Source: an uncultured Thermoleophilia bacterium (lineage in GTDB: Bacteria > Actinomycetota > Thermoleophilia > Solirubrobacterales > 70-9). Taken from it: a DNA stretch of 64,000 nt. Both the position numbers and the translations under genes were made by a program. Shown here in pieces: positions 1 through 64,000 of this stretch. The notes under the pieces are model-generated. The model worked only from the letters and a program-made list of their open reading frames with translations. It was not told where the DNA came from and searched no databases. Each line of letters begins with the position of its first letter. Positions within the stretch are counted from its first letter, which is position 1. The DNA lies in contig CAVWOU010000001.1 of the NCBI GenBank assembly GCA_963756745.1, positions 151,531-215,530 on the forward strand, in the 5' to 3' direction.

Positions 1-395
1 ATCGGGCCCATGCCGATCCACCGCTGCGCGCCGTTCGCCTCGATTCCCACGCCCGGGACCATCACTGCGACAAGGAGCACGAACGAGCCCGCGAGCACCA
101 TCGGGGTCAGGGTCCGGGCGGGGCGCAGGCCGCGCACCGACAGCACTCGCATCGCGAGCAGCCCGAGGGCTCCGAACAGCAGCGTGCGCTTGAGGTACTC
201 CGCCCCGTCGCCGCCCTCCCCGAGGATCGAGGTCGTCGAGCTGGCGCTGAACACCATGACCGCCCCGAACGCGAGCAAGCAGAGCGTCGCGGTTAGCAGC
301 AGCGAGTATTCGACCGGCGGGCTCGCGGCGCGGGTGCGCTTTCGCGCGCCGGTCTCCGGAGCCCTGACCCGGTGCGCCGCGGACACCGTGCTCAC
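1..395 (-). CDS. ftsW: FtsW/RodA-family (SEDS) cell-division protein, N-terminal part only; gene runs off the left edge of the window
   Basis: Not in ORF track (truncated). My translation of the minus strand from GTG at 395 gives VSTVSAAHRV...EYSLLLTATLCLLAFGAVMVFSASS...PGVGIEANGAQRWIGMGP, with SEDS-like TM helices. GTGA start/stop overlap with murD. Expected dcw position. Confidence 0.8.
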   Translation of the reverse strand, partial: MSTVSAAHRVRAPETGARKRTRAASPPVEYSLLLTATLCLLAFGAVMVFSASSTTSILGEGGDGAEYLKRTLLFGALGLLAMRVLSVRGLRPARTLTPMVLAGSFVLLVAVMVPGVGIEANGAQRWIGMGP

Positions 396-1804
396 CGCAG
401 TCCCTCCACAAGTGCCCTGAAGTGATCGCCCCGCGCCTCGAAGTCGCGATAGGCGTCGAAGCTCGCGCACGCCGGTGCGAGCACGACGACTTCGCCGGGG
501 CCCGCGGCCGCCGCGGCCGCGCGGACGGCGTCTTCGAGCCCGGCGCTGCGATGGAGAGCGACCCCCGCCTCGCGCGCCGGCGCGAGGTCGCGCTCGAGAC
601 GCTCGGCGGCATCGCCGATCAAATAGCACGCGACGCAGCGCTCCGCCACGGGCTCGGCGAGGTCCTCGAAGGCCTCACCCTTCAGCGACCCGCCGAAGAT
701 CGCGTGCACCCCGCCCTCGAACGAGCGCAGCGCGGCCGTCGCGGCCGCGACGTTGGTCGCCTTGGAGTCGTTGACGTAGCTGACGCCGTCGATCTCCCCG
801 ACCACCTCGAGACGGTGCGGGACGCCGGGGAAGCTCTCGAGCCCCTCGCGCGCCGCGTCGGCGGGGACGCCGGTCGCGAGCGACGCCGCCGTCGCCGCCA
901 TCGCGTTCTCGACGTTGTGCGGCCCGAGCAGCAAAATCGAGTCGGCTTCGATCACCGGCTCGTCGCCCGAGAATATGACCCCGCTTCGCAGCGACACCGC
1001 GCAGTCGGGATCAAGCCGTCCGTCTCCTCCGCTTTGCGTCCGGCGGCGGCCGGGTTCCGCGCGGGACGCGCAGAACGCGACTCGTCGCGCGCACCCTCCG
1101 AGGTCGCGACTGCGGAGCGCCGGCTCGTCGGCGTTGTAGACGGCGACGTCGTCGTTTCCCTGGTGGGCGAAGATCCGCAGCTTCGCGTCGAGGTACTCGT
1201 CGAGCGTCGGATGGCGGTCGCGGTGGTCCGGGGCTAGGTTCAAGAACACGGCGCACTCGGGCGCGAACGCGTCCGCGTCCTCGAGCTGGAAGCTCGAGCA
1301 CTCGCACACGACGGTGGCGTCGCGATCAACCGCGCCCGCGAGCGACGCGAGCGGGGTGCCCACGTTTCCGGCCACCGCAGTGGGAAGCGCCGCCTGGCGG
1401 CGGATGTGGCCGATCAGCTCGGTGACCGTCGTCTTTCCGTTCGTCCCCGTGACTGCGATGAAGGTGTTGGGGATCATTCGCCAGGCGACCTCCAGCTCGC
1501 CGATCACGGCCCTGCCTCGGGTGCGCGCCGCCTCGACCACGGGCGCGTGGTTCGGGACCCCTGGGCTCTTGAGCACGCAGCGGGCACGCTCGACCAGATC
1601 GACTCCGTCGACATCCAGATTGACTTCGACGCCCGTGCCCGTCAGCCCTTCCGCCTGCTCGGGGTGGCCCGCGTCGCACCCGATCACCTCCTCCCCGCGC
1701 TCGGCAAGCGCGCGCGCGACGGCGCTCCCGGAGCGGGCGAGGCCGACGACCAGGAACGGCCCCTCGGGCAGGGGCGGGCGCGGCTTCGGCGGCGGCGTGC
1801 TCAC
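392..1804 (-). CDS. murD: UDP-N-acetylmuramoylalanine--D-glutamate ligase
   Basis: ORF 392..1882. Rossmann motif FLVVGLARSGSAVARAL, Mur ligase P-loop IAVTGTNGKTT, NLAPDHRDRH. Start trimmed to in-frame GTG 1804 behind AGGTGA, because the upstream 26 codons lie in the repeat element. Confidence 0.9.
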   Translation of the reverse strand: MSTPPPKPRPPLPEGPFLVVGLARSGSAVARALAERGEEVIGCDAGHPEQAEGLTGTGVEVNLDVDGVDLVERARCVLKSPGVPNHAPVVEAARTRGRAVIGELEVAWRMIPNTFIAVTGTNGKTTVTELIGHIRRQAALPTAVAGNVGTPLASLAGAVDRDATVVCECSSFQLEDADAFAPECAVFLNLAPDHRDRHPTLDEYLDAKLRIFAHQGNDDVAVYNADEPALRSRDLGGCARRVAFCASRAEPGRRRTQSGGDGRLDPDCAVSLRSGVIFSGDEPVIEADSILLLGPHNVENAMAATAASLATGVPADAAREGLESFPGVPHRLEVVGEIDGVSYVNDSKATNVAAATAALRSFEGGVHAIFGGSLKGEAFEDLAEPVAERCVACYLIGDAAERLERDLAPAREAGVALHRSAGLEDAVRAAAAAAGPGEVVVLAPACASFDAYRDFEARGDHFRALVEGLR

Positions 1805-1816
1805 ATCATCACCTGG

Positions 1817-1882
1817 GTTCGCGCTCGGCCCAACATCTCTTTCCCCGCCCGGGCGGGATCCTGGAATCCGCCTCGCGCTCAC
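1817..1882 (-). repeat. Copy 1 of a ~66-nt intercistronic element (mraY-murD spacer)
   Basis: gttcgcgctcggcccaacatctctttccccgcccgggcgggatcctggaatccgcctcgcgctcac. About 61/66 identical to 10789..10854 by hand alignment. Contains the palindrome CCCGCCCGGGCGGG. Confidence 0.85.
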
Positions 1883-1927
1883 GGGGCTAGTTTCGCGCCC
1901 GCGGGGCCCATGCCGATAGACACGTCG

Positions 1928-2950
1928 CTAGTTCCCGACCGAGTTCTGGTACAGCGTGTACCCGATTCCCGAGCACACCGCGGCGACGATCCAGAACCGC
2001 AGCATGATCTTGGTCTCCGACCACGCCAGCAGCTCGAAGTGGTGGTGGATCGGCGCCATCAGCAGCACGCGGCGCCGAAACAGCTTGAAGAACAGCACCT
2101 GAAGCGCGACCGAAAGCGCCTCGATCACGAAGATCCCACCGAGGATGATCAGCAGGAGCTCGGTCTGCGTCATCACCGCGAGCGCTCCGATAGCGCCCCC
2201 GAGGCCTAGCGATCCCGTGTCGCCCATGAACACCGACGCCGGGAAGGCGTTGAACCACAGGAACCCCACCGACGCGCCGACGAGCGTCGCCGAGAGCACC
2301 GCAAGGCCCTCCTGTCCGTTGGTGATCGTGATCGCGGTGTAGGCGAGCAGGACGATCGCGCACGAGCCCGCAGCGAGGCCGTCGAGGCCGTCGCTGAGGT
2401 TGACGCCGTTGCTCGCCCCGGCGATCACGAGAAAGATCAGCAGCATGTAGAGCACGGGGCCGATGTGGATCTGGGCGTCTACGATCCTCACGTCAATCCT
2501 CGGGTCGAGGCCCACCTCCTGGGTCGCGACCCACCACAGGCAGAGCGCGAGCGCGATCTGGATCAACAGCTTCCATCTCGCCGGCAACCCCAGCGAGCGC
2601 CGCTGCGAGATCTTGATCCAGTCGTCCGCAAAACCGACGGCGGCGCTCGCGATCGCGATGCCGAACACGGCGAGGCTCTCCGTGTCGCGGTCCGAGAGCA
2701 CGAGGTAGGGCACCGAGATCGACACGAAGATGATCAGCCCGCCCATCGTCGGCGTCCCCGCCTTCGAGTGATGCTCCTGCGGCCCCTCCTCGCGGATCTG
2801 CTGGCCGAACTCGCGCACGCGGATCCACTCGATGAACTTGGGGCCGAGGAAGATGCAGATGAGCATCGCCGCCATGCCCGCGATCAGGACCTCGCCGCGG
2901 TCGATCGCGGCCGCGGCGAGCTGCGCGGCGGGAAGCTCGGGCGCGCTCAT
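1928..2950 (-). CDS. mraY: Phospho-N-acetylmuramoyl-pentapeptide transferase
   Basis: Motifs GTPTMGG, NLSDGLDGLA, VFMGDTGSLGLGG, APIHHHFE. Start MSAPEL at 2950 forms an ATGA overlap with the murF stop. Confidence 0.95.
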   Translation of the reverse strand: MSAPELPAAQLAAAAIDRGEVLIAGMAAMLICIFLGPKFIEWIRVREFGQQIREEGPQEHHSKAGTPTMGGLIIFVSISVPYLVLSDRDTESLAVFGIAIASAAVGFADDWIKISQRRSLGLPARWKLLIQIALALCLWWVATQEVGLDPRIDVRIVDAQIHIGPVLYMLLIFLVIAGASNGVNLSDGLDGLAAGSCAIVLLAYTAITITNGQEGLAVLSATLVGASVGFLWFNAFPASVFMGDTGSLGLGGAIGALAVMTQTELLLIILGGIFVIEALSVALQVLFFKLFRRRVLLMAPIHHHFELLAWSETKIMLRFWIVAAVCSGIGYTLYQNSVGN

Positions 2951-4332
2951 CAATCCTGTTTCGAGCGCCGGGGCGCGCGCATCGCAGCGAGCTCGTCGCT
3001 GACCAGCTCGAGCCCGACCGAGCGCGAGCCCTTGACCAGCACTGTGTCGCCCGGTTCGATCAGGGCGTGGGCCGCGGGCACCGCGGCGCGCGCGTCCGGC
3101 ACCCACTCGTCGGGCGCGTAGTGCTGCGCCAGCTCGCCCACGCCGACGATCGGCCCGATCCCTAGATCGCGCGCGTGCGCCCCGGCCTCCCGGTGGTACG
3201 CGGGCGCATCGGCGCCGAGCTCGGCCATCTCGCCGAGCACCGCGAGCCGCCGTCCCTCGACCCGCAGCGTGGCCAGATGGTCGAGCGCAGCCCGCATCGA
3301 GATCGGATTCGCGTTGTAGCAGTCGTTCACGATCACCACGCCGTCGCGCAGCTCGAGCAGCTCGCCCCGAAGGCGCGAGAAGCCTATCTCCGGCGCCCGC
3401 TCAGACATCGCGGCAAGCGGAGCATCGAGTGCTATCCCGATCCCGATCGCCGCGAGCGCGTTGGTCAGGTTGTACGCCTCACCGAACGGGAACCGGAACT
3501 CGTGCTCCCCGTGCGGGGTGCCGATCTGGGCCATGGTCGTCGCGCCGTCGGAGCGGGAATGCTGAACGAACACGTCCCCCCCGGGCCCGAACGTGATCGT
3601 CACCAGCTGCTCGTGCAGGTGCGGCTCCAGCGCCTCGGTGTCGGCTGGGACGACCGCTCTGCCACGTCCGCGCAGACCGTCGAGCATCTCCGCCTTCGCC
3701 TCGGTGATCGCCTCGAGCGTCCCGAGGAGCTCGAGGTGGACCGGCCCGATATTCGTGATCGCGCCGACGTCGGGCTCGGCGATCTCGCACAGCTCCGCGA
3801 TCTGGCCGAGTCCCCGCATCGCCATCTCCAGGACGATCACCTCGGTCTCTTCCGGCGCCGAGAGCAGCGCGAGAGGGAGCCCGATCTCGGTGTTGTAGTT
3901 CTCTGGGCTCGCGTGGACCCGAAACGGGAGCAGCGTCCGGCAGATGTCCTTCACCGACGTCTTCCCGGTCGAGCCGGTGATCCCCACGACCGGACAGCCG
4001 ACACGCCGGCGCCACTCCGTCGCCAGGCGCTGAAGGGCGCGCAGCGGCTCCGGCGCGGAGAGGATCCAGCCGTCGCCCGGCGTGTCGCGCAGCGATCGCG
4101 CCCGGTCGGGAGTCACGACCACGCCCCAGGCGCCCGACTCGAGCGCTCGCGCCGCGAACTGGCCTCCGTCGGCGTGCTCGCCCCGCAGCGCGAAGAACAG
4201 GTCGCCGTCCGCGAGGAGTCGCGAGTCGGTCACGGCGCGCTCGGGATGACCACCGCCGCCCCTTCGCGCGACGTCGGCCCCCGCCGCCTTCGCGAGCCCC
4301 TCAGGTTCGAGCCGGATCACGGCGACGTCCAC
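2950..4332 (-). CDS. murF: UDP-N-acetylmuramoyl-tripeptide--D-alanyl-D-alanine ligase
   Basis: 460-aa ORF. P-loop VVGITGSTGKTS, DCYNANPISMRAAL. Position between murE and mraY. Confidence 0.9.
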   Translation of the reverse strand: MDVAVIRLEPEGLAKAAGADVARRGGGGHPERAVTDSRLLADGDLFFALRGEHADGGQFAARALESGAWGVVVTPDRARSLRDTPGDGWILSAPEPLRALQRLATEWRRRVGCPVVGITGSTGKTSVKDICRTLLPFRVHASPENYNTEIGLPLALLSAPEETEVIVLEMAMRGLGQIAELCEIAEPDVGAITNIGPVHLELLGTLEAITEAKAEMLDGLRGRGRAVVPADTEALEPHLHEQLVTITFGPGGDVFVQHSRSDGATTMAQIGTPHGEHEFRFPFGEAYNLTNALAAIGIGIALDAPLAAMSERAPEIGFSRLRGELLELRDGVVIVNDCYNANPISMRAALDHLATLRVEGRRLAVLGEMAELGADAPAYHREAGAHARDLGIGPIVGVGELAQHYAPDEWVPDARAAVPAAHALIEPGDTVLVKGSRSVGLELVSDELAAMRAPRRSKQD

Positions 4333-4333
4333 C

Positions 4334-5821
4334 TCACGCTGTCGCCATCAAGCGGCGCAGCTCCTCGGTCGCGACCTCCCTGTCGTCGAACGGGACCTTC
4401 CTGCCGTTCTCGAACTCCTGGCCCTGCTCGTGGCCCTTGCCCGCGATCACGACCGTGTCGCCGGCGCTCGCCTCGCCTAGCGCGAGCGCGATCGCGGCGC
4501 GACGGTTCGGCTCGACCTCGACGGCGTCCCGTCCCGGTACGCCGGCGAGTACGTCGGCGATGATCGCCTCGGGGTCCTCGGACCGCGGGTTGTCCGAGGT
4601 GACGACGCAGAGGTCCGAGAGCTCGGACCCGATCGCGCCCATCAGCGGGCGCTTCTCGCGGTCGCGGTCCCCCCCGCACCCGAACACGCAGATCACGCGC
4701 CCCTCCGTGACCCTGCGCGCCGCGCGCAGGACGTTCTCGAGCGAGTCCGGGGTGTGCGCGTAGTCGACGAGCACCGCGAACGGCTGCCCCTCGTCGACTG
4801 GTTCGAAGCGGCCCGGGACGCGCTCGGCCCCTCGCAGCGCCGCCGCGCCGGCCTCGATTCCGACCCCCAGCGCGCCCGCGGACGCCAGGGCGGCGAGGGC
4901 GTTCTCGACGTTGAAGTGCCCGGGGAGCGGCATCTCGACGCGAACCTCCCCATCCGGGGCGAGGCAGCGAAAGCGCGTGGAGCCGGCGTCGAACTCGACG
5001 TCTTCCGCGCGGAAGTCGGCCGCATCCCCAGAGGCAGAGAAGGTCACCGGGGCGGATCCGTGATCGCGAAGCTCGTCGATCAAGCGTCGCCCGTACTCGT
5101 CATCGGCGTTGATGACCGCAGTCCCCCGCGAGGACGCGTCACCGTCCTCGCGGACTTCGAAGAGCATCCGCTTCGCGGCGAAGTAGTCCTCCATGTCGGA
5201 GTGAAAGTCGAGGTGGTCCTGCGTGAGGTTGGTGAACGCCCTGACGTCATAGGAGATCCCCTCGCTGCGGCCGAGCGCGAGCGCGTGCGAGGAAACCTCC
5301 ATCACGCACGCTTCGTCGCCGCCGTCGAGCATGCGCCGGAACGTCGCCTGGAGGTCGATCGCCTCCGGAGTGGTTCGGACGACCTCCTCCTCGCGCCCGC
5401 CGACCACCCGCTTCACGGTCCCGAGCAGCCCCGTCTGGTGACCCTCGGCCTCGAGGATGCGTCGGAGCAGGAACGCCGTCGTCGTCTTGCCGTTCGTCCC
5501 CGTGATCCCGACGACCTTCAACTCGGCGGTGGGATCTCCCCAGAACCGCACAGCGAGCGGTCCCATCGCCGCCCGGGCGTCGGGGACCTTCACTTGCGGG
5601 ACGGCGAGGTCGAGCTCGCGCTCGACGACGAGCGCCGCGGCGCCGCGCTCGACGGCACCGGGCGCGAACTCGTGCCCGTCAGCCGTCATTCCGCGCACGC
5701 AGAAGAACAGCGTGCCGGGGCCGACGCGCTGGCTGTCGTACGCGAGATCGGCGATCGCGACGTCCGGATCGCCCCTGACGATCTCAGCCTCGACGCCGAC
5801 GATGAGCTCGGCGAGCCTCAT
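4334..5821 (-). CDS. murE: UDP-N-acetylmuramoyl-L-alanyl-D-glutamate--2,6-diaminopimelate ligase
   Basis: 495-aa ORF. VVGITGTNGKTTT, DYAHTPDSLENVL, GCGGDRDREKRP. Confidence 0.95.
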   Translation of the reverse strand: MRLAELIVGVEAEIVRGDPDVAIADLAYDSQRVGPGTLFFCVRGMTADGHEFAPGAVERGAAALVVERELDLAVPQVKVPDARAAMGPLAVRFWGDPTAELKVVGITGTNGKTTTAFLLRRILEAEGHQTGLLGTVKRVVGGREEEVVRTTPEAIDLQATFRRMLDGGDEACVMEVSSHALALGRSEGISYDVRAFTNLTQDHLDFHSDMEDYFAAKRMLFEVREDGDASSRGTAVINADDEYGRRLIDELRDHGSAPVTFSASGDAADFRAEDVEFDAGSTRFRCLAPDGEVRVEMPLPGHFNVENALAALASAGALGVGIEAGAAALRGAERVPGRFEPVDEGQPFAVLVDYAHTPDSLENVLRAARRVTEGRVICVFGCGGDRDREKRPLMGAIGSELSDLCVVTSDNPRSEDPEAIIADVLAGVPGRDAVEVEPNRRAAIALALGEASAGDTVVIAGKGHEQGQEFENGRKVPFDDREVATEELRRLMATA

Positions 5822-5839
5822 GGACGCGATTCTAGGTCG

Positions 5840-7495
5840 CTACTGCGGAGGGATACCGAGGTGCGACAGCGCGAACTCGGCGATCTCGCCGAACGCCGGC
5901 GCCGCGACGTCGGCCCCGTAGTAGCTCCCCTGCGGCTCGTCGACTACGACGGTCACGAGGATTTGCGGATCGCTCGCGGGCACGAAGCCCGCGAACGACG
6001 CGACGAAGTCGGACTTCGAGTAGCCGCCGTTCTTCGCCTTCTGCGCGGTGCCCGTCTTCCCGGCGAGCGTGTAGCCGGGGACCTCGACCTCGGCCGCGGT
6101 CCCGCCGGGCGCCAGCACGCCCTCGAGCATCTCCCGCAGTCGCGCCGATGTCCGAGAGCTGATCACCCGTTGCCCGGTTGGCCGGTCGACGGGGTCGTCT
6201 CCCTCCCGGACGACGAGCCTCGGCGCCCGCAGAATCCCGCCGTTTGCGATCGCCGCGTAGCCGGCGGCCATCTGGATCGGCGTCACCGCGAGTCCCTGCC
6301 CTATCGACATGGTGCCGAGCGTGGAGCCCGAGTAGTCGTCGAGCGCGGGAACAATCCCCTGCTCCTCGGCGGGGAACGCGATCCCGGTCGGCTCGCCGAA
6401 CCCGAAGCGCCGCACCCAGCTGTCGAACGTCCCCGCCCCCACCGACTCCCCGACCTTGACGGCGCCGACGTTCGAAGACTGGGCCAGGATCTCGGCGACC
6501 GTGAGGCGGACGGTCGCCCGCGGGTGCGACTCCTCGATCACCCGGTCGGCGACGTCGATCGAGGGCGGGAGGGTGAAGTCGGTGTCCGGGTTCACCGTGT
6601 CCTCCTCGAGCGCGGCCGCGACGGTGAACGCCTTGAAGGTCGACCCCGGCTCGTATGTGAACCCGGTGGCGTGGTTGGCGAGCGCCTCCTCGGACACTGA
6701 CTCGAGGTCGGTGGGGTCGGCGGGCGGCCAGTTCGCCAGCGCGAGCACCTCGGCCGACCGCGGGTTCATCACCACGATCGTCGCGCCCTTCGGGTCGTAG
6801 GTCCGCCCGACCCCGGCGAGCACGTCCTCGGTTTGCGCCTGGATCTCGGCGTCGAGCGTCAGCTTGATGTCACCACCGGTCGCCTGGTTGTGGAGCGTCT
6901 CGCGCTCGATCGTGTCCCCGAGCGCGTCCCGGGTGATCTGCGTCTCGCCGTCGGTCCCTCCGATGAGGTCCTCGTAGTGGCTCTCGAGCCCGGTGAGTCC
7001 CTGGTTCTCGGTCCCGACCGTCCCGATAACCTGGGCCGCGAGCTCGCCCTGCGGGTAGGTGCGGCGGCTGTCGGGGAGCAGCCCGATGCCGTCGATCTCG
7101 AGCTTGCGCACCCGCTCCGCCGCCACGACGTCGAGCTCGCGGCGCAGGTACTCGAACCCCGACTCGCGGTTCGACAGGGCGTCGAAGATCTGGTCCTCGG
7201 GGACGTCGAGGAGCGGAGCCAGGCGCCGGGCGGCGTCGGAGGGATCGTCGACCTGGTAAGGGGTCGCGAACACCGTCGCGGCCTCCTCGGACGCCGCAAG
7301 CGGATCGCCTTCGCGATCGAGGATTCGGCCGCGGAAGCCGGGCACGGTGACGGTCTCGGTCTGTTGGCTGCGCGCGTTCGCCCTCAGCTCGGCCCCGCGC
7401 ACGCCCTGAAGCCACACCGCCCGCACCAGCACGATCGCGAACAGGAGCAGGAACGCGGCGAACAGGAGGCCGATGCGCCGCTCGACTAGTCGCAC
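5840..7495 (-). CDS. ftsI: Class B penicillin-binding protein / division transpeptidase
   Basis: TM anchor IGLLFAAFLLLFAIVLV. Transpeptidase motifs GSTFK, SSN, KTGTA. Start set to GTG 7495 behind GGGAGAAGG. The 227 upstream codons of ORF 5840..8176 are Arg/Pro-rich and overlap ftsL. Confidence 0.9.
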   Translation of the reverse strand: MRLVERRIGLLFAAFLLLFAIVLVRAVWLQGVRGAELRANARSQQTETVTVPGFRGRILDREGDPLAASEEAATVFATPYQVDDPSDAARRLAPLLDVPEDQIFDALSNRESGFEYLRRELDVVAAERVRKLEIDGIGLLPDSRRTYPQGELAAQVIGTVGTENQGLTGLESHYEDLIGGTDGETQITRDALGDTIERETLHNQATGGDIKLTLDAEIQAQTEDVLAGVGRTYDPKGATIVVMNPRSAEVLALANWPPADPTDLESVSEEALANHATGFTYEPGSTFKAFTVAAALEEDTVNPDTDFTLPPSIDVADRVIEESHPRATVRLTVAEILAQSSNVGAVKVGESVGAGTFDSWVRRFGFGEPTGIAFPAEEQGIVPALDDYSGSTLGTMSIGQGLAVTPIQMAAGYAAIANGGILRAPRLVVREGDDPVDRPTGQRVISSRTSARLREMLEGVLAPGGTAAEVEVPGYTLAGKTGTAQKAKNGGYSKSDFVASFAGFVPASDPQILVTVVVDEPQGSYYGADVAAPAFGEIAEFALSHLGIPPQ

Positions 7496-7512
7496 GGGCC
7501 TTCTCCCGATCC

Positions 7513-8088
7513 CTACGGCGCCACCACGGGTGGCGCCTCCGTCGTCGGCGCGGCAGCGAGATCCGGCGACGCGGCCAGCTCCCCCGCCTGGAGGCGGCGG
7601 GCGGCTACCTCGGGATCCCCCTTGTCCGGGCTCAGGAACACGGTCTCGCCAGGATCCGGCATCTCGAGGCCGAGGCTGGCGGCGATCGACTCGACCCGCT
7701 TGCTCGCGAGCTTGTTCGCGAGCTGGGCTCGCAGCACCGAGTTGTCGCGCTCGAGCGCCGCGCTGCGCTCCGCGACCTCGCCGGCCTTGGTGCTGTAGCT
7801 GAGGCTGAGGACGTTGAGCGCGACGATTCCGGCCAGCAGCGTGGCCAGCACGGCGATCCACGCCCGCCCGCGGGTCATCCTCACCATCAGCCCGGAGTCG
7901 GCCAGATCGCCGACCGCGCCCGCGGTTCTCCCGACCGCCACCGGGATCAGCTGGGCTGCCCCGGCGGCGGGAGTAGTGCCGCGCGCCTGAGCCCGCGGCC
8001 GCGGACGTGGCCGCGGTCTCGCGCGCGCGGCGGAGCGGGGAGCGCGCCGGGGCGCCCTCCTCGCCGTTGCGGGAGCCGCCGCCGGCAT
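7513..8088 (-). CDS. ftsL: FtsL-like bitopic division protein
   Basis: Single TM (AWIAVLATLLAGIVALNVL) followed by a coiled-coil-like segment (AERSAALERDNSVLRAQLANK). Lies between rsmH and ftsI. ATG 8088 forms an ATGA overlap with the rsmH stop; alternative start at ATG 7887. Confidence 0.55.
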   Translation of the reverse strand: MPAAAPATARRAPRRAPRSAARARPRPRPRPRAQARGTTPAAGAAQLIPVAVGRTAGAVGDLADSGLMVRMTRGRAWIAVLATLLAGIVALNVLSLSYSTKAGEVAERSAALERDNSVLRAQLANKLASKRVESIAASLGLEMPDPGETVFLSPDKGDPEVAARRLQAGELAASPDLAAAPTTEAPPVVAP

Positions 8089-9041
8089 CAGGCCTCGTCC
8101 CCGGCATCCGCGATCTTGACCGCGGCGCGCAGGTGCGCCGAGGCGGCACGCGGGTTGCGTTCGACCTCATCGGCACTCGGCGCGACCGCCCGCCGGGTGA
8201 GGAGCCGGGCGTCGGGGGTGCGGCCGCACACGCACACCGGGACCTCGGGAGGGCACACGCAGCCCTTCGCGCGATCGGCGAGAAAGCGCTTCACGCGGCG
8301 GTCCTCGAGCGAATGGAAGGAGATCGCCGCGAGGCGGCCGCCGTCGGGCAGCAGGTCCCACGCGGCGGGCAGCGCGCGATCGAGCGACTCGAGCTCCGAG
8401 TTGACCTCGATCCGGATCGCCTGAAAGGTTCGCTTCGCCGGGTGGCCGCGACCGAAGCGCGCGGCCGGGGGCAGCGCCTCCCTGATCGCCTCCACGAGCT
8501 CCGACGTCGTCTCGAGCGGGCGGCTCTCGACGATCCCATGTGCGATCCGCCTCGCGTGGCGCTCCTCCCCGTGAACGCGGATGATCTCGGCGATCCGGCG
8601 CTCGGGCCACTCGTTGACGATCTCGAGCGCAGACAGGTCCTGGTCGGGGTCCATACGCATGTCGAGCGGCGCGTCGTATGTGTAGGAGAACCCGCGCTCC
8701 CACGCATCGAGCTGGAGCGAGGAGATCCCGAGGTCCATGTAGATGAAGTCGGGACGCGGGCCCTCCGTGGCGAGCGTCTCGAGCGCTGAACCGAAGTCGT
8801 CGCGCACGAACTCGGTCTCGCACGGCGCTTGAGACGCGAACGAGTCGTAGCGCTCGGCGGCCGCCGGGTCGCGGTCGATGCAGATCAGCGTCCCGGTCGC
8901 GCCGAGGCGTTCGGCCACGAGCTCGGCATGCCCCCCGCCGCCGAAGGTGCAGTCGACGCCGAGCTCGCCGGGGGCAGCGTCGAGCACCGCGACCAGCTCG
9001 CTCGCGAGGACAGGTACGTGCTCGGTTGGCATATAGGACAT
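8088..9041 (-). CDS. rsmH: 16S rRNA (cytosine1402-N4)-methyltransferase
   Basis: HVPVL, DCTFGGGGH, IDRDP, DLGISSLQLD, SFHSLEDRRVK. Start MSYMPTEH at 9041. An in-frame ATG at 9155 (ATGA overlap with the mraZ stop) would add 38 basic residues. Confidence 0.9.
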   Translation of the reverse strand: MSYMPTEHVPVLASELVAVLDAAPGELGVDCTFGGGGHAELVAERLGATGTLICIDRDPAAAERYDSFASQAPCETEFVRDDFGSALETLATEGPRPDFIYMDLGISSLQLDAWERGFSYTYDAPLDMRMDPDQDLSALEIVNEWPERRIAEIIRVHGEERHARRIAHGIVESRPLETTSELVEAIREALPPAARFGRGHPAKRTFQAIRIEVNSELESLDRALPAAWDLLPDGGRLAAISFHSLEDRRVKRFLADRAKGCVCPPEVPVCVCGRTPDARLLTRRAVAPSADEVERNPRAASAHLRAAVKIADAGDEA

Positions 9042-9151
9042 TTTCAATGCCGCTCGAATCCTCCGCTCCCGCTCGCTCGCACCCACATCACCGGCAGCCT
9101 TGCTCGCTCGCTCCCGCGTCCGGTTCGAGCGGGTTTGCGCTGGGCTCATGG

Positions 9152-9586
9152 TCATCCCTCTCCGCCGAGGCCCTCGGCGATCTCGTGGGCGTGGGCGTCG
9201 ACCTCGCTGTCCTCCGCGCCCCACGTTTCGGGACTCCAGATCTCGAGGTGCTCCCCGACACCGACGATCACGCACGGCCCGTCGAGGCCCGCGTGCTCGA
9301 TCAGATGCCCGGGAATCCGGATGCGGCCCGCCGAGTCGAGCCTCTCGTCGACCGAGTGTGCGTAGATGCGCCTGCGCATGCGGCGCTGGTCGCGGCTGAA
9401 GGTGCTGAACTCTGCCATGTCGCGCTGCTCGAAGCGCGTGAACTCCTGCAAGGGAAAAACCTCGACGCAGGGGTCGAGGCCCTTCACGAGAATCACCCCG
9501 TCTGCGAGCGCCGAACGGAAGCGCGCCGGGATCGTCAGCCGGTCCTTCGAATCGAGACTGTGCTCGTGCTGCCCGTGAAATGCCAA
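9152..9586 (-). CDS. mraZ: Transcriptional regulator MraZ
   Basis: 144 aa with two SpoVT/AbrB-like repeats (DSKDRLTIPARFR and DSAGRIRIPGHL). First gene of the dcw cluster. Confidence 0.95.
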   Translation of the reverse strand: MAFHGQHEHSLDSKDRLTIPARFRSALADGVILVKGLDPCVEVFPLQEFTRFEQRDMAEFSTFSRDQRRMRRRIYAHSVDERLDSAGRIRIPGHLIEHAGLDGPCVIVGVGEHLEIWSPETWGAEDSEVDAHAHEIAEGLGGEG

Positions 9587-9633
9587 CCTGGGGTCTCCGT
9601 GGGTGAAGGGAAATCGGACCGGAAGGTGAGAGT

Positions 9634-9676
9634 GGGCCGGGGTGATGAGGTGGGAGGAACCTCACCACCCCGGCCC
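9634..9676 (-). promoter_or_regulatory. 17-bp hairpin in the mraZ 5' UTR
   Basis: Minus-strand RNA GGGCCGGGGUGGUGAGG-UUCCUCCCA-CCUCAUCACCCCGGCCC. The single non-Watson-Crick position is a G-U pair on the mraZ sense strand but an A-C mismatch on the other strand. Confidence 0.45.
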
Positions 9677-9694
9677 TGGTGATGGAAACCGCGT

Positions 9695-9726
9695 GCCACG
9701 CTAACCCACAACGCCCCACTTTTCAA
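9695..9726 (-). promoter_or_regulatory. Candidate dcw promoter overlapped by three MraZ-box direct repeats
   Basis: Minus strand TTGAAA-17nt-TAGCGT. GTGGG (9719-9715), GTGGG (9709-9705) and GTGGC (9699-9695) recur with exact 10-nt periodicity, as described for MraZ operators. Confidence 0.55.
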
Positions 9727-9933
9727 CACGATCCCGATCGCGCGATTCCAGCCGATCCGTCGGACGGAATTGCTACCGGTTACCCGGAGGGCCGGAATCC
9801 CGCTTCGTAGAGCCGATTCCGTGTCTTGCGACGTGGTCGTTGAGTGGCTGGTAGGGCTCGTCAGCCTGCAATCTGGGTTGCAGGAAGCTGCCCTTAGGCG
9901 GCGCTGCGCCCGACCCCGACCGCGCGCTGTCGC

Positions 9934-10776
9934 TCAGAACCCGCCGAGCAGCACGTCCGAGTTCGCGATCAGCGCGGCGGCGATCATCAGGAGAACGGAC
10001 GGAACCAGCACGAGCGCGACGACGAGCTGGATCTTCGGCGCGGCGCGGGCGGCGTCCTCCTCGATCCGGCGGCGCTGATCGAGCCTGAGCGCGGTGGCCT
10101 GCTGGCGGAGTTGGTCAGCGAGCGGCGAGCCGTACCGACTCGAGCGCTCGAGCGCGGCTGCCAGCGACGCGATCTCGCCGCCGGGTATCCGCTCGCGCAG
10201 ACCGTCGAGCGCGGCGAGTTGGGATGCGCCGCACTCGATCTCGGCCGCGGCGACCGCGAGCTCGCTGGCCAGCGGTCCGGTCGTGCCCTCCGCGATTTCC
10301 CCCAGCACGGCGCCGGGCCCGCGACCGGCCTCCGCGGCGACCGCGAGCAGGTCAAGCGCGTCCGGAAGCGCGAGGACGAGCCGATCGCGGCGCCGGCGCG
10401 ACTCGCGCTCGAGCAGGGCATCGGGAAGAAGGAATCCCGCCGCGGGCAACGCGATCGCGACGAGCAACGACAGCCGCCCGGGCGCGGCGGGCGCGGCGAT
10501 CGCCGCGAGGCCGGCGCCGAGCACCGCGCACCCCGCCTTCGCGGCGAGCACGGCCGGAACGCTGACGCGGTCGGAAAGCCCCGCGCGCAGGAGGCGGCGG
10601 GGGATTCCGAGCGGGAGCGCGGTTTCCGCGATCGTGCGGACCCGTCCCCCGCTTATCGCGCCGAGCACGTGTCTCGACGCCGCGCGCAGCTCGTCCCCCC
10701 TGCTTCCCGCGACCTCCCATGCGGCCGCGAACCCGAGCAGCACAGCGGCGCCCGCGAGCGCCGCCGCCGCACTCAT
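9934..10776 (-). CDS. tadC: Tad/Flp pilus inner-membrane platform protein (T2SSF domain)
   Basis: 280 aa. N-terminal TM, cytoplasmic T2SSF-like core, C-terminal helices (KIQLVVALVLVPSVLLMIAAALIA). Second T2SSF gene after cpaF. Confidence 0.8.
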   Translation of the reverse strand: MSAAAALAGAAVLLGFAAAWEVAGSRGDELRAASRHVLGAISGGRVRTIAETALPLGIPRRLLRAGLSDRVSVPAVLAAKAGCAVLGAGLAAIAAPAAPGRLSLLVAIALPAAGFLLPDALLERESRRRRDRLVLALPDALDLLAVAAEAGRGPGAVLGEIAEGTTGPLASELAVAAAEIECGASQLAALDGLRERIPGGEIASLAAALERSSRYGSPLADQLRQQATALRLDQRRRIEEDAARAAPKIQLVVALVLVPSVLLMIAAALIANSDVLLGGF

Positions 10777-10788
10777 CCCATCACCTCA

Positions 10789-10854
10789 GTTCGCGCTCGG
10801 CCCACCATCAAATTCCCCGCCCGGGCGGGATCTTGGAATCCGCCTCGCGCTCAC
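10789..10854 (-). repeat. Copy 2 of the ~66-nt intercistronic element (tadB-tadC junction)
   Basis: gttcgcgctcggcccaccatcaaattccccgcccgggcgggatcttggaatccgcctcgcgctcac. The tadB stop codon (10851-10853) lies inside its first bases. GAGGTGA and the tadC ATG follow it. Confidence 0.85.
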
Positions 10855-11723
10855 ACGCCTTCCGGCCCGATCCGGCTCAGCTGCCGGATCGCGGCGAAGC
10901 CGACGAGCTGCAGCGCGGCGGCGAGCGCCAGCAGCACGCTCGCCGCGGTGTCGGACAGCAGCCTGGCGACGAACCCCGGCTCGACGAGCTCGGCGAACAG
11001 CGCCGCACCGGTCGGCATCGCCACCACGAGCAGGCCCGTGAACCTCGCCTGCGCGGTCGCCGAGCGCGCGTCGGCCGCCACCCGGTCGCGCTCCGCGGCC
11101 GCCGCGGCATAGCGCCGCAACAGTCCCGCGAGATCGCCGCCGCCGAGCTGCTGAGAGAGCAGCGCCGCCGCGAACGAGTCCACGCGCGGCGACTTGAGCC
11201 TGCGCTGGAGCGCCGAGAGCGCCTCGGCGGTGGAGCTGCCCAGCTCCAGGTCCGCCCGCACGCGTGCCGTCTCCACTCCCGGCGGGCCGTCGAGCGTGCC
11301 CGCGGCGGCGGCGAGCGCGGCGCGAACGGAGCGCCCGCCCGATAGCGCGTCGGCGACCGCCGTCGCGAGAGCCGGAAGGCCTCGTTCGACCCTGCGCCGG
11401 TACCGGGCGCGCCGCGTCGCCAGCGCCCACGCGGCGGCGGCGGGTCCCGCGAGCGCCAGAGCCGACGCGGGACCAGGGCCGGCGACCAGCAGCGCGATGG
11501 CGAAGAACCCACCCGTCCCGACCACCCCGAGGCGCCGGCGCTCGGCCTCGGTGGGGACGTACCCCTCCCTGCCGGCGCGCAGCAATGGGTCGACGGCGGC
11601 CGCTAGCCAGCGCGCGACCGAGGGCATCGCCAGCACCGCCTCGCGCGCCGCCACCGCCGCCATCCCGCCGGCCAGTGCGGCGAGCACCACCGGCAGGATC
11701 CCGGGCTCGGCGCCCGGCGTCAC
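10851..11723 (-). CDS. tadB: Tad/Flp pilus inner-membrane platform protein (T2SSF domain)
   Basis: ORF 10851..11780 trimmed to GTG 11723, 2 nt after the cpaF stop. TM helices at both ends with a T2SSF-like central region. Confidence 0.8.
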   Translation of the reverse strand: MTPGAEPGILPVVLAALAGGMAAVAAREAVLAMPSVARWLAAAVDPLLRAGREGYVPTEAERRRLGVVGTGGFFAIALLVAGPGPASALALAGPAAAAWALATRRARYRRRVERGLPALATAVADALSGGRSVRAALAAAAGTLDGPPGVETARVRADLELGSSTAEALSALQRRLKSPRVDSFAAALLSQQLGGGDLAGLLRRYAAAAAERDRVAADARSATAQARFTGLLVVAMPTGAALFAELVEPGFVARLLSDTAASVLLALAAALQLVGFAAIRQLSRIGPEGV

Positions 11724-11725
11724 CG

Positions 11726-12901
11726 CTACCCGGCGGTCGCGGCGGGCGCACTGTCGATCGCGCCCGGGCCGCGCCGCCACACCCCGCGCACCCCGACCCC
11801 GCCGGCGATCTTGACGACCTCGGCTATCTCCACCACCTTCCGCGAGCCGTCGCCGCCGCGCGCGAGGTGCACGACGATGTCGATTCCCCGCGCGACCTGC
11901 TCGCGGATCGCGTCGTGCGGCAGCCCCACCCCGGCCATCAGCGCGAGCGTCTCGAGCCTTCGCAGCGAGTCCTCCGGGGAGCTGGCGTGCACTGTGGAGA
12001 GCGCGCCGTCGTGGCCGGTGTTCAGCGCGGTGAGCAGATCGAGCGCCTCGGCGCCCCGCACCTCGCCGATCACGATGCGGTCGGGACGCATCCGCAGCGC
12101 ATTGCGCAGCAGGTCGCGGATCGTCACCTCGCCGCGCCCCTCGACGCTTGCGGGGCGCGTCTCGAGGCGGACGACGTGGGGCTGGCGCAGCGCGAGCTCG
12201 GCCGCGTCCTCGATCGTGATCACCCGCTCCTCGGAGTCGAGGTACCCCGACAGGGCGTTGAGCAGGGTCGTCTTGCCCGACCCCGTGCCCCCGCTGATCA
12301 GAATGCTGCGCCGCGCGCGCACCGCCGCGGCGAGCAGGTCGCGCGCCTCCGCCGTGAGGCTGCCCGAGGCGACGAGCTCCTGCGGGCCGGGACGCGCGGC
12401 GGCGAAGCGCCTGATCGACAGCGACGCGCCGCTCACCGCGAGCGGCGGGATCACGACGTTGACCCGCGAGCCGTCGTCGAGGCGGGCGTCCGCCATCGGG
12501 CTGAGCTCGTCGATCCGCCGCCCGAGCGGGGTAAGTATTCGCTCGATCGCGTCGCGCAGCGCGCGCTCGGACGCGAAGCGGACCTCGGTGCGCTCGATCC
12601 TTCCCCTCCGCTCTACGTAGACCTCTTCGGGGCCGTTTACCATCACCTCCTCGACCATCGGGTCGGCCATCAACTCCTCGAGCGGGCCGAGACCGACGGT
12701 GTCGCGGAGGATCAACTCGACGATCCGCTCCCTCGTCGGCGCGGACAGGATCGCCGCCTCGCGCGCCACGAGGCCCTCGACCGCGACGGGCAGCTCGTCG
12801 AGATCCAAGCGACCTGCCGCCGCCTGCGCGCGGCGTCTCTCTATCAGCCGCCGGCGAAGCTGCGTGGCCAGGGCCTCGGCGTGGTCATCGTGGGAAGCCA
12901 C
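11726..12901 (-). CDS. cpaF: Tad/Flp pilus assembly ATPase CpaF/TadA
   Basis: GLGPLEELMADPMVEEVMVNG. Walker A ISGGTGSGKTT, Walker B RIVIGEVRG, His box TGHDGALSTVHA. Start set to GTG 12901; the 285 upstream codons of ORF 11726..13759 are antisense to the SDR gene. Confidence 0.9.
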   Translation of the reverse strand: MASHDDHAEALATQLRRRLIERRRAQAAAGRLDLDELPVAVEGLVAREAAILSAPTRERIVELILRDTVGLGPLEELMADPMVEEVMVNGPEEVYVERRGRIERTEVRFASERALRDAIERILTPLGRRIDELSPMADARLDDGSRVNVVIPPLAVSGASLSIRRFAAARPGPQELVASGSLTAEARDLLAAAVRARRSILISGGTGSGKTTLLNALSGYLDSEERVITIEDAAELALRQPHVVRLETRPASVEGRGEVTIRDLLRNALRMRPDRIVIGEVRGAEALDLLTALNTGHDGALSTVHASSPEDSLRRLETLALMAGVGLPHDAIREQVARGIDIVVHLARGGDGSRKVVEIAEVVKIAGGVGVRGVWRRGPGAIDSAPAATAG

Positions 12902-12945
12902 ACTGAGATGAGCGCCGGGAGGTCGAGGCTCTCCCCCCAACCACT

Positions 12946-12971
12946 CGCGCGATCTGCGAGCAGATCGCGCG
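12946..12971 (-). terminator. Perfect 12-bp inverted repeat with 2-nt centre, downstream of the SDR gene and upstream of cpaF
   Basis: cgcgcgatctgc-ga-gcagatcgcgcg. No U-tract. Could be an I-shaped terminator or an operator for the tad genes. Confidence 0.45.
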
Positions 12972-12984
12972 GTCTCGTGAGGGC

Positions 12985-13935
12985 TCACCCGAGACTGTTT
13001 CTGAACCCCTCGCGCCAGCTTGGGTGGGCGGGTTGCCAGCCGAGCTCGCGCCTCGCCTTCGCGTTCGAGGCGCCGCGGATCTCTGTCATCAGGGCTACCG
13101 CGATCGGGCCTCCAACCAGCCGGCCCACCCAGACGGGAAGGCGTCGCGGCGGCGGTGCCCCGATCGCGTCGGCGAGCGCCGGGAGCCACTCCGACACCGG
13201 CGCGGGATCGTCGTCGACGATGTTGTAAATCCCCGGCGCGCCACCCTCGACCGCCACCAGTGTGGCGGTGGCGGCGTCGTCGATGTGCACGAATGACCAC
13301 ACGCCCGTCCCCCCGTCGAGGATCGGGAAGCGCCGCTTGCGGATCGTCTCCGGGAGCGTGTCGTTTGAGTCCCGGGCGAGCGAGGTCCCGGGGCCGTAGA
13401 AGCCCCCGTAGCGCAGTACCACTCCTTCCAGCCCCTCGGCACCCGTGACCGAGCTCTCGAGGTAACGGATCGCCGCGATCGTGGCGAGCCCGCCGATCGG
13501 AGGGCGCGTGTCGAGCGGATCGTCCTCGGTCTTCACCGGACCGCCCTCGCGCGCGTACGGCCACCCGGCGAAGCTCTGGGCGACGAACCGGCGGGCACCG
13601 GCCTCGATCGCGCCGGCGAGCAGGTTGTCCGTGCCGTCGGTCCGAAGCCGGTTGGTGAGCACGAACTCGCGGTCGAACTTCCGCGGATTGCCGCTCAGAC
13701 CGGTCAGCGCGGTGAGCTGATGGACCACGACCTCGGGCGCGGCGTGCCGAACGGCGCATACGACGGCGTCACGATCGAGCGCGTCGCCCACAACCGGCTC
13801 GGCGCCGGACCGCTTGATCGCGTCCGCTTTCTCCGGCGTGCGCGTCAACGCGGTGATTGAGTGGCCCGCCTCGACCAGCTTCGGCACCAGCCGCGCGCCG
13901 ATCGCCCCGCTTCCCCCGGCGACGAAGACTCTCAT
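12985..13935 (-). CDS. NAD(P)-dependent epimerase/dehydratase-type SDR
   Basis: MRVFVAGGSGAIGARLVPKLVEAGH (GxxGxxG Rossmann fold). 316 aa. AAAGGAG RBS. Confidence 0.85.
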   Translation of the reverse strand: MRVFVAGGSGAIGARLVPKLVEAGHSITALTRTPEKADAIKRSGAEPVVGDALDRDAVVCAVRHAAPEVVVHQLTALTGLSGNPRKFDREFVLTNRLRTDGTDNLLAGAIEAGARRFVAQSFAGWPYAREGGPVKTEDDPLDTRPPIGGLATIAAIRYLESSVTGAEGLEGVVLRYGGFYGPGTSLARDSNDTLPETIRKRRFPILDGGTGVWSFVHIDDAATATLVAVEGGAPGIYNIVDDDPAPVSEWLPALADAIGAPPPRRLPVWVGRLVGGPIAVALMTEIRGASNAKARRELGWQPAHPSWREGFRNSLG

Positions 13936-13957
13936 CTGAAGCTCCTTTCAACAATCA

Positions 13958-13975
13958 ACCTACCAACCGGTAGGT
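13958..13975. promoter_or_regulatory. Candidate TetR operator in the divergent SDR/TetR spacer
   Basis: ACCTACC-aacc-GGTAGGT, 7-bp arms, within the 48-nt spacer between two divergent starts. Confidence 0.4.
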
Positions 13976-13983
13976 AAGTTATC

Positions 13984-14625
13984 ATGTGCGCCATGCAGGC
14001 AGCGGTCGCGACGAGTCGGATCAAGGGGCCGGAGCGGCGCAAGCGGATCCTCGAAGCCGCCGCCGAGGGGTTCGCCGCCCGCGGCTACCACGCGACATCA
14101 GTCGGACAGATCGCCGAGGCGGCCGGGATCACTAAGCCGGTCATCTACGACCACTTCCCCTCCAAGCGGGACCTGTTCGTCGCGCTGCTCGAGCAAGCCC
14201 GGGAGGAGCTACTCGCGCTCGGCGTCGAGGCGATGCGCGCCGACGCGCCGCCGGAGGAGCGCGTGCGGAGCGCCGTCGACGCATTCTTCTCCTATGTCAG
14301 TGCGCACCCCGCCACCGCGCGCGTCCTGTTCACGCCGCCGGTCGGCGAGCCCGACCTGCTCGCCGAGTCACAGCGCGTCCAAGCCGACGCGACGGCGGGG
14401 ATCGCCGCGCTGCTCGCGGCTGAGCCCGGGCTGTTCGCGGGGGCGCGCGACCGGCGGCGACGCGTCGAGATGCTGAGCGAGTTCTTCAAGCAGGGGATGC
14501 ACGGCCTCGCGATCTGGTCGATGGATCATCCCGGTGTCCCCCGCCGTGCACTCGTTGAGACGGCGATGGCCCTGGTTTGGGTCGGGCTGCGGGCGCAGCT
14601 CTCGCCGGCGGACCCGGACTCCTAG
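13984..14625 (+). CDS. TetR/AcrR-family transcriptional regulator
   Basis: N-terminal HTH RRKRILEAAAEGFAARGYHATSVGQIAEAAGITKPVIYDHFPSKRDLF. Confidence 0.9.
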   Translation: MCAMQAAVATSRIKGPERRKRILEAAAEGFAARGYHATSVGQIAEAAGITKPVIYDHFPSKRDLFVALLEQAREELLALGVEAMRADAPPEERVRSAVDAFFSYVSAHPATARVLFTPPVGEPDLLAESQRVQADATAGIAALLAAEPGLFAGARDRRRRVEMLSEFFKQGMHGLAIWSMDHPGVPRRALVETAMALVWVGLRAQLSPADPDS

Positions 14626-14634
14626 GATTTACGC

Positions 14635-15612
14635 ATGGTCGACCTGGTCGCCACGACGGGGGACTCGGTGGTGCGCCTGGCCGCTGGAGATGGATGGTCC
14701 GTGAAGACGCTTCTGGAGGACGGTGGCGCGCAGTGCGTCGCCACCGACCCGCGCGTGCCGGCGCGCGTGTACGCCGGCTCGCGCGGACGTGGCGTATGGC
14801 GCAGCTCGGACGGCGGCGATCAGTGGGAGGACGCCGGGCTGCCGGCCGACGACGTGTTCTCTATCGCGGTCAGCCCGGCAGACGGCGCCGTGTACGCCGG
14901 CTGCGAGCCGAGCATGCTGTTCCGAAGCACCGACGGGGGAACGAGCTGGGAGGAGCTCTCCTCGCTGCGCGAGATTCCGTCGGCGCCGAACTGGAGCTTC
15001 CCCCCGCGGCCGTGGACGTCGCACGTCCGCTGGATCGCGCCGAGCCCGCACGACGCCGCCCGCCTGCTCGTCGGAATCGAGCTCGGCGGCGTGATGCTGA
15101 GCGAGGACGGCGGCTCGACGTGGAAGGACCATCGCCCGGGCGCACAGCCCGACTGCCACGCCCTCGCGTGGCATCCCGAGGCGGAGGGCCGCGCCTACGA
15201 GGCCGCGGGAGGTGGTGCGGCATGGAGCTCCGACGCGGGCGAGACGTGGCGGGGCGCCGACGAGGGCCGCGATCGCCACTACACGTGGGCACTCGCCGTC
15301 GATCCCGACGAGCCCGAGCGGTGGTTCGTCTCCGCGAGCCCCGGGCCGATGCAGGCGCATGGGTCGCGCAGCGCCGAGGCCCATCTCTATCGCTGGGAGG
15401 GTGAGGGCCCGTGGGAGCGCCTCACCGAGGGTCTACCCGATCCGCTCGACTCGATGCCGTACGCGCTCGCGTTCGCAGGCGACTCGCTCGTCGCCGGGCT
15501 GGCTGACGGGCGAGTCTTCCTTAGTGATGACCGCGGCGCACGCTGGGCACCGATAGCGCTCGACGGCGCGGGCCTCGGGAGGATCGCGGCGCTGGCGCCG
15601 CTCCCCCGATAG
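14635..15612 (+). CDS. BNR/Asp-box repeat beta-propeller protein (Ycf48/sialidase-like fold)
   Basis: Five S-x-D-x-G-x-x-W type boxes: SSDGGDQW, STDGGTSW, SEDGGSTW, SSDAGETW, SDDRGARW. Confidence 0.75.
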   Translation: MVDLVATTGDSVVRLAAGDGWSVKTLLEDGGAQCVATDPRVPARVYAGSRGRGVWRSSDGGDQWEDAGLPADDVFSIAVSPADGAVYAGCEPSMLFRSTDGGTSWEELSSLREIPSAPNWSFPPRPWTSHVRWIAPSPHDAARLLVGIELGGVMLSEDGGSTWKDHRPGAQPDCHALAWHPEAEGRAYEAAGGGAAWSSDAGETWRGADEGRDRHYTWALAVDPDEPERWFVSASPGPMQAHGSRSAEAHLYRWEGEGPWERLTEGLPDPLDSMPYALAFAGDSLVAGLADGRVFLSDDRGARWAPIALDGAGLGRIAALAPLPR

Positions 15613-15626
15613 GTAGGGTCTAGGTC

Positions 15627-15690
15627 GTGAGCATGAGGCTCTACCAGGGTGTGGGCGGGCGGGGAAGTTGATGCTGGGCCGAGCGCGAAC
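15627..15690 (+). repeat. Copy 3 (diverged) of the ~66-nt element, upstream of the macro-domain gene
   Basis: gtgagcatgaggctctaccagggtgtgggcgggcggggaagttgatgctgggccgagcgcgaac. The 3' 33 nt match copies 1 and 2 closely. The 5' half has diverged and the palindrome is lost. Confidence 0.7.
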
Positions 15691-15696
15691 GTATTG

Positions 15697-16203
15697 ATGT
15701 CCGAGATCGAGGTTCGCCAGGCGGACATCACCAAGCTCGAGGTCGACGCGATCGCCAACGCCGCGAACACGCAGCTCAAGCACGGCGGCGGCGTCGCAGC
15801 GGCGATCGTTCGCGCCGGTGGCCACATCGTCCAGGAGGAAAGCGACGGCGTGGCGCCGATCGCGCTTGGTGACGCGGTCGAGACCACCGCCGGCGACATG
15901 CCCGCGAAGTGGGTGATCCACGCCGCGACAATGGAGCTCGGCGGTCCGACCTCCGCGGAGATCATTCGCAGCGCGACCGCGAGCACGCTACGCAGGGCGG
16001 ACGCGCTCGGGGCGACTTCGCTCGGCCTGGTCGCCTTCGGCACCGGCGTCGGGGGCTTCCCGCTCGACGACGCCGCGCGGATCGAGGTCGAGGAGGTCCG
16101 ACGTCACCTCGACGACGGGAGCGGGATCGAGCGCGTCGTCTTCGCGGTCTTCGGCGAGGAAGCACGGGGGGCGTTCGAGCGAGCGGTTGGCGAGTCCGAC
16201 TAG
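15697..16203 (+). CDS. Macro-domain protein (ADP-ribose binding / O-acetyl-ADP-ribose deacetylase-like)
   Basis: MSEIEVRQADITKLEVDAIANAANTQLKHGGGVAAAI. Start moved to ATG 15697 because upstream codons lie in the repeat element. Confidence 0.85.
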   Translation: MSEIEVRQADITKLEVDAIANAANTQLKHGGGVAAAIVRAGGHIVQEESDGVAPIALGDAVETTAGDMPAKWVIHAATMELGGPTSAEIIRSATASTLRRADALGATSLGLVAFGTGVGGFPLDDAARIEVEEVRRHLDDGSGIERVVFAVFGEEARGAFERAVGESD

Positions 16204-16883
16204 TCGACCCCGCCGAGCTGCGGCATCAGCCGCACCTGGCGCGCGAAGTTCTCGGCCTGGATCAGCCGGAGGGCCTCGGGCCTCGTGAGCGCGAGCGTCG
16301 CGCGCCAGTCGCCGGCCGGCGCCAGCCCCGGCTCGGAGCCGCGACTCGCCCCCTCGCGAAGCGAGAGCAGCTCGACGCCCTCGGCGGCGATCCGTGTGCG
16401 GCCCTTGGCGCCCGGCCCGGGCTCGGTCGTCACCACGACGTCGACCCGCATCCCGTCGGGCGAGTCGCCCGTGGCCGCCAGCGCCTCGGCGCCGGTGACG
16501 GCGATCTCCACCGGGCTTCGATCGCCTGCGAGGGTCGGGCGCCGCCGCCGCTGCTCCGCTCGCGGCTCCCGAAGCTGCGAGGCGACGAGGTAGGACCCGG
16601 CTGGGACCGGCGTCGCTGCCGCGCGACCGGCGGCCTCCTCCGGCGATCCGAGCGCGTCCGGCGGAACGAAGCGAACCGGGACACGGCGCACCTCCAGTCG
16701 CCCGATATCGCGGGGGCCGATCGGCTCGCCCGCGGTGAGCTCGGCGCCCGTGACTACGACGGGCCGGAGATCGCCGAACTGGCCGGCGACGCTCGACCCG
16801 TAGCCGTCCGCGATCGAAGCCGCCACGGCCGCACACGCTGCCGCGACCACTCCGAACGCGATCGCCCTCGCCCGACGACTCAT
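16200..16883 (-). CDS. cpaB: Flp pilus assembly protein CpaB/RcpC (SAF domain)
   Basis: N-terminal TM. SAF-like VVVTGAELTAGEPIGPRDI. C-terminal DGMRVDVVVTTEP...ATLALTRPEALRLIQAENFARQVRLMP. ATGA overlap with the upstream kinase stop. Confidence 0.8.
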   Translation of the reverse strand: MSRRARAIAFGVVAAACAAVAASIADGYGSSVAGQFGDLRPVVVTGAELTAGEPIGPRDIGRLEVRRVPVRFVPPDALGSPEEAAGRAAATPVPAGSYLVASQLREPRAEQRRRRPTLAGDRSPVEIAVTGAEALAATGDSPDGMRVDVVVTTEPGPGAKGRTRIAAEGVELLSLREGASRGSEPGLAPAGDWRATLALTRPEALRLIQAENFARQVRLMPQLGGVD

Positions 16884-17602
16884 CCCGCCGCGGGCAGCTC
16901 CGCGACGGCCGGACGCGCCGCGAGCGGCAGCTCGAGCGCGGCGACCGTCCTTCGCCGACCGTGACTGACCATGAACCGCCCTCCGTGCTGCGCGGCGACG
17001 CGCGCCACGACCTCGAGCCCGTGGCCGCGCCTGCCCCGAGCGCGCCGTGACGATGCGCGCACACCGGTCCCGCCGTCAACCACCTCGATCCGCACCGAGG
17101 CCACCGACACACTCCCCGCGACTCGTATCGGCGGCCCGCCGTGTTCGATCGCGTTCACGATCAGGTTGTCGAGCGCCTGCGCAAGCCGGCGAGTATCGGC
17201 GAGCACCATCGCCGATCCCGCGCGCCAGCGCAACTCGATGGGCGACCCGGAGCGCCCGGCCGCGACCCGCCAGCGGCCGAGCGCACCCTCCACCCATGTT
17301 CGGCACACGACGGGTCGCATGCGGAGCGGCGGCTCGCCGCCGTTGAGCTCGTGGTCGAGGTCGTCGAGCGCCGCGAGGGCGAGCTCGAGCTTGCCGGGAC
17401 CGTGGCCGTTCGCGGACGCGCCGTCACCCATCGCGTCGTCCGCGCCGACTGCCAGCGCCTGGAGCGGGCGCCGCAGCTCGTGAAGGGCCCGGTTCAGCGC
17501 GCCGCGCCGACGGCCGTCCCGCACCCGCTCCCGGACGAGGAATGCCGCGACCGTCAACGCAAGCGGCCACCCGGCAATAAGGGCGTGGTCGAGCTCGCTC
17601 AC
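16880..17602 (-). CDS. Small membrane histidine kinase without obvious sensor domain
   Basis: One TM (IAGWPLALTVAAFLV). H-box LHELRRPL. N/G boxes LIVNAIEHGG and GHGLEVVARVAAQHGG. GTGA overlap with the response-regulator stop. Confidence 0.8.
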   Translation of the reverse strand: MSELDHALIAGWPLALTVAAFLVRERVRDGRRRGALNRALHELRRPLQALAVGADDAMGDGASANGHGPGKLELALAALDDLDHELNGGEPPLRMRPVVCRTWVEGALGRWRVAAGRSGSPIELRWRAGSAMVLADTRRLAQALDNLIVNAIEHGGPPIRVAGSVSVASVRIEVVDGGTGVRASSRRARGRRGHGLEVVARVAAQHGGRFMVSHGRRRTVAALELPLAARPAVAELPAAG

Positions 17603-18312
17603 GGCTCGACGAGCCGGTAACCGACGCCCCAGCAGTTGACGATGAATCGACCCGCGTCGGGGTCGAGCTTTCGCCGCAGGCGGCTCGCGTGCGAGTCGAG
17701 CGTCCGGGTCCGGCCCAGAGAGCGGAACCCCCATACGTCGCGAAGTAGCTCCTCCTTGGAGAACACGCGGGTCGGCTCGGCCGCGAGCGCCCGCAGCAGC
17801 GCGAACTCCTTGTTGGCGAGCTCGACCCGCCGCCCGCCGACCCTGACCTCGCGCGTCGAGGGGTCGAGGAACAGCTCGCCGATCCTGCGCGGGCCCTCGC
17901 GCCGCTGGGCGCGGCGGCGCAGCACCGCGCGAAGGCGGGCGACGAGCTCCTCATAGTGAAACGGCTTCACGACGTAGTCGTCGGCCCCCTCGGCGAACCC
18001 GCGCACCCGGTCGGCCGGCGAGCCGCGGCCGCTCACGACGACCACCGGGAGGCTCGGGTCGAAGCGGCCGTTGGACCCGTCGGTGGCGCGGATCTCGCGC
18101 AGCACGTCGAGGCCCGACGCGTCCGGCAGGATCAGGTCGAGCAGCAGCAGGTCGGGCTGTTTGTAATGGCACAGCCGCAGCGCGTCCGACGCGCTCGGAG
18201 CCGCGAGGGCGCGGTAGCGGTCCGCCGTCAGGTGGTCGCAGAGCAGCTCGAGGGTGGCCTCGTCGTCCTCGCACACGACCACCGTCGCGAGCTCGTCGAC
18301 CTCGGGAAGCAT
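17599..18312 (-). CDS. OmpR/PhoB-family response regulator
   Basis: Receiver VVVCEDDEATLELL...PDLLLLDLILPDASG. Winged-helix LANKEFALLRALA...VGYRL. Start MLPEV at 18312. Confidence 0.9.
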   Translation of the reverse strand: MLPEVDELATVVVCEDDEATLELLCDHLTADRYRALAAPSASDALRLCHYKQPDLLLLDLILPDASGLDVLREIRATDGSNGRFDPSLPVVVVSGRGSPADRVRGFAEGADDYVVKPFHYEELVARLRAVLRRRAQRREGPRRIGELFLDPSTREVRVGGRRVELANKEFALLRALAAEPTRVFSKEELLRDVWGFRSLGRTRTLDSHASRLRRKLDPDAGRFIVNCWGVGYRLVEP

Positions 18313-18457
18313 GCCTCGGTAAGGGCGCCGCGAAGGAAGTTCTCCCCCGCTGCCGCTGGGCATCCGTCGGTTTCCGGGGATATCTTGAGCCGGTGTCGAG
18401 GGACGACGTAGGGGTAGTGCGGGAGGTGCACTGCAAAGAAACGAAAGGAAAGAGCAG

Positions 18458-18775
18458 ATGGAAGCAACGACGAGCGTTGTCAGCAAGGGCCTGCTGGTCC
18501 GGATCGAGGCCAAGGAGGGTCGGGAGGACGAGGTCCGCTCGTTTCTCCAAAGCGGCCAGGCGCTGGTCGAGGAGGAGCCGGAGACGACCGCATGGTTCGC
18601 GATCCAACTCGGTTCATCGAGCTTCGGCATCTTCGACGTCTTCCCGGATGAGGCTGGGCGCGAGGCGCACCTCTCGGGACAGGTGGCGCAAGCGCTGGCC
18701 GATAACACGGGTGAGCTCTTCGACGAGCCGAGTATCGAGCGGGTCGACGTGATCGCGACCAAGCTCCCCAGCTAG
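18458..18775 (+). CDS. ABM-domain (antibiotic biosynthesis monooxygenase-like) protein
   Basis: 105 aa with a dimeric alpha/beta-barrel-type pattern: LLVRIEAKEGREDEVRSFL...WFAIQLG...FGIFDVFPDEAGREAH. Confidence 0.65.
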   Translation: MEATTSVVSKGLLVRIEAKEGREDEVRSFLQSGQALVEEEPETTAWFAIQLGSSSFGIFDVFPDEAGREAHLSGQVAQALADNTGELFDEPSIERVDVIATKLPS

Positions 18776-19102
18776 CTAGACGGGGAGCTCGAGCACGGAC
18801 GACGCGCGGCGTTCGGTCACCACGCGCCGTGGCCCGACCGCCGCACGACGTGAGATCACCGCGCCGTCGCGGTCGAGGAACACGACGTCGATCGGGAACC
18901 TCATCCCGAACGTGTGGATGCTGCGGCAGCGCGGGATCAGCAGGCCCGGGCCGGCCCGGTCGCGGTCGATCAGCGCGAGGCCGAGCAGGCGGGCGATTGG
19001 CCGATCGGCGATCGGCACTCCCCGGCCGGCGACCACCGTCGAGCACAGTCCACGAAGCCGCCGCGGCGGATCGGGAGGCGCGACTGCATCGTCGGAACCC
19101 AC
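18776..19102 (-). CDS. DUF192-family protein
   Basis: CRSIHTFGMRFPIDVVFLDRDGAV matches the DUF192 signature as I remember it. Confidence 0.7.
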   Translation of the reverse strand: MGSDDAVAPPDPPRRLRGLCSTVVAGRGVPIADRPIARLLGLALIDRDRAGPGLLIPRCRSIHTFGMRFPIDVVFLDRDGAVISRRAAVGPRRVVTERRASSVLELPV

Positions 19103-19260
19103 GCCTTCGGTAAGCCGCGGCGAGCGCGCCGCGCCCCTGCAAGCCGGCGTTCAGCGCACCGAAGGGAACAGCGCGCCACAGGCGCATACATAGAATCGGC
19201 GAACCGTGATGGGTTCCCGCGCGAAGCCGCGGGAGGGATGGAAACCACCTCACCTCGGAC

Positions 19261-19734
19261 GTGGAGCGAAGGAACACAACCCGCAGAGGCAATTACGAGT
19301 CGGGCTCGGATTACGTCCTCGAGTACGGCGAGCTTCGATTCTCGTTCAACGAACGCGACTTCGCCGAGCGGGTGGAGCAGGCCGCCGTGAAGCTCGACTT
19401 CGTCGAGCCGGGCCTCGAGCCGGACGAGCTGCTCGACCTCGTCGAGCTCGCCGTCAGCGGGGAGATTCCAGAGTCGGCCTCGCCCCTGGGCGAGCACGTG
19501 AACGAGAACTGGGCGCGGCTGGTCGGCCCGTCGAACCACAGCCTCGTTCACTGGATCCGCAGGCTCGTGTTCCGTGGCGCATGGCTCGACCAGCGCGTCA
19601 AGGAGGGCGAGCTCGACGTCGTCTTCGACGAGGAGACCCACGCCTTCGGCTACGTGCAGCTCGAGCGCGACGCCGAGCCGATCGAGCTCTCTCGCGAGCC
19701 CTCGTGGGCGGGCGTCGCCTACCACCCCTCGTAA
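19261..19734 (+). CDS. Hypothetical acidic protein
   Basis: 157-aa ORF with coding-like composition and no recognisable motif. Followed by a strong hairpin. Confidence 0.45.
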   Translation: MERRNTTRRGNYESGSDYVLEYGELRFSFNERDFAERVEQAAVKLDFVEPGLEPDELLDLVELAVSGEIPESASPLGEHVNENWARLVGPSNHSLVHWIRRLVFRGAWLDQRVKEGELDVVFDEETHAFGYVQLERDAEPIELSREPSWAGVAYHPS

Positions 19735-19744
19735 CTAGGCCAAC

Positions 19745-19770
19745 CGCCCGATGTGCTTGCACATCGGGCG
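19745..19770. terminator. Bidirectional hairpin between convergent genes
   Basis: cgcccgatgtgc-tt-gcacatcgggcg, perfect 12-bp arms flanked by AACTAG/CTAGTT, between stops at 19734 (+) and 19772 (-). Confidence 0.7.
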
Positions 19771-19771
19771 T

Positions 19772-21085
19772 CTAGTTGAGCAGCTCGGCGTTGGTCCGCG
19801 TCGCCTCGAGGCGCTCGCGAATCGCCGCGACCGCGTCCGCCGGCTCCATGCCGGCGAGCTCGGCGCGCAGCCTGCGAACGGCTTCGAGCTCGTCGGGCTC
19901 GCGCAGGTCCTCCTCGCCCGATGCGCGTAGCTCAGCCGGGCGAATCGCCGGGTAGACCCCGGCCGCCGCGAGCTCCGGGTCGAGCCGGATCAGCGCGTTC
20001 TCCGTCGTCTCGACCGCCGCCAGCGCTGCGCCCTCGTCCGCGACCCCCTCGAGCGCTGTCGCGATCACAGTCAGCGAGCCCGCGTCCTCCTCGGCAAGCT
20101 CGCGCCCGGCGCCGAACAGCTGCTTGACGTCCCCGGCGTCGCGCTGCGCGACGGCGAGCCGGGACAGCGAGTCGACGATCAGCACCACGTCCTCGCCGGC
20201 CTCGGCGCGGCGCTTCGATCGCTCGAGCGCGAGGGTGGCGACCCGCACCTGCTCGCGGGAGCTCATCTCCGCTGTCGCGACGGCGAGCTCGTCGTCGGGC
20301 AGCAGCTCGGCCCACGCCGTCGCTTCCTCCGGTCGCTCGTCGACCAGGAGGACGACCAGCGCCGGCCGCTCCTCGGTGCGCTGGATCGCCCCGGCGAGGC
20401 CGCGGAGCAGCGTCGTTCGTCCCGAGCGCGGCGCCGCCCGCACGAGCACGCGCTGTCCGAGAGCCAGCGGCACGAGCAGATCGACCGCGCGGGTGAGAAT
20501 GTCGGCCGAATCGGGGTCGAGCGGGAGGCGACGGCGCGGGGGCACCGCCGTGAGGTCCTCGAGCCGGGGCCGCTCGGCTCCCTCCTCCGGCTCGGCGCCG
20601 TTGACGAGGTCGACGTGCACCAGGGCCGGGTAGCGCTCGCCGCGCTCGGGGGGCCGCGCGGGGCCGCTCACCAGGTCGCCGATCCGCAGCTCGCAACGGC
20701 GGATCTGCGACGCCGAGATGTACACGTCCCCGGGCGTCGCCTCGAGGCCCCGCAGGCGGAGGAAGCCGTATCCCCGGAAGGTGCGATCGAGCACCCCCGA
20801 CACCTGCTCGGTCTCGGGCTCGCGCCGGCGTTCTTCCTGCTCGGACTCGACGTCATCGGCCGGCTCCGCTTCGTCCGCTGGCTCTTCATCGGCCGGGGGA
20901 GCCTCCTCGGCAGGGGGCTCCTCCTCGGGGGCCTCCTCTTCCGTCTCGGGCAGCTCGCCGGCGCGCGCGGCGATCTCATCGATCAGCTCGTCGCGGCGCA
21001 GCATCCGATACCCGGGCACCCCGAGCCGAGCCGCCTCGGCGTGCAGCTCAGACAGGTGCTTGTCCGCGAGGTCGCCGGTGGCCAT
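19772..21085 (-). CDS. rho: Transcription termination factor Rho homolog, divergent in the ATPase core
   Basis: Rho_N (LSELHAEAARLGVPGYRMLRRDELI). CSD-like YGFLRL...VYISASQIRRCELRIGDLVSG. VLLVDERPEE, LIVDSLSRLA, GSLTVIATAL. The P-loop reads AAPRSGRTT. Confidence 0.85.
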   Translation of the reverse strand: MATGDLADKHLSELHAEAARLGVPGYRMLRRDELIDEIAARAGELPETEEEAPEEEPPAEEAPPADEEPADEAEPADDVESEQEERRREPETEQVSGVLDRTFRGYGFLRLRGLEATPGDVYISASQIRRCELRIGDLVSGPARPPERGERYPALVHVDLVNGAEPEEGAERPRLEDLTAVPPRRRLPLDPDSADILTRAVDLLVPLALGQRVLVRAAPRSGRTTLLRGLAGAIQRTEERPALVVLLVDERPEEATAWAELLPDDELAVATAEMSSREQVRVATLALERSKRRAEAGEDVVLIVDSLSRLAVAQRDAGDVKQLFGAGRELAEEDAGSLTVIATALEGVADEGAALAAVETTENALIRLDPELAAAGVYPAIRPAELRASGEEDLREPDELEAVRRLRAELAGMEPADAVAAIRERLEATRTNAELLN

Positions 21086-21118
21086 CGCGAGGCGCGCAGC
21101 ATATCCGCGCCCTCGCGG

Positions 21119-21217
21119 TCATCGAACCAACCGGAAGAACGAACGAACCTCGTCGACGAACAGTCCCGGTTGCTCGAAGGCGGCGAAGTGGCCGGCGAGC
21201 ACGGCTGTCCGGGTTAC
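21119..21217 (-). pseudogene. C-terminal remnant (about 32 codons) of an alpha/beta-hydrolase
   Basis: Directly after, and in frame with, the tal stop: VTRTAVLAGHFAAFEQPGLFVDEVRSFFRLVR*. This is the typical catalytic-His tail (GH...E.P..f...v..F) with no body upstream. Confidence 0.5.
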
Positions 21218-21916
21218 CTAGGAGCCGGTCGCCTGCAGCCGCTTCTCAGTCAGCTCGCGCAGCCATTGCCCGAACTCGGGGCGCGACTCCCAGTCCTTGC
21301 GGAACCGCTCGGCGCCCGCGTCGGTGAGCGGGTGGTTGAGCATCTGGCGCAGCACCTTGGCCGGCAGGGTCGCGATCTCGCATCCGAGCTTGGCGGCAAT
21401 CACCGTGTGCTCGGGATGGCGGATCGACGCGGCGATCACCTGCGAGGTCACGCCGCCCGCACGGAATGCCTCGACGATCTCGCCGACGACGGCGGTCGAG
21501 TCGACCGAGATGTCGTCGAGCCGGCCCATGAAGCAAGACACGTAGGTCGCGCCAGCGCCGGCGGCGAGCAGCGCCTGGTTGGCAGAGAAGACGAGGGTCA
21601 TGTTCACTGGGATCCCGTCGCTCGTCAGCACGTGCGCCGCCTCGAGGCCCTCCTTGCAGAACGGAACCTTGACGACGACGTGCTCGTGGAGCTCGCGGAG
21701 CGCGCGGCCCTCGTCGATCATCCCCTGCGGATCCTGGGAGACGACCTCGGCCGAGACGGGCCCACCGACCAGGTCGCAGATCCGGCGCACGATGTCGCCC
21801 GGGTCGCCATCCTCCTTGGCGAGCAGCGACGGGTTCGTGGTCGCGCCGGCGAGCACGCCCCAGGCCGCGATCTCCTCGACCTCGGCGACGCTCCCGGTGT
21901 CGATGAACAGCCTCAC
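21218..21916 (-). CDS. tal: Short-type transaldolase / fructose-6-phosphate aldolase family
   Basis: VRLFIDTGSVAEVEE, GATTNPSL, VVKVP, YVSCFMGRLDD. Start set to GTG 21916. Confidence 0.9.
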   Translation of the reverse strand: MRLFIDTGSVAEVEEIAAWGVLAGATTNPSLLAKEDGDPGDIVRRICDLVGGPVSAEVVSQDPQGMIDEGRALRELHEHVVVKVPFCKEGLEAAHVLTSDGIPVNMTLVFSANQALLAAGAGATYVSCFMGRLDDISVDSTAVVGEIVEAFRAGGVTSQVIAASIRHPEHTVIAAKLGCEIATLPAKVLRQMLNHPLTDAGAERFRKDWESRPEFGQWLRELTEKRLQATGS

Positions 21917-21929
21917 TGGCTGGACTAGC

Positions 21930-22502
21930 TTACGCCCTTCCGCCGACGTTGAGGGGCTTGTGGTAGATGACGAAATCGCACGGGGTCGCCAGCAGCGGTG
22001 CGAGATGCGGGTAGGACCCTTCGATGCCGCCGGTCCGCACCGGCCGGTAGCCGATGCGCGTGTACCACGCGTGCAGGAACTCCTTGGTGGGATGCGACCA
22101 CTCGCGAGGGACGAGCAGCTCGAGTTGCATGATCGCCAGCCCGCGCTCTCGCGACAGCTCTTCGGCGAAGCGGACCAGCTCACGGCCGACGCCCTCGCCG
22201 CGACGAGCCGGGTCGGCGACGAGCATTCCGAACTCGCCGACGTCGTCATCGAGCTGCTGGATCCGGACGCTGCCCATGATCTGCCCGTCGACCCGCGCCA
22301 GCGCGATCTCATCCGCGGCGATCATCTCGGCCACTTCGGGGGTCGTCGTACGGGCGGCGCCCTCGACCCAGAGCCCCGACTCGGCGGTGGCGTAGACGCG
22401 GTTGATCAGGTCTGTGATCTCGCCGACGACGCGTTCGTCCTCCGCCATGGTCGCCGGCGCAACCTCGACCTCCAGCTTCGACGGAGCTTCAGGGGACGGC
22501 AT
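21930..22502 (-). CDS. GNAT-family N-acetyltransferase
   Basis: FGMLVADPARRGEGVGRELVRFAEE (acetyl-CoA R/Q-x-x-G-x-G/A motif). An alternative start at ATG 22448 would remove the overlap with glpD. Confidence 0.8.
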   Translation of the reverse strand: MPSPEAPSKLEVEVAPATMAEDERVVGEITDLINRVYATAESGLWVEGAARTTTPEVAEMIAADEIALARVDGQIMGSVRIQQLDDDVGEFGMLVADPARRGEGVGRELVRFAEELSRERGLAIMQLELLVPREWSHPTKEFLHAWYTRIGYRPVRTGGIEGSYPHLAPLLATPCDFVIYHKPLNVGGRA

Positions 22503-24183
22503 CGGGATCCGCCGGATCGATCGCCTCGGCTCGGGCCGCCTCGACCCACGCCTCGGACTCGCGCTTCGCGCGTCTGCCCCGCCAGCCGAGCTCGTGGCCC
22601 ATCGCCTCGGCGACCGCCCTCACGGAATCGGCGCCGCGAAGCTCGGGCGCCGCGAGGATGCCGAGCCGGGTGCGCCGCAGCAGTACGTCCTCGACCGAGC
22701 GCGCTTGCTCGCGGCGGGCCGCTATCACCGCTTCCGCGAGCAGGTCGGGGCGCCCGGGAGCGATTGGTCGCGCGAGCTCACGTCGCTCCGCGGCGAGCTC
22801 AAGCACGGCGCGCGCGGCGTGCCCGTAGCGAAACGCGAGCTGCTCGAGCGCGCCGTCCGGAAGCCCGTCCTCCTCGAGACCCTCGGGAACTGCCAGGTCC
22901 TCGGCCCGCGCCGGCATCCCGAGCGGGATCTCCGCCGTGCGGCACGGGGCGACGCGCTCCTCGCGCTCGACCATGCGGTCGACGACCTGCATCGCCATCC
23001 GCCGCCAGGTCGTCAGCTTGCCGCCGGTGATCGTGAGCATCCCCGACGAGGTCTCATACAGTTCCGCTTTGCGCGAGATGTCGACCGACTTGCGCGGATC
23101 GCCGGTCGCGATCAGCGGGCGAACGCCGGCATACGCGCCGGTGAGGTCGGCCGGCGTGAGATCGAGCGCGAAGAAGGAGTTGATCGCGCCGAGGAGGTAC
23201 TCGATGTCGTCCTGGCCCGGGCGCGGGCGGTCGATGTCGCCGTCATAGTCGTTGTCGGTCGTCCCGATCAGCGCGCGCCCGTACCACGGGAGCGCGAAAA
23301 TCGTCCGCTCCTCGCCCGCGGGGACGATGCACGCCGCCTCCTCGAGCGGCAGCCGGTCGAAGGTCACGGTCACGTGCGTCCCGCGGCTGGGGCTGATCCT
23401 GGGGACGTCCTCCTCGGCCTCGATCTCCTCGGGGCGGATCCGGTCGGCCCACACCCCGGTGGCGTTGACGACGTTGTCCGCCGCGACCTCGAAGCGCTCC
23501 CCGGACTCGGCCTCGACGAACGCGACCCCGGCCGCCCTGCCGTCGTCCTCGAGGACCTCGGTGACCTCGGCGCCGTTCAAGCACACGGCGCCGAACCGCT
23601 CCGCCTCGCCGAGGATCGTCAGCACGAGCCGGACGTCGTCGGTCTGGCAGTCGTAGAACAGGTACGCGGAGCTCGGCTCGAGGTCAGCGAGCGCCGGGAT
23701 CAGCTCCGCTACCTCCTCGCCGGGTATCTGGCGGTGGCGATCGGGCGCCCAGTAGTCGTCGGCCTCGCGGTGCGCGGCGCGCGCGCGGCGGCCGCGCCCG
23801 ACGCGCGTAGTCGCCATCACGTCATACATGTTCAGGCCCACGCTGTAGCGGCGGTTGCGGCGATCCTCGCCCAGCGTCGGGATCAGGAACGGGGTCGGGT
23901 AGACGAGGTGCGGCGCGAGCTGGACGAGGAGCTGGCGCTCGAGCAGCGCCTCGCGGACCAGGCCGAGGTCGAAGTTCTGCAGGTAGCGCAGCCCGCCGTG
24001 GACCATCTTCGAGGAGCGACTGGAGGTTCCGACGGCGTAGTCGTCGCGCTCGAGCAGCGCGACCGAGTATCCGCGTGAGGCCGCGTCGAGCGCGACCCCG
24101 GCGCCGGTGATCCCGCCGCCGATCACGACGACGTCGAAGCGCTCGCCGCGGATCGCCTCGAGTGCGTCCCTGCGACTGATCAC
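22489..24183 (-). CDS. glpD: FAD-dependent glycerol-3-phosphate dehydrogenase
   Basis: DVVVIGGGITGAGVALDAASRG, GTSSRSSKMVHGGLRYL. 564 aa. Confidence 0.9.
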   Translation of the reverse strand: MISRRDALEAIRGERFDVVVIGGGITGAGVALDAASRGYSVALLERDDYAVGTSSRSSKMVHGGLRYLQNFDLGLVREALLERQLLVQLAPHLVYPTPFLIPTLGEDRRNRRYSVGLNMYDVMATTRVGRGRRARAAHREADDYWAPDRHRQIPGEEVAELIPALADLEPSSAYLFYDCQTDDVRLVLTILGEAERFGAVCLNGAEVTEVLEDDGRAAGVAFVEAESGERFEVAADNVVNATGVWADRIRPEEIEAEEDVPRISPSRGTHVTVTFDRLPLEEAACIVPAGEERTIFALPWYGRALIGTTDNDYDGDIDRPRPGQDDIEYLLGAINSFFALDLTPADLTGAYAGVRPLIATGDPRKSVDISRKAELYETSSGMLTITGGKLTTWRRMAMQVVDRMVEREERVAPCRTAEIPLGMPARAEDLAVPEGLEEDGLPDGALEQLAFRYGHAARAVLELAAERRELARPIAPGRPDLLAEAVIAARREQARSVEDVLLRRTRLGILAAPELRGADSVRAVAEAMGHELGWRGRRAKRESEAWVEAARAEAIDPADPDAVP

Positions 24184-24347
24184 AAGATGACTGATGCCAT
24201 GGCCGCGTGCGCCTGGGGGCGCGCACGGCCGAGCAGATCGAGGACGCAGGGCGCGAGGTGTGCTTTCAGCACACGAGCGCCCGAGGACGAAGAGGTGCGA
24301 TGGCCGTGCGCGTCATCCAGGTGTGCGCGGATCGTGGGATCAGTCAT
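24180..24347 (-). CDS. Candidate 55-aa protein wedged between the nitroreductase gene and glpD
   Basis: Below the ORF-track cutoff. MTDPTIRAHLDDAHGHRTSSSSGARVLKAHLAPCVLDLLGRARPQAHAAMASVIL. The ATG begins 1 nt after the upstream TAG, and the TGA overlaps the glpD GTG (GTGA). Confidence 0.4.
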   Translation of the reverse strand: MTDPTIRAHLDDAHGHRTSSSSGARVLKAHLAPCVLDLLGRARPQAHAAMASVIL

Positions 24348-24857
24348 CTAGTCGAGGAAGGTGACGACCTGCTCGGCGGGGGCGCGCTCCGGCTCGCGCT
24401 GCTCCTGCACCGGCCGCCCGACGTGAATCAGGCTCACGAAGCGCTCGTCGTCGTGGAGGCCGACTGCCTTGCGCCCCTCGTCGGTGCGGAGCACATCCGG
24501 CGTCCGCCAGTACCCCGCCAGCCCGCGCGCGTGTGCGGCGAGCAGAACGATGTACGCGGCGACCGCCGTCGCGTGGAGGTCCTCCTCATCTTGAATTGGA
24601 TCCCCGGTCAGCTTGCACGAGCACACGACAAGCGTCGGGGCGCGGTCGAGCTTCGACGCCGACTCGGGCCCCGCCGCGCGCTTCAGCCGCTCACGGGCCT
24701 CGGGCCCGACCACCCGAAACCGCCATGGATTCGTGAGGTGGTGGTTCGGCGCCCACCGCGCGAGCTCGAGCAGCTCCTCGAGCATCTCGCGCGGCACCGG
24801 CTCGGGTTTATAGGCCTTGTGAGTGCGCCGCGTCCGAATCGCCGTGTCGATGTCCAT
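24348..24857 (-). CDS. Nitroreductase-family protein
   Basis: MDIDTAIRTRRTHKAYKPEPVPREMLEELLELARWAPNHHLTNPWRF. Only the last 169 codons of ORF 24348..25835 are used. Confidence 0.85.
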   Translation of the reverse strand: MDIDTAIRTRRTHKAYKPEPVPREMLEELLELARWAPNHHLTNPWRFRVVGPEARERLKRAAGPESASKLDRAPTLVVCSCKLTGDPIQDEEDLHATAVAAYIVLLAAHARGLAGYWRTPDVLRTDEGRKAVGLHDDERFVSLIHVGRPVQEQREPERAPAEQVVTFLD

Positions 24858-24911
24858 CGCGCGAAACGATAGTGAGGGGCCATCTTCCCACCACCGATAC
24901 GCTCCTCGCAG

Positions 24912-25961
24912 GTGCGAGTAAGCCTCCAACTGATTCCCGAGCAGCCGGTGGAGCAGCTCGCCGATGCAGCGGCGCTCGCCGACGAGCTCGGCTATTACGC
25001 GTGCTACAGCGCCGATGAGATCTACCACAAGGACGCATGGGTGCTGCTCGGCGGATTGGCTGCTCGGACGGAGCGGGTCCGGCTCGGGGTCTGCGTCAGC
25101 TCGATCTACATGCGCGAGCCCACGCACGTCGCTCAGCTCGCGGCGACGCTGGATGAAATGAGCGGGGGTCGCGCCGAGGTCGTGTTCGGCATCGGCAACA
25201 TCGCGATGCTCAAGCAGTACGGAGTGGAGTGGCGAGGCACCCGACCGATCGCACGCCTGCGGGAAGCCCACCGCGTGATGCGTGCTCTGCTCGACGAGGG
25301 CTCGATCGACTTCGCCGGCGATTTCTACTCCTACAAAGGCGTGACCACGGCGAGCCGACCGACCCAGGAGCACCTGCCGCTGAAGATCGGAGCGATGGGA
25401 GGCCCGAAGTCGATGGAGCTGGCCGGCGAGATCAGCGACGGCATGCATACGGCCGTCGCCTACTCGACCGAGGCGCTCGAGTACGCGGTCGGGTGCTTTC
25501 GAGCGGGTGCCGAGCGGGCCGGGCGGGACGCCGCGTCCCTCGACATCGGCGACTCGCTGCTCGGAGCAATAGCACCCGACGGTGATGTTGCGCGGCGCGC
25601 CGGTCGGATCCTGGCTTCCTTCTACATCCCCTCCATGCCACCGGCGCTGCTGCAGCGACAAGGAATCGCGCTCGACGAGGTCGCCCCGGTGACCGCGGCG
25701 TTCGATCGCGGCGACGTCCGGGGGGCGCTCGAGGCGACACCCGACGCCTTGGCCGAACGCATCATGCTCGCCGGCACGCCCGACGACTGGGTGCGGTGGC
25801 TTACGGAGAGCTACGCACCGGCTGGGCTGAACCACGCACTGCTCTCGTTCACCGATCCCTTCACCCTCGAGTCCTGGGCGGGCCGAGAGGTCGCTGGCCT
25901 ACCAAATCTGATCGAGCAGGTGCGTCTGGTGGGCGAGGAGGTTCTGCCGAAGCTCGACTGA
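24912..25961 (+). CDS. Luciferase-like (LLM-class, probably F420- or flavin-dependent) oxidoreductase
   Basis: 349 aa. LADELGYYACYSADEIYHKD...LDEMSGGRAEVVFGIGN is a typical LLM pattern. Confidence 0.8.
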   Translation: MRVSLQLIPEQPVEQLADAAALADELGYYACYSADEIYHKDAWVLLGGLAARTERVRLGVCVSSIYMREPTHVAQLAATLDEMSGGRAEVVFGIGNIAMLKQYGVEWRGTRPIARLREAHRVMRALLDEGSIDFAGDFYSYKGVTTASRPTQEHLPLKIGAMGGPKSMELAGEISDGMHTAVAYSTEALEYAVGCFRAGAERAGRDAASLDIGDSLLGAIAPDGDVARRAGRILASFYIPSMPPALLQRQGIALDEVAPVTAAFDRGDVRGALEATPDALAERIMLAGTPDDWVRWLTESYAPAGLNHALLSFTDPFTLESWAGREVAGLPNLIEQVRLVGEEVLPKLD

Positions 25962-25979
25962 CGCCCACGAGGCGCGGGT

Positions 25980-27869
25980 TCACGGCGGCAGGCGGCGCCG
26001 ATAGACGAAGAAGCCTGCGGCGAGGGCGACGGCGAGCAGGCCGAGAGCGCCGAGCGCGAGCTGGGTGTCGGTCGGAAAGTCGCCGTCCTCAGACGATGTG
26101 GGCTGGCCGACGGGAACGATGGCCTCGGCGGGGTGGCCGGATGCGGACTCGTCCTTGCCGCCGGACTGCGGGCCACCGCTTCCGTCCCGCTGATTGGCCT
26201 CGGCACCTTTTGCGGTGCGCTCACCGCCCTCGCCATTTCGGGCCGCCCCGTCACCGCCACCATCGCCGCCGCCTCCGGCACCGCTCGCGCCGCCCGAACC
26301 GGGCGCGCGCGGGACGGCCGCAAGCGGGAACGTCTCGCGGCTCGCGGCGACCAGCACCTGGCCGGTGACCCACACCGGGGTCTGGTCGCTCGACGCCGAG
26401 TAGCTGTAGTGCCCGTCCGACGCCTGCCGGGCGCGGAGATACTCAAACGGATCGTGGCCGGCCTCGGTGACCGAGCCGGGATCGCGTCCCGCGGCGAGCA
26501 GACCCTGGATCGCCCACGCGGTCGACTGCGAATTTGTCGGGCCGCTGTCTGCGAGCGCCCACCCGCCGTCGCGCCCCTGTGCGCGGCTCAGGTAACGCGA
26601 CCCGTCGGCAGCCGCCTGTCCCCCGCGCCCCGCCGCGGCGAGCGCCTGGAGCGCCGCGCCTGTGCTGTCGGACTCGCTCGGCTGGTCGGGCTGGTAACCC
26701 CACCCTCCGTCCCCGTTCTGCCCCCTGCGAAGCCACGCCGCCGAGCGCGACAGCGCGAAGCCATCTGCTCCCGCGGCTCGCAGGGCGAAGATCCCAAACG
26801 CGGTCAGGTTGACCTGCCCCTGGAAAGAGCCGTTGCCCATACGCCGCGCGCGCAGCGCGGAGACGAGGTCGCGGCCGCCGAACTCGCGCGGGCTCACGCC
26901 GGCGCCTGCGAGCGCGAGGATCGTGCGCTCGAGATCGCCGGTCGAGCGGACCTTCTCGGCGTTGGCGCGCAGGTAGGCGACGGGGTTCTCGCCGCCCGCG
27001 TCGAGGTCGAGCGGGTTGAGGCCCGCCGCCTCGAGGCCGAGCATCGCCCACCCCGTCATCGCGGAGCTCGACGATCCGCCAGGCGCGGTCCCGAACCCGC
27101 CGTCGTCGTTGCGCGCGTCCTGGAGCCAGCTCCGCGCCTTCCCCGCGGCCGCGGCCTTCGCCTGCGCCGCGGCCGAAGCATCCGCGGCTCCGGCCGGCGC
27201 GGCGAGGATCAGGACGGCGCCGCCCGCCGACAGTACGACCAGCGACGCCGTCGCGACGCGCTCGCGCCACCTGAACTCGCACCGCTCGCGGAAGCGCGCG
27301 AGCATCCGGACAAGCGCCGGGCCGGCGACGAGCGCGAGCACGATGTTCCCCGCCGCATGAGCGACGTTGAACGGGATGCCGCGAGCCGAGAGCGCCAGGT
27401 AGCGGTCGAGCGACTGCTCGCCGCCGTACGTGACCATGACCGAGAGGTCGAGCAGCGCGCCGTAGCCGAGCCCGGCGATTCCGCAGGCGAGCGCCAGGCC
27501 GATCCTCCCGAGGCGGCGGCCCGTTGCGGCGGCAAGCACGGCGCCGCCGATCCCGACCACCCCCCACCCCGCCATCTGCCACGGCGTCCACGGACCCTGC
27601 CCGAGCCAGAAGTTCGAAACCAGCGCCGCGAGCGCTCCCACAACGAAGCCCGGGCCGCCGCCGATCGCGTAACCCGTGAACAGGACGATGTCGGTCGTCG
27701 CGACGACGTTTGGGATCGGCGCGAGGACCAGCCGCCCGGCGACCGCGAGCGCGGCGAGCGCCGCGACCAGGGCGATGATCCGCGACGACGGGCGCGAGCG
27801 CTCGTACCACGCGAACCCCGACGCGATCACGAGCACGAGGATCGCGAGACTGGCCGCCTGCCAACTCAT
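25980..27869 (-). CDS. ECF S-component-like membrane domain fused to an extracytoplasmic prenyltransferase/terpene-cyclase-like alpha/alpha-toroid domain, Gly/Ser-rich linker and C-terminal TM anchor
   Basis: About 7 predicted TM helices in residues 1-230. Then repeats such as DDGGFG, GNGSFQG, GDGGWGYQ, RDGGWAL, SDGHYSY. The end reads LALGALGLLAVALAAGFFVYRRR. ATGA overlap with the ecfA stop. Confidence 0.75.
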   Translation of the reverse strand: MSWQAASLAILVLVIASGFAWYERSRPSSRIIALVAALAALAVAGRLVLAPIPNVVATTDIVLFTGYAIGGGPGFVVGALAALVSNFWLGQGPWTPWQMAGWGVVGIGGAVLAAATGRRLGRIGLALACGIAGLGYGALLDLSVMVTYGGEQSLDRYLALSARGIPFNVAHAAGNIVLALVAGPALVRMLARFRERCEFRWRERVATASLVVLSAGGAVLILAAPAGAADASAAAQAKAAAAGKARSWLQDARNDDGGFGTAPGGSSSSAMTGWAMLGLEAAGLNPLDLDAGGENPVAYLRANAEKVRSTGDLERTILALAGAGVSPREFGGRDLVSALRARRMGNGSFQGQVNLTAFGIFALRAAGADGFALSRSAAWLRRGQNGDGGWGYQPDQPSESDSTGAALQALAAAGRGGQAAADGSRYLSRAQGRDGGWALADSGPTNSQSTAWAIQGLLAAGRDPGSVTEAGHDPFEYLRARQASDGHYSYSASSDQTPVWVTGQVLVAASRETFPLAAVPRAPGSGGASGAGGGGDGGGDGAARNGEGGERTAKGAEANQRDGSGGPQSGGKDESASGHPAEAIVPVGQPTSSEDGDFPTDTQLALGALGLLAVALAAGFFVYRRRLPP

Positions 27870-29533
27870 GCGCCCTCCGCCAATGGGCGTTCCGTCGGGC
27901 GCAGCAGCGCCGCGCCCTGCTCCGGCGTGATCGCGCCGTCGACGTCGAGGATCCGTGCGACCTCGGTCGCGAAGTACCACCCGCCCGACAGCACCTCGGC
28001 GATCAGCCCGTCGGCGATCAACTCGCCCTCGCCGAGCAGCACGGCGCGCTCGGCGAACCCGGCCGCGAACTCGACGTCGTGGGTCGCGACGACGATCGCC
28101 GTCCCCGACGCCGCGAGCTCGCCGATGCGCTCCGAGAGCTCCTGCTTGCGCGCGCGATCCATTCCGCGGGTCGGCTCGTCGAGGCAAACGAGCCCCGGTG
28201 GCCCCTCGTCCGCGCCCCGTCCCGCCATCACGATCGCGAGCGCGAGGCGCTGGCGCTCGCCGCCGGAGAGGTCGCGTGGGTCGGCGTCGCTCGCCCACGC
28301 GAGGCCGACCGCGTCGAGGGCGCGCGCGCCCGCTTCGGCGGGCAGCTCCTCGACGACACGCTCGTGGACGAGGAAGTCGTCCGGGCTCTGCGACAGCAGC
28401 GCGCACCCACGGGGCGCGGCGACCCGGCCGCGAACCGGCTCGACGATCCCGGCCGCGGCGCGAAGGAGGGTGCTCTTCCCGGCGCCGTTCCGCCCCATCA
28501 GCGCCACCCGCTCGCTCGCGCCGATGGCGAGATCGATTCCCCGAAGCACGTCGCGCGAATCGAGCTCAACCCAAAGATCTCTCACCTCAAGAGCGGGCGG
28601 CGCCGGGGTCACGCGATCCGGCGGCTTCAGACGGGGCGCCGAAGGCGCCACGTCTGGTGCGACGAAGTCGCCGCCCGGGCGCGTGACTGCCGGCGCCGCC
28701 CGCCGCGCAAGCGCCTCGCGAGCCTCGCGGACCCCGACCGGCACCGGGCGCAGGCCGGCGAGGTCGAACAGGCGCGCCCCTGGGGTCGCAAGCGCCTGGT
28801 CGCTGCCGAGCGCCCACTCCAGGAAGCGGCCGGGTGCGCCGTCGAAAGCGATCGCGCCGTCGCGCATCGCGACCGCCCGGTCGGCGGCGCCGAGGCAGCG
28901 CTCGAGTCGGTGCTCGCACACGATGACGGCCATGCCCCACTGCTCGTTGAGGCGGCGCAGCAGCCAAACGAGCTCGTCGCCGGCGACGGGATCGAGCTGC
29001 GAGGTCGGCTCGTCGAGCAGGACCAGAGGCGGCCGCGCGACGAGCGCCGCAGCGAGCGCGACCCGCTGGAGCTCGCCGCCCGAGAGCGTGTCGGTGGTGC
29101 GCTCGAGGAGGTCGGGGATCGCGAGCGCCAGCGCGACCTCCTCGACGGCGCGCGCGCGCCGCGCGGCCGTCTCGCCGCGTAGCTCGAGCGGAAGCCCGAT
29201 CTCGGCGCGCACCGTGGTCGAGACGATCTGCGTCTCGGGGTCCTGCGCCACGAACCCGACGACGCCGGCGAGCTCGGCGGGCCCGCGCTCGCGGACGTCG
29301 AGTCCCGCCACCTCCACACCACCGGACACCTCGCCTCCGTGGAAGTGCGGGACGAGCCCGCACGCGGCGCGCAGGAGCGTCGACTTGCCCGATCCCGAGC
29401 GCCCGGCGAGCACGACGAACTCCCCCGCGTCGACCGCGAGCTTCACGCCGCCGAGCGCGTCGCGGTCGGCGTTCGGATAGCGATAGCTCAGATCCTCGAT
29501 CTCCAGCACGCGGCTGTCGACGCGGTCAGACAT
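27866..29533 (-). CDS. ecfA: ECF transporter ATPase, fused tandem EcfA1-EcfA2
   Basis: Two ABC cassettes. Walker A GRSGSGKST and GRNGAGKST; signatures LSGGELQRV and LSGGERQRL. Confidence 0.9.
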   Translation of the reverse strand: MSDRVDSRVLEIEDLSYRYPNADRDALGGVKLAVDAGEFVVLAGRSGSGKSTLLRAACGLVPHFHGGEVSGGVEVAGLDVRERGPAELAGVVGFVAQDPETQIVSTTVRAEIGLPLELRGETAARRARAVEEVALALAIPDLLERTTDTLSGGELQRVALAAALVARPPLVLLDEPTSQLDPVAGDELVWLLRRLNEQWGMAVIVCEHRLERCLGAADRAVAMRDGAIAFDGAPGRFLEWALGSDQALATPGARLFDLAGLRPVPVGVREAREALARRAAPAVTRPGGDFVAPDVAPSAPRLKPPDRVTPAPPALEVRDLWVELDSRDVLRGIDLAIGASERVALMGRNGAGKSTLLRAAAGIVEPVRGRVAAPRGCALLSQSPDDFLVHERVVEELPAEAGARALDAVGLAWASDADPRDLSGGERQRLALAIVMAGRGADEGPPGLVCLDEPTRGMDRARKQELSERIGELAASGTAIVVATHDVEFAAGFAERAVLLGEGELIADGLIAEVLSGGWYFATEVARILDVDGAITPEQGAALLRPTERPLAEGA

Positions 29534-30392
29534 CCGCGAACGGGAAGACCGCGATCAGCGGCAGGGCGGCGGCGACTGCCATCGTCGCTGCGTCAACATC
29601 CAGTGTCACTTCCGGATACGGGTCGAACCCGCCGGCGCCGGCAAGCAGCCCGGCGACGCCGCAGGCGCCGATTGCGACGCCCGCAGCGACGAACTTCCAG
29701 TCGTGGCGCGAGCGCCTCGAGCGTTCCGCCGGTGCGCGCACGCCGAGCGCGTAGCCGCGGAGCTCGAGCGTCGCGGCGACGTCCATCGCGCGATCGAGCG
29801 AGCCGGCCACGAGCCTGCGGGCGAGGGCCGCCCTGCCGGCCGGCGCGGCGCCGGGCCCCCGCAGGGCGGCTGCTTGGCGCAGCCGACCGAGGTCGCCCGC
29901 CGCGACCGGCACGAGGCGCGAGACGAGCGTGGCGGTGAGCGCGGAGCGCCGCGCGAGCGGTCGGACGACGCGCAGGACGCGGTCGGGATCGACGCACGCC
30001 GACCACACCGCGAACGCCATCGTCACGACGAGGATCCGCTCGGCGAGCACGGCGCCGGCGGCCAGCGATTCGAGCGTTACGTCCATCGGCCCGAGCGCCG
30101 GGACGTCGTACCCGCGCACGAGCACCGTGTCTCCCCGGTCGGTAACGAGGGCGTTGACGACGACGATCGTCGCGCCGAGCCAGACCCCCCATCGAACCGA
30201 TATGGCCAGCGCCGCGCGCGCGCCGGCCGCGAGCCCCGCTGCGGCGACCGCCACGCCGGCCCCCCCGAGCACGATCGGGTTCGAGTAAGCGAAGGCCACG
30301 AGCACGAGCGATCCGAGGTACAACGCGGCCGCTGAGACCGAGGCGCCCTGGAGCCGGCCGCGGCGGGGCGTGTAGGCGAGCGTCGTGCGCAT
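29526..30392 (-). CDS. ecfT: ECF transporter transmembrane (T) component, CbiQ/EcfT family
   Basis: 288-aa polytopic protein with Arg-rich coupling segment (ATLVSRLVPVAAGDLGRLRQAAALRG). 8-nt overlap with the ecfA start. Confidence 0.85.
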   Translation of the reverse strand: MRTTLAYTPRRGRLQGASVSAAALYLGSLVLVAFAYSNPIVLGGAGVAVAAAGLAAGARAALAISVRWGVWLGATIVVVNALVTDRGDTVLVRGYDVPALGPMDVTLESLAAGAVLAERILVVTMAFAVWSACVDPDRVLRVVRPLARRSALTATLVSRLVPVAAGDLGRLRQAAALRGPGAAPAGRAALARRLVAGSLDRAMDVAATLELRGYALGVRAPAERSRRSRHDWKFVAAGVAIGACGVAGLLAGAGGFDPYPEVTLDVDAATMAVAAALPLIAVFPFADV

Positions 30393-30399
30393 CGCGGCC

Positions 30400-31359
30400 T
30401 CAGCCCCGGCCCCCCTCGCCGGTCACCGGGAGCGCGAACTCGTCACGCTCGTCGACGCCGACCGCGTAGTGGTCGCGCAGGGAGTCGGCGTCGAGCAGCT
30501 CGGTCGCGGCGTCGACGCCCGCCTCGTCGGTGCCGGTCACGACCCAGGTCGGCTGCTCCTCGCCGAGCCGCACCGCGGCGACGAGCCCCTCGCTTTCGCC
30601 GTGCCCGCTCCGAAACGCGTCCCGGTCGGCCGGGTCGAGGGGCACCAGGTCGTAGCCTCCGGCGGGCGCGGGCTCGAAGTCCGCGTACACCCCGCTCTGC
30701 GCCGGGCCGTCCTCGATCTGTACGGCTGCTTGGTCCTGGCGCACGGCCTCCCACGGGCCCACCACGACCCGCAACAGCTCCTCGCCGAGCTTCGCGCGCT
30801 CGGTCGAGATGCTCGCCGGGACCCCTTCCTCCTCGAGCCGGTCGGCGACCGCCGAGCAATCGTCATCCTCGCCGAGGCAGTCAATCCTGACCGGGAACGC
30901 CTTCCCCTCCGACCCGTGGACGAAAGGCTCTGGCCACGACCCGACCACCGCCGGGGCGCGCATCGCCTCGCTCCAGTCGCGGTAGTCCCACCACACCCGA
31001 TCGCCCCCGTACACGCGCGTCTCGGCGGCGCCGACCGACGACTCAATGCCGTTGACGAAGAAGAACCAGTCGAAGCGGCGATCGCCGCGCTCGGCGCTCT
31101 CGAGCCCGTCGATCGACTGCACGAAGCCTCCCCCGTAGCGCGTGGTGATCTCGGCCTCGCTGTCCAGGAACCGCATCACAGTCTCCGACTCAGGCGGGTC
31201 GGTGAGAGTCGCGTCGACCAGCCGCTGGGATCCAAAGTCGCGCGTGACCGCAAGAGTCGCCTCCCCGTCCGAGGAATCTCCCGGCCCGAAGCCGCAGCCC
31301 GCTACAGCGGCGGCGGAGAGGACTGCCGCCGCCGCCACGAGACCACGGCCTCCATTCAC
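30400..31359 (-). CDS. Lipoprotein with N-terminal DUF4430 (transcobalamin beta-domain-like) domain
   Basis: Lipobox AAAVAGC. GGGFVQSIDGL...DWFFFVNGIESSVGAAETRVYGGDRVWWDY. Start GTG 31359 (AAGGAG RBS, GTGA overlap with the upstream stop). Confidence 0.8.
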   Translation of the reverse strand: MNGGRGLVAAAAVLSAAAVAGCGFGPGDSSDGEATLAVTRDFGSQRLVDATLTDPPESETVMRFLDSEAEITTRYGGGFVQSIDGLESAERGDRRFDWFFFVNGIESSVGAAETRVYGGDRVWWDYRDWSEAMRAPAVVGSWPEPFVHGSEGKAFPVRIDCLGEDDDCSAVADRLEEEGVPASISTERAKLGEELLRVVVGPWEAVRQDQAAVQIEDGPAQSGVYADFEPAPAGGYDLVPLDPADRDAFRSGHGESEGLVAAVRLGEEQPTWVVTGTDEAGVDAATELLDADSLRDHYAVGVDERDEFALPVTGEGGRG

Positions 31360-32360
31360 TTCTCCTTGACCCTCTCGCACGCACGCACGGTGTCGTCCGG
31401 GTCGACCACCGCGAGGTCGCGCTTGCCGGTACCGCAGTTGATCCGGTCGGGGAACCCACCGCGTGCTTTCACGCGGTCGTTGCGCGCCTTCGCCTTGATC
31501 CTGTCGGCGACCTCGGTGCCCTTGATCTTGTCGGGCCTACGGGTGCCGGCGATCTCCTGCTGCGGCGCGCAATCGCTCGCCGACCCGGCGACGCAGATCG
31601 AGACCTCATTCGAGGGGATGTCGGCACCGCGCGTCGCCTGCAGGGTCGCCTTGCCGGTCCCGAGCGCGACGGTCGCCCGGCCCTGCGCGTCGGTGGTCGC
31701 CGGCGAGCTGCCTCCGCTCACTGTCGCGCCGGCCGCGGGCGTCTGGGTGCCGTCATCTGCGTACTCGATAGCCCGCACCTCTACCTGGCTCCCGTGGTCG
31801 GCCAGCGGCGGCGCCTCGAGCCCGAGCTCGGGCGGATACGGGAACGTCGGCGCGAGGTACCACAGGATGTTGTCGCCCTTCGCGACCACGAGCTGGTCGC
31901 CCCCGACCTGGGCGCCGGCATGGTTCTGCTTCAGGTACCAGGACTCGGAGCCCTGGGCCTGGAAGCCGCCGATCCCGCAGACGCCGAGCCCGAAGTCGAA
32001 CGCGTCGGTGACCGACAGCGGCCGCAGCTCACGCGCGGTCGCGGAGCCATCCTGGACGAGCCCCAGCGCGGTCGGCCCGGCGATCGTGACCGGATTGCCG
32101 CTGCCGCCAGTGCCGGGGCCGAAGCACAAGGCGTTCGGATCGGTCGGTACCTGCTCGCTTCCGGTGTACTGGACGAGCTCGGCGAGCGTCTCGCCCGACG
32201 GGCCGACGACCCGGAGGTCGGCGCCGAGCGTCTTCACCTTGGCGCCGGCGATCGGGGGAACGGCGAGAAGCGCTGCGACTGCGCACGCGACGATCAGCCC
32301 GCGCGGCCTACGTAGGGACCCTATTGGCATCGAAGCCACCCTTTCCTCGAGGGTTTGCAT
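31356..32360 (-). CDS. Secreted protein: DUF4430-like domain, Ig-like domain and RTX-like Cys-containing tail
   Basis: Signal peptide LIVACAVAALLAVPPIAGA. SWYLKQNHAGAQVGGDQLVVAKGDNILWYLAP. Tail DKIKGTEVADRIKAKARNDRVKARGGFPDRINCGTGKRDLAVVD. Confidence 0.65.
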   Translation of the reverse strand: MQTLEERVASMPIGSLRRPRGLIVACAVAALLAVPPIAGAKVKTLGADLRVVGPSGETLAELVQYTGSEQVPTDPNALCFGPGTGGSGNPVTIAGPTALGLVQDGSATARELRPLSVTDAFDFGLGVCGIGGFQAQGSESWYLKQNHAGAQVGGDQLVVAKGDNILWYLAPTFPYPPELGLEAPPLADHGSQVEVRAIEYADDGTQTPAAGATVSGGSSPATTDAQGRATVALGTGKATLQATRGADIPSNEVSICVAGSASDCAPQQEIAGTRRPDKIKGTEVADRIKAKARNDRVKARGGFPDRINCGTGKRDLAVVDPDDTVRACERVKEK

Positions 32361-32364
32361 GGCT

Positions 32365-32540
32365 CGGCCGGAGCAGGTCTCCTGGCTTCCGGGATGAGCG
32401 CCGCGCCTTCCCAGGGCGACTGGTGGCCGCCCAAGTGGCTGACAGCGCGTCGTGCGACGCTCCCTTACCCGGTCACAGTGGCGGGACCGCGCCGGTCTTG
32501 CACCGGACTTCCCTGGGCCACCGGCCGTATGTGGCCGGGG
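32365..32540 (-). promoter_or_regulatory. Cobalamin (B12) riboswitch
   Basis: Minus strand GGUGGCCCAGGGAAGUCCGGUGCAAGACCGGCGCGGUCCCGCCACUGUGACC (core, revcomp of about 32471-32521). B12 box AGCCAGGAGACCUGC (revcomp of 32373-32387), 13 nt before the ATG at 32360. TATAGA -10-like hexamer at about 32541-32548. Confidence 0.9.
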
Positions 32541-32566
32541 AGTCTATATCCCCTACGGAGTGAGGC

Positions 32567-32953
32567 TCAGCCCTTGTGGGCTTCGACCTGCTTGCGAAGC
32601 GCCTCGACCGTCTCCGGCGCGTCGCGCCTCATGGTGCCGAGCTCCCAGCTCGCGATCTTGATCACACGCAGCGGGGATGTCGCGATCACGCTCGCCGAGC
32701 GCTGCTCTCCCTCGAGCAGTGCCTGCTCGCCGAAGATGTCGCCGGGCCCGAGATCCGCGAGGTGCTGGCCGTCGCGCTCGACCTTCGCGGTGCCCTCCTC
32801 GATCGCGTAGAAGTCGTTCGCGTAGCCTCCCTCCTTGACGACTGCCGCCCCTTCGGGGTGGGACTCGAGCTGGGCGAAGGTCGCGACCTTCTTCAGCGCG
32901 TCGTCCGGCACGTCGTGGAACAGGGGAATGCCCTTGAGCTGGCTGACGTCCAC
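32567..32953 (-). CDS. Stand-alone cyclic-nucleotide-binding domain protein
   Basis: 128 aa. IPLFHDVPDDAL...GDIFGEQALLEGEQRSASV is the cNMP-binding phosphate-binding-cassette pattern. Confidence 0.85.
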   Translation of the reverse strand: MDVSQLKGIPLFHDVPDDALKKVATFAQLESHPEGAAVVKEGGYANDFYAIEEGTAKVERDGQHLADLGPGDIFGEQALLEGEQRSASVIATSPLRVIKIASWELGTMRRDAPETVEALRKQVEAHKG

Positions 32954-33053
32954 GCCCAGAACCTAACCGAAATCCAGGCCCTTTGGGATCACCAGCAACC
33001 CCGCGACGGCAGACGCGAGGGCGAGCGGAAGCAGAGCACGTCGCGGGAATGAT

Positions 33054-34343
33054 TCAGGGCGGGTAGACCCAGGTGGTGAACAGGGCGCTCGACAGCACGA
33101 GGAGCGAGCCGCTGATCACGAGCACTTGACGCAGACGCCCCTTCTCCTGCGACCACAGCGCGAGCGCGATCCACAGCGGGAACAGCACGAGCATGAAGCG
33201 GGGCAGGGACTTGAGCGGCTCGTTCAGGGCCGGAGCCGAAAGCGGCAGCAGCAGGGCGCTCAACGCCCACGCCGTGTACGCGGCGGGAAGCCGCTTCACG
33301 CTTTCGCACAGCGCCCAGACCGCGAGCGCGAAGAACCCGAACAGAATCAGGTTGCGGACCGCGACCAGCTCCGGAATCTCGCTGGGTCTTAGCTGCAGGA
33401 TGCTGATCCCGGGGAGCAGCTCGACCACTGCGGTGAGCGCACCCCACAGTCCGAGGACGGCACCGCCGATGAACGGAATCATGATCCGGCTCCACTCGCC
33501 CTGGGCCGCGAAGGCGTGCATCGGGTCGCCCGTGACGACCGAGAGGTAGCCCAGGTAGGCGAGCATCCCGGCGGGCACGGCGGCGATCCACAGGACGTCC
33601 GAAGCGAGATGGTGGCGCGGGCGCCACCCCGACGCGAGCCCGTGACGCGGCCGGTCTGCCCGGGGCCCGTACAGGTACATGATCAGGAGCGGGATCACGA
33701 GCAACACACCGGCGCTGCGGGTGGCCGCGGCGAGCCCGCCGACGACTCCGGCGAGCGGCCAGCGCCCGATTCGCGCCGCGTAGATCGATCCCACCGACGT
33801 CAGCATGAAGAGCGCCTCCGAGTACACGGCGGACAGCACCACCGCACTCGGGAACCAGGCGACAATGAGGACCACCGCGCGCGCCGTCTCGGTCCCGAAG
33901 TCGATCGCGACCAGCCGGTGGAGCAGGTACAGCCCGCCGATCGCGCACGCGAACGAGACGAAAAGCCCGAGCAGCAGCGATGGGCCAAGCGGGCCCACAA
34001 CCGATACCAGCGCCGGGTAGAGGGGGAAGAACGCGGCCCGATCCGTATACCCGTACCCGTACTGCGCGATCTCCAGGTACCACACCGAGTCCCAGCGAGC
34101 GCCCGGGGCGACGAGCGCGTTGGCGAACGTCTCGTCGAACGGGATCGTGAGCCAGTAGGGATCGAGGCGTAACGACGTCTCACCCGCCGCGCCCACGGCG
34201 ACGAGCGCCGCGATCCCCGCGATCCATGCGACCGCGCGCGAAACCCAGAACGCGGACCACACGTGTCGGATGGCGACCCACTGGTCTTCGGCGATCGGGA
34301 GCGCGGCGCGCAGCCGCTCGGCATAGCTGTACGGCTCGCTCAC
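33054..34343 (-). CDS. Polytopic membrane glycosyltransferase (PIG-V / mannosyltransferase-like)
   Basis: DSVWYLEIAQYGY plus about 10 TM helices. Start set to GTG 34343, because ORF 33054..34607 otherwise overlaps the divergent gene. Confidence 0.6.
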   Translation of the reverse strand: MSEPYSYAERLRAALPIAEDQWVAIRHVWSAFWVSRAVAWIAGIAALVAVGAAGETSLRLDPYWLTIPFDETFANALVAPGARWDSVWYLEIAQYGYGYTDRAAFFPLYPALVSVVGPLGPSLLLGLFVSFACAIGGLYLLHRLVAIDFGTETARAVVLIVAWFPSAVVLSAVYSEALFMLTSVGSIYAARIGRWPLAGVVGGLAAATRSAGVLLVIPLLIMYLYGPRADRPRHGLASGWRPRHHLASDVLWIAAVPAGMLAYLGYLSVVTGDPMHAFAAQGEWSRIMIPFIGGAVLGLWGALTAVVELLPGISILQLRPSEIPELVAVRNLILFGFFALAVWALCESVKRLPAAYTAWALSALLLPLSAPALNEPLKSLPRFMLVLFPLWIALALWSQEKGRLRQVLVISGSLLVLSSALFTTWVYPP

Positions 34344-34465
34344 CGGCGAGATTGTCCCAGAAGCGGAACTCGTTGCGTGTGACCGCGGGGCAATCGTCGA
34401 CGGGCGGACGGTCCGTTTCACCGCGAGATAACAGTTCCGCCCTGCGGAGGCGATAGCGTCGGGCG

Positions 34466-35548
34466 ATGCCGCGCAGCGCGACGGAGGAGTCCTCGACTCC
34501 GACGAGCGCCACAGAACGCCCGCCCACCCAGACCACGATCCGGGCGTCGGAGATCGCGGAGGAGGAAGAGCTCCTCGCAAGCTGGGCCGAGAGCCGGCGG
34601 CGATCACGAGAGCGCCGCTACGCCCCCCGTCGCACGAAGCGGCGCATCGAGCCTCGGCGGTGGGCGCTCCGTGCGGGCGTCGCAGCCTTGCTCGTCGGCG
34701 CCGCAGTCATCCCGTTCAGCGACACGACCGATCTCGTAGTACCGAGCGCCGGGCGCGCCAAGGCCAGCGGGTCCGGTCCGCCCGGGACGCATGGGAGACG
34801 TCCGGGACCGCCGCCCGTGACCCCGTCCGCGAGCGGCGTGCGGGAGGCGAAGCAGTTCGTCCACACGCGCGAGGGCCTCGTGTCCTTCGCGGCGATCGAC
34901 TCGCGCGGACGGGCGCGCGGGGTGGCCGAGAACCGCCCCTACGTGTCGGCGAGCGTGGTGAAGGCGCTGCTTCTCGCCGCCGAGCTGCGTCGGCTCGAGA
35001 GCGCCGGCGCCGGGATCGACGAGTTGACCCGGACCACCCTCACGCAGATGATCACGATCAGCGACAACGACGCAGCGGACGCGATCTACGCGCGGGTCGG
35101 CGACGCCGGGCTGTACGCGGTCGCGAACCGCACGGGGATGCGCAGCTTCACGGTGTCCGGTTACTGGGCGAACGCCCAGATCACGGCCGCCGACATGGCG
35201 GCGTTCATGTGGAATCTCGACAAGGCGGTCCCGGCCGGCAAGCGTGACTTCGGGCTCTCGATCCTCGGCGAGATCGTCCCGCAGCAGAGCTGGGGGATCC
35301 CCGAGGCCGCCGGGCCCCACTGGGACATTCGCTTCAAGGGCGGCTGGCGCTCGACGGAGCTCGGGCAGCTCGTCCACCAGGCCGCCGCGCTGCGGCACGA
35401 CGACGGCTCCCGAACCGCGGTCGCGGTGCTAACCGACGCCCAGCCGACCCAGACGTACGGGATCGAGTCGGTGCGCGGCGTGGCCGAGCGCATGCTCGAT
35501 CACGGAGACGCTCATCGCGGCAGCTCGCGCCCCAACCACTCCGAATAG
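34466..35548 (+). CDS. Class A beta-lactamase-related serine hydrolase, membrane anchored
   Basis: TM LRAGVAALLVGAAVI. Motifs SVVK (SxxK), SDN, KGG. The start is uncertain. Confidence 0.7.
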   Translation: MPRSATEESSTPTSATERPPTQTTIRASEIAEEEELLASWAESRRRSRERRYAPRRTKRRIEPRRWALRAGVAALLVGAAVIPFSDTTDLVVPSAGRAKASGSGPPGTHGRRPGPPPVTPSASGVREAKQFVHTREGLVSFAAIDSRGRARGVAENRPYVSASVVKALLLAAELRRLESAGAGIDELTRTTLTQMITISDNDAADAIYARVGDAGLYAVANRTGMRSFTVSGYWANAQITAADMAAFMWNLDKAVPAGKRDFGLSILGEIVPQQSWGIPEAAGPHWDIRFKGGWRSTELGQLVHQAAALRHDDGSRTAVAVLTDAQPTQTYGIESVRGVAERMLDHGDAHRGSSRPNHSE

Positions 35549-36036
35549 AAGCCCTCGAGGTCGGGGAGGAAGTCGTGCACGACCGGGTAGCCGGGCGGGA
35601 CGGCCTCGACCTCGAGCAACGTCTTGCACCCGGGGCAGAAGTACTCGCGCAGGTGGTTCCAGTCGGGGTCGCCCGACATCTTCTCCGGGTAGATCTCGTG
35701 CAGCGATTCGTCGTCATCGCGCACGTTGATCAGCGCCTCGAGCTTCCAGTTCTCGCGGTAGTCGCCGAACTCGTGCCCGCAGTCGCACTTGATGACATAC
35801 CTAACACCGGACCCTGCACCACCCGTCGGCGGCTCTTGGCCGCCGGCGGCCACGATGTTTAGATGCTCGCCGAACGGGAGCACGATCGGCTCGTCCCACT
35901 CGACCCGCTCCTGGAGCAACGCGACGTACTGGTCGAACCGGCCGGGGTCCTTGTAGGAGGACTGGATCGCCCGCACCTGGGAGCGCGGAAGGCGCTCCTC
36001 GACGAGGTCGCGAAGCGTCTCGTCGTCGAGCTTCAC
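35512..36036 (-). CDS. acxC: Acetone carboxylase gamma subunit
   Basis: 174 aa. Zn-type Cys pairs IKCDCGHEF and FCPGCKTLLEVE. Follows the alpha subunit with an ATGA-type overlap. Confidence 0.8.
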   Translation of the reverse strand: MKLDDETLRDLVEERLPRSQVRAIQSSYKDPGRFDQYVALLQERVEWDEPIVLPFGEHLNIVAAGGQEPPTGGAGSGVRYVIKCDCGHEFGDYRENWKLEALINVRDDDESLHEIYPEKMSGDPDWNHLREYFCPGCKTLLEVEAVPPGYPVVHDFLPDLEGFYSEWLGRELPR

Positions 36037-38351
36037 TGTTCCGCGTCGCGACCACCCGGCCGCGACGGAGTGAAAGACGACGTCGCGACCGGCCCTGATT
36101 CGTCGGCGAGCAGCGTGCGCGTCAGCTCGACGGTCGGGGTGGCGACGTCGAAGTCGAAGTCCTCCGGCAGGTCCCAGAACTCGCGGAACTCACGCGCCCA
36201 GCTGTCCGACAACCGGATCGACTCCGCGTACATCCTCTGCACCGGCTCGATCATCTCGCCGTCGAGCAGTCGCTGGCGCTCGCCCCGCATCCACTCGCGC
36301 ACAGGGACCGCCTTGCGCCCGCGCTCCTCGCGCATCTCGGCTCGGCGCGTCACGCTGGCGTCGGGGTCGCCGGGGACCACGCCGTACACCGAATCCGCGT
36401 ACCGCGGCAGCAGGTACTCGCCCTCGATGTCGGCCATCACCGACTCGTACGGTCGCTCGAGCGCATCTCCCACGCCGGCGGCGCCGCGGAACATGCACAG
36501 GTAGAGGTCGCCCTGTCGCATCACCTCGGGCAGGGTGGTGGTCTCGAGGTCGAACTGGCGCTCACCCTTGACCATCCGCTCGAGCGCGGAGTCCGCGGGG
36601 TCGGGGTCGTGGGTCGGGAACGGCTCGCGGCGCTCGACGAGGTCGAAGAAGTTGGTGTTGCGCACGTTGTGCCGGTACCCGGTCGCGGCGGGGTACCCGC
36701 CCCACAGCCCCGTCTGGATGAACATCCGCCCGTTGCCGATGTTCTGCATCTCGTAGAACGGCGTCTTCCAAGCGAGCCGCAGCGCCTCGTAGCCCGAGCC
36801 GCCGCGGTGCCGCCCCGGCCCCGCCGTGTTCGGCTTCACGCGCTGGCCGATGTAAAGGAACGGTTCGATCAGCTCCCACATCTCCATGTCGCCCATGTCG
36901 CCCTCGGGATTCCACATCGCCGCGGCGTAGTCGAGCCCGTCGAGGATCATCTTCCCCCCGCCCCCGACGCACGAGAGCCCGAAGTTGGTCGTTGCCGACT
37001 GCTTGCCGTACTGGTCGATGCCGCCGCCCTGGAACGCGTTGCTCGTCAGCCCGTAGGGCGCCAGCACCTCCTCGACGAACCCGCGCGCCTGCAGAGCTCG
37101 CGACACCGACTTGATGAAGCCCATGAACGAAGGAATCAGGAACGCCCACGCGATCCCGGTCGAGGCCTGCGGGTTGGAGTGGTTGGTCCACGTCCCGGGC
37201 GGGAAGTTGGTGTTGAGGCCGAGGTAGGCGCCGTCGTTGACCTTGTCGTTCGGGATCAGCGTCTGGGTGAGCTGGACCCACACCGCTCCCTGCATCGCCG
37301 ACGGCGTGCAGTTCGAGGAGTGGTATCCCCACGACGACGCGCCCTCGTAGTCCATCTCCAGCTTCGCGTCGCGCGTGACGCGGATCTCGACCGGCGCGTG
37401 CATCATCGTGTCGACGCGCGCGTACGAGGGAAGCTGCTCCTCCTTCGCGAACGCGTTCTCGGTGAACGCGGGGGCCCGGTAACGCCCCGGGATCAGCATC
37501 TCTCGGACGCGGCTCTGGAACGAGCGCCGCCCGTCCTCGATCACCTCGCGGATGAACCGCTTGTAGGAGTCGATCCCCTCCTCGAGGATCACCCGCTCGA
37601 CCGACTCGCGGGCCATGTGGCAACCGGCGATGCGCGTCTTCTCGTCGAGCGTCCAGTACATCGGCGTCCGGGTCCCCTTCAGCCCGGCGAGGACGTGGTC
37701 GCGCCACAGCTCGTCGTTCGAGCCGATCTTCTTCGCCGGCAGGTCGATGCCGTCCTCGTAGCGGGCGATCGGCCCGACCGGCACCGAGCCCGGCGTCTTC
37801 GCGCCGATGTCGATCTCGTGCGTCACCCCCGCTGCCCATCCGACCAGCTCGTCCTCCCAGAAGATCGGCACGATCGTCTGCACGTCCGCGTTGTGGACGT
37901 CGCCGATCATCGCGTCGTTGTTCGTGAAGATGTCGCCCGGGGCGATCCCCGGGTTGTCCTCGTAGCCCTGGCGGATCATGTACTTGATCGCGTCGGACAT
38001 CGTGTGGACGTGGACGATGATCCCGGTCGAGAGCGCGACCGAGTCGCCCTCCGGCGTGTAGAGCGCGAAGCTGAGCTCGCCGATCTCCTTCACGATCGGC
38101 GAGGCGGAGATGTTGAGCGCCGTCTCGCGCGCGCTGACGAGGCCGCCGCGCAGGCGTGAGAACAGCTTCTCGAACCGGATCGGGTCGCTTTCCTTCAGCT
38201 CGAGCGCGTCGATCCCCCAGTAACGCCCCGTCTCGGCGAACTGCCGCTCGGACTCGAGCAGCATCTCGCGCGCGGTGCGCCCCTCCCAGCCAATCGCCGA
38301 CGCCTGCTCCGCCAGTGGCTCGAGCTCCCGTGTCCGGTCGACGATCGCCAT
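36033..38351 (-). CDS. acxB: Acetone carboxylase alpha subunit (hydantoinase B/oxoprolinase family)
   Basis: 772 aa from MAIVDRTRELEP. NISASPIVKEIGELSFALYTPEGD, GDIFTNNDAMIGDVHNADV. Confidence 0.85.
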   Translation of the reverse strand: MAIVDRTRELEPLAEQASAIGWEGRTAREMLLESERQFAETGRYWGIDALELKESDPIRFEKLFSRLRGGLVSARETALNISASPIVKEIGELSFALYTPEGDSVALSTGIIVHVHTMSDAIKYMIRQGYEDNPGIAPGDIFTNNDAMIGDVHNADVQTIVPIFWEDELVGWAAGVTHEIDIGAKTPGSVPVGPIARYEDGIDLPAKKIGSNDELWRDHVLAGLKGTRTPMYWTLDEKTRIAGCHMARESVERVILEEGIDSYKRFIREVIEDGRRSFQSRVREMLIPGRYRAPAFTENAFAKEEQLPSYARVDTMMHAPVEIRVTRDAKLEMDYEGASSWGYHSSNCTPSAMQGAVWVQLTQTLIPNDKVNDGAYLGLNTNFPPGTWTNHSNPQASTGIAWAFLIPSFMGFIKSVSRALQARGFVEEVLAPYGLTSNAFQGGGIDQYGKQSATTNFGLSCVGGGGKMILDGLDYAAAMWNPEGDMGDMEMWELIEPFLYIGQRVKPNTAGPGRHRGGSGYEALRLAWKTPFYEMQNIGNGRMFIQTGLWGGYPAATGYRHNVRNTNFFDLVERREPFPTHDPDPADSALERMVKGERQFDLETTTLPEVMRQGDLYLCMFRGAAGVGDALERPYESVMADIEGEYLLPRYADSVYGVVPGDPDASVTRRAEMREERGRKAVPVREWMRGERQRLLDGEMIEPVQRMYAESIRLSDSWAREFREFWDLPEDFDFDVATPTVELTRTLLADESGPVATSSFTPSRPGGRDAEQ

Positions 38352-38352
38352 C

Positions 38353-40512
38353 TCAGCTCCTCTCGCTCTCCCGGGTCTCCAGGTGGAAGATCCGGTTGCC
38401 ATCCAGTCGCGCGGCGCGGCCCGGCGGGACCGCGAACGTGTCGGCTGGCGATTCGATGATCGCAGGCCCCTCGACCACGTGCCCGGCCCGCACATCGCCC
38501 TGCTCAAAGATCGGCGTCTCGGTCCAGCCTCCGTCCCACCACACATTCCTTCGCCCCTTCGGCTCCGGCGCCCCCGAGACCGGCTCCTCGTCCGGCAGTG
38601 CCGGCTTCTCGACGTCGACTGCGCCGGTGACGATCACGTTCGTCACCAGGTATCCGAGCTCGGGGGAGCGCGCCGCGCGCGCGTAGAGCTTCCCGTAGGC
38701 GTCCTCGAACGCCGCGATCAGGTCGTCCACCTGCGCCGCCTCGCTCAGCTCCTCGTGTGGCGAGAGGATCTCGAGGTCGTTGAGCTGGCCCATGTACTGC
38801 ATGCGCACGTATCGGCGCAGCTCGATCCGGTCCTCGGGGACGCCCGACTTCGCGAACTCCTCGACGACCTTCTCGCGCAGCATCTCCCATCCGCCCGCGA
38901 TGTAGATCCCGAGCCCCGCCTTGACGTCATCGTCGGCGCCCGGCTCGACCGGCATGTCGATCGTGAGGTCGTAGCGGTACGCGAAGTCTCCGCACGCACA
39001 GCCGAAGGCGGAGAACCCCGCCGCCCATGCCGGGACGAGGACCTCGCGATAGGGAACGTCGCGCGTGTAGCCGGCGGCGTGCAGCGGGCCGCCGCCCCCG
39101 TAACACAGGAGCGTGTAGTCGACCGGCGAGTAGCCCTTGCCGAGCACCTGCGCGACCGCCTCGTACTTGAGCGTCTCGTCGAACAGCTCCACGACCCCGG
39201 CCGCGGCCTCCTCGACGGAGAGCCCGAGCGGCTGGGCGATCTGCTCGCCCACCGCGGCGCGCGCCCGCTCGGGGTCGAGTTTCACCTCGCCGCCGAGGAA
39301 GTAGTCGGGGTTGATCCGTCCGAGGACGAGGTTGAGGTCGGTCACCGAGGGTGTCTCGAGCCCCGACTCCGGCCACGACACGCCGATCGCGGCGCCGGCC
39401 GAGTCCGGCCCCAGGTCGGGTCGCCCCGAGTTGGGGTCGATGCGCACGAATGAGCCGGTCCCGGCGCCGATCGAGTCGACCTGGACGAGCGGGATGTTGA
39501 GCAGGAATCGCCCCACGTCAGAAATCTGGCGGATCGCGAACTCGCCGTCGGTGATCAGCGCGATGTCGAAGCTCGTCCCGCCGATGTCGGTGCAGACGAT
39601 GTTCTGGGAGCTCCCGGAGTCGATCCGGTCGGCGAGGTAGCGCGCGCCGATCACACCGCCGATCGGCCCCGAGATCAGCGTGCGCGCGAGCTCCTTGGCG
39701 TCGATCGAGATCGTCCCGCCGTGGGCGGCCATTATCCGCAGGTCGAACTTCGCTCCGGACTCGCGGGTCGCGTCGCGCACCTTGCGGAGCTGCTCGCGCG
39801 AGGGCGCGGCCGCGTAGGCCTCGACCAGGGTCGAGTTGAGACGCGGGAAGTCGCGCCGCATCGGGTACAGGTCGGACGACAGGAACACCGGGAGCTCGGG
39901 CGCCAGCTCGCCCGCGATCTCGCGGATCCGATCCTCGTGCTGGGAGTTTCGGTAGCTGTACAGGAGGTTGACGACGATCGCCTCCACACCGGCCCCGGCG
40001 AGCTCGGTGACCGCGGCGCGCGCCTCGTCGTCGTAGAGCGGGATCGCCTCCTCGCCGAACATGTCGACCCGACCCCGCACCCCGCGGATCAGCTCGCGCG
40101 GGACGAGCGGCTCGTTGTGGAAATGGGTCGCGACGTGGAGCCGGTCCGAATACGGGTAGCCCAGGTAGGTCTGGATCCCGCGCTCGAGGCGCAGCATGTC
40201 CTCCATGCCCGCGGTCACGATCAGACCCACGCGGCGGCCCTTGCGCTCGAGCAAGCGGTTGAGCATCGCCGTGCCCGAGTAGATCCCCGAGACGACCTCG
40301 GGCAGGGCGCCCGTGGGTTCCAGCCCCCAGTGGGCGAGCGCGTCGCGGGTCGAGCTCATGAATCCGACCGACTCGTCCTCCGGCGTCGTCTGCGCCTTGC
40401 CGACGACGAACTCGCCCGAGCGGTCGACGATGAACGTGTCGGTCATCGTCCCGCCGGCGTCGATCGCGAGCACCCGCGGTTGGCGGGAATCCGGGCCTCG
40501 TTCACGCGACAC
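38353..40512 (-). CDS. acxA: Acetone carboxylase beta subunit (hydantoinase A family)
   Basis: 719 aa. VLAIDAGGTMTDTF, VCTDIGGTSFDIALI. Confidence 0.85.
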   Translation of the reverse strand: MSRERGPDSRQPRVLAIDAGGTMTDTFIVDRSGEFVVGKAQTTPEDESVGFMSSTRDALAHWGLEPTGALPEVVSGIYSGTAMLNRLLERKGRRVGLIVTAGMEDMLRLERGIQTYLGYPYSDRLHVATHFHNEPLVPRELIRGVRGRVDMFGEEAIPLYDDEARAAVTELAGAGVEAIVVNLLYSYRNSQHEDRIREIAGELAPELPVFLSSDLYPMRRDFPRLNSTLVEAYAAAPSREQLRKVRDATRESGAKFDLRIMAAHGGTISIDAKELARTLISGPIGGVIGARYLADRIDSGSSQNIVCTDIGGTSFDIALITDGEFAIRQISDVGRFLLNIPLVQVDSIGAGTGSFVRIDPNSGRPDLGPDSAGAAIGVSWPESGLETPSVTDLNLVLGRINPDYFLGGEVKLDPERARAAVGEQIAQPLGLSVEEAAAGVVELFDETLKYEAVAQVLGKGYSPVDYTLLCYGGGGPLHAAGYTRDVPYREVLVPAWAAGFSAFGCACGDFAYRYDLTIDMPVEPGADDDVKAGLGIYIAGGWEMLREKVVEEFAKSGVPEDRIELRRYVRMQYMGQLNDLEILSPHEELSEAAQVDDLIAAFEDAYGKLYARAARSPELGYLVTNVIVTGAVDVEKPALPDEEPVSGAPEPKGRRNVWWDGGWTETPIFEQGDVRAGHVVEGPAIIESPADTFAVPPGRAARLDGNRIFHLETRESERS

Positions 40513-40550
40513 GGCCGGATTTTGACACTGTGTCTGACTTCGTGTCTAGC

Positions 40551-40577
40551 GATCAGAAACCCCCGCTCTCGCGGGGG
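40551..40577 (-). terminator. Intrinsic-terminator-like hairpin after the small ORF
   Basis: Minus strand CCCCCGC-GAGA-GCGGGGG followed by UUUCUGAUC. Confidence 0.5.
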
Positions 40578-40620
40578 CTCCCGATCCTTCGAGACTTCCC
40601 GAACGGGCTCGGAGTCGACC

Positions 40621-40770
40621 TCAGCCCTGGACCACGCTCACCCCGATCACGAACGTCAGCACCAGCATCGCTACCGCGATTCCCACCAGGCTCCCCGCCG
40701 CATAAGCGAGCGCCTCACGTTCCCCGCCGGGTTCCCCCTTGACCAACCAGGTAACTAGACGTGTCGTCAC
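40621..40770 (-). CDS. Candidate 49-aa single-pass membrane protein, loosely Flp-pilin-like
   Basis: Below the ORF-track cutoff. AAGAGAGG RBS, then GTG: VTTRLVTWLVKGEPGGEREALAYAAGSLVGIAVAMLVLTFVIGVSVVQG. Has its own terminator. Confidence 0.35.
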   Translation of the reverse strand: MTTRLVTWLVKGEPGGEREALAYAAGSLVGIAVAMLVLTFVIGVSVVQG

Positions 40771-40912
40771 AGGCACCTCTCTTTCTCGTGCCTACGGGGT
40801 TAGCTGTCGGGCTCGCGCGAAAGAGCTGCGCTACCGGATTCTCCTATCGGATTCGCCCCAGGGCCGTCAAGCCCTTGCTCACCGGCAAGTTCGCCTCTTG
40901 CCGACGACCACC

Positions 40913-40936
40913 GGCAAATTCGCTCGCGAATTTGCC
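40913..40936. promoter_or_regulatory. 24-nt near-perfect palindrome in a 270-nt noncoding stretch
   Basis: GGCAAATTCGC-TC-GCGAATTTGCC, preceded by a half-site-like direct repeat CACCGGCAAGTTCGC. Confidence 0.4.
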
Positions 40937-41058
40937 GCGTGATCCTGGGTCCCCCGCTCCCCGGCTCAGACGGCCGGGGACTCGGCAGGTTGCATCGCGG
41001 GAACCTTATAGCGTCGTGCGGCGAGATTGCAAGCAAGCGCTAATGACCCGCCGCGGGG

Positions 41059-41349
41059 TCACCCACGCGCGTGGTCGATCGGAAACCACGCCACGCTCAT
41101 GTCCACGCGGTCGCCGCGGAACGGGATTCCCTCGGCGACCAGCAGCTTGCGCTGACGCTCGCCTTGGGTGAGCGAGCCGTCGGCGCGCACGACCCGGTGC
41201 CACGGGACGTCCGGGTCGTGGCCAGACGCCATCACAGCGCCGGCGAAGCGCGGCGCCTCCGGACACAGGTCGCCGTAGGTGGTGACGAAGCCTTCGGGAA
41301 CCGAGCGCGCACGGTTCAGGACTTCGCGCGCGCGATCGGAGTCGAGCAT
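41059..41349 (-). CDS. Alkyltransferase-like (ATL) protein, MGMT DNA-binding domain without the acceptor cysteine
   Basis: VPWHRVV replaces the PCHRV active site. About 96 aa from MLDSDRAREV. An alternative upstream start exists at 41412. Confidence 0.75.
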   Translation of the reverse strand: MLDSDRAREVLNRARSVPEGFVTTYGDLCPEAPRFAGAVMASGHDPDVPWHRVVRADGSLTQGERQRKLLVAEGIPFRGDRVDMSVAWFPIDHARG

Positions 41350-41470
41350 CCTCCCAGTATCGCGCCGGGGTCGCGATTGCTCGCTACCCAGCGACGACCC
41401 CGACCACCCCACCGTTCCCCCGTCAGCACCTCCGCCTCCATGGGTCCGGCACTGACCCTAGGCTCTCACC

Positions 41471-41989
41471 GTGGCCGCGTTCGCGATCCGGGTGCCGTCG
41501 GTCGACGACCTTCTTGACCCCTACAGCACCGAGCCGCTCGAGCGCTGTCCGCTGCGGGATGAGATCCGCGAGCGGATCCTGCTCGCGTGGATAGACACGC
41601 GCGACGAGCGCCCGAGCCACCTCTCTGTGGAGATGCCGGCGCAGGAGAGGGAGCGTGCGCCCGCCGAGAGGCTTCAGCAGGCGATCCGAAACGATTTCGT
41701 CGAGACCTTTCGCTCGAGCACCCGGTTCCACGTCTTCACCCGCGGCGAGCGCCGCGAGGCCGAGGTCGCGTTCGTGTTCCTGATCCTGTGCCTGCTCGGG
41801 TCGAGCCTGATCGACAGCGTGACGCGGAACGACGCCCTGTTCTCCGGCATCTCGCAGGGGCTGCTCGTGCTCGGCTGGGTTGCGATGTGGCAGCCGGCGC
41901 AACAGGTGTTCCAGGCCATATCGCAGTGGTTGAGCCGTGGCCGCTACCGCGAGCTGTCGCAGGTCCCGATCGAGATCGAGTGGGTGTGA
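41471..41989 (+). CDS. Hypothetical membrane protein
   Basis: 172 aa with two hydrophobic helices (VAFVFLILCLLGSSLI, LLVLGWVAMW). No recognised motif. Confidence 0.5.
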   Translation: MAAFAIRVPSVDDLLDPYSTEPLERCPLRDEIRERILLAWIDTRDERPSHLSVEMPAQERERAPAERLQQAIRNDFVETFRSSTRFHVFTRGERREAEVAFVFLILCLLGSSLIDSVTRNDALFSGISQGLLVLGWVAMWQPAQQVFQAISQWLSRGRYRELSQVPIEIEWV

Positions 41990-42091
41990 GCGCGGGAATC
42001 GGGACCGTGCTCCGCGCCGCTGCGCGCTCGGGTCGAGCCATCGCTATCGCCCTGGGCGACGGGCGAGTTCGACATGTAGCCTGGACGCCAC

Positions 42092-42535
42092 ATGGCAGGC
42101 CGATTCGAAGCCACGACCGTGATCGACCGCCCGATCGAGGAGGTGTTCGCCTTCCTCGCGGACGGGGAGAACGACCCCAAGTTCAGCCCCAGGGTGCAGC
42201 AGATCGAGAAGCGGACCGACGGCCCGCCCGGGGTGGGGACGGTCTACGCGAGCACGGTCAAGGACGCCGGGATGACGACCAAGCGCGAGTTCGAGATCAC
42301 GGAGTTCGAGCAGCCGACCCGGATCCGGTGGAAGGAAGCGTCGAGGAACCTCGTCGTCGCCAGCGAGGGCGGCTACGACCTCGCCCCAGCGGACGGGGGA
42401 ACCCGCGTGACGATCTTCAACGTGCTCGAGGGACGCGGCCTCGGAAAGCTGATCACCCCGCTGGCGCTGAGCGGCGCCCGCAGGGACGCCGACGCGTTTG
42501 CGAACCGGATCAAGACGGCTGTCGAGGCGTCGTGA
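42092..42535 (+). CDS. SRPBCC-superfamily (polyketide cyclase/dehydrase-like) protein
   Basis: MAGRFEATTVIDRPIEEVFAFLADGENDPKFSP. 147 aa. Confidence 0.8.
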   Translation: MAGRFEATTVIDRPIEEVFAFLADGENDPKFSPRVQQIEKRTDGPPGVGTVYASTVKDAGMTTKREFEITEFEQPTRIRWKEASRNLVVASEGGYDLAPADGGTRVTIFNVLEGRGLGKLITPLALSGARRDADAFANRIKTAVEAS

Positions 42536-43553
42536 GCCCGGCCGGCGCGCCTCCGCCGTAGTCGACCTCTCCCTTCAACCCGCGCGGAATCGTCGCCCGC
42601 AGCGCCGTCCCCCGGCCCGGCGGCGAGGTGATCTCGAGCCGCCCACCGAGCGCGGAGACGCGATCTGCGAGACCGCGCAGGCCCAAGCCGCGCGCCGGGT
42701 CGGCGCCTCCGATGCCATCGTCCTCGACCTCGACGGTGACCCGGCCGCCCTCCTCCGCGATGCTGACCGTCACGCGGCTCGCGTCCGCGTGCTTGGCCGC
42801 GTTCGTGAGCGCCTCCGAGACGAAGAAGTACGCAGCCGACTCGATCCTCTCAGGTAGCCGAGCGGCGGGCACGCCGTAGATCTTCACCTCGAACGGCGCC
42901 CGAGCCGCGAGCGCGGAGAGCGCCGGCCCCAATCCGCGATCGCTCAGGATCGCCGGGTGGATTCCGTGCGCCAGCTCGCGCAGCTCGCCGAGCGCGATGT
43001 CGAGCTCGCCCGCGGCGGAGTCGAGCATCTCCCCGGCCGCCCGCGGGTCGGAGTCGAGGCTCGAGCGGGCCAGCCGGAGCTCGAGCGCTAGCGACACGAG
43101 GCGTTGCTGCGCTCCGTCGTGGAGGTTGCGCTCGATCCGCCGCCGCTCGTCGTAGGCGGCCTCGACGATGCGCTCGCGCGACGCGCGCAGCTCCTCGAGG
43201 TTGGCCCGCAGCTCGGCGTCCAGCTGGTGCTTCTCGATTGCCAGGGCTGAGGCGGAGGCAACCGCGTCGATGAGTTGCTGATCGTTCATCAGCAACTCGT
43301 CGTAGACGATCACCGCGACCGGCTGCGCCTCGCCCTCGAGCTCCACGAACACGCTGCCGCGGTCCTCGCCGGGTCCCGGCAGCTCGACCTCCAGGCCTTC
43401 GGCGTTCGTGTATCTGCCGGTCTCCTGCTGGCGGAAGCCGAGATCGAGTGATGGATCGCCGAGCGTACGGCGCAGCGCGTCCCGCGCCTCATCGCATCCG
43501 CGGGCCTCGGTGAGGCGGGCGACGAGCTCGCCGACTTGCCCGCGGCCCGTCAT
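42510..43553 (-). CDS. Cytoplasmic HisKA_3-type sensor histidine kinase, no partner regulator adjacent
   Basis: ERRRIERNLHDGAQQRL (H-box), EALTNAAKHA, DDGIGGA, GLRGLADRVSALGG. Confidence 0.8.
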   Translation of the reverse strand: MTGRGQVGELVARLTEARGCDEARDALRRTLGDPSLDLGFRQQETGRYTNAEGLEVELPGPGEDRGSVFVELEGEAQPVAVIVYDELLMNDQQLIDAVASASALAIEKHQLDAELRANLEELRASRERIVEAAYDERRRIERNLHDGAQQRLVSLALELRLARSSLDSDPRAAGEMLDSAAGELDIALGELRELAHGIHPAILSDRGLGPALSALAARAPFEVKIYGVPAARLPERIESAAYFFVSEALTNAAKHADASRVTVSIAEEGGRVTVEVEDDGIGGADPARGLGLRGLADRVSALGGRLEITSPPGRGTALRATIPRGLKGEVDYGGGAPAGLTTPRQPS

Positions 43554-43559
43554 CGCACC

Positions 43560-44333
43560 TCAGTCGTCGACCTCGCCCTCGAAGACGCCGAAGGGGGCGC
43601 CCTGAGGGTCGGCGAAGATCGCGATCTTGCCCTGGGGCATGTCCGTCCGGTAGAGCTCGCTCGCGCCGAGCCGCTTTGCCGCCTCCGCCGCCGCGTCACG
43701 GCTCTCGACGGTGAAGTAGGGAAGCCAGTTCGGCGGCTCGCCCTCCTGGGCGTCCATCACGCCGCCGTTCGCCCGATCGCCGACCTTGACGATCGTGTAC
43801 GAGGGACCGCCTTCGGGGGTCTCCATCTCCTCCGTGCTCCAGCCGAACAGCGCGGTATAGAACTCGAGCGCCTTGGCGGGGTCGGGCGTGTGGAGGTCGT
43901 TCCAGGTGAGTGAGCCCGGATCGTTGACGCGGCCGGCGCCGATCATGTCGCGGGGCTCCCACACGCACAGCGTCGCGCCGGTCGGGTCCTGGATCATCGC
44001 CATGCGGCCAGCTTCCAAGACGTCGAACGGCTGCTCGATCACGTTCGCGCCCAGCTCGCCCGCCTTCGCCGACGCGTCGTCGGCGCTCGTGACGGTGACG
44101 TAGCTGTTCCAGTGCGGGGGTAACTCCTCGGTGTCCTGGCCGATCGCCGCCACGTACTCCCCGCCCAGCTTGAACATCGTGTACGTGCCCCCACCGGCCT
44201 CCTCGGGGATCTCGTTGTCCTCGGGCTCCCACCCGAACATGCCGCCGTAGAACTCCTTCGCGCCCGCTGAGTCGCTCGTCGTCAGATCGACCCAACTGAA
44301 AGTTGTCGGTGCGTGCTCGGTCCTGGTTCCCAT
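43560..44333 (-). CDS. Two-domain VOC (glyoxalase/bleomycin-resistance fold) protein
   Basis: Repeated modules FSWVDLTTSDSAGAKEFYGGMFGW and LTWNDLHTPDPAKALEFYTALFGW. Start MGTRTEH. Confidence 0.85.
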   Translation of the reverse strand: MGTRTEHAPTTFSWVDLTTSDSAGAKEFYGGMFGWEPEDNEIPEEAGGGTYTMFKLGGEYVAAIGQDTEELPPHWNSYVTVTSADDASAKAGELGANVIEQPFDVLEAGRMAMIQDPTGATLCVWEPRDMIGAGRVNDPGSLTWNDLHTPDPAKALEFYTALFGWSTEEMETPEGGPSYTIVKVGDRANGGVMDAQEGEPPNWLPYFTVESRDAAAEAAKRLGASELYRTDMPQGKIAIFADPQGAPFGVFEGEVDD

Positions 44334-44410
44334 CGCTTCTCCTTTCGCTCGCTGTTCGCGCCCCAACGACAGTAAATCGCAGCGAGCGTCCGGGGGGTAC
44401 GATCGCCAGG

Positions 44411-44962
44411 GTGCCCAACCGGCTGTACTTCACGGACTCCGACGAGGCGAACGCGATGATCGCCTCGGACCCGATGGCGCTGCTGGTTGGCTTCGTGCTC
44501 GACCAGCAGGTCACCGTCCAGAAGGCGTTCGGCGGGCCGTTGGCGATCCGGGAGCGCCTCGGAGCGTTCGACGTCGACACGCTGGCGACCGCCGACCTCG
44601 AGCCCGTGTTCCGCGCGAGACCGGCGATCCACCGCTACCCAGGATCGATGGCGCAGCGGGTGCACGACCTCGCGGTGCACGTGCGCGACCGGTACGACGG
44701 CGACGCCGCCCGCGTGTGGACGGATGCCGCGGACTCGGATGAGCTGCGCGCGAACCTGGCCGCGCTGCCCGGCTTCGGCGAGATGAAGGTCAAGTCGCTG
44801 GGCGCCGTACTCGCGAAGCGGTTCGGCGTGGACGCAGCCCGCGACCTGATGCCACCTCATCCCACGCTGGGCGACGTCGATTCCGCTCAGGCGCTCACCG
44901 ACTACCAGGACGCCAAGCGCGTCCACAAGGCGGAGTGGGCCGCGGCGAGGACGGGCTCCTAG
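44411..44962 (+). CDS. HhH-GPD-type base-excision DNA repair protein
   Basis: LPGFGEMKVKSLGAVLAKRFG helix-hairpin-helix. Start GTG 44411 (VPNRLYFTD). Confidence 0.75.
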   Translation: MPNRLYFTDSDEANAMIASDPMALLVGFVLDQQVTVQKAFGGPLAIRERLGAFDVDTLATADLEPVFRARPAIHRYPGSMAQRVHDLAVHVRDRYDGDAARVWTDAADSDELRANLAALPGFGEMKVKSLGAVLAKRFGVDAARDLMPPHPTLGDVDSAQALTDYQDAKRVHKAEWAAARTGS

Positions 44963-45010
44963 CGTCCGAGGGGCCCGGCGCGTCTTCGCCGGCGCGATAC
45001 TGCGCAGGAG

Positions 45011-45423
45011 ATGTCCCAGGAGAATGTCGAGATCGTGCGATCGGCCTTCGCCGCATGGAATCGCGGGGACCTCGACGCCTGGCTCGACCACTGGGACGAG
45101 CAGGCGCAGATCTACCCCTGCGCGCTCAGCTGGAGGGGCGCGCGTACCACGGACGTGAAGGGCTGCGCCGGTTCCTGGCCGACATGGCCGAGGATTGGGA
45201 GGGATTGCGCTTCGAGATGGACGAGATCCGGGAAGCGGATGAGCAGATCGTCGGATCCGGCCGGTTTCAGGCACGGGGACGAGTTAGCGGGATTGAACTC
45301 GATGTCCCGCTTGGCGTGATTGGCGTCGTGCGGAAGGGAAAGCTCGTTTACGCGCGCTTCTTCTCCGACCCCGCCGACGCCATTGCGGCCGCAGGATTGG
45401 TGGAGAAGCCGCCGCCCTCCTGA
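45011..45423 (+). pseudogene. SnoaL/NTF2-like protein, frameshifted
   Basis: MSQENVEIVRSAFAAWNRGDLDAWLDHWDEQAQIYP in one frame continues as LRAQLEGRAYHGREGLRRFLADMAEDWEG... in another. The switch is at the C4 run 45115-45118. The intact paralog lies downstream. Confidence 0.7.
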
Positions 45424-45508
45424 CCAAAGCGGTGGTGCGCCCGGCTCCGACGAGATCAAGTCGCGGGTAGGGATCCTCCCCGTGTGCGCCCGCGATACTT
45501 CGCCGGCG

Positions 45509-45901
45509 ATGTCGCAGGAGAACGTCGAGATCGTGCGCGGAGGCTTCGAGGCGTTCCAGGAGGGGGACGTGAGCCAGATGCTCGATTTGATGGCCGACGA
45601 TCTGGTCACGTACCGAGCCGACCCGGATGGCGCCACCTACCACGGCAAGGAGGGCTTCCTCCGGGCCACCGCTGACTGGACCGAGGACTTCAGTGAGTGG
45701 TCGGTGATCCCCGAGGAGTTCATCGACGCGGGGGATCGCGTCTTGGTGCGCGTTCGGCAGACGGCGCGGGGTGCAGCCAGCGGCATTCCGGTCGAAGGGG
45801 AGTTCTGGTTCGTCTTCGAGATCCGCGGGAGGAGAGCGGCGAAGGTGAGCTTCTACGTCAGACGAGGCGATGCCCTCGAAGCCGCCGGGCTTGCGGAGTA
45901 G
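45509..45901 (+). CDS. SnoaL/NTF2-like protein
   Basis: MSQENVEIVRGGFEAFQEGDVSQMLDLMADDLVTYR... 130 aa. Confidence 0.8.
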   Translation: MSQENVEIVRGGFEAFQEGDVSQMLDLMADDLVTYRADPDGATYHGKEGFLRATADWTEDFSEWSVIPEEFIDAGDRVLVRVRQTARGAASGIPVEGEFWFVFEIRGRRAAKVSFYVRRGDALEAAGLAE

Positions 45902-46103
45902 GCGGGCACATCCTTCGGACCGACCTGGAACATGGGCGGGTGCTCGCTCCCGTCGCACTATCCATACGGGTTCGACACAATTGGACACCTGGGCCTGATC
46001 TACGTCGCGACCGCGGTGTTCGTGGCGGGGGCGGTGATCGCGCTAAAGGGCCTGGCCGAGGAATCGGGCTGAGAAGACAACCGCTCTACGAGAAGGAGAC
46101 GAG

Positions 46104-46871
46104 ATGCCCACCGCAGTTGATGCCCAGGAGCTCGAAACCAAAGTCAAGGACATGTACCGCCACGTCGCTGAGGAGCCACTGGGCGAGTACCACTTCGAGA
46201 TGGGACGGTCGCTGGCCGAGCGGCTCGGCTATTCGGCGGAGGTGCTGGATCGGATCCCTGCGGGGGCCCTGGAGTCGTTCGCCGGCGTCGGGTTCTTCTT
46301 CGACCTTGCGGGGCTGAGCGCCGGCGATCGCGTCATCGACCTCGGCAGCGGATCGGGGACGGACGCCTTCTTCGCCGCGCTACAGGTCGGTGACACGGGC
46401 GGCGTGATGGGTGTCGACTTCACGGCACAGCAGCTCAACAAGGCGCGGCGGCTCGCCAACGAGGGCGGCTTCCCCCAGGTCGAGTTTCGCGAGGGCCGGA
46501 TCGAGAGCCTTCCCGCGGAGGACGGCAGCTTCGACCGCGTGATCTCGAATGGCGTGATCAACCTCGCCCCCGACAAGGGGAGGGTGTTCTCCGAGGCAGC
46601 GCGCGTTTTGAAGCCGGGCGGGCGCCTGGCGATCGCCGATATCGTCAGCGAGCAGCAGCTCAAGGAGTCGATCGTGTGCGACGCCGACCTCTGGGCGTCG
46701 TGCATCGGCGGCGCCGCGCAGCAGGACGCCTACCGCGACGCTATCGAGGGCGCGGGTTTCAAGATCGAGGAGATGCGGGACAACCCGTACGAGTTCATCT
46801 CCGATCGCGCCCGCGACGCAAGCACGAAGTACGGCGTTAGGTCAGTCTCACTACTCGCGGTCGCTCAGTAG
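46104..46871 (+). CDS. Class I SAM-dependent methyltransferase, ArsM/UbiE-like
   Basis: VIDLGSGSGTD, RVISNGVINLAPDKGRVFSEAARVLKPGGRLAIADIV, WASCIGGA. Confidence 0.85.
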   Translation: MPTAVDAQELETKVKDMYRHVAEEPLGEYHFEMGRSLAERLGYSAEVLDRIPAGALESFAGVGFFFDLAGLSAGDRVIDLGSGSGTDAFFAALQVGDTGGVMGVDFTAQQLNKARRLANEGGFPQVEFREGRIESLPAEDGSFDRVISNGVINLAPDKGRVFSEAARVLKPGGRLAIADIVSEQQLKESIVCDADLWASCIGGAAQQDAYRDAIEGAGFKIEEMRDNPYEFISDRARDASTKYGVRSVSLLAVAQ

Positions 46872-46888
46872 CCGACCACACTGTCCGC

Positions 46889-46930
46889 CACCGCTACCGG
46901 GATTCGAACCCGGGTTCCGGACTGAGAATC
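46889..46930 (-). repeat. Orphan copy of the 3' 42 nt of tRNA-Glu (att-like direct repeat)
   Basis: caccgctaccgggattcgaacccgggttccggactgagaatc matches 54608..54650 with a single 1-nt indel. Same orientation. Confidence 0.85.
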
Positions 46931-47072
46931 TCTCTTGCTCTGGAGGATCAGTTCATGCCCGGATTTTGGAGCGGTTTCTTCCAGAAAACGGATCGGCGGT
47001 CTCCAGGTGCAGCACCGCTCGGGGTCACCTCCCCCCGGTTCGTGGGGCTGGGTGTAGGGTCCTCGGGAATCC

Positions 47073-47504
47073 ATGGCGATGAGGAGGTCGGGAACCGTGG
47101 CTGATGAGAGCGCCGTTTCTGATGGTCCGACACGTCTCGCCTACATCCTCGGGGTGCCGCTGGCAGACGACGCCGTTCGAGAATGGCCGCAGATGGGAGA
47201 GATCGTCCGGGGCCGCGACCAGATCGGCGCGGTCGAGGGGCACTTCGAGGAGTTCAGGCTCGCGGTTGGAGAACGCCGCCGCTTCGGCGACTTCCTGCTC
47301 GTTGAGTGGAGCGCCGACTACGGGGACGGCGCCATCTACCGCAATGTGACGATCGCCGAGATCGAGGACGGCGAGGCCGTGCGGGTCACCGACTACTGGG
47401 GAAAGCCGTTCGATACTCCGGACTGGCGCGAGGAAATGACAGACCGGCTCGACATGCCGGCCGACGGTCGGTGGCCTTCGGCCGACCGGCTCTCGGGCCA
47501 CTGA
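47073..47504 (+). CDS. NTF2/SnoaL-like fold protein
   Basis: GDFLLVEWSADYGDGAIYRNVTIAEIEDGEAVRVTDYWGKPF. Confidence 0.55.
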   Translation: MAMRRSGTVADESAVSDGPTRLAYILGVPLADDAVREWPQMGEIVRGRDQIGAVEGHFEEFRLAVGERRRFGDFLLVEWSADYGDGAIYRNVTIAEIEDGEAVRVTDYWGKPFDTPDWREEMTDRLDMPADGRWPSADRLSGH

Positions 47505-47568
47505 ATCGCCTTCTGCATCACAGCGGTCTGCGAGCGGAAGGCTCACGCTGGTCGACTTTCCTCGTCGG

Positions 47569-47632
47569 GCGATACCGAGCGGGCGAGGTCGCAGGAGAAC
47601 GTCGAGATCGTCCGGAAGGGCCTCGAGGCCGC
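47569..47632 (+). pseudogene. 5' remnant of a third SnoaL-like paralog
   Basis: gcgataccgagcgggcgaggtcgcaggagaacgtcgagatcgtccgg reproduces the GCGATAC box and the (M)SQENVEIVR codons. ATG is replaced by AGG. Similarity ends after about 15 codons. Confidence 0.5.
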
Positions 47633-48019
47633 CTACTCGGCGCTTGCGATCGCGTTGCAGAGCTTCGTGAGCGCGTCCTGAGCCTGGCCCGAGGGGAGCT
47701 GGCCGACGGCGCTCTTGCAGGAGCGCTCTGCCTTTGAGAGCGCCTGCTTCACGTCCTCGCCGCCCGTGCTCAGGGCCTGCTTGGCGGTGTCGCCGACGGA
47801 AGTGCAGGCGCCCTCCAGAGCAGTCCCCGCAGTGCCGCCGAGCTGCTGGGCCTCGTCGGTGCACGACTTGACGGCCGCGTCAACCCTCTGCTCCGCACTC
47901 GCCCCGGGGGATGTGGTCGTCGTTGTCTCGTCGTCGTCACCGCCGCATCCGGCGGCGATCAGAGCGCAGACGAACAGCGCCGTGAGCGCCACGCTCGCAT
48001 GGAAACCATGCTTTTCCAC
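47633..48019 (-). CDS. Small lipoprotein, Cys-containing helical
   Basis: Lipobox LIAAGC, Thr-rich linker, six further Cys. Start GTG with AAGGAGG RBS. Confidence 0.65.
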   Translation of the reverse strand: MEKHGFHASVALTALFVCALIAAGCGGDDDETTTTTSPGASAEQRVDAAVKSCTDEAQQLGGTAGTALEGACTSVGDTAKQALSTGGEDVKQALSKAERSCKSAVGQLPSGQAQDALTKLCNAIASAE

Positions 48020-48072
48020 GATGCCTCCTTTGTCGAGTTGCTAGCGAGCGACAGCTTTACGGATCGCCGGAC

Positions 48073-48549
48073 TCAGGGGGGCGGCGCTCTGCCTCCTCCC
48101 GTCGTGCGCTCAAACACCTCGGCCGCCACTTCGCGGACCGCTGGCTCGGGCTCGTGCTCGCGCAGCACCTCGACCTTGGCCGCGAGGTCCTCGCTCGGGG
48201 TCTCGGGCACCGCCTTCAGCGCCGTCTTTCGCACCCCGGGATCGTCGTCGTCGACGAGCGTCAGAAGGACGGCGTCGGCCTGCTCATCCGGCAGGTGGCG
48301 CACGCCTCCCGCCGCGGCGGCGCGGATCGCCGGGTCGTCGCTGGTCGCGGCCTGCTCGAGGATCGGCGCGGCCTGCGGATCGCCGATTCGGCCGGCGAGG
48401 TATGCCGCCTTGGAGGCCAGGTTCGGATCGGGGCCCTCGACGAAGCGCTGCAGGTGCGGCAGGGCGTCGGGGCCGAGCTGGGCCGCCGCCTCGTAATCGG
48501 GCTCCTCGGGATCTAGCGCCGCTCTGACCTGTTCGCTGGTGACTGCCAC
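48073..48549 (-). CDS. HEAT-repeat protein
   Basis: Repeats DPAIRAAAAGGVRHL, DPGVRKTALKAV, EPAVREVAAEVF. Confidence 0.7.
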   Translation of the reverse strand: MAVTSEQVRAALDPEEPDYEAAAQLGPDALPHLQRFVEGPDPNLASKAAYLAGRIGDPQAAPILEQAATSDDPAIRAAAAGGVRHLPDEQADAVLLTLVDDDDPGVRKTALKAVPETPSEDLAAKVEVLREHEPEPAVREVAAEVFERTTGGGRAPPP

Positions 48550-48559
48550 TCGCTCCTCC

Positions 48560-49511
48560 TCAGAGGTCGACCGTGAGCGCGCTGGCCTCCATCGTCGCCT
48601 GCTCGGAGGCGACCAGGTCAGGCGGAGGGTTGGTGATGTTGGCGGTCCCGTTGCCGGTCATCAGCCGGTCGTTGTCGTTGACGTGGGCGAGGCCGAGCAC
48701 GTGTCCGTTCTCATGCGCGAAGGTCCACTGCGTCGCGGTCTTGACGACCACCGCTCTCGGCTTACCCGCCGGGTGCGCAGCGCAGCCGTTGAACGGCGGG
48801 TTCGTGGCGAGGACGAAGTACACGGCGACGTCGTTCGCGACCGACGAAGTTGCGGTTGGTGAAGAGCTGGTCCTGCTCGCTCGTTGTCTGGCCCTGACTG
48901 CATTGGCCGACGTCGACGACGTTTAGCCCCGGCAGGCTGAGCGGCTCCTCCGTCGCCCATTGGAGGTCGACGTGGACGGTGGCGTAGACCTCGCGCATGT
49001 TGTGGAACACCGTCGCGAGCGGAACGTTGGGGGGCGTCAAGACCTTCGCGTGGACCCTCACCAGGGAGGTCACGATCGGAATGCGGTAATTGCCGCTGCC
49101 GGCGCTGCTGTGGTTGCCGCCCGCTGGGCAGTTCGACTGCGCGGCGTTTGGGCCGAACCCCAGCCCCTGGCACTTGTTGCACCAGCGCCACTTGGGCTGG
49201 CCGGCGCCTATCTGGCGCGCGAGGGCGTAGTTTCGGCTGCCAGTCTTCACGTGCCCGCCCCCGGCCGGGCATTTCCCCGCCGTCTGGTTGCCCGCAAACC
49301 ACAGCCCCTGGCACTTGTTGCACCAGCGCCAGTTCGCCTCGTGGTTGGGGGGCGTCGGGGACGCTTGGCGCACGAGCGAGTAGTTGCCGCTTCCCGTCTT
49401 CGCGTGGCTGCCCCCTGCGGGGCACTTTCCCTGCGATGCGCCGCCGCCGAACCACAGCCCCTGGCACTTGTCGCACCAGCGCCAGTTGCGCTGCGTTCCC
49501 CATGCGGGCAC
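48560..49511 (-). pseudogene. Three Cys/His-rich repeats fused to a metzincin-like HExxHxxGxxH protease; one frameshift
   Basis: Repeats NWRWC-KCQGLWF-x(7-8)-CPAGG-H-x(3)-GS-NY, three copies. FAHENGHVLGLAH. The frame changes near 48835-48850 (..LFTNRNFV / ANDVAVYFVLATNPP..). No signal peptide if the GTG 49511 start is used. Confidence 0.65.
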
Positions 49512-49845
49512 CTCGCCTCCCTTCCGCTCGCGTTGTCGACAAACGACAATCGCTCCCCCCGCCACGGGCACGTACGGGGGCTCGACAGGCAGTGTTCTCC
49601 TCCCGGTTGCGCCTGTCAAGCGCCTAAAAACATCGGTCTCGGGGTCGGCTGTCGGGCTCGATCCAACCGGACCGGCGTGCGCCACGCGAGGCGGGGGCGT
49701 TGCCCAATCCGTTGCCCACCTGCCATTCCCTGAAGAGGTAGAGCTACCGTGGTCGGGTGAGGACTCGAGCGACGAGGCCGCTCGGGGCGCCGCGACCTGC
49801 CGCTCTCGTCGGCGCGTTGCTCGAGCGCGTACTGGTCGAGCGCCA

Positions 49846-50160
49846 TCAGCCCGCCTTCGCCCGCCAGTAGTTCCAAGCGACGACAGGGACACCCCGAGCT
49901 CCCGCAGCCCGGCGCGGCCACGCGGTGCCTTCCTCAAACCGCGCGATCGTCGCCTGGTTTACCTCGATCGCCGCCGCGATCCTCAGCTGGAGGACCCCTC
50001 GCTCCTCGCGCGCCTGGCGACAGGCGCGCCCCAGCCACGGCAGGAACGGGCGCGTTACCTCCTCGGCCTCATGGCGCGCCGGTTCGGATAGAACTGGGGG
50101 GATGGTCGTCCCGGTCCTTCGGCGGGCGGCGGGGGAGAACGTGCCCCTCGCCCTGCGCAT
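49846..50160 (-). CDS. XRE-type helix-turn-helix protein; start uncertain
   Basis: WLGRACRQAREERGVLQLRIAAAIEVNQATIARFEEGTAWP. Overlaps the small ORF 50069..50263 in another frame, so it may be a frameshifted single gene. Confidence 0.35.
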   Translation of the reverse strand: MRRARGTFSPAARRRTGTTIPPVLSEPARHEAEEVTRPFLPWLGRACRQAREERGVLQLRIAAAIEVNQATIARFEEGTAWPRRAAGARGVPVVAWNYWRAKAG

Positions 50161-50247
50161 CCCACGCCCGCTGTAGCCACTCGTTGCGCTGCTCCTGAGC
50201 CTGCCCACCCCACGCCCGCTGTAGCCACTCGTTGCGCTGCTCCTGAG
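50161..50247. repeat. Tandem duplication, 48-nt period, 39-nt identical cores
   Basis: cccacgcccgctgtagccactcgttgcgctgctcctgag at 50161-50199 and 50209-50247. Encodes QEQRNEWLQRAW twice on the minus strand. Confidence 0.85.
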
Positions 50248-50339
50248 TCATGGTCGTGGCCATCGCTGCCTCCTTCCTTCCTGACGGGTACCCACAGCCC
50301 GCGCGCCCAAACGAGCCGGAGGTGTCGGCCGACTGACGG

Positions 50340-50421
50340 CACCTGGTAGTCCATCGAGAGGCCGAAGAGGACGGCGAACATGATCAGCGGCACGAAGCTG
50401 GCGATCGGGTCGCCGTCCGCC
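50340..50421 (-). pseudogene. MMPL/RND transporter fragment (about 27 codons)
   Basis: DGDPIASFVPLIMFAVLFGLSMDYQV, a conserved MMPL TM segment with nothing before or after it. Confidence 0.5.
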
Positions 50422-50501
50422 TCAGCCGTGGGCCCGCGTCTCGGGTTTCGATCGGGGCCGCCCGTTACGGCGCACGCATGATCGGTTTCGCGATGGGCCC
50501 G

Positions 50502-52064
50502 CTACCCCAGCGGAGCCAGCAGGGTCTTCTGTCCCTGAAAGGCGAAGAGCAGCAGGTCGACCATGCGGAACGTCGTGTTGTTGGGGCCGAGCGTGGGGCG
50601 CCAGCTCGGGTCCGTGAAGATCGACGTCTGGCTTCCCTCGATCGCGCGGTGAAAGGTCTCGGCGACGATGCGCGCGCCGACCCCCTTCAGCCTGCCCGCG
50701 TTGAACTCGGCCTCGCGCAGGATGTAGAACCACAGCGGGGTGTTTGTGAGCAGCGCGTCCCGTTGCGCCTGGGTGAGCCCGCCGAGCGTGGCGCCGTTGC
50801 TGCCGTCGCGGATCTGGGCGTTGGTGAGCCGGGTCAGCGTCACGCCCTTGTTCTTCAGGAACGTGGCCATCTGCTGGCCGGTGGCCAGGTTCACCATCTT
50901 CGCCCGGGTCAGGTTGCGAAACGCCAGGTTGTTCTCGTCGGCCGCAAAGCCGGGCAGGTCCTTCAACGGCTCCGCCAGGCGGGTGTCGATCCGCATCGCC
51001 CGGTTGAACTTGTTCGCCGGGACGACGAGGCCGGGCTTGTTGGCCTCCCCGAAGTCGTAGAGGCGGCGAAAGTCGGCAATCCAGTTGCTCGGCAGCCGCG
51101 CCTCGCCGCCGAGCTGTCCGCTGCCACCCGAGAAGGTGAACAGGAGGTCGAGGGTGCCCAGGGTGCCCGTGTCGCTGTCGAAGCGGGCGTTCCACTCGTA
51201 ATCCTTGCGGATCATCGAGTGCCCGAGCCGGAAGGCGGCGACCGAGAACTCGATCGGCATCGTCGGGACGACGGTGGGCCGCTGCGCCCGGCTCGAACGC
51301 CTTGCGCCCGCTCGTGAACACGTTGTTGAGGACGCCCGGCGCGCAGATCCGCGGCAGATAGTCGGTCCGGATCATCCAGTGGTAGTGCTTCGTGACGAGC
51401 TCGCGCGCCTTCGCGAAGCGCAGTGCCTGTGGCACCGAGGCGGGGAGGGTGTCGACGACGCGGTTGTGAAAGCGGATGAACGCGAGGTGGGTCTGGGCGA
51501 CCGCGAGGTTCTCGTCGTTTCTCGCATCGGGGATGATCGCCTTGCGCTTCTGCGCCGCCGTGGACCCCTCCCCGCGGGGAAGGTCGAACCCGTCCATCGC
51601 GGCGTCGGTGCCGATCGCGACCGTCTTTCCCATCTTCAGGTGGAGCCCGTCGGCCGCGTAGAACTTCGCCGAGTCGGGATCCTGCGGCCCCGCCCCGTAC
51701 AGCGAATCGAGGTCGAGGCTCGGCGAGCGGGCCTGCAGGAGCTCGCTCGGGGAGACGTGCTCGCCGAACGTGACGTTGGTCACGTCGAAGGTCAGGTCGT
51801 GGTCGATGAACTGGCCGAGGTAGGTGAAGCCGGCGGGGATCTGCGACGCCCCGCCGCCGCCCGCGGCGATCGCGTTGCCGAGCCGCTTGCAGGTTGGACT
51901 CGGTGAGCTGGCGATTGGTCCCCGTTCGGCCCCATGCGCGAGAACCGAAACGGCGGCGTGTCGGCTACGGCGTCCGCCGCGAGCCTGGGCTCCCGGCCCC
52001 CGACGGTCTCACCGAGGAGCCCCTCGCCGAGGACGAAGAAGCTCTCGGAACCATGCTTTTCCAC
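50502..52064 (-). pseudogene. Animal-type haem peroxidase family gene with at least two frameshifts
   Basis: PPFRFSRMGPNG (frame of ORF 51792..52232). IPAGFTYLGQFIDHDLTFD and ARNDENLAVAQTHLAFIRFHNR (ORF 50422..51783). MPIEFSVAAFRLGHSMI (ORF 50502..51260). Frame changes near 51.90-51.94 kb and near 51.285 kb. Confidence 0.8.
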
Positions 52065-52261
52065 GATGCCTCCCTGTCGAATCGATTGCAACTGCGAGGC
52101 CTCGCGCCGGCATTCGCGGCCTCGCCGAACGAGAATCTCACGCCCAATGCCCAGCGTCAAATTTTGACCGCGCGGGCCGTAAGCGGAGCGGCTGTGAGTC
52201 AGAGCGGGTCCGCACGCGGGCGGCGATGTCACCCGCCGGGTAGCTCTCCGAGAGCGCGAAT

Positions 52262-52796
52262 TCAGCCCTCGGGGCCGTCGGGCGGGTCCGCGGCGGGCAG
52301 CTCCGCAGCGGAGCCCTCGACGGCCTCGCTCGGCACCCGTCTGATCGCACCGCCGCAGAGACGTTCGATTTGCACCAAGAGTGCGTTGAAGTTTTCGACC
52401 GTAGCCGGCGCCCTTTCCACCGGGGGACCGCGAAGCTGCGCGGCCTTGTCCGCAGCGATCCCCTTCGACACGGCGACGTTGCGGAGCGCGGTGCTGAGAT
52501 CGCGTGGCTCGAACTTGCCTATGGATTCGCGGTAGCGCTTGGTGAAAGCAGGTGTCCTTAAGCGGCGCCCGCCTATCTTGATTTTGCCACCCGACGAAAC
52601 CATTCCGGCTGCTATCACACCACCGTTGCGGGCTCGCTTGTAAACGGGTCCACCGCTATCGCCGTTCTTAGACTTGACGAGCCGTTTTCTTGACGACCTG
52701 GCCGTGGCCAATATCGGTAGTGACGTTCCTCGCATAGATTTGCCCGCATTTTTGCTTAGCGCTGCGGTAGCCGAAGAAGCAGAGCTTCATCCCGAA
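52262..52796 (-). pseudogene. C-terminal half of an S1 (streptogrisin-like) serine protease, frameshifted, N-terminal half missing
   Basis: GMKLCFFGYRSAKQKCGQIYARNVTTDIGHGQVV then a frame change. NGDSGGPVYKRARNGGVIAAGMVSSG. There is no room for the His/Asp half before the stop at 52938. AT-richer patch. Confidence 0.5.
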
Positions 52797-52937
52797 GCGA
52801 AAGGCGCTGTTGCTGAACCCGGCCCGACCGCCTGATCACGAAACTGCGTGAACCGGCCAACGGCCAGTTTGTGGGTCCCGAGTTGATGTCGACATGCGGC
52901 CCCCGGCGCGCCGTGAGCAGGACGCCAACGCGAGCGC

Positions 52938-54182
52938 CTATCCGCGCGGCTTTCGCGCCCCGATGTCGCCGAAGCGCATCCGACACGCGATGGTTCGCTC
53001 CGCCTGTTGCGCCGCGATCGCGCCGCCCGCCGGAAGCACGTCGGCGGTCGTGTAGAGAGCCGCCCCACGGCGCCCGCCCTTGGCGCCAAAGGCCCATGTG
53101 TGAAAGCCCGGGAACGAGCCCGAGTGGCCCTGCACGCCGCAGGCGCTCGCCCAGGTGAAGTGGATCAGCCCGAGCCCGTAGGTTCCGATGCCGCCTCCCT
53201 CGACTGGGCTTGACGGGGGCGTCCCGTTCAGCGAGCCCGGCGCCGCGATCTTCATCTCGCGCAGGAGGCTCTTGGGGAAGAGGCGACCGGCGAGCAGCGC
53301 GCGCATGAACCGCTGCAAATCTGTCGGCACCGACACGATCGCACCAGCGCCCCAGGCGATCGTCGGGCTTGTCGCGGTTACGTCGAACGGCCACTTTCCC
53401 TCGGCCAACACGTCATAGCCGTGGGCAAAGGGGCGGGCGATCCTGGAGCGCTTGCTGAGCGACGTCCGCTTGAGCCCCAGCGGGTCGAAGATCATCCGCT
53501 TGTAGCTGCTCGTGAGCGAACGGCCGGTGGCCTGTTCGATGATCATCCCGAGCAAGACGTAGTCGGTATTGGAATAGGAGAAGCCCTGACCGGGCGGAAA
53601 CGTCGGAGCGGCTTGGACCCCGATCTCGACCAGCTGCAGCGGGGTCCATGTGCGCGTCATCTCGGATGGGGGAGGCACGCAGAGTGTGCTGTCCGGCGGC
53701 ACGGCGCAGTAGTCGGCCAATCCGCTCGTGTGGTTGAGGAGCTGACGAACCGTGATCCGTTCACCGTTCGGCACCAACCCCGGCAACCACCGCTCCACAG
53801 GCTCATCGAGTGCGATCCGGCCTCGGGCGACCAGCTTGAGGATGGCGGCCGCGGTGAACGTCTTGGTCACGCTGCCGACTCGGGCCCGGTGGTCAGGCGA
53901 GAGCGGCACGCGCCGTCGCAGGTCCGCCGCGCCGGCGGCATAGCGCTCGACCCCGCCTGGGCCGCCAATCACGGCCGTGGCGCCGGGGACGCCCGCTGCG
54001 ACCGAGCGCTCGAGTGCGTCTTGGACGTCCTGGCGAGAGGGGGCGCTCGCCGCCAGGGCGGGCGTCGGTGCCAGGAGCCAGAGCGCGAGCGTGGTCGCTA
54101 CGGCGATGCCGGGCAGCGCAGGCATCCGTCGCCGATCACTCACCGAGGGCCGGATCACATCATCGTGCTCGGGCGATTTCAT
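52938..54182 (-). CDS. Secreted serine hydrolase (class C beta-lactamase / DD-peptidase family)
   Basis: Signal RRRMPALPGIAVATTLALWLLAPTPALA. GSVTKTF (SxxK), YSNTDY (YxN). Confidence 0.85.
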   Translation of the reverse strand: MKSPEHDDVIRPSVSDRRRMPALPGIAVATTLALWLLAPTPALAASAPSRQDVQDALERSVAAGVPGATAVIGGPGGVERYAAGAADLRRRVPLSPDHRARVGSVTKTFTAAAILKLVARGRIALDEPVERWLPGLVPNGERITVRQLLNHTSGLADYCAVPPDSTLCVPPPSEMTRTWTPLQLVEIGVQAAPTFPPGQGFSYSNTDYVLLGMIIEQATGRSLTSSYKRMIFDPLGLKRTSLSKRSRIARPFAHGYDVLAEGKWPFDVTATSPTIAWGAGAIVSVPTDLQRFMRALLAGRLFPKSLLREMKIAAPGSLNGTPPSSPVEGGGIGTYGLGLIHFTWASACGVQGHSGSFPGFHTWAFGAKGGRRGAALYTTADVLPAGGAIAAQQAERTIACRMRFGDIGARKPRG

Positions 54183-54607
54183 CTGGGCTGAAAGGCCATC
54201 TCGGGCGGCTGGATCGATCCCGTTCGGCGGCTGCACATGCCGACCCTACCCCGACCGCCGGAAGCCGGCAAGCTCGGCGGCACGAAGCGGGTGAGCGGAT
54301 CCGGACGTCGTTGGGTTAGCAGCTGTACGCGTGTCGCTTCCGCGTGAAGGCGAGCGTCAGCGCGGCTGGGACAGAGGTGCCGCTCGCTCCCGCTCAGGAC
54401 GAGCAGCGGGAGCGAGCGACACTGCCCTCGCCCATCGCGCACCCGGCCGGGGAGCCCTCAGATCCGCGCGTACCCCAAAACACACCGCGCGAGTTTGGCC
54501 GCTGATTCATCGCTGACCCTGCACGAGATTCCGCGCATTGGCCCGTCCATTGGCCCGTGGGCGTCTCCCGGAGGACGAAACCCCGCTTATCAAGCGGGTT
54601 CTCGAGG

Positions 54608-54680
54608 CACCGCTACCGGGATTCGAACCCGGGTTTCCGGACTGAGAATCCGGCGTCCTAGTCCCCTAGACGATAGCGGC
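54608..54680 (-). tRNA. tRNA-Glu (anticodon CUC)
   Basis: GCCGCUA/UAGCGGU acceptor stem (G1-U72). D arm UCGUCUAGGGGACUAGGAC. Anticodon stem CCGGA/UCCGG with loop UUCUCAG. T arm CCGGG-UUCGAAU-CCCGG. No encoded CCA. Confidence 0.9.
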
Positions 54681-54732
54681 GTGGGCGCGCGATTCTAGCG
54701 GGGGAGATGCCGGGTCCCCGGGCGAGAAGTGA

Positions 54733-54816
54733 TGCGGCTGGAGGGACTCGAACCCCCAAGGGCTTTCGCCCACGTGGATCTGAACCACGCGTGTTTCCCA
54801 ATTTCACCACAGCCGC
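54733..54816 (-). tRNA. tRNA-Leu (anticodon CAG)
   Basis: Acceptor GCGGCUG/CAGCCGC. Anticodon stem CGUGG/CCACG with loop UUCAGAU. Long variable arm GGGC-GAAA-GCCC. T loop UUCGAGU. Confidence 0.9.
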
Positions 54817-54840
54817 GTGAGCACTTCAAAACTCTAGTGG

Positions 54841-55623
54841 CTACTCCTTGATTCCGACGTGCTCCAACATGAGGGCCACGCTATCGCGGCGATTGATCCG
54901 GACGTCCCAGAGTCCCCGGCGGCTGCGGTTCACCCGCGTGAAGACGCCGACTCGCTCGCATTGCGCCACGAAGAGATCGACTATATCCGTCGACATGTTG
55001 CAGAACTGGTAGCTCAGATACTCGTAGGGCTCGTCCCGGTGGATATCGGTTCGATTGATGAAGGAGCAGCCATCAGTCCGGATGCAACCGCGTATGAATG
55101 GCCATGGGGCGGCGTCCACGATGTCCTGCTGCCACTGTTCCAAGACGATTTTCCGCTGGTGCTTCATGCCTAGTCCGTGCTGAGGCAATAAGCACGGCAG
55201 ATGCGAGCAATACAGCGAGACGTAGACCATGGTCCCCCCGTGGACGCTCACCTCGCCAACCGGGTTGCCTGGAAAGCAGCGGCCGAGCAGCGCCTTGATG
55301 TCGGCGATGATCCGTGGGTACTTCGTGTCCAGCGCGATCCTCAGCCGCGACGTTCGCGCGCCGTGCGAGATGCACCCGTCGCCGAGATAGACCGCGAGCA
55401 GCTCGGAGTAATGATCCGGCGTGAAGCGCATTGGCTTCGCTGCCTTCCAGCAGCGTGGGCAGGTACCAGGAAGGCGCGGTCTTCAGTTACGCGGGATGTA
55501 GGTTGGCCGGCGCCAGTCGAGGATCGTGCGGCGCGGGATGCCGATGCGCCGGGAGACCTCGCAGTCGTTCAGTCCCTGCTCGATCAGGGCGAGGGCTTCG
55601 GCGCGGACGTGCAGTGGGTGCAT
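54841..55623 (-). pseudogene. HTH - CxxC - LAGLIDADG-type protein interrupted by one in-frame TGA
   Basis: ORFs 55483..55623 (MHPLHVRAEALALIEQGLNDCEVSRRIGIPRRTILDWRRPTYIPRN*) and 54841..55431 are in the same frame. The 17 codons between them read RPRLPGTCPRCWKAAKP. Motifs LAVYLGDGC and IRGCIRTDGC. Lower GC than the surroundings. Confidence 0.7.
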
Positions 55624-55813
55624 GTCTGCAATTTCCAGGGAAAAGTGTGTCGTGTGGGTGGAGTTTGTGGCGGGTTTGTGACAACTGGGGGCGCGTCGCG
55701 CGGGGCGGATCCGGCCGAGGCGGGCCGCTTTCAATTAGTCTCAGTGCCTGGGCGCGGCCTCGGCCGTCGCTCAGGGGCAGACGTAAAAAGACGAGAGAGG
55801 AGAAAGGACGCCT

Positions 55814-56620
55814 ATGGAGCCGTCGGATCTCGCGACCCGCAACGAGGCCGCGGAGCAGACGAAGACGCCCGAGCAGGTCGTCGCCGACATCCTGCCGATC
55901 GCGGCCGACCCGCTCGAAGCCGAACGAGTGCTCGAAGAAGTCCCGTTCTGGTTTCACACCTTCGCACTGAACCGCGCCGATGGCATCTACACGCCCGGCG
56001 CCGCGCTCGATCACCGCTACCGCATCCCCGCGCTTCCCGACGACTTCACCGGGCTCAGCGTTCTCGACGTCGGCGCGTTCGACGGCTTCTACGCCTACGT
56101 CGCCGAGGACCGTGGCGCCGAGCGCGTGCTCGCGATCGACAACGAGCAGTACGTCCACTGGGTCCGCTCGCGCTGGGGCACCGAGCTCGAGGGCGGCGAG
56201 GGCTTCCGCGCCATCCACCGCCTGCTCGACTCGAACGTCGAGTACCGCGTCCTCGACGCGTTCGAGCTCGACGAGCTCGAAGAACGCTTCGATCTCATCT
56301 ACTGCTTCGGGATCCTGCATCGCGTCCAGAACCCGCTCGGCCTCCTGCGCCGCCTCCGCGACCGTCTCGAGGACGGCGGGCGCGTGCTGCTGGAAACGCA
56401 CGGAGTGCCCGGCAACGACGGCTCGGACAACGGCGCCGTCCGCGTCCCCGAGGTCGGCGAGGTGTACAAGGGCGACGCCTACGTGTTCTGGGAGTTCACA
56501 ACCGGCAGCCTCGACCGGTTGTCGCGATACGCTGGCTTCAGCGAGATGGAGCTCCACGACACACCGGTGATCGACGGGCACCCGCGGATCCTGGCGACGC
56601 TGACCGCTGACGACGGCTAA
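55814..56620 (+). CDS. Class I SAM-dependent methyltransferase (CmoB/DUF1698-like)
   Basis: VLDVGAFDGFYAYVAEDRGA, FDLIYCFGILHRVQNPLGLLRRLRDRLEDGGRVLLET. Confidence 0.8.
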   Translation: MEPSDLATRNEAAEQTKTPEQVVADILPIAADPLEAERVLEEVPFWFHTFALNRADGIYTPGAALDHRYRIPALPDDFTGLSVLDVGAFDGFYAYVAEDRGAERVLAIDNEQYVHWVRSRWGTELEGGEGFRAIHRLLDSNVEYRVLDAFELDELEERFDLIYCFGILHRVQNPLGLLRRLRDRLEDGGRVLLETHGVPGNDGSDNGAVRVPEVGEVYKGDAYVFWEFTTGSLDRLSRYAGFSEMELHDTPVIDGHPRILATLTADDG

Positions 56621-56650
56621 AGCGGCGCCAATCGGAGAGATGCTTCACGG

Positions 56651-57751
56651 ATGAAGGTCGGCCTCGTACTCGGCGCCGGCGGCGTCGTCGGCGGCGCATG
56701 GCTCACCGGCGGCCTGCACGCGCTCGCCACCGAGACGAGCTGGGACCCCGCCGAGGCCGACTACGTGGTCGGCACCTCAGCGGGATCGATGATCGGCGCG
56801 CTGTGCGCCTCCGGCGTCCCGCCGTGGTTCATGGTCGCGCACTCGCGCGGCGAGTCGTTCGCGGAGGTCGTCGATGTCCGGGGCGAGCCGGCCTCGAACG
56901 CCGACCGCGCGGCCGGCGCCGTGTACCGGCCCGAGCGCGCGTTCCCCTCGCTCGGCCCCGGCTCGTGGAGCCTCGCGCTGCGCGGTATCGCCCAGCCCAA
57001 GCGGCACCCCGCGGCTGCCGTGATCAGCGCGTGGCTCCCCAAGGGCATGATCTCCACCGATCCACTCAAGGAGCAGATCCGGCGCGTCGTCCCCGAGAGG
57101 TGGAGCCCGCATCCGAACCTGTGGATCGTGACCTGCGACTTCGCGAGCGGCGAGCGGGTCGTGTTCGGCCGCGAAGGCTCTCCCGTCGCGGACCTCGCGG
57201 ACGCGGTCGCAGCTTCCTGCGCGATCCCCGGCTTCTACCACCCGGTCACGATCGGCGGGCGCCGCTACGTCGACGGCGGAGTGCACTCGGCGTCCAACCT
57301 CGACCTGCTCGAGGATGCCGAGCTCGACGTCGCGATCTGCCTCAACCCGACCTCCACCCTGCACCCGGTACGGGCGATCAACCCGCGTGTGTGGCCAAAC
57401 CTCGTGTTCCGCCGCAGCTCGGGCCGGCAGCTGGGGAACGAGGCCAAGCGCGTGCGTGCGGCCGGCACCGAGTGCGTCCTCATCCAGCCGACCGGGGACG
57501 ACCTCGCGGTGATGGGGCCGAACCTGATGAGCACGAGCCGGCGCGATGAGGTGATCGCGGTCGCGACCCGCACCGTGACCGAGCAGCTCCGCGCGCCCGA
57601 GGTCCAGGAGCTGCTCACCGGCCTTCCGCAGGGCGCGCCCGAGAAGGTCCATCGCCCCGACGCGGGGCCCGCGCGGTGGCCGAAGCTGCGCGACCTCTCG
57701 GAGCGCATCCGCGGCCGCGCGCGTCCCAGCGCGGACTCGAGCCCGGCGTAG
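56651..57751 (+). CDS. Patatin-like phospholipase
   Basis: GLVLGAGGVVGGAW (oxyanion Gly-rich loop), GTSAG (GxSxG), YVDGGV (catalytic Asp). Confidence 0.85.
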   Translation: MKVGLVLGAGGVVGGAWLTGGLHALATETSWDPAEADYVVGTSAGSMIGALCASGVPPWFMVAHSRGESFAEVVDVRGEPASNADRAAGAVYRPERAFPSLGPGSWSLALRGIAQPKRHPAAAVISAWLPKGMISTDPLKEQIRRVVPERWSPHPNLWIVTCDFASGERVVFGREGSPVADLADAVAASCAIPGFYHPVTIGGRRYVDGGVHSASNLDLLEDAELDVAICLNPTSTLHPVRAINPRVWPNLVFRRSSGRQLGNEAKRVRAAGTECVLIQPTGDDLAVMGPNLMSTSRRDEVIAVATRTVTEQLRAPEVQELLTGLPQGAPEKVHRPDAGPARWPKLRDLSERIRGRARPSADSSPA

Positions 57752-57757
57752 GGCTCC

Positions 57758-59455
57758 CTACTCCGCCGCGATCGCGCCGGCCGTGCGGTGCGCCAGCGCC
57801 ATGATCGTGATCATCGGGTTGGTCCCCGACGAGGTCGGGAACGCGCTGGCGTCGCCGATCCACACTCCCTCGACGTCGTGCAGCTCTCCCCACGGCCCGG
57901 CCACGCTCGTCTCCGGGTCGGTCCCCATCCGGCACGTCCCCATCTGGTGCGCGGAGAAGATCCCGTGCTCGCGCGGCGCCAGCGACGCCTCCCCCACCCT
58001 GCCGATGAACGACTCGAGGTCGTCGCCGCGATCCCAGTAGATTGGCTTGCGCGCCAGGGCCACGATCCGCCCGGCCCCCGCCGCCTCGTGGAGGCGGATC
58101 ATCTCGACCAGCCCGCGCCGGAAGCTGCGGATGTCGAGCTCGTCCGCGAGCGGGTACTGAGGAACCGCGTTTCCGGAGGCGTCGATTGCGACGCGCCCGC
58201 GGCCACGGTCCCGGGTGAGGTTGATGAACGTGGCGGTGCGCGCCCACTCGAGCATCCACTCCTTGTGCGTGCGGCCCGACTCCCACGGCGTCGCCGCGGC
58301 GGCGAGTCCGGTCGTGTGGTGCGGGCACTCGATCAGGAACCCGTACCCGTCCTCGAGCTCCGCGAACTGGTGCGAGATCGCCGCCTGCGGCGGCCCCCAC
58401 CACGCTCGCTGCTCGGCGTCGTACTGGCCGCTGATCGCGCCCGTCGGGTGCAGGCGCAGGTAGTCCCCCACCGCCGGCCCGCCGATCCCGGAGCGCAGCA
58501 GCAGCGCGGGCGACTCGATCGACCCGCACGCGACCACGACCTGAGGGGCCCGCACCGTCACCCGCGCGGTGACGCCATCGGGGCCCACGTAGGTCCCCTC
58601 TACCCCCGCCGCCCGACCGTTCTCGACGATGATCCGCTCCACACGACAGTCGGCAACCAGCTCGGCACCGTTCGCCTGGGCGTCGGCGAGGTAGGTCTTC
58701 GCCGTGCTCTGCTTCGAGCCCGAGACGTCGCCGTAGCCCATGAACCCCGCCGTCTCCGGGTCGTAGTCCGCCGGATCGGCGTTCCGCGTCGTGAGCCGGA
58801 AGTCGTAGGAGAGCGCCTCGCATCCCTCCTGGAGGCGGGCGTGATTGCCGTTCAGGTCGCTGCACGCATCGGTGGCGCCCAGCCGCTCCATCACCGCGTC
58901 CAGGTGGCGCTCGTAGTCCTGACCCTCGAGACCCTCGAGGCCGTGCCGCGCCCACTCCTCGCGCACCCAAGGGTGCGTGCGCAGGCAGTTGGTCCAGTTG
59001 ATCACCGTCCCGCCGCCGATCGCCGAACCCGCCTGAATCGTGACCTGGCCCTCGGCGGTCGGGAATGGCCCGCCGTTCAGGTACAGCTGCTGGTAGGCGG
59101 GGATCTCGAGCTGGTGGAAGTCCGACTCGTTCAGGTAGCTCCCCATCTCGACGACGCAGACTCGCTTCCCGCCGCCCGCCAGCTCAGCGGCGATCACGCC
59201 GCCGCCCGCGCCCGAGCCGACCACGCACGCGTCCGCGTCGATAGTCATCTCCGCCCCCTCCGGACGGCGGATCCGCAGCTCGTCGGTCGCCTCGCGCGGA
59301 GGGCTCACCGGTCCCGGGTAGCCGATCGCCTCCCAGTTCGGGTTCCGGCCCGTGCCGAGGTCGGGAAGCGCGTAGTGGAGCGTCATCGTCAGCCCCTTCA
59401 GCGCGTGCATCCCCGCGAGCGCCTCGGGGCCGGAGTCGGCAAACCCGTGGACCAT
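57758..59455 (-). CDS. GMC oxidoreductase, long-chain alcohol oxidase (FAO)-like; its N-terminal region appears to lie upstream in another frame
   Basis: DACVVGSGAGGGVIAAEL, GGGTVINWTNCLRTH, SAHQMGTCRMG, ASAFPTSSGTNPM. Confidence 0.85.
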   Translation of the reverse strand: MVHGFADSGPEALAGMHALKGLTMTLHYALPDLGTGRNPNWEAIGYPGPVSPPREATDELRIRRPEGAEMTIDADACVVGSGAGGGVIAAELAGGGKRVCVVEMGSYLNESDFHQLEIPAYQQLYLNGGPFPTAEGQVTIQAGSAIGGGTVINWTNCLRTHPWVREEWARHGLEGLEGQDYERHLDAVMERLGATDACSDLNGNHARLQEGCEALSYDFRLTTRNADPADYDPETAGFMGYGDVSGSKQSTAKTYLADAQANGAELVADCRVERIIVENGRAAGVEGTYVGPDGVTARVTVRAPQVVVACGSIESPALLLRSGIGGPAVGDYLRLHPTGAISGQYDAEQRAWWGPPQAAISHQFAELEDGYGFLIECPHHTTGLAAAATPWESGRTHKEWMLEWARTATFINLTRDRGRGRVAIDASGNAVPQYPLADELDIRSFRRGLVEMIRLHEAAGAGRIVALARKPIYWDRGDDLESFIGRVGEASLAPREHGIFSAHQMGTCRMGTDPETSVAGPWGELHDVEGVWIGDASAFPTSSGTNPMITIMALAHRTAGAIAAE

Positions 59456-61214
59456 CGCCTCGCGCAGCGTCCGCGCTCGCCTCGTTCAGCCCCTGCGCCT
59501 CGAGCGCGTCAAGGAGCTCGCGCAGGCCCTCGACCTGCTCGGCGGGCACCCGATCCAGCGCCTGCTCGATCGCTTCGGGGACGGCCAGATGCGAGGCGGC
59601 GCGGGCCCAGAAGCCGTCCGGGTCGTCGGGCTCGTCGATCGACGGGACGTAGGTGTCGCACACGGTCGCAAGCGTGCGGCGCTGCGCATCGCTCAACAGC
59701 TCGCTCGCGGCCGCGAACCGCACCGCCTCGACGACCTGGAGCGTCGTAGCCGGATTGAACGGGAAGTAGTGCGGCTCGCGCGGCGGGGCGGTCGGGGGCG
59801 TGACGAGGATCGACTGGCGCGCCGTGTACTTGCGGATCCCGTCGGCTCCGTGCCGGGAGCCCAGCCCGGAGTCCTTCCACCCTCCCATCGGCAGCTCGAG
59901 CGCTGCGTAGTTGATCTGCGCGTCATTGACGCAACACACCCCCGCCTCGACCTGCCGGGCGAGCTCCTCGCCGCGCCGGACGTCCCGCGTCCACACGGAC
60001 GCCTGCAGGCCGTACGGCCCGTCGTTCGCCAGCCGCAGCGCCTCCTCGGCGCTCTCCACCCTCATCACCGGCAGCGTCGGCCCGAACGTCTCCTCGGACA
60101 TGCACCGCATCGAGTGGTCGACGTCGACGAGGACGGTCGGCTCGTAGAAGCGCCCCGGCCCGTCGAGCGCCCGCCCGCCCGTGACCACCCTCGCCCCCCT
60201 CTCGACGGCGTCGGCGACGTGCTCGGAGATCAGGTCCAGCTGCGGGGGAAAGATGATCGCGCCGAGGTCGATGCCTCCCGGCCCCGCCGGGCGGCCAGTG
60301 CGCAGCGCACCCGCCAGCTCGCTCACGCGTCGTACGAACTCGTCGTACGCGGGCGCCTCTACGTACACGCGCTCGATCGAGATGCAGGTCTGCCCCGCGT
60401 TCCCCATTCCGTACGCGAGCGCGGCGTTCGCCGCACGTTCGAGGTCGGCGTCGGCGAGCACGATCATCGGGTCCTTGCCGCCGAGCTCGAGACCGACCGG
60501 CGTCAGCGTCCGCGCCGCACGCTCCATTACCTTGCGCCCGGTCACGACCGAGCCGGTGAAGTGGATGAAGTCGGCCTCGTCGATCAGCGCGGCGCCCGTC
60601 TCACCCTCGCCGGTCGCGACCTGGAACACACCATCGGGCAGGCCAGAGTCGGCGAGCATCTCGGCCATCTGCAGCGACGTGAGCGGGGTGATCTCCGAGG
60701 GCTTCATCACCACCGAGTTGCCGGCGGCGAGCGCCGGGATGCAGTCGCCGAACGAGTTCGTGAGCGGGTAGTTCCACGGTCCGATCACGCCGACGACCCC
60801 GCGCGGGGCGTAGCGCACCACGAGCCGGCGCCCGCGCACGAACGGGTTGGCTGTCTCGACCTCCTCGTCCCCGAGATACTCCGGCGCGACCCGAGGCCAG
60901 AACCCGAGCGCCTGGACCCCGTAGACGATCTCCGAGAACTCTGCGTCGTCCCAGCTCTTCCCGGTCTCGGAGACGATCGTCTCGATCACCCGCTCCGAGT
61001 TCTCGCCGAGCCAGCGCCGCGCGCGCAGCAGGACCTCTCCGCGGCCGTCCATCCCCAGCGCCTCCCACGCGGGCTGCGCGGCGCGCGCCCTGTCGACGAG
61101 CGCGCTTACTTCTTCCGCGCCGAGCTTTGGCACGGTAGCGATCACCTCGCCCGTCGCCGGGTTCTCGACCTCCAGGGTCGTCCCCGTCAGGCCGGGCGCC
61201 TCCCGCGTCGCCAT
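59184..61214 (-). CDS. Aldehyde dehydrogenase. The open frame runs without a stop into FAO-like N-terminal sequence, then into out-of-frame overlap with the GMC gene.
   Basis: Start MATREAPGL at 61214. VIGPWNYPL, MKPSE, ELGGKDP, GQTCISIER, EETFGP. ALDH similarity ends near 59.70 kb. LSDAQRRTLATVCDTYVPS follows in the same frame. Confidence 0.8.
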   Translation of the reverse strand: MATREAPGLTGTTLEVENPATGEVIATVPKLGAEEVSALVDRARAAQPAWEALGMDGRGEVLLRARRWLGENSERVIETIVSETGKSWDDAEFSEIVYGVQALGFWPRVAPEYLGDEEVETANPFVRGRRLVVRYAPRGVVGVIGPWNYPLTNSFGDCIPALAAGNSVVMKPSEITPLTSLQMAEMLADSGLPDGVFQVATGEGETGAALIDEADFIHFTGSVVTGRKVMERAARTLTPVGLELGGKDPMIVLADADLERAANAALAYGMGNAGQTCISIERVYVEAPAYDEFVRRVSELAGALRTGRPAGPGGIDLGAIIFPPQLDLISEHVADAVERGARVVTGGRALDGPGRFYEPTVLVDVDHSMRCMSEETFGPTLPVMRVESAEEALRLANDGPYGLQASVWTRDVRRGEELARQVEAGVCCVNDAQINYAALELPMGGWKDSGLGSRHGADGIRKYTARQSILVTPPTAPPREPHYFPFNPATTLQVVEAVRFAAASELLSDAQRRTLATVCDTYVPSIDEPDDPDGFWARAASHLAVPEAIEQALDRVPAEQVEGLRELLDALEAQGLNEASADAARGDGPRVCRLRPRGARGDARAEGADDDAPLRASRPRHGPEPELGGDRLPGTGEPSARGDRRAADPPSGGGGDDYRRGRVRGRLGRGRRRDRR

Positions 61215-61294
61215 CGGGCGCGAGTCTACCCGGGTCGCAACCGGATCACGAGGTCGCCGACGCCGGCGCGGCCCGTGCGTGGAAGGATCCCGCC

Positions 61295-62389
61295 GTGCGA
61301 ACGATCGTCGTCTCCGATCTCCACCTCGCCGCGGGATTCGACGGCGATCTCCTGCGGCGGCCGCGGTTCCGCGAGATCCTGCTTCGGGAGGTCGAGGGCG
61401 CGGACGAGGTCGTGCTGCTCGGCGACGCGATCGAGCTGCGGGATCGCACGCTGGGCGAGGTGCTCGAGATCGCCCAACCGTTCTTTGAAGAGCTCGGCGA
61501 GGCGATGGCCGACCGGCGGGTGGTGATCGTCCCGGGCAACCACGACCATCAGCTGATCGGGCCGTGGCTCGAGCGCCGCAGGCTCGAGGGCCACACCACG
61601 GTCGGCCTCGAACAGCGCGCCGCCCCCGACCTCGGGATCGCGGCGCGGATCGCACAGCTGCTCGGTAGCGCCGAGCTCGAGCTCGCCTACCCCGGCGTGT
61701 GGATGCGGCCGAACCTCTACGCGACCCACGGCCACTATCTCGATTGCCACGTCACGGTCCCCACCTTCGAGCGTCTCGCGATCGCCACGATCGAGAGGCT
61801 CTCGGGTGCGCTGCCGGAGGGCCTGCGATCCACCAACGACTACGAGTCGATCCAGGCGCCCCTTTACGAGCTGCTCTACGGTGTCGCCCAGAGCGGGCGG
61901 CGCCCGCGGCGCGCGCTGGGCGAGAACGCATCGGCGCGCGTGTGGGAGGCGGTCCACGGGCGCGACGGGCGCCGGCCTGACCTGCGCGGACGGCTGCTCG
62001 GCTCGGTCGTTCTCCCCGGGGCGGTCGCGCTGGCAAACCGGATCGGGCTGGGGCCGCTGCGGTGGGACATCTCGTTTCCGGAGATCAGCCGGGCGGGGTA
62101 CTCGGCGATGCTCGAGCTCGTCCCTAGGCTTGGGATCGAGGCCGACCACGTGCTGTTCGGACACACGCACCGCCGCGGCCCGCTGGACGGCGAGCCCGGA
62201 TGGGCGCTGCCGAGCGGCACCAGGCTGATCAACACCGGGAGCTGGGTGTTCGCGCCCGGCCTCGCCGGCCGCTCCTCCCACGGCAGCCCGTTCTGGCCGG
62301 GGACTGTGATCGAGGTCGAGGACGACGAGGCCCCGCGACCGCGGCACCTCCTCGACGGGGTCGGCCGCAACGAGCTCGCCAGGGGTTAG
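61295..62389 (+). CDS. Metallophosphoesterase
   Basis: VVSDLHL, LLGDAIE, VPGNHDH, THGHYLD, FGHTHR. Confidence 0.85.
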   Translation: MRTIVVSDLHLAAGFDGDLLRRPRFREILLREVEGADEVVLLGDAIELRDRTLGEVLEIAQPFFEELGEAMADRRVVIVPGNHDHQLIGPWLERRRLEGHTTVGLEQRAAPDLGIAARIAQLLGSAELELAYPGVWMRPNLYATHGHYLDCHVTVPTFERLAIATIERLSGALPEGLRSTNDYESIQAPLYELLYGVAQSGRRPRRALGENASARVWEAVHGRDGRRPDLRGRLLGSVVLPGAVALANRIGLGPLRWDISFPEISRAGYSAMLELVPRLGIEADHVLFGHTHRRGPLDGEPGWALPSGTRLINTGSWVFAPGLAGRSSHGSPFWPGTVIEVEDDEAPRPRHLLDGVGRNELARG

Positions 62390-62398
62390 CGGCCGCGC

Positions 62399-64000
62399 TC
62401 AGGAAAAGTCGAGCGTCAGGCGAGAGCCGCTGCGCTTCACCGTGATCGTCTGGCTGGAGCTGCCCCTGGTGAGGACGACCTCGGTCGTGCCTGGCGCCGG
62501 GACCGAAACGGTGCCGCTCTGGGTCGCTCCGTTGAGCGTGAACACGGTGATGTAGTTGGCGTCGGCGGCCAGCGAGCCGTACTCGATGCTCCACCGCGGC
62601 ACGGCCTGGCGGAACCCGGGGAAGGTGAAGCCCTGGAGCGGGGTCGGGCGACCCTTGATCACGGTGCGCGACGCGCCGCCTGTCGCTGCCGCCCTCTCGT
62701 AGAGCCCGCCGCTGAAGCCCGGCCCCGTGAGCCCGAGCGTGCCGGGGCTGAGCCCCTCGATCTCGAGATCCGGCCCGAGCTGGAAGAAACGCTGGTACGC
62801 GTGGGGCGCGTCCGCGCGCAGGCGATCTACGACGACGAGGGCGTCACCCGGCTTGTAGAGGAAGAGCCGCGCGTGCGACACGCCCTGGAGCTCGGTCAAC
62901 GGATTGGTTCCCTCGATCGCGAACCACCCGGATCCGTTGCCGGTGGCCTGGATCGCGCTGCCGTGGGCGTTCTCCGCCTCGATCGGGAAGCTCTGGCCGT
63001 CGACCAGCAGGACGCTGTGCGATTGCCCGGAAAGCTGGTAGTCGCGGTACTGCTCCTCGCGGTCGTACCCGTAGTTGCCGGGCCCGTTGACGACCTTCAT
63101 TCCCCGGTCGTACAGCTCGAAGTCGAGCTCGTCCGCGTGCTTGTGGGTCGTGTTGAAGAACCCTGCCGTCGTCGCCAGGTATGAGCCGCCCTGGCGCACC
63201 ATTGCGAAGCCCGACTCTCGAAACGCCTTCAGCCCCTGGCTCTTGTAGCTTCCGCCCTTGTTGTAGCCCCACTCTGGCGCCTTGGCGAACTGGGTGTCGC
63301 CGAGTAACGCGTACTCGCCCTCCGGATCGACGAACCACCCTGTGGCGTCCCGCATCCGCGCCAGCGTGTCGGCGAGGGCGGGGTCGCGCTTCCCGGGTTT
63401 GTACTTGAGGAAGTCGCGCAGCAGCTCGATCGCAAGGAACTGGTACTGCGTCGAGTGCTCGCGCCACACCCACTCCGGGCTGAGCCTCCCCATCAACGTC
63501 TCGGGGAAGCGGCGCACCGCGAGCTTGCGCCACCGCTCGGCCTCGCGCTCGAACGGGAGGTACTGCGAGACCAGCAGCAGGCCGAGGTCCTGGAAGAGCC
63601 CGAAGTTGCTTTCCTGATGCTGGGCGGCGTTCGCGAGGTAGCGCCCGTGCGCGTTCAAGGACCGCACCATGAGCCGCGCCTGCTTGGGGTTCAGCAGTCC
63701 CCTGCAGCCGGCCTCTCCGGTCAGGAAGCCGAGATAGCCCGCCCTGTCGGCGGCCGCCTTCGGATGCCACGCAAAGCCCCTGAGGCCGGGCCGGAACTGG
63801 CGCGGGTTCGACTTGATCCAGTCGAGCGCGATGTCGCGCGCTTGCCGGAGAAGCCCCTCGTCGCCGGTCCGCATGTACGAGTACAGCAGCGTGTCAATCC
63901 AGATCAAGCCGTGCAGGTTCTGGCGGTAGGAGCGGCTCCCGAACGGGTTCTGCGCCCAGTCGATCGGCGGCTTGAGCCGCACGTTGAAGTGGAAGACCTC
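62399..64000 (-). CDS. Heparinase II/III-like (alginate-lyase-type) protein; N-terminus beyond the window
   Basis: NTTHKHADELDFELYDRGMKVVNGPGNYGYD, GQSHSVLLVDGQSF. The ORF is still open at 64000. Confidence 0.75.
   Translation of the reverse strand, partial: EVFHFNVRLKPPIDWAQNPFGSRSYRQNLHGLIWIDTLLYSYMRTGDEGLLRQARDIALDWIKSNPRQFRPGLRGFAWHPKAAADRAGYLGFLTGEAGCRGLLNPKQARLMVRSLNAHGRYLANAAQHQESNFGLFQDLGLLLVSQYLPFEREAERWRKLAVRRFPETLMGRLSPEWVWREHSTQYQFLAIELLRDFLKYKPGKRDPALADTLARMRDATGWFVDPEGEYALLGDTQFAKAPEWGYNKGGSYKSQGLKAFRESGFAMVRQGGSYLATTAGFFNTTHKHADELDFELYDRGMKVVNGPGNYGYDREEQYRDYQLSGQSHSVLLVDGQSFPIEAENAHGSAIQATGNGSGWFAIEGTNPLTELQGVSHARLFLYKPGDALVVVDRLRADAPHAYQRFFQLGPDLEIEGLSPGTLGLTGPGFSGGLYERAAATGGASRTVIKGRPTPLQGFTFPGFRQAVPRWSIEYGSLAADANYITVFTLNGATQSGTVSVPAPGTTEVVLTRGSSSQTITVKRSGSRLTLDFS

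Follow-up and report, generated by a model that had tools for sequence, protein, structure and literature searches.

A sequence of about 66 nucleotides occurs three times within 16 kb of the genome of an uncultured Thermoleophilia bacterium, each time directly 5' of a start codon and in the same orientation relative to it, which raises the question of what kind of sequence comes to sit so regularly in front of genes as different as murD, tadC and a macro-domain gene. The sequence-only reading of the surrounding DNA (the 'window', that is, the whole 64,000-nt stretch that was analysed, corresponding to C1:151531-215530) held that the fixed position and orientation do not fit a randomly inserted REP or MITE, and offered an internal promoter, a processing site or a translational leader in its place. 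Here we searched the full genome of this Solirubrobacterales lineage (2.71 Mb, 70% G+C, 15 contigs) and those of its relatives, and we consider it likely that the element is mobile but non-autonomous, a repeat of the MIRU kind that inserts in a single orientation exactly at the start codons of genes.

All three copies are found in the window at the positions and in the orientations first given for them, and each is followed within 12 nt by its start codon (Table 1). Copies 1 and 2 are 92.4% identical over 66 nt; copy 3 has both arms and the 3' 35 nt in common with them and differs in the middle. Pfam bears out the names given to the neighbouring genes, the murD product having Mur ligase domains, and identifies the flanking pairs as mraY and murD, the two T2SSF genes tadB and tadC, and a BNR-repeat gene followed by the macro-domain gene. 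The ribosome-binding sites that had been placed in the gaps behind copies 1 and 2 are indeed present, as CCAGGTGAT and TGAGGTGAT, and their GAGGTGAT is a perfect complement of the 3' tail of this genome's own 16S rRNA, GGATCACCTCCTT (...GGATCACCTCCTTTCT). Copy 1 is inserted directly 5' of the murD start (covariance-model score 62 bits), copy 2 supplies the TGA stop of tadB with its 5' GTGA (10851-10854), and copy 3 lies 14 nt past the stop of the upstream BNR-repeat gene (80 bits).

Table 1. Repeat copies, their mini-ORFs and the start codons that follow them, with other features mentioned in the text (window coordinates, unless a contig is named).
Feature	Position	Strand	Remarks
Copy 1, hairpin-apex subtype A'	1805..1882	-	Body 1817-1882 (66 nt) and 12-nt linker CCAGGTGATGAT, 1805-1816
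murD GTG start	1802-1804	-	12 nt past the body of copy 1; context GTGAGCACG
Copy 2, subtype A'	10777..10854	-	Body 10789-10854 and linker TGAGGTGATGGG, 10777-10788; between tadB and tadC
Mini-ORF of copy 2 (VSARRIPRSRPGGEFDGGPSAN, then stop)	10786..10854	-	From GTG overlapping the tadB stop to the TGA opening the linker
tadC ATG start	10774-10776	-	12 nt past the body of copy 2
Copy 3, G-rich-apex type B	15627..15696	+	Body 15627-15690 and 6-nt linker GTATTG; 5' of macro-domain gene
Mini-ORF 1 of copy 3 (VSMRLYQGVGGRGS, then stop)	15627..15671	+	14 codons and TGA
Mini-ORF 2 of copy 3 (MLGRARTY, then stop)	15671..15697	+	ATG overlaps mini-ORF 1 stop (TGATG)
Macro-domain gene ATG start	15697-15699	+	6 nt past the body of copy 3
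c-di-AMP (ydaO) riboswitch	40774-40997	-	Rfam match
Cobalamin riboswitch	32375-32514	-	Rfam match
tRNA	54608-54680	-	Rfam match
tRNA	54733-54816	-	Rfam match
Second repeat family, this genome	C10:568129-568179, C9:78532-78582, C3:33754-33797, C15:65690-65724, C12:34457-34493, C14:81902-81923		Outside the window

The ~66 nt recognised at the outset stand as the body of the element, but the real unit is longer and also takes in a linker that reaches the start codon. From 5' to 3', it comprises GTGA, a 5' arm (GTGAGCGCGAGGC), an apex, GGGCGGGGAAnTTGATGnT, a 3' arm (GGGCCGAGCGCGAAC), the linker and an RTG start, with a conserved TTTGATG between apex and 3' arm. The linker measures 5-12 nt, has three recurrent forms (TGAGGTGATGnn, ACCnGTGAT and NNNTTG/ACCTG) and carries a Shine-Dalgarno-like GGTGAT. 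Two types of copy can be told apart by the apex: the 13 copies of type A (66-68 nt) have a GC hairpin, CCCGCCC-n-GGGCGGG, and the 26 of type B (62-64 nt) have in the same place GGGTGnGGGnGGGCGGGG, a canonical G-quadruplex (G4) motif on the sense strand that is present in 35 of 63 distinct elements from six species (window example 15650-15667). Once G4 energies are allowed, the predicted minimum free energy of type B goes from about -21 to about -42 kcal/mol. Two solo half-copies were also seen, near position 114602 of C5 (- strand) and at C14:61039-61067 (+ strand), one being a 5' half that ends past the apex and the other a 3' arm with the linker TGAGGTGATGTGA.

Across the genome, the abundance of the element is far beyond chance. 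There are 39 full-length copies, the same 39 being found by nhmmer, with a profile of the 34-nt 3' core, and by a covariance model built later; a control search with the reversed pattern gave no matches. According to the gene calls of a codon-usage caller made for this analysis, 38 of the 39 are co-oriented with the gene that starts just downstream (binomial p = 7e-11), at about -40 to +110 nt from the copy and mostly at +4 to +12. The fixed position and orientation from which the question arose therefore hold genome-wide, and so does the placement inside operons, most copies lying there on a stop/start overlap. The lone exception to co-orientation (C10:464415) abuts only the 3' end of its upstream gene. 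Two copies that are the same element in the same flanks on two contigs (C10:426439 and C13:1277) probably reflect a single locus that was assembled twice, or else a recent duplication; an identical stretch is also common to contigs C2 and C3.

We compared the three window sites with their counterparts in the other nine genomes of the genus. The tadB-tadC junction is without the element in G002 and G008 (..|GTGAGCGCG..), in G009 (TTGA), in G005 (GTGA) and in G003 (TGATG). The murD site has none in G004 and G008 (...GCGCGAAACTAGSC..|GTGAGCACG), and in G004, G008, G007 and G002 the native mraY-murD spacer (GGCGCGAAACTAGSC...) runs directly into GTGAGCACG. The macro-domain site has none in all eight sister species (..|ATGGCC/GTGGCG-GAG-ATC). 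All three window copies are thus lineage-specific insertions, which fits with the finding that copies 1 and 2 are most closely related to one another and are the sole members of their subtype. A pattern search recovered 28 further copies from five sister species of the genus, and when their flanks were mapped onto this genome about 20 proved to be adjacent flanks with no element between them, three sites being shared. In one pair, the empty GCAGC|GTGAGCGGGG corresponds to the filled GC|GTGAGCGCGAGG...GATGTT|GTGAGCGG; in another, the empty TCG|TGAGCTTCG corresponds to the filled ..TCG|TGAGCGCG...GTTT|TGAGCTTCG; a third empty site reads GGG|GTGAACGAG. Judged by these filled and empty sites, the element is evidently mobile and start-codon-targeting. 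The contention that it is no randomly inserted REP or MITE thus has to be given up in so far as it denied mobility, since we are dealing with a mobile, MITE-like repeat whose regular placement stems from site-specific insertion at start codons, not from immobility.

The junctions occupied in the window hold other sequences of their own. Just upstream of murD lies a spacer motif, GGCGCGAAACTAG(G/C)C (window 1883-1927, - strand), that is conserved in most genomes of the genus; an older relic copy of the element in the mraY-murD spacer was considered and rejected, this being a native motif conserved across the genus. The length of the spacer ranges from about 25 nt up to 309, 428 and ~1900 nt in G009, G005 and G003, so that this dcw junction is an insertion hotspot. 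An unrelated second repeat family (..GCCGAGCATCGGGCGCGAAGCGCCCGACTGCGAGGCGACAGGCAGGT..; Table 1), with a GNRA-like capped hairpin and no match in Rfam, sits at the tadB-tadC junction of G004 (L044) and at the murD start of G001 (L166), and in G004 it has its own bridging ORF, TGATG...TGATG.

What does the element recognise? Its insertion sites are mostly RTGA stop/start overlaps, usually RTGAGC. Empty sites are RTGAGC in 11 of 13 cases, compared with 39% of the 227 RTGA junctions of this genome, an enrichment that is significant only after the empty sites and class-I copies are added, and one that points to the element's own 5' end, GTGAGCGCG, as the preferred target context. The starts of the downstream genes alone gave no ground for further specificity past RTGA, RTGAGC being already so frequent among RTGA junctions, and on that evidence the idea was rejected. 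An empty site has one RTGA(GC) and a filled site two, that is, a tetranucleotide direct repeat; the exact boundaries, and the length of any target duplication, are ambiguous: 36 of 39 copies keep the 5' G, and the 3' R is A or G about equally. The first codons downstream also differ between empty-site orthologues and filled sites (GTGAGCGCG>ATGAGTGCG in tadC, ATGGCC>ATGTCC in the macro-domain gene, ATGTGG>GTGAGCGCGAGCCCGTGG at the L003 site), so that the element may itself deliver the new start codon.

Some sites appear to have been used more than once. Two of the three sites shared between species hold type A in one and type B in the other, with different linkers (L011 and C6:203727; L012 and C9:49441), and reflect either independent insertions in the same site or an apex swap by conversion between copies. 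In relatives, tandem copies occur in which the second starts on the RTGA of the first (L042, L061, L078, L082, L131), some of them adjacent or partial; tandem arrays are absent from this genome, where all copies are single. At L042 (G081:C176:279-342), on a 2-kb contig, a copy close to the consensus (84 bits) is succeeded by the beginning of another; G081 is binned to another genus, and the presence of L042 there could represent mis-binning or horizontal transfer.

Two mini-ORFs run across the element in the pattern GTGA...TGATG...RTGA. A co-oriented upstream gene directly abuts the element, its stop being the TGA in the first four bases, GTGA, in 25 of 39 copies by the gene calls and in 28 when ORFs of at least 80 aa are counted; the other 11-14 copies have no upstream gene ending in the element, and coupling cannot be its role there. 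Mini-ORF 1 (VSARL...GRGI) extends from the GTG to the TGA of TTTGATG, over 14 codons in type B and 15 in type A, types that differ by 3 nt and so keep the frame. Of the 63 distinct elements, 61 have a stop at the TTTGATG position and 60 offer a restart codon no more than two in-frame codons further on; only 40 retain the mini-ORF 2 ATG itself. Mini-ORF 2 (MLGRAR...) spans the 3' arm and the linker, and its stop is the TGA of the downstream gene's RTGA in 25 of 39 copies (p = 8e-5 against an expectation of 1/3, the copies being non-independent); in the class with 6-nt linkers, which includes copy 3, it ends in TGATG. All these frame regularities come down from master copies and are not independent trials. 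A pairing of the loss of the mini-ORF 2 ATG with the gain of a start at the next codon was looked for and is not significant (p = 0.22).

The window copies show three variants of this arrangement. Copy 1 has lost the internal TGA (AAAGAGATG), and its GTG is in frame into murD (ORF 392-1882); the TGA at +1 of the murD GTG is the in-frame stop of mini-ORF 2. The apex of copy 2 is 1 nt shorter, and the first mini-ORF runs on until it meets the TGA at the head of the linker, with 9 nt left before the tadC ATG. Copy 3 has both mini-ORFs, and the TGA of the second overlaps the ATG of the macro-domain gene, again as TGATG.

We suggest that the mini-ORFs, together with the ribosome-binding site, form a translational relay that probably keeps the downstream gene translated. 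A ribosome would end the upstream gene at the TGA of the element and restart on the overlapping GTG; mini-ORF 1 would then be read through the hairpin, with a stop and restart at TGATG; and mini-ORF 2 would be read through the 3' arm and the Shine-Dalgarno sequence, to stop on the TGA that overlaps the RTG of the downstream gene. The original translational coupling of the two genes would thereby be kept, the Shine-Dalgarno sequence carried by the element would also permit independent initiation, and insertion would be nearly neutral, even before essential genes. Of the three functions offered at the outset, the translational leader comes closest to this.

A different explanation, which we think improbable, is that the element serves the host as a cis-regulatory RNA, whether a processing or stability hairpin or a tuner of operon stoichiometry, which was spread by transposition and is now under selection. 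There is structure to build on, and the changes in its stem count for the mobile-repeat reading as well. The arms, at least 90% conserved, form a stem of 15 positions that includes two tandem G·A/A·G mismatches; in the 63-sequence alignment, four pairs of the outer stem are changed on both sides compared with 0.3 in shuffles (0/500), and six sequences have G-C/C-G in place of the inner G·A/A·G, compensatory changes that are few and could be shared by descent. The mismatches are purine-purine on the sense strand only, and this strand gives a better fold than the antisense in every one of the 63 elements, an excess that G-richness alone could cause. Copies are also more conserved than their flanks (96.9% against 76-84% in the orthologous pair L015/C12:39016), and non-orthologous copies in different species are up to 100% identical (C11:2059 and L005), which suggests constraint or concerted evolution. 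Intercistronic REP hairpins, moreover, modulate operon expression, according to references in PMC3184786. However, gene conversion or constrained master copies explain the conservation equally well, and the folding energy is unexceptional: that of the window copies equals that of dinucleotide shuffles (z = -0.3 to +0.4), and exceptional stability is therefore rejected. Whether a given junction has the element differs freely from one sister species to another, and the downstream genes are without a common function, comprising murD, tadC, the macro-domain gene and genes for an enoyl-CoA hydratase, a histidine kinase, an isochorismatase, FtsW/RodA, an HtrA-like protease, a flavoprotein disulfide reductase, HemA, EF-Ts (tsf), a DHH phosphoesterase and an acyl-CoA dehydrogenase. 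Genes so unrelated do not make a regulon.

Far less probable is a portable internal promoter, in which the GATGnT singled out by the sequence-only reading would be a -10 box or TTGATG a -35. While five or six copies are placed between divergently oriented genes and just ahead of one of them, and TTGATG equals TTGACA at four of six positions, the copies have no sigma-70-like consensus: window positions 1-17000, all three copies included, contain no sigma-70-type site (-35/-10 with 16-18-nt spacing), and no TAnnnT is found 16-19 nt past TTGATG in the aligned copies. Most copies, furthermore, sit on a stop/start overlap inside operons with the upstream stop in their first bases, and GATGnT, with its conserved TGAT, is explained as the junction between the TGA stop and the ATG restart of the two mini-ORFs. 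Least credible of all is a riboswitch-like or protein-binding leader controlling a regulon. In its favour is a motif that is both conserved and structured and that lies 5' of start codons throughout; against it, the genes are heterogeneous, the sites differ between sister species and the apex is interchangeable (hairpin, G4 motif or short loop). A search of Rfam gave no match at E <= 1 in window positions 1-17000 and none at the gathering threshold on the elements. Elsewhere in the window, Rfam identifies at the gathering threshold a c-di-AMP (ydaO) riboswitch, a cobalamin riboswitch and two tRNAs (Table 1).

We return to the reading of the element as a mobile repeat of the MIRU kind, and to how it compares with known systems. 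For MIRUs, both accounts drawn on below cite Supply and colleagues, 1997 (Molecular Microbiology, volume 26, page 991).

Two accounts (PMC12548453; PMC3184786) describe MIRUs as mobile repeats that insert at start codons and have an internal ORF whose coupling to the gene involves -4 spacing, together with filled and empty sites, tetranucleotide repeats, imperfect inverted repeats and ORF ends that overlap the neighbours. By those accounts, the likeness is extensive. Both are dispersed repeats of 40-100 bp that number ~40 per genome, in hosts that belong to the Actinomycetota; both are placed between genes that are co-transcribed and point the way the genes do, with bridging ORFs whose ends overlap the stop and start of the neighbours (-4); in both, sites are found filled or empty and show a tetranucleotide repeat, the termini are imperfect inverted repeats and the interior has GC-rich repeats; tandem copies occur, which here means adjacent or partial second copies in relatives; and, as far as those accounts go, a transposase is known for neither. 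The differences are nonetheless clear. The host here is of the Thermoleophilia/Solirubrobacterales, and the likeness drawn here is one of architecture; within this genus, the bridge consists of two mini-ORFs that meet at TGATG; two tandem G·A mismatches lie in the stem formed by the arms, whose apex module is interchangeable between hairpin and G4 motif; and this genome has single copies in place of VNTR arrays.

MITEs such as Correia/NEMIS of Neisseria and the RPEs of Rickettsia, which are tolerated inside reading frames, are likewise short and non-autonomous with inverted-repeat arms, and resemble the element in insertion polymorphism between relatives, co-transcription with genes and a design that limits harm to the host. 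In contrast to them, the 3' arm here is subterminal, with the 5-12-nt linker beyond it, and orientation and start-codon target are strict, unlike those of ordinary MITEs; no cognate IS with matching ends was found, and the element does not combine terminal inverted repeats matching a resident IS with a target duplication of fixed length. REP/BIME repeats, REPIN-RAYT (Y1) and the PATEs of IS200/IS605 are also extragenic hairpin repeats that can sit between cistrons, with orientation-specific insertion and without clear target duplication, but the present element has no GTAG-type head and no paired inverted doublets, and it lies at the 5' ends of genes, not at their 3' ends.

The search for a mobilising enzyme points the same way for the last of these groups: the Y1 transposase (PF01797) is absent from all 10 genus genomes, control genomes being positive, and mobilisation by RAYT/IS200 is thus rejected. 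IS110 and DDE_Tnp_1 were rejected as partners because their presence does not track the element-bearing genomes; this genome has IS110 fragments only and no DDE_Tnp_1. A search for a long autonomous element with the same ends gave only chance arm-like matches and the two solo half-copies.

The strict pattern, in its 64-68-nt form, was found in six of 10 genomes of the genus and in none of 31 outside it. The covariance model and a pattern of the termini also pick out relatives of 49-65 nt that share the termini, both in the family's other genera and among many Solirubrobacterales MAGs; in about half of the clear ones a single ORF begins at the 5' GTG and stops on the RTGA of the following gene. 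The matches seen in other phyla are coincidental hits in coding DNA. So is the lone match on a viral contig, and carriage by phage is accordingly rejected. In 300 Actinomycetota genomes searched with the covariance model, none of the matches listed, which were the best 17 candidates per genome, lay outside the family. Our search of the literature found no description of such repeats for Solirubrobacterales. A wider proposal, which we advance tentatively and hold to be doubtful as a whole, is that these elements constitute an order-wide lineage of undescribed, translation-neutral gene-junction parasites that home by identity of GTGAGCGCG with the commonest start context, are moved without the usual transposases, use the G·A-mismatch stem as a recognition structure and are perhaps part of a class convergent across Actinomycetota. 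If true, homing by GTGAGCGCG identity would explain both the self-insertion seen in tandem arrays and the repeated use of one junction.

These repeats have practical consequences too. The first reading's remark that the element inflates ORF calls is borne out, and in the annotation of MAGs such elements also shift predicted starts and create spurious peptide families, the 26-codon extension of murD, false or real, being an example. Their presence/absence polymorphism is a ready strain marker, and they are, in effect, natural 'bicistronic design' cassettes. For the biology of the group, the element would mean that the MIRU design is not confined to mycobacteria but recurs in a deeply separate, uncultured actinobacterial order, where the same frame problem appears to be solved differently than in mycobacterial MIRUs.

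Follow-up and report, generated by a model that had tools for sequence, protein, structure and literature searches.

Does a Rho-like gene that has lost the motifs of the Rho motor still encode a transcription terminator, or has it acquired another role? The window analysed here, 64,000 nucleotides from an uncultured Thermoleophilia bacterium of the order Solirubrobacterales (assembly GCA_963756745.1, contig CAVWOU010000001.1, positions 151,531 to 215,530), contains a gene that a first-pass annotation had read as a Rho homolog with an altered P-loop and a missing Q-loop. That annotation left two choices: a very atypical Rho with which the organism terminates transcription, or a translocation-dead paralog. 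The open reading frame, with the protein sequence quoted there, is present in the window (Table 1). Aligned to Rho family models and structures, the product is a full-length, three-domain Rho homolog that scores below the equivalog cut-offs. It matched the NCBIfam models TIGR00767 (256.1 bits, cut-off 509.45) and NF006886 (266.5 bits, cut-off 315) from end to end, and Pfam matches were found to Rho_N (residues 5-39), Rho_RNA_bind (95-167) and ATP-synt_ab (199-317, 60 bits). The protein does not qualify as the short-form paralog Rho2 (NF041509), scoring 220 bits against a cut-off of 628; moreover, it has a Rho_N domain and is the sole copy in its genome.

Table 1. Coordinates in the window of the Rho-like gene, the parts of its product and the neighbouring features
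Feature	Positions	Strand	Basis or remark
Rho-like gene	19772..21085	-	ORF, 437 aa + stop codon
Rho_N helix bundle, residues 1-44	20954..21085	-	PF07498, 30.7 bits
Acidic disordered insert, residues 45-92	20810..20953	-	net charge -20; pLDDT <50
Cold-shock-like OB fold with primary RNA-binding site, residues 93-170	20576..20809	-	PF07497, 84 bits
RecA/F1-type ATPase-like domain, residues 199-380	19946..20491	-	PF00006 and fold match to Rho C-terminal domain
Walker A variant AAPRSGRTT, residues 217-225 (K181R, K184R)	20411..20437	-	alignment
Q-loop deletion site AVAQRDAGDVK, residues 311-321	20123..20155	-	18 columns gone relative to E. coli 278-295
R-loop remnant ALEGVADEG, residues 344-352	20030..20056	-	acidic, zero basic residues
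Arg-finger region ELRASGEE, residues 385-392	19910..19933	-	column tally
Perfect 12-bp GC-rich hairpin without U tract	19745..19770	.	between the convergent stops of the Rho-like gene and orf157
orf157, 157 aa, convergent with the Rho-like gene	19261..19734	+	ORF
Transaldolase/FSA gene (tal), upstream of the Rho-like gene	21218..21901	-	PF00923, 176 bits

An AlphaFold2 model of the protein, built on a 71-sequence alignment, reached a pLDDT of 82 and a pTM of 0.75. Its top Foldseek matches were Rho structures only, and it superimposed on E. coli and M. tuberculosis Rho with TM-scores of 0.71-0.86 and an rmsd of 2.6-3.0 Å over approximately 360 columns. The Rho_N domain is modelled as helices at residues 3-7, 11-21 and 31-42. 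The model thus predicts that the Rho fold is intact and that disorder is confined to the insert. The best sequence match in the PDB was M. tuberculosis Rho (E = 1.3e-58). For individual residues we use E. coli Rho numbering, with a reference sequence identical to PDB 1pv4 at 419 of 419 positions, and column tallies refer to 121 close homologs of the window's protein.

The Walker A motif had been reported as AAPRSGRTT, against PPKAGKT in E. coli. In HMMER alignments APRSGRTT falls opposite PPKAGKTT of the solved Rho structures, so that Arg occupies both lysine columns, K181 in addition to K184, and no P-loop lysine appears on proper alignment. All 121 close homologs have Arg at the K184 column, where SGRTT stands in place of the GK[TS] consensus, while the K181 column holds Arg in 111 and His in 10. 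The remainder of the pocket is strongly retained: T185, D210, E211, D265, S266 and R269 are found in every close homolog, R212 in 117, and an aromatic residue at the adenine-stacking F355 position in 118. In the numbering of the protein itself, D305 and E250 are kept in 121/121 and R251 in 117/121; they are lost in other families of the order. Judged from these columns, the ATP pocket is conserved in the window's family apart from the Lys-to-Arg swaps.

We considered whether GC-driven depletion of lysine could account for the change, given that Lys makes up 1.85% and Arg 9.8% of residues in the likely coding frames of this genome (Arg being 5.3 times commoner). This explanation was rejected, because strict P-loops (GxxGxG[KR][ST]) elsewhere in the genome have Lys in 65 cases and Arg in 8, and the F1 alpha subunit keeps GDRQTGKT. 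The Arg P-loop is therefore specific to the Rho-like protein. The protein itself contains 3 Lys and 50 Arg, and one of the lysines, K321 (E. coli K298), is invariant in 121/121 homologs.

In RecA, the K72R substitution lowers hydrolysis by orders of magnitude while leaving ATP binding and ATP-induced conformations intact. Laboratory mutants of this type carry the same replacement of the invariant P-loop lysine within the same ATPase superfamily. The Rho-like protein differs from them in that its substitution is natural, fixed throughout the close homologs and joined with loss of the translocating loops. Within the RecA/F1 ATPase superfamily it is unusual for a Lys-to-Arg P-loop to be fixed in nature while the catalytic Glu is conserved.

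The second reported anomaly, a shortened segment between LIVDSLSRLA and GSLTVIATAL, was borne out by structure alignments. The spacing is 24 residues compared with 39 in E. coli Rho, owing to an 18-residue deletion of the Q-loop combined with a 2-residue insertion further on. The Q-loop of the secondary RNA-binding site, residues 278-290 with K283 and T286, is absent from the Rho-like protein on proper alignment and from all 121 close homologs. Since both K184R and the Q-loop deletion are present in every one of these homologs, neither can be due to chance or to an assembly error. The R-loop has also changed: the K326 column holds Ala, Gly, Glu or Asp, the T323 column holds Asp or Glu, and the loop, EGVADEG in the window's protein, is acidic. 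Loss of the basic R-loop residue alone is not disabling, because M. tuberculosis Rho, which has Thr at the K326 position, is functional without an R-loop Lys (PMC8828861). Read from the alignments, every known RNA contact of the central channel is lost in the Rho-like protein, with the Q-loop deleted and the R-loop acidic. At the Arg finger, taken as R366 (the R of SGTRKEE), 114 of the 121 proteins have Ser, and an Arg two residues upstream is conserved in 116. The primary RNA-binding site, by comparison, is complete. Rho_N is followed by a CSD/OB fold in which F64, R66, Y80, E108 and R109 are each kept in 120-121 of 121 close homologs and Y110 is Tyr or His.

A strongly acidic insert after Rho_N had also been noted, and we could confirm it: residues 45-92 carry a net charge of -20, and residues 44-88 are predicted to be disordered. 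Across the family the insert varies in length from 11 to 75 residues, with a mean charge of -11 and 38% Asp+Glu. Acidity extends to the whole protein, which with a net charge of -42 ranks among the most acidic ~1% of the proteome, and to the ATPase-like domain (net charge -11, compared with 0 for the corresponding region of E. coli Rho). In PMC11347177 the motifs named as typical of actinobacterial Rho insertions are APA, QN, RxR and EDDV, and the words 'acidic' and 'negatively charged' are not used for Rho insertions. We speculate that the acidic disordered insert, lying by the RNA cleft, may serve as an autoinhibitory mimic that competes with RNA.

The genome that carries the window (2.7 Mb in 15 contigs, 98.7% complete) was searched for a canonical rho and none was found; it holds one Rho-like gene only. 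Two weak Rho matches on contig 10 proved to be F1-type ATPases, one of them with the alpha-subunit P-loop mentioned above. Directly upstream of the Rho-like gene lies tal, an arrangement found across the order and also upstream of canonical rho in the sister family f11. In a maximum-likelihood tree a single branch with 100/100 support parts canonical from degenerate sequences. E. coli Rho groups with canonical Thermoleophilia Rho on short branches, and the Solirubrobacterales Rho-like proteins sit on branches of 0.4-2.0 changes per site. Because the Rho-like gene is the only one of its kind in the genome and shares the tal-rho slot with canonical rho of f11, we conclude against a paralog: it is the positional ortholog of rho, vertically inherited and altered in situ.

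Other features around the gene were also inspected. The hairpin downstream has a minimum free energy of -24.4 kcal/mol (z-score -4.4). In this lineage, which has no canonical Rho, it is a candidate for a bidirectional terminator of the kind that lacks a U tract. The convergent orf157 gave no matches in searches of Pfam and NCBIfam. It adjoins the Rho-like gene across the order, at 55-88% identity, and is more conserved than the Rho-like protein. Most families of the class, irrespective of Rho state, have homologs with 40-50% identity; these are not adjacent to rho there, and in genomes with canonical Rho they lie far from it. We therefore rejected orf157 as a functional partner of the Rho-like protein and regard the adjacency as plain synteny. 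In the tal-rho spacer (21086..21217), translation of the tal frame past its stop yields VTRTAVLAGHFAAFEQPGLFVDEVRSFFRLVR, a peptide similar to the C-terminal His end of an alpha/beta-hydrolase. The corresponding spacers of 17 related loci contained no counterpart of it. A rearrangement inferred from this 'tail' is unsupported, since relatives have no counterparts in their spacers and the tal-rho adjacency is ancient.

The survey was extended to the order and the class. None of the 201 Solirubrobacterales genomes sampled encodes a Rho above the TIGR00767 cut-off. A degenerate Rho-like gene, counted as a match to a profile built from the window protein's own family, is present in 187 of these genomes and in 65 of 66 genera. 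The nature of the damage varies between families. In f2 the P-loop reads PPAAGAS or PPRSGTT, Val or Ala stands at E211 and part of the Q-loop remains. In f4 the P-loop reads SGAGAT or APTPEMAT, Gly-Ala or Gly-Thr replaces Asp-Glu and the C-terminus is truncated. The larger-genome family f3 keeps GK[TS], has no Q-loop and shows Gly-Val substituted for Asp-Glu. In one genus of f1 (G012) neither the P-loop nor DERPEE survives. Common to all families of the order are Rho_N, the primary RNA-binding cleft and the core of the RecA-like domain; not one inactivating lesion is common to all of them. This pattern fits a scenario in which constraint on the motor would have been lifted close to the base of the order, with the gene decaying independently in each family thereafter. 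Since other families lost E211 or the whole P-loop and nevertheless kept the gene, the shared function needs no ATP hydrolysis. In the wider class, canonical Rho (615-667 bits, PPKAGKT, intact Q-loop) was found in f8, f10 and f11, and rho was absent in f7, f9, f12 and f13. Together with its degenerate state in the window's order, this suggests that Rho-dependent termination is broadly dispensable in Thermoleophilia.

Several irregular copies were encountered. Single in-frame TAG or TGA codons lie inside the matched region of several f1 and f3 Rho-like genes (for example in G191, G194, G215, G255, G296, G207, G234, G153, G182 and G305). In G227 the gene is split into two adjacent frames, and in G257 three identically scoring copies lie on three contigs. 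Local loss of the gene to pseudogenes, truncation at the C-terminus or duplication in the assembly may account for these cases. One genome of the order, G202, encodes a canonical-like Rho (L104, G202:C9:840-1916; 451 bits) with ARAGKT, a full Q-loop, SGTRRED and a Gly/Arg-rich N-terminal region, and carries its own degenerate copy besides. The canonical-like copy may be due to contamination or to horizontal transfer.

Within the genus, dN/dS was 0.16 for the CSD, 0.21 for the ATPase-like domain, 0.32 for Rho_N and 0.59 for the insert, values that are rough because dS is near saturation. At 80-90% tal identity, canonical Rho proteins of f11 are 95-97% identical and the degenerate proteins 50-74%; the drop is seen in both the ATPase-like domain and the CSD. 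From this comparison at matched tal divergence, constraint is relaxed roughly tenfold yet clearly present, and the Rho-like protein evolves roughly ten times faster than canonical Rho. With its fold under purifying selection and essential residues lost, the protein is predicted from its sequence to be a Rho-derived pseudoenzyme.

How these results bear on the possible roles of the gene can now be considered. A paralog that has taken on a new role beside a canonical Rho encoded elsewhere is highly improbable. The window's genome offers nothing in its favour, and the extra canonical-like copy of G202, the one observation that points this way, looks foreign in its Gly/Arg-rich insert and sits close to the end of a contig, in a MAG whose contamination is 2%. 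Against a paralog stand the single Rho-like gene in a nearly complete genome, the lack of any Rho above the TIGR00767 cut-off among the sampled genomes, and the tal synteny common to the Rho-like gene and canonical rho. Of the two choices left by the first-pass annotation, then, 'translocation-dead' is well supported at the sequence level by the Q-loop, R-loop, Walker A and finger changes, and 'paralog' does not hold. A functionless relic, decaying slowly once Rho-dependent termination had become dispensable in the class, is somewhat less remote but still improbable. Such a history could be expected where rho was lost outright in other families of the class, where constraint is clearly relaxed, and where a few genera of the order have fragments or weak matches only and some copies contain an in-frame stop. 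We nevertheless disfavour it, because the gene is kept as an intact, full-length open reading frame in nearly all genera and because dN/dS is much lower in the folded domains than in the insert; dozens of columns are invariant, the whole primary RNA-binding site among them.

A more serious alternative, although in our view an unlikely one, is that the protein is still the cell's working Rho terminator, with weak RNA-dependent ATPase activity, an Arg P-loop, a shifted Arg finger and other channel residues. We leave some weight on residual ATPase or terminator activity because the catalytic Glu and the Arg valve are strictly conserved in the window's family; more broadly, E211, R212, D265, T185 and the aromatic residue at the F355 position vary little or not at all, purifying selection acts on the ATPase-like domain, and M. 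tuberculosis Rho works with a poor motor and without the R-loop Lys. A working terminator of this kind is difficult to reconcile with the absence of all known Rho RNA-channel contacts, the acidity of the remnant loop and of the ATPase-like domain, and a Walker A Lys that has been replaced while the genome's other P-loops keep theirs. It also sits poorly with sister families that lost the catalytic Glu or the whole P-loop and kept the gene, and with the accelerated evolution of the protein. The Q-loop-less K184R form is certainly lineage-typical, as the first-pass annotation had allowed; nothing suggests that it has normal ATPase activity.

We therefore consider it likely that the gene product is an oligomer derived from Rho that binds RNA, is unable to translocate and probably retains nucleotide binding, with hydrolysis slow or absent. 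Such a protein would assemble through its RecA-like domain, and its N-terminal clefts would still capture C-rich single-stranded RNA. Nucleotide would probably be bound, with slow or nil hydrolysis by analogy with RecA K72R. Since it could neither thread RNA nor track along it, the protein would not be a classical Rho motor; its action on nascent or untranslated RNA would be that of an RNA-binding ring or switch. Its job in the order probably needs no motor, because the whole order keeps a similarly stripped-down Rho. Two observations run against the oligomer without a motor: strict conservation of the catalytic Glu and the Arg valve is what would be expected if hydrolysis still mattered, and the conserved Arg two residues away from the finger column might yet serve in that role. 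Motor-free silencing or termination, in which C-rich nascent RNA would be captured and ATP binding would act as a switch on RNA polymerase or on the RNA, is a tentative proposal that we hold to be doubtful.

Comparison with known systems places the protein close to Rho in architecture. Canonical Rho (E. coli, PDB 1pv4 and 3ice) has the same layout of Rho_N, CSD and RecA-type C-terminal domain and, where compared, occupies the same tal slot. The primary-site residues, the Walker B Asp, the catalytic Glu and the Arg valve are alike. Unlike canonical Rho, the Rho-like protein has Arg in place of both P-loop lysines, a deleted Q-loop, an acidic R-loop and a finger Arg that is apparently displaced by two residues. 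M. tuberculosis Rho (PDB 7oqh) resembles the Rho-like protein in that an insert separates its Rho_N from the CSD, its motor is weak and its R-loop lacks the Lys. It differs, however, in that it has lost neither the Walker A Lys nor any of the Q-loop, retains the Arg finger, has an insert that is not purely acidic and depends on ATP-dependent motor action (PMC4499133).

The nearest published account is that of Moreira et al. 2024 (PMC11347177). There, Conexibacter woesei and Baekduia soli are listed among Actinomycetota that lack a functional Rho and have 'Rho-like sequences', recognised as Rho_N plus RNA-binding domain. K184R is mentioned in passing among bicyclomycin-pocket variants of a few actinomycetes, and functional Rho factors are said to have a highly conserved ATPase domain that is free of large insertions and deletions. 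The two listed species are members of Solirubrobacterales, and their Rho-like sequences are probably orthologs of the f3 forms; the window's family keeps far more of the ATP pocket than f3. The paper counts the two species as Rho-less and makes no reference to a retained RecA-like domain, to selection, to order-wide spread or to family-specific lesions. In our literature search no paper was found that describes the retained motor-less domain, its selection, its spread through the order or its positional orthology, and on catalytically dead Rho in this lineage it yielded nothing besides PMC11347177. What the window adds is the Arg P-loop in a pocket that is intact in other respects, orthology at the tal-rho locus, the comparison of rates and the control on other P-loops.

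Current annotation needs correction in both directions, since the gene is called 'Rho' by JGI and 'hypothetical' by NCBI and, in the one published survey, falls within a lineage without Rho. Textbooks present Rho as the ring-shaped RNA motor; in this order, whose members are common soil actinobacteria, the sole rho ortholog has shed the RNA-moving parts and is still maintained by selection. If the Rho-like protein acts on transcripts, it would isolate what Rho can achieve by capturing RNA and binding nucleotide alone, and would bear on the debate over whether translocation is needed for termination. Motor-free termination, if true, would provide a natural, order-wide example on which the disputed allosteric model of Rho termination could be tested.

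Follow-up and report, generated by a model that had tools for sequence, protein, structure and literature searches.

A putative CbrT-type ECF corrinoid importer behind a cobalamin riboswitch, with DUF4430 accessory proteins and an alpha/alpha toroid fused to its S-component

On the transporter side, the closest described system is ECF-CbrT of Lactobacillus delbrueckii, a functionally characterised vitamin B12 ECF transporter whose structure is available as 6FNP; the article devoted to it names cobinamide among the reagents (Santos et al. 2018, PMC5997447), and presents characterised ECF transporters as needing no extracytoplasmic binding protein. Capture of B12 at the cell surface is known from Bacteroides, in which the lipoproteins BtuG, BtuH and BtuJ feed BtuB (PMC8941943, PMC10404256). 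Mammalian transcobalamin (TC), intrinsic factor (IF) and haptocorrin join an alpha6/alpha6 toroid and a DUF4430 beta domain on one chain, the TCN proteins bearing DUF4430 at their C-terminal end (PMC4350170). The operon described here brings together an ECF module, a fusion of its S-component to a toroid, a cobalamin riboswitch and a set of DUF4430 accessory proteins, and no published account of such a system was found in the literature.

The window, that is to say the whole stretch of 64,000 nucleotides that was analysed, comes from an uncultured Thermoleophilia bacterium; the host is a soil actinobacterium. Five genes (g1-g2-g3-g4-g5) follow one another on the minus strand, adjacent genes overlapping or abutting, with the riboswitch directly ahead:

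32375 to 32514, minus strand: cobalamin riboswitch aptamer, RF00174 (66.2 bits, E 3.9e-14)
31356 to 32330, minus strand: g1, secreted accessory protein with a signal peptide, 324 aa
31851 to 32228, minus strand: DUF4430 / transcobalamin-beta-like domain of g1 (fold match and family hits)
31581 to 31829, minus strand: Ig-like domain of g1
31365 to 31559, minus strand: RTX-like Ca-binding repeats of g1 (weak RTX matches)
30400 to 31380, minus strand: g2, lipoprotein, 326 aa (lipobox VAGC, Cys29 at 31294-31296)
30982 to 31185, minus strand: DUF4430 domain of g2 (PF14478, E 2.6e-12, 47.5 bits against a cut-off of 23.8)
29526 to 30392, minus strand: g3, EcfT (CbiQ family) transmembrane scaffold, 288 aa (PF02361, E 6.2e-10)
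27866 to 29533, minus strand: g4, fused EcfA-EcfA' ATPase, 555 aa (two ABC_tran domains, PF00005, E 4e-44)
25980 to 27869, minus strand: g5, 629 aa (ATG overlapping the stop codon of g4)
27270 to 27869, minus strand: g5 residues 1-200, CbrT-like ECF S-component (phmmer)
27177 to 27269, minus strand: g5 residues 201-231, Arg-rich cytoplasmic stretch and extra hydrophobic helix TM7, RFRERCEFRWRERVATASLVVLSAGGAVLILAAPAGA
26325 to 27176, minus strand: g5 residues 232-515, single alpha/alpha toroid of the class II terpene-cyclase/prenyltransferase superfamily (SQHop_cyclase_C, E 1.6e-13)
26664 to 26675, minus strand: remnant DxDD motif E399-S400-D401-S402 (motif alignment)
25980 to 26324, minus strand: g5 residues 516-629 and stop, Gly/Ser/Asp-rich disordered linker, then C-terminal transmembrane anchor

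A luciferase-like gene (24912-25961, plus strand) and a cNMP-binding gene (32567-32953, minus strand) flank the operon and, since they are convergent or unrelated, the unit is taken as 25980-32514, in essential agreement with the extent given in a preliminary description of this DNA. The analysis confirmed the five-gene composition that description had listed: a secreted DUF4430-like protein, a DUF4430 lipoprotein, EcfT, a fused EcfA1A2, and an S-component-like domain followed by a toroid (SQHop_cyclase/Prenyltrans, E 1e-13). The g1-g2-g3-g4-g5 order is kept in every genome locus with sufficient sequence, the position of g3 is conserved in all loci, and gene order and riboswitch are retained together in 70/70 informative Solirubrobacterales loci. 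At least 592 species genomes encode the S-component/toroid fusion. As to gene limits, the g1 reading frame extends to an alternative upstream ATG at 32360, most homologues beginning at Met 32330 and being mostly 324 aa long; an 808-aa frame in the mechanical listing was rejected as g5, being an upstream extension of the 629-aa gene.

The cobalamin riboswitch, likewise claimed at the outset, scores above the RF00174 gathering score of 31.5. Read directly in the sequence, its B12 box AGCCAGGAGACCTGC is the exact reverse complement of 32373-32387, and the core GGTGCAAGACCGGCGCGGTCCCGCCACTGTGACC is present. The alignment spans model positions 45-169 of 189 here and 1-189 in the orthologous loci, and the 5' stems probably reach to about 32560. 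Upstream of g1, RF00174 is found in all 70 of the informative orthologous loci. For the expression platform, a terminator-like site was sought and none found, the fold being unremarkable.

The genes for EcfT and the double ATPase are translationally coupled, and g4 matches ECF_ATPase_1 at E 8e-72 and ECF_ATPase_2 at E 2e-67. The S-domain of g5 finds CbrT (6FNP_A) at E 8.3e-15, residues 30-199 aligning with 10-178, and no other S-component in the PDB is matched; there is also a weak match to ECF-ribofla_trS, and the model is a helical bundle of only moderate confidence. This domain is homologous to a characterised B12 S-component, and the core is therefore read as a dedicated CbrT-type ECF corrinoid importer. 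That the system imports a corrinoid is very probable.

Beyond the S-domain, the g5 chain runs through a low-confidence flexible linker (pLDDT <50 at residues 197-229) and the extra transmembrane helix with its positive-inside flank, after which comes the toroid (pLDDT >90, no cysteine in the domain). TM7 would take the chain outside, the toroid being predicted to be extracytoplasmic. In the linker that follows, residues 527-599 again have pLDDT <50; residues 601-625 form the anchor, a helix in the model with an RRRLPP tail, and the C-terminus weakly resembles a GVDTG-CTERM sorting signal (NF058571, 21 bits against a cut-off of 29).

The toroid had been put forward as one half of a transcobalamin rebuilt in pieces. 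This idea is supported for the beta-domain fold of g1; it is not supported for the toroid, whose detectable likeness to the TC alpha domain ends at the generic alpha/alpha-toroid fold. No cobalamin binder is among its 50 best Foldseek matches, which comprise class II terpene cyclases and prenyltransferase beta subunits together with a few toroids of glycosidase type. The best of all are the single-domain cyclases 8PAK (TM 0.62 normalised to the target) and MstE. The family profile reaches squalene-hopene cyclase at E 2.5e-44 and, with hits allowed up to E 10, finds no chain of TC, IF or haptocorrin. PF01122 is matched just once, over 32 residues of a distant relative with several toroids, and the score of 21.5 bits falls short of the cut-off of 25. 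The state of the cyclase motif, set out next, also tells in part against the idea of a transcobalamin in pieces.

Could the toroid then be an active enzyme on the outer membrane face, using a conserved Asp for acid catalysis while import still proceeds through the CbrT-like core? Its substrate would be a corrinoid before import, for instance for ligand removal or exchange, or an isoprenoid lipid. Besides the profile and fold matches, an alignment places the g5 motif opposite the catalytic DVDD of drimenyl diphosphate synthase, and of 41 toroids of types A and B at least 95% keep D401, the residue at the catalytic position. Together with the intact DxDD in 109/119 members of a paralogous sister clade, this Asp hints at chemistry over passive binding, and one relative has a PAP2 phosphatase domain added after the toroid. 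Against this, the window clade keeps the catalytic Asp but its motif as a whole has decayed to [DE]xDS, 119/120 members having Ser at the fourth position; prenyl diphosphates are not expected at an extracytoplasmic site, and no isoprenoid gene lies within or beside the operon. Every toroid context examined, the DxDD-intact clade included, is under B12-riboswitch control and linked to DUF4430, and we know of no corrinoid chemistry for the class II terpene-cyclase-type toroid fold. An enzymatic toroid is thus unlikely; that it takes part in binding rather than in another role is a tentative proposal, with somewhat less than even chances.

Sister operons show how these domains are shuffled. L082, a paralogous operon with about 45% identity, likewise carries all five genes and is preceded by an RF00174 element of its own; a NicO-family metal transporter and a FUR-family regulator lie just downstream. 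In another sister operon (L081), also with RF00174 ahead and adjoining a PduO-type cobalamin adenosyltransferase gene, the toroid sits not on the S-component but on a g1-like DUF4430-Ig protein, downstream of a signal peptide. This natural DUF4430-Ig-toroid fusion argues that the parts are tied together functionally.

The DUF4430 assignments are of unequal directness. That of g2 is clear, and its C-terminal region of about 190 aa is conserved, with two invariant Cys among the conserved columns; a sequence search of the PDB with this part gave no match. In g1 the window protein itself stays sub-threshold (17 bits against the cut-off of 23.8), but 24/36 family members match DUF4430 (best 3e-08); HemolysinCabind is matched by 16/36 and CarboxypepD_reg by 3/36. 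The predicted fold concurs: the AF2 model (pLDDT 87.8) finds its top PDB matches, at marginal E-values (1.6e-3), in the beta domains of haptocorrin (4KKI), transcobalamin (7QBG and 5NO0) and intrinsic factor (2PMV). Also among the best is 3U7Z, a DUF4430 structure from a bacterium that was deposited under the name "putative metal binding protein". DUF4430 had been called the transcobalamin beta-domain family, and the g1 matches agree with the literature in this (PMC4350170). By sequence profile, neither g1 nor g2 reaches TC, IF or haptocorrin in the PDB. Among the g1 fold matches, the DUF4430 domains of known ligand belong only to cobalamin-binding proteins solved with cobalamin (4KKI and 2PMV), and g1 and g2 are fairly likely to bind corrinoid.

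The accessory proteins might instead be structural, anchoring, spacing or protecting the ECF complex or aiding its assembly, leaving B12 capture to the CbrT-like S-domain by itself, as happens in Lactobacillus. By the account cited above (PMC5997447), characterised ECF transporters do work without an extracytoplasmic binding protein; the RTX-like repeats and Ig-like domain of g1 are typical of surface-layer or adhesin proteins, and g5 ends in a sorting-signal-like anchor. Such a role, which we consider improbable, leaves unexplained why two different proteins have a B12-binding beta-domain fold, and why DUF4430, toroid and S-component are shuffled among chains yet always stay together behind a B12 riboswitch. 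Cobalamin riboswitches also govern cobalt and precursor transporters. A substrate that is B12-related without being a complete corrinoid (cobalt, a lower-ligand precursor or another tetrapyrrole), with DUF4430 proteins as metal or small-molecule binders, would suit the 3U7Z annotation and the L082 neighbours, but is less likely still, given that CbrT, rather than cobalt components of the CbiM/CbiN type, is what the S-domain resembles, that the g1 matches of known ligand are cobalamin binders, and that the adenosyltransferase beside L081 acts on imported corrinoid.

The favoured reading is that of a dedicated ECF importer of the CbrT type (group I) that takes up cobalamin or related corrinoids and probably has an extracytoplasmic layer to capture them. 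Once intracellular coenzyme B12 drops, the riboswitch would be unliganded and the operon switched on. Secreted g1 and lipoprotein g2 would bind scarce corrinoid at the cell surface through their transcobalamin-beta-like DUF4430 domains. The toroid would sit directly above the transporter, since it is covalently fused to the S-component through the extra helix and has a second, C-terminal anchor, and could serve as docking and hand-over partner, possibly closing over the corrinoid jointly with a DUF4430 domain. The CbrT-like S-domain would then receive the corrinoid, with EcfT and the fused ATPase powering the transport cycle of that domain; the order of hand-over between accessory proteins and S-domain is itself inferred. 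S-components are thought to topple within the membrane, and two extra anchors could hinder this, which counts against the favoured reading.

Among known systems, NF053823 ("SCO2321 family membrane protein") groups actinobacterial toroid proteins that are anchored and stand alone. The similarity covers part of the toroid core, at 109.7 bits, far under that family's cut-off of 300. No assigned function is implied by its name, and the sole literature mention of SCO2321 is unrelated. Class II terpene cyclases (squalene-hopene cyclase, drimenyl diphosphate synthase, 8PAK, MstE) belong to the same superfamily by profile and fold, and the middle Asp of their DxDD is retained here, but the motif is otherwise degraded and the toroid, joined to a vitamin S-component, has a predicted extracytoplasmic location and no isoprenoid gene context. 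Like BtuG, BtuH and BtuJ, the accessories would be surface-exposed, riboswitch-linked proteins, with the proposed task of collecting cobamides and delivering them to a transporter. Their folds are unrelated, the BtuH paper mentioning neither DUF4430 nor transcobalamin, and they would act at an actinobacterial cytoplasmic membrane on an ECF transporter rather than on a TonB-dependent transporter in the outer membrane of a diderm.

With transcobalamin, intrinsic factor and haptocorrin the system shares the PF14478 beta-domain family in g2 and g1, the g1 model matching their beta domains best, and an alpha/alpha toroid, carried on one chain with DUF4430 in sister operons. It differs in that no detectable sequence similarity, and no preferential match of fold, links its toroid to the TC alpha domain, in that the parts are on separate membrane-tethered chains, or in beta-Ig-alpha order when fused, and in that delivery would be to an ABC-type importer and not to an endocytic receptor.

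The architecture had been said to match no characterised system. This stands for the accessory layer, absent from ordinary ECF transporters and the only uncharacterised part here, and not for the core, which matches ECF-CbrT (PMC5997447): the S-domains are homologous over their whole length (E 8e-15), both systems have EcfT and two ATPase domains, and the presumed substrate is likewise cobalamin or cobinamide. Whereas CbrT is a free S-component of 182 residues using a general ECF module shared with others (group II), the S-component here is encoded with its own EcfT and fused EcfA-A' (group I), continues on the same chain into a seventh helix, a toroid predicted to lie outside and a further anchor, and stands in one operon with two DUF4430 proteins and a B12 riboswitch.

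The minus strand of the window encodes, behind a cobalamin riboswitch, a probable ECF-type vitamin B12 importer. The core of such a transporter is already known; what is new is the conserved, uncharacterized and presumably extracytoplasmic module that this CbrT-type importer carries. The riboswitch and the five genes of the operon, g1 to g5, are arranged as follows:

32375–32514, minus strand: cobalamin riboswitch RF00174 (Rfam, 66.2 bits against a gathering score of 31.5, E 3.9e-14)
31356–32330, minus strand: g1, secreted DUF4430 protein (ORF up to 32360; the second Met is the start in most homologues)
30400–31380, minus strand: g2, DUF4430 lipoprotein (PF14478)
29526–30392, minus strand: g3, CbiQ/EcfT
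27866–29533, minus strand: g4, fused EcfA-A′ (two ABC_tran domains, ECF ATPase models)
25980–27869, minus strand: g5, S-component plus toroid (SQHop_cyclase and Prenyltrans), whose ATG overlaps the g4 stop (ATGA)

The five genes follow one another without significant gap, with neighbors overlapping at start and stop codons. For g5, an 808-aa ORF was rejected in favor of the 629-aa form, which has the ATGA overlap with g4 and agrees with all homologues. The limits of the operon are set by a convergent luciferase-like oxidoreductase gene on one flank and a cNMP-binding protein gene on the other, so the unit extends over 25980–32514.

The riboswitch precedes the first g1 ATG by 14 nt and the likely start by 44 nt. 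Its match is local, covering model positions 45–169 (orthologues span 1–189), but the B12 box can be read directly at 32373–32387 and the conserved core is also found. Scanning of the leader revealed neither a terminator-like site nor a promoter, and its minimum-free-energy fold is unremarkable, with a z of −1.2. Judging from the RF00174 element itself, g1–g5 would be under ligand-dependent control.

A second riboswitch and a tRNA pair are found elsewhere in the window:

40774–40997, minus strand: c-di-AMP (ydaO-type) riboswitch RF00379 (Rfam, 69.6 bits)
38353–40512 and 36033–38546, minus strand: hydantoinase/oxoprolinase A and B subunit ORFs (domain matches)
54606–54680 and 54733–54816, minus strand: adjoining tRNA-Glu(CTC) and tRNA-Leu(CAG)

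The RF00379 element stands about 260 nt upstream of the two subunit genes. Riboswitches of this class are more usually placed before cell-wall, potassium or osmolyte genes, and a hydantoinase/oxoprolinase target looks unusual.

The transporter core is made of g3, g4 and the first part of g5. The g3 product matches PF02361 (CbiQ/EcfT, E 6e-10), and g4 contains two PF00005 domains recognized by the ECF ATPase models TIGR04520 and TIGR04521 (E about 1e-70). EcfT, two EcfA ATPase domains and an S-component are thus encoded together, which is the arrangement of ECF group I. The S-domain of g5 is not a free S-component of about 180 residues; it is fused to TM7, the toroid and an anchor. CbrT, reportedly named by Rodionov et al. 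in 2009, falls in the generic family PF12822 and has no dedicated curated model. Among PDB chains, g5 residues 1–200 match the 182-residue CbrT chain of 6FNP, which is the structure of ECF-CbrT, a vitamin B12 transporter from Lactobacillus delbrueckii (phmmer E 8.3e-15; PMC5997447); all other S-component structures fail to match at E up to 1. The alignment runs end to end (residues 30–199 against 10–178 of 182), and the two proteins have in common the motifs IPNV..TD, SN..LG.G.WT and HAAGN. Since its S-domain matches CbrT, the core is, by homology, a CbrT-type ECF importer, and the S-domain probably transports cobalamin or cobinamide. The preliminary description had placed the riboswitch, its box and core, and the five-gene operon correctly, as is clear from the Rfam score, the directly read positions and the Pfam and NCBIfam matches of g2–g5 (the DUF4430 domain of g1 being below threshold). 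Its statement that the architecture matches no characterized system does not hold for the core, which matches ECF-CbrT.

The first two genes encode the DUF4430 proteins. In g2 the domain is unambiguous (PF14478, 47.5 bits against a threshold of 23.8, E 2.6e-12) and the lipobox Cys29 is nearly invariant. In g1 it scores 17 bits, below the same threshold of 23.8, but 24 of 36 g1 orthologues match PF14478 (best E 3e-08). The AlphaFold2 model of g1 (pLDDT 87.8) has three beta-rich parts, the DUF4430 domain being followed by an Ig-like (CarboxypepD_reg) domain and then by RTX-like Ca-binding repeats. Its best Foldseek matches in the PDB are haptocorrin (4KKI), transcobalamin (7QBG_C and the rat protein), the isolated transcobalamin beta domain 5NO0 (TM 0.66 normalized to the target), intrinsic factor (2PMV and 3KQ4) and a Ruminococcus gnavus DUF4430 structure, 3U7Z, all with marginal E-values of 1.6e-3 and weaker. 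The link of g1 and g2 to transcobalamin and intrinsic factor comes from the Pfam model and the fold search; single-sequence and HMMER profile searches with both proteins found nothing relevant among the transcobalamin and intrinsic factor chains of the PDB. This kinship of fold suggests that the DUF4430 domains of g1 and g2 may bind cobalamin.

Other parts of these two proteins deserve mention. The RTX-type repeats that close g1 (31365–31559, minus strand) give weak matches to the RTX blocks of CyaA and lipase; HemolysinCabind is detected in 16 of 36 family members, and a g1-type protein of the sister clade (230 aa) has no such repeats. The C-terminal region of g2 (30400–30980, minus strand, about 190 aa) is well conserved, with invariant C168, C175, W210 and W279. 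Searches of Pfam, NCBIfam and the PDB give no match for it; a LacI-like hit at E 0.19 is not significant.

The AlphaFold2 model of g5, built with 40 homologues, contains a single alpha/alpha toroid of very high confidence (residues 232–515, pLDDT >90). Its S-domain is helical and modeled with moderate confidence, a linker rich in Gly and Ser is disordered, and residues 601–625 form a C-terminal helix. Because an Arg-rich stretch and a hydrophobic helix come after the S-domain and the last helix is followed by RRRLPP, the toroid would be extracytoplasmic, with a membrane tether at either end. A sister protein agrees with this topology, since there a cleavable signal peptide precedes the same toroid. 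The C-terminal anchor (25983–26069, minus strand) consists of the hydrophobic helix and RRRLPP, preceded by the Gly/Ser/Asp-rich linker. It matches the GVDTG-CTERM sorting-domain model weakly (21 bits against a cut-off of 29), and some g5 homologues are labeled MYXO-CTERM by JGI; possibly a dedicated sorting enzyme acts on the anchor.

What is the origin of this toroid? Its Pfam matches (PF13243, E 1.6e-13; PF13249, E 6e-09) and its fold are those of the class II terpene-cyclase toroid. The 50 best Foldseek matches in the PDB are class II terpene cyclases (8PAK, with E 1.9e-07 and TM 0.62, drimenyl diphosphate synthase, squalene-hopene cyclase and MstE) and beta subunits of prenyltransferases, besides a small number of toroids of the glycosidase type, with no cobalamin binder among them. 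A family profile built from 48 diverse relatives finds squalene-hopene cyclase at E 2.5e-44 among PDB chains; at E up to 10 it reaches none of the chains of transcobalamin, intrinsic factor or haptocorrin. PF01122 is likewise missing from the window toroid at E up to 10. One of the 48 relatives, the 1505-aa multi-toroid PKD protein P0314, gives a PF01122 match of 21.5 bits over 32 residues, which was discarded as below cut-off. The toroid is thus transcobalamin-like at the level of the general fold only, and the alpha-then-beta order on one polypeptide is not found in the window, where the two halves are on separate chains. Of the two halves of a transcobalamin first proposed from the sequence, the beta half is borne out by the PF14478 match of g2 and the fold matches of g1, whereas for the alpha half the resemblance amounts to an analogy and does not demonstrate kinship.

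Such an ancestry raises the possibility that the toroid is catalytic. In a local alignment, for which the internal repeats of the toroid permit an alternative register, the window motif E399-S400-D401-S402 (S-E-S-D-S-T-G) stands opposite the catalytic S-D-V-D-D-T of drimenyl diphosphate synthase, so that an intact DxDD is lacking. The motif [DE]xDS, with Ser in fourth position, is kept in 119 of 120 close homologues (P0001–P0120). In the paralogous clade (P0391–P0508), [DE]xDD is intact in 109 of 119 members. The middle Asp (Asp401; motif site 26664–26675, minus strand) is conserved throughout both. Two toroid clades linked to B12 riboswitches therefore differ by one fixed motif residue. Since the toroid has no cysteine in residues 232–515, a prenyltransferase-type zinc site is excluded, the farnesyltransferase-type site needing a Cys ligand. 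The NCBIfam SCO2321 family model NF053823 is matched over partial stretches with 109.7 bits against a cut-off of 300. In favor of catalysis are the invariant Asp401, the intact DxDD of the sister clade and one relative, P0350 (816 aa), in which an S-component, a toroid with a DVDDTAA motif and a C-terminal PAP2 phosphatase domain form one chain, a hint that some versions of the system may carry out chemistry on phosphate esters. With the DxDD of the window toroid broken, a catalytic role seems unlikely here.

The system is widely conserved. For the g5 fusion protein 6985 homologues were detected, and at least 592 species-representative genomes encode the fusion; essentially all of them come from Solirubrobacterales, Conexibacteraceae and other Thermoleophilia MAGs, in a survey of close relatives whose range is set by the search patterns. 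The order g1-g2-g3-g4-g5 is kept in the 80 fetched loci wherever the contig is long enough. Rfam finds RF00174 in all eight loci tested, and a profile made from these eight detects it immediately before g1 in all 70 loci covering the region, the other ten loci being contigs that end before it. No plasmid-borne annotated relatives were found by tblastn. With the toroid alone as query, an exhaustive search yields 4766 clusters at 50% identity, of which 370 have an E-value no higher than 1e-30. Some relatives have three or four tandem toroids: P0278 (1786 aa), P0314 (1505 aa), and P0342, P0345 and P0377 (about 920 aa); P0278 and P0314 also contain several PKD domains.

Sister operons show how the parts can be rearranged. 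Two Rosetta-stone proteins, P0362 and P0405, combine the toroid with DUF4430 and CarboxypepD_reg on one secreted chain. Their operon, at locus L081, comprises RF00174, the fusion in the order beta-Ig-alpha, a 287-aa anchored protein, EcfT, EcfA-A′ and a stand-alone S-component. Directly after the S-component gene, on the opposite strand, L081 has a PduO-type cob(I)alamin adenosyltransferase gene (14241–14804), and a SAM riboswitch (1386–1495) lies upstream of a PALP-family and ThiS gene pair. The paralogous operon at L082 has the five-gene layout, 41–54% identity to g2–g5, its own RF00174 and an intact DVDD motif. About 0.7 kb downstream of it, FUR-family regulator and NicO-family metal transporter genes (10494–12305) may be a cobalt/nickel link, or a coincidence. 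DUF4430, toroid and CbrT-like S-component are thus shuffled among polypeptides, yet always kept together under B12 control, and this is the strongest argument for a shared ligand. That the accessory proteins are instead structural appears doubtful beside such re-fusions. Cobalt or a precursor as the substrate is the least probable of the alternatives, the S-domain being matched end to end by a B12 transporter.

Speculatively, Solirubrobacterales might possess a “split transcobalamin,” in which a DUF4430 protein and a terpene-cyclase-derived toroid close on corrinoid at the cell surface and load a tethered CbrT-like S-domain. In the best-supported account, the unliganded riboswitch would allow the operon to be expressed when coenzyme B12 is low. 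Outside the cell, corrinoid would be bound by g1, which is secreted, and by g2, which is lipid-anchored, through their DUF4430 domains. The toroid would serve as docking or hand-over partner, its two tethers keeping it above the transporter. The S-domain would then take the ligand, cycled by EcfT and EcfA-A′.

In the current description, ECF transporters need no extracytoplasmic binding proteins, the membrane-embedded S-component being the sole high-affinity binder (PMC5997447). The conserved, riboswitch-controlled system of the window differs in that its S-component carries a large domain predicted to lie outside the cell, and in that two further proteins have the beta fold known from B12 binding; if these accessories bind substrate, that picture must be revised. 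Such binding would also mean a bacterial function for DUF4430 and a non-cyclase role for the terpene-cyclase-type toroid, and would reveal how Solirubrobacterales scavenge B12. The split transcobalamin, if real, would be the first case of an ECF transporter equipped with an extracytoplasmic module for substrate capture, and a prokaryotic precedent or convergent twin of mammalian B12 carriers with their toroid-plus-beta architecture. Ready-made experiments are provided by the sister clades with DxDS and DxDD and by the natural domain re-fusions. Public databases annotate the homologues in generic terms ([quoted passage not shown] “ECF substrate-specific component,” “hypothetical protein”), and no description of the accessory proteins was found in the full-text literature covered, which lies mostly outside the subscription journals.

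Compared with known systems, the core is homologous to ECF-CbrT of Lactobacillus and alike in its working, but the window operon has its own EcfT and fused double ATPase (group I). The beta domains belong to the C-terminal family of transcobalamin, as found in transcobalamin, intrinsic factor and haptocorrin. The toroid is a member of the terpene-cyclase/prenyltransferase superfamily, although it lacks the DxDD of the cyclases. Finally, BtuG and BtuH of Bacteroides are unrelated in fold and serve another type of transporter, but their logic of capture at the cell surface is similar.
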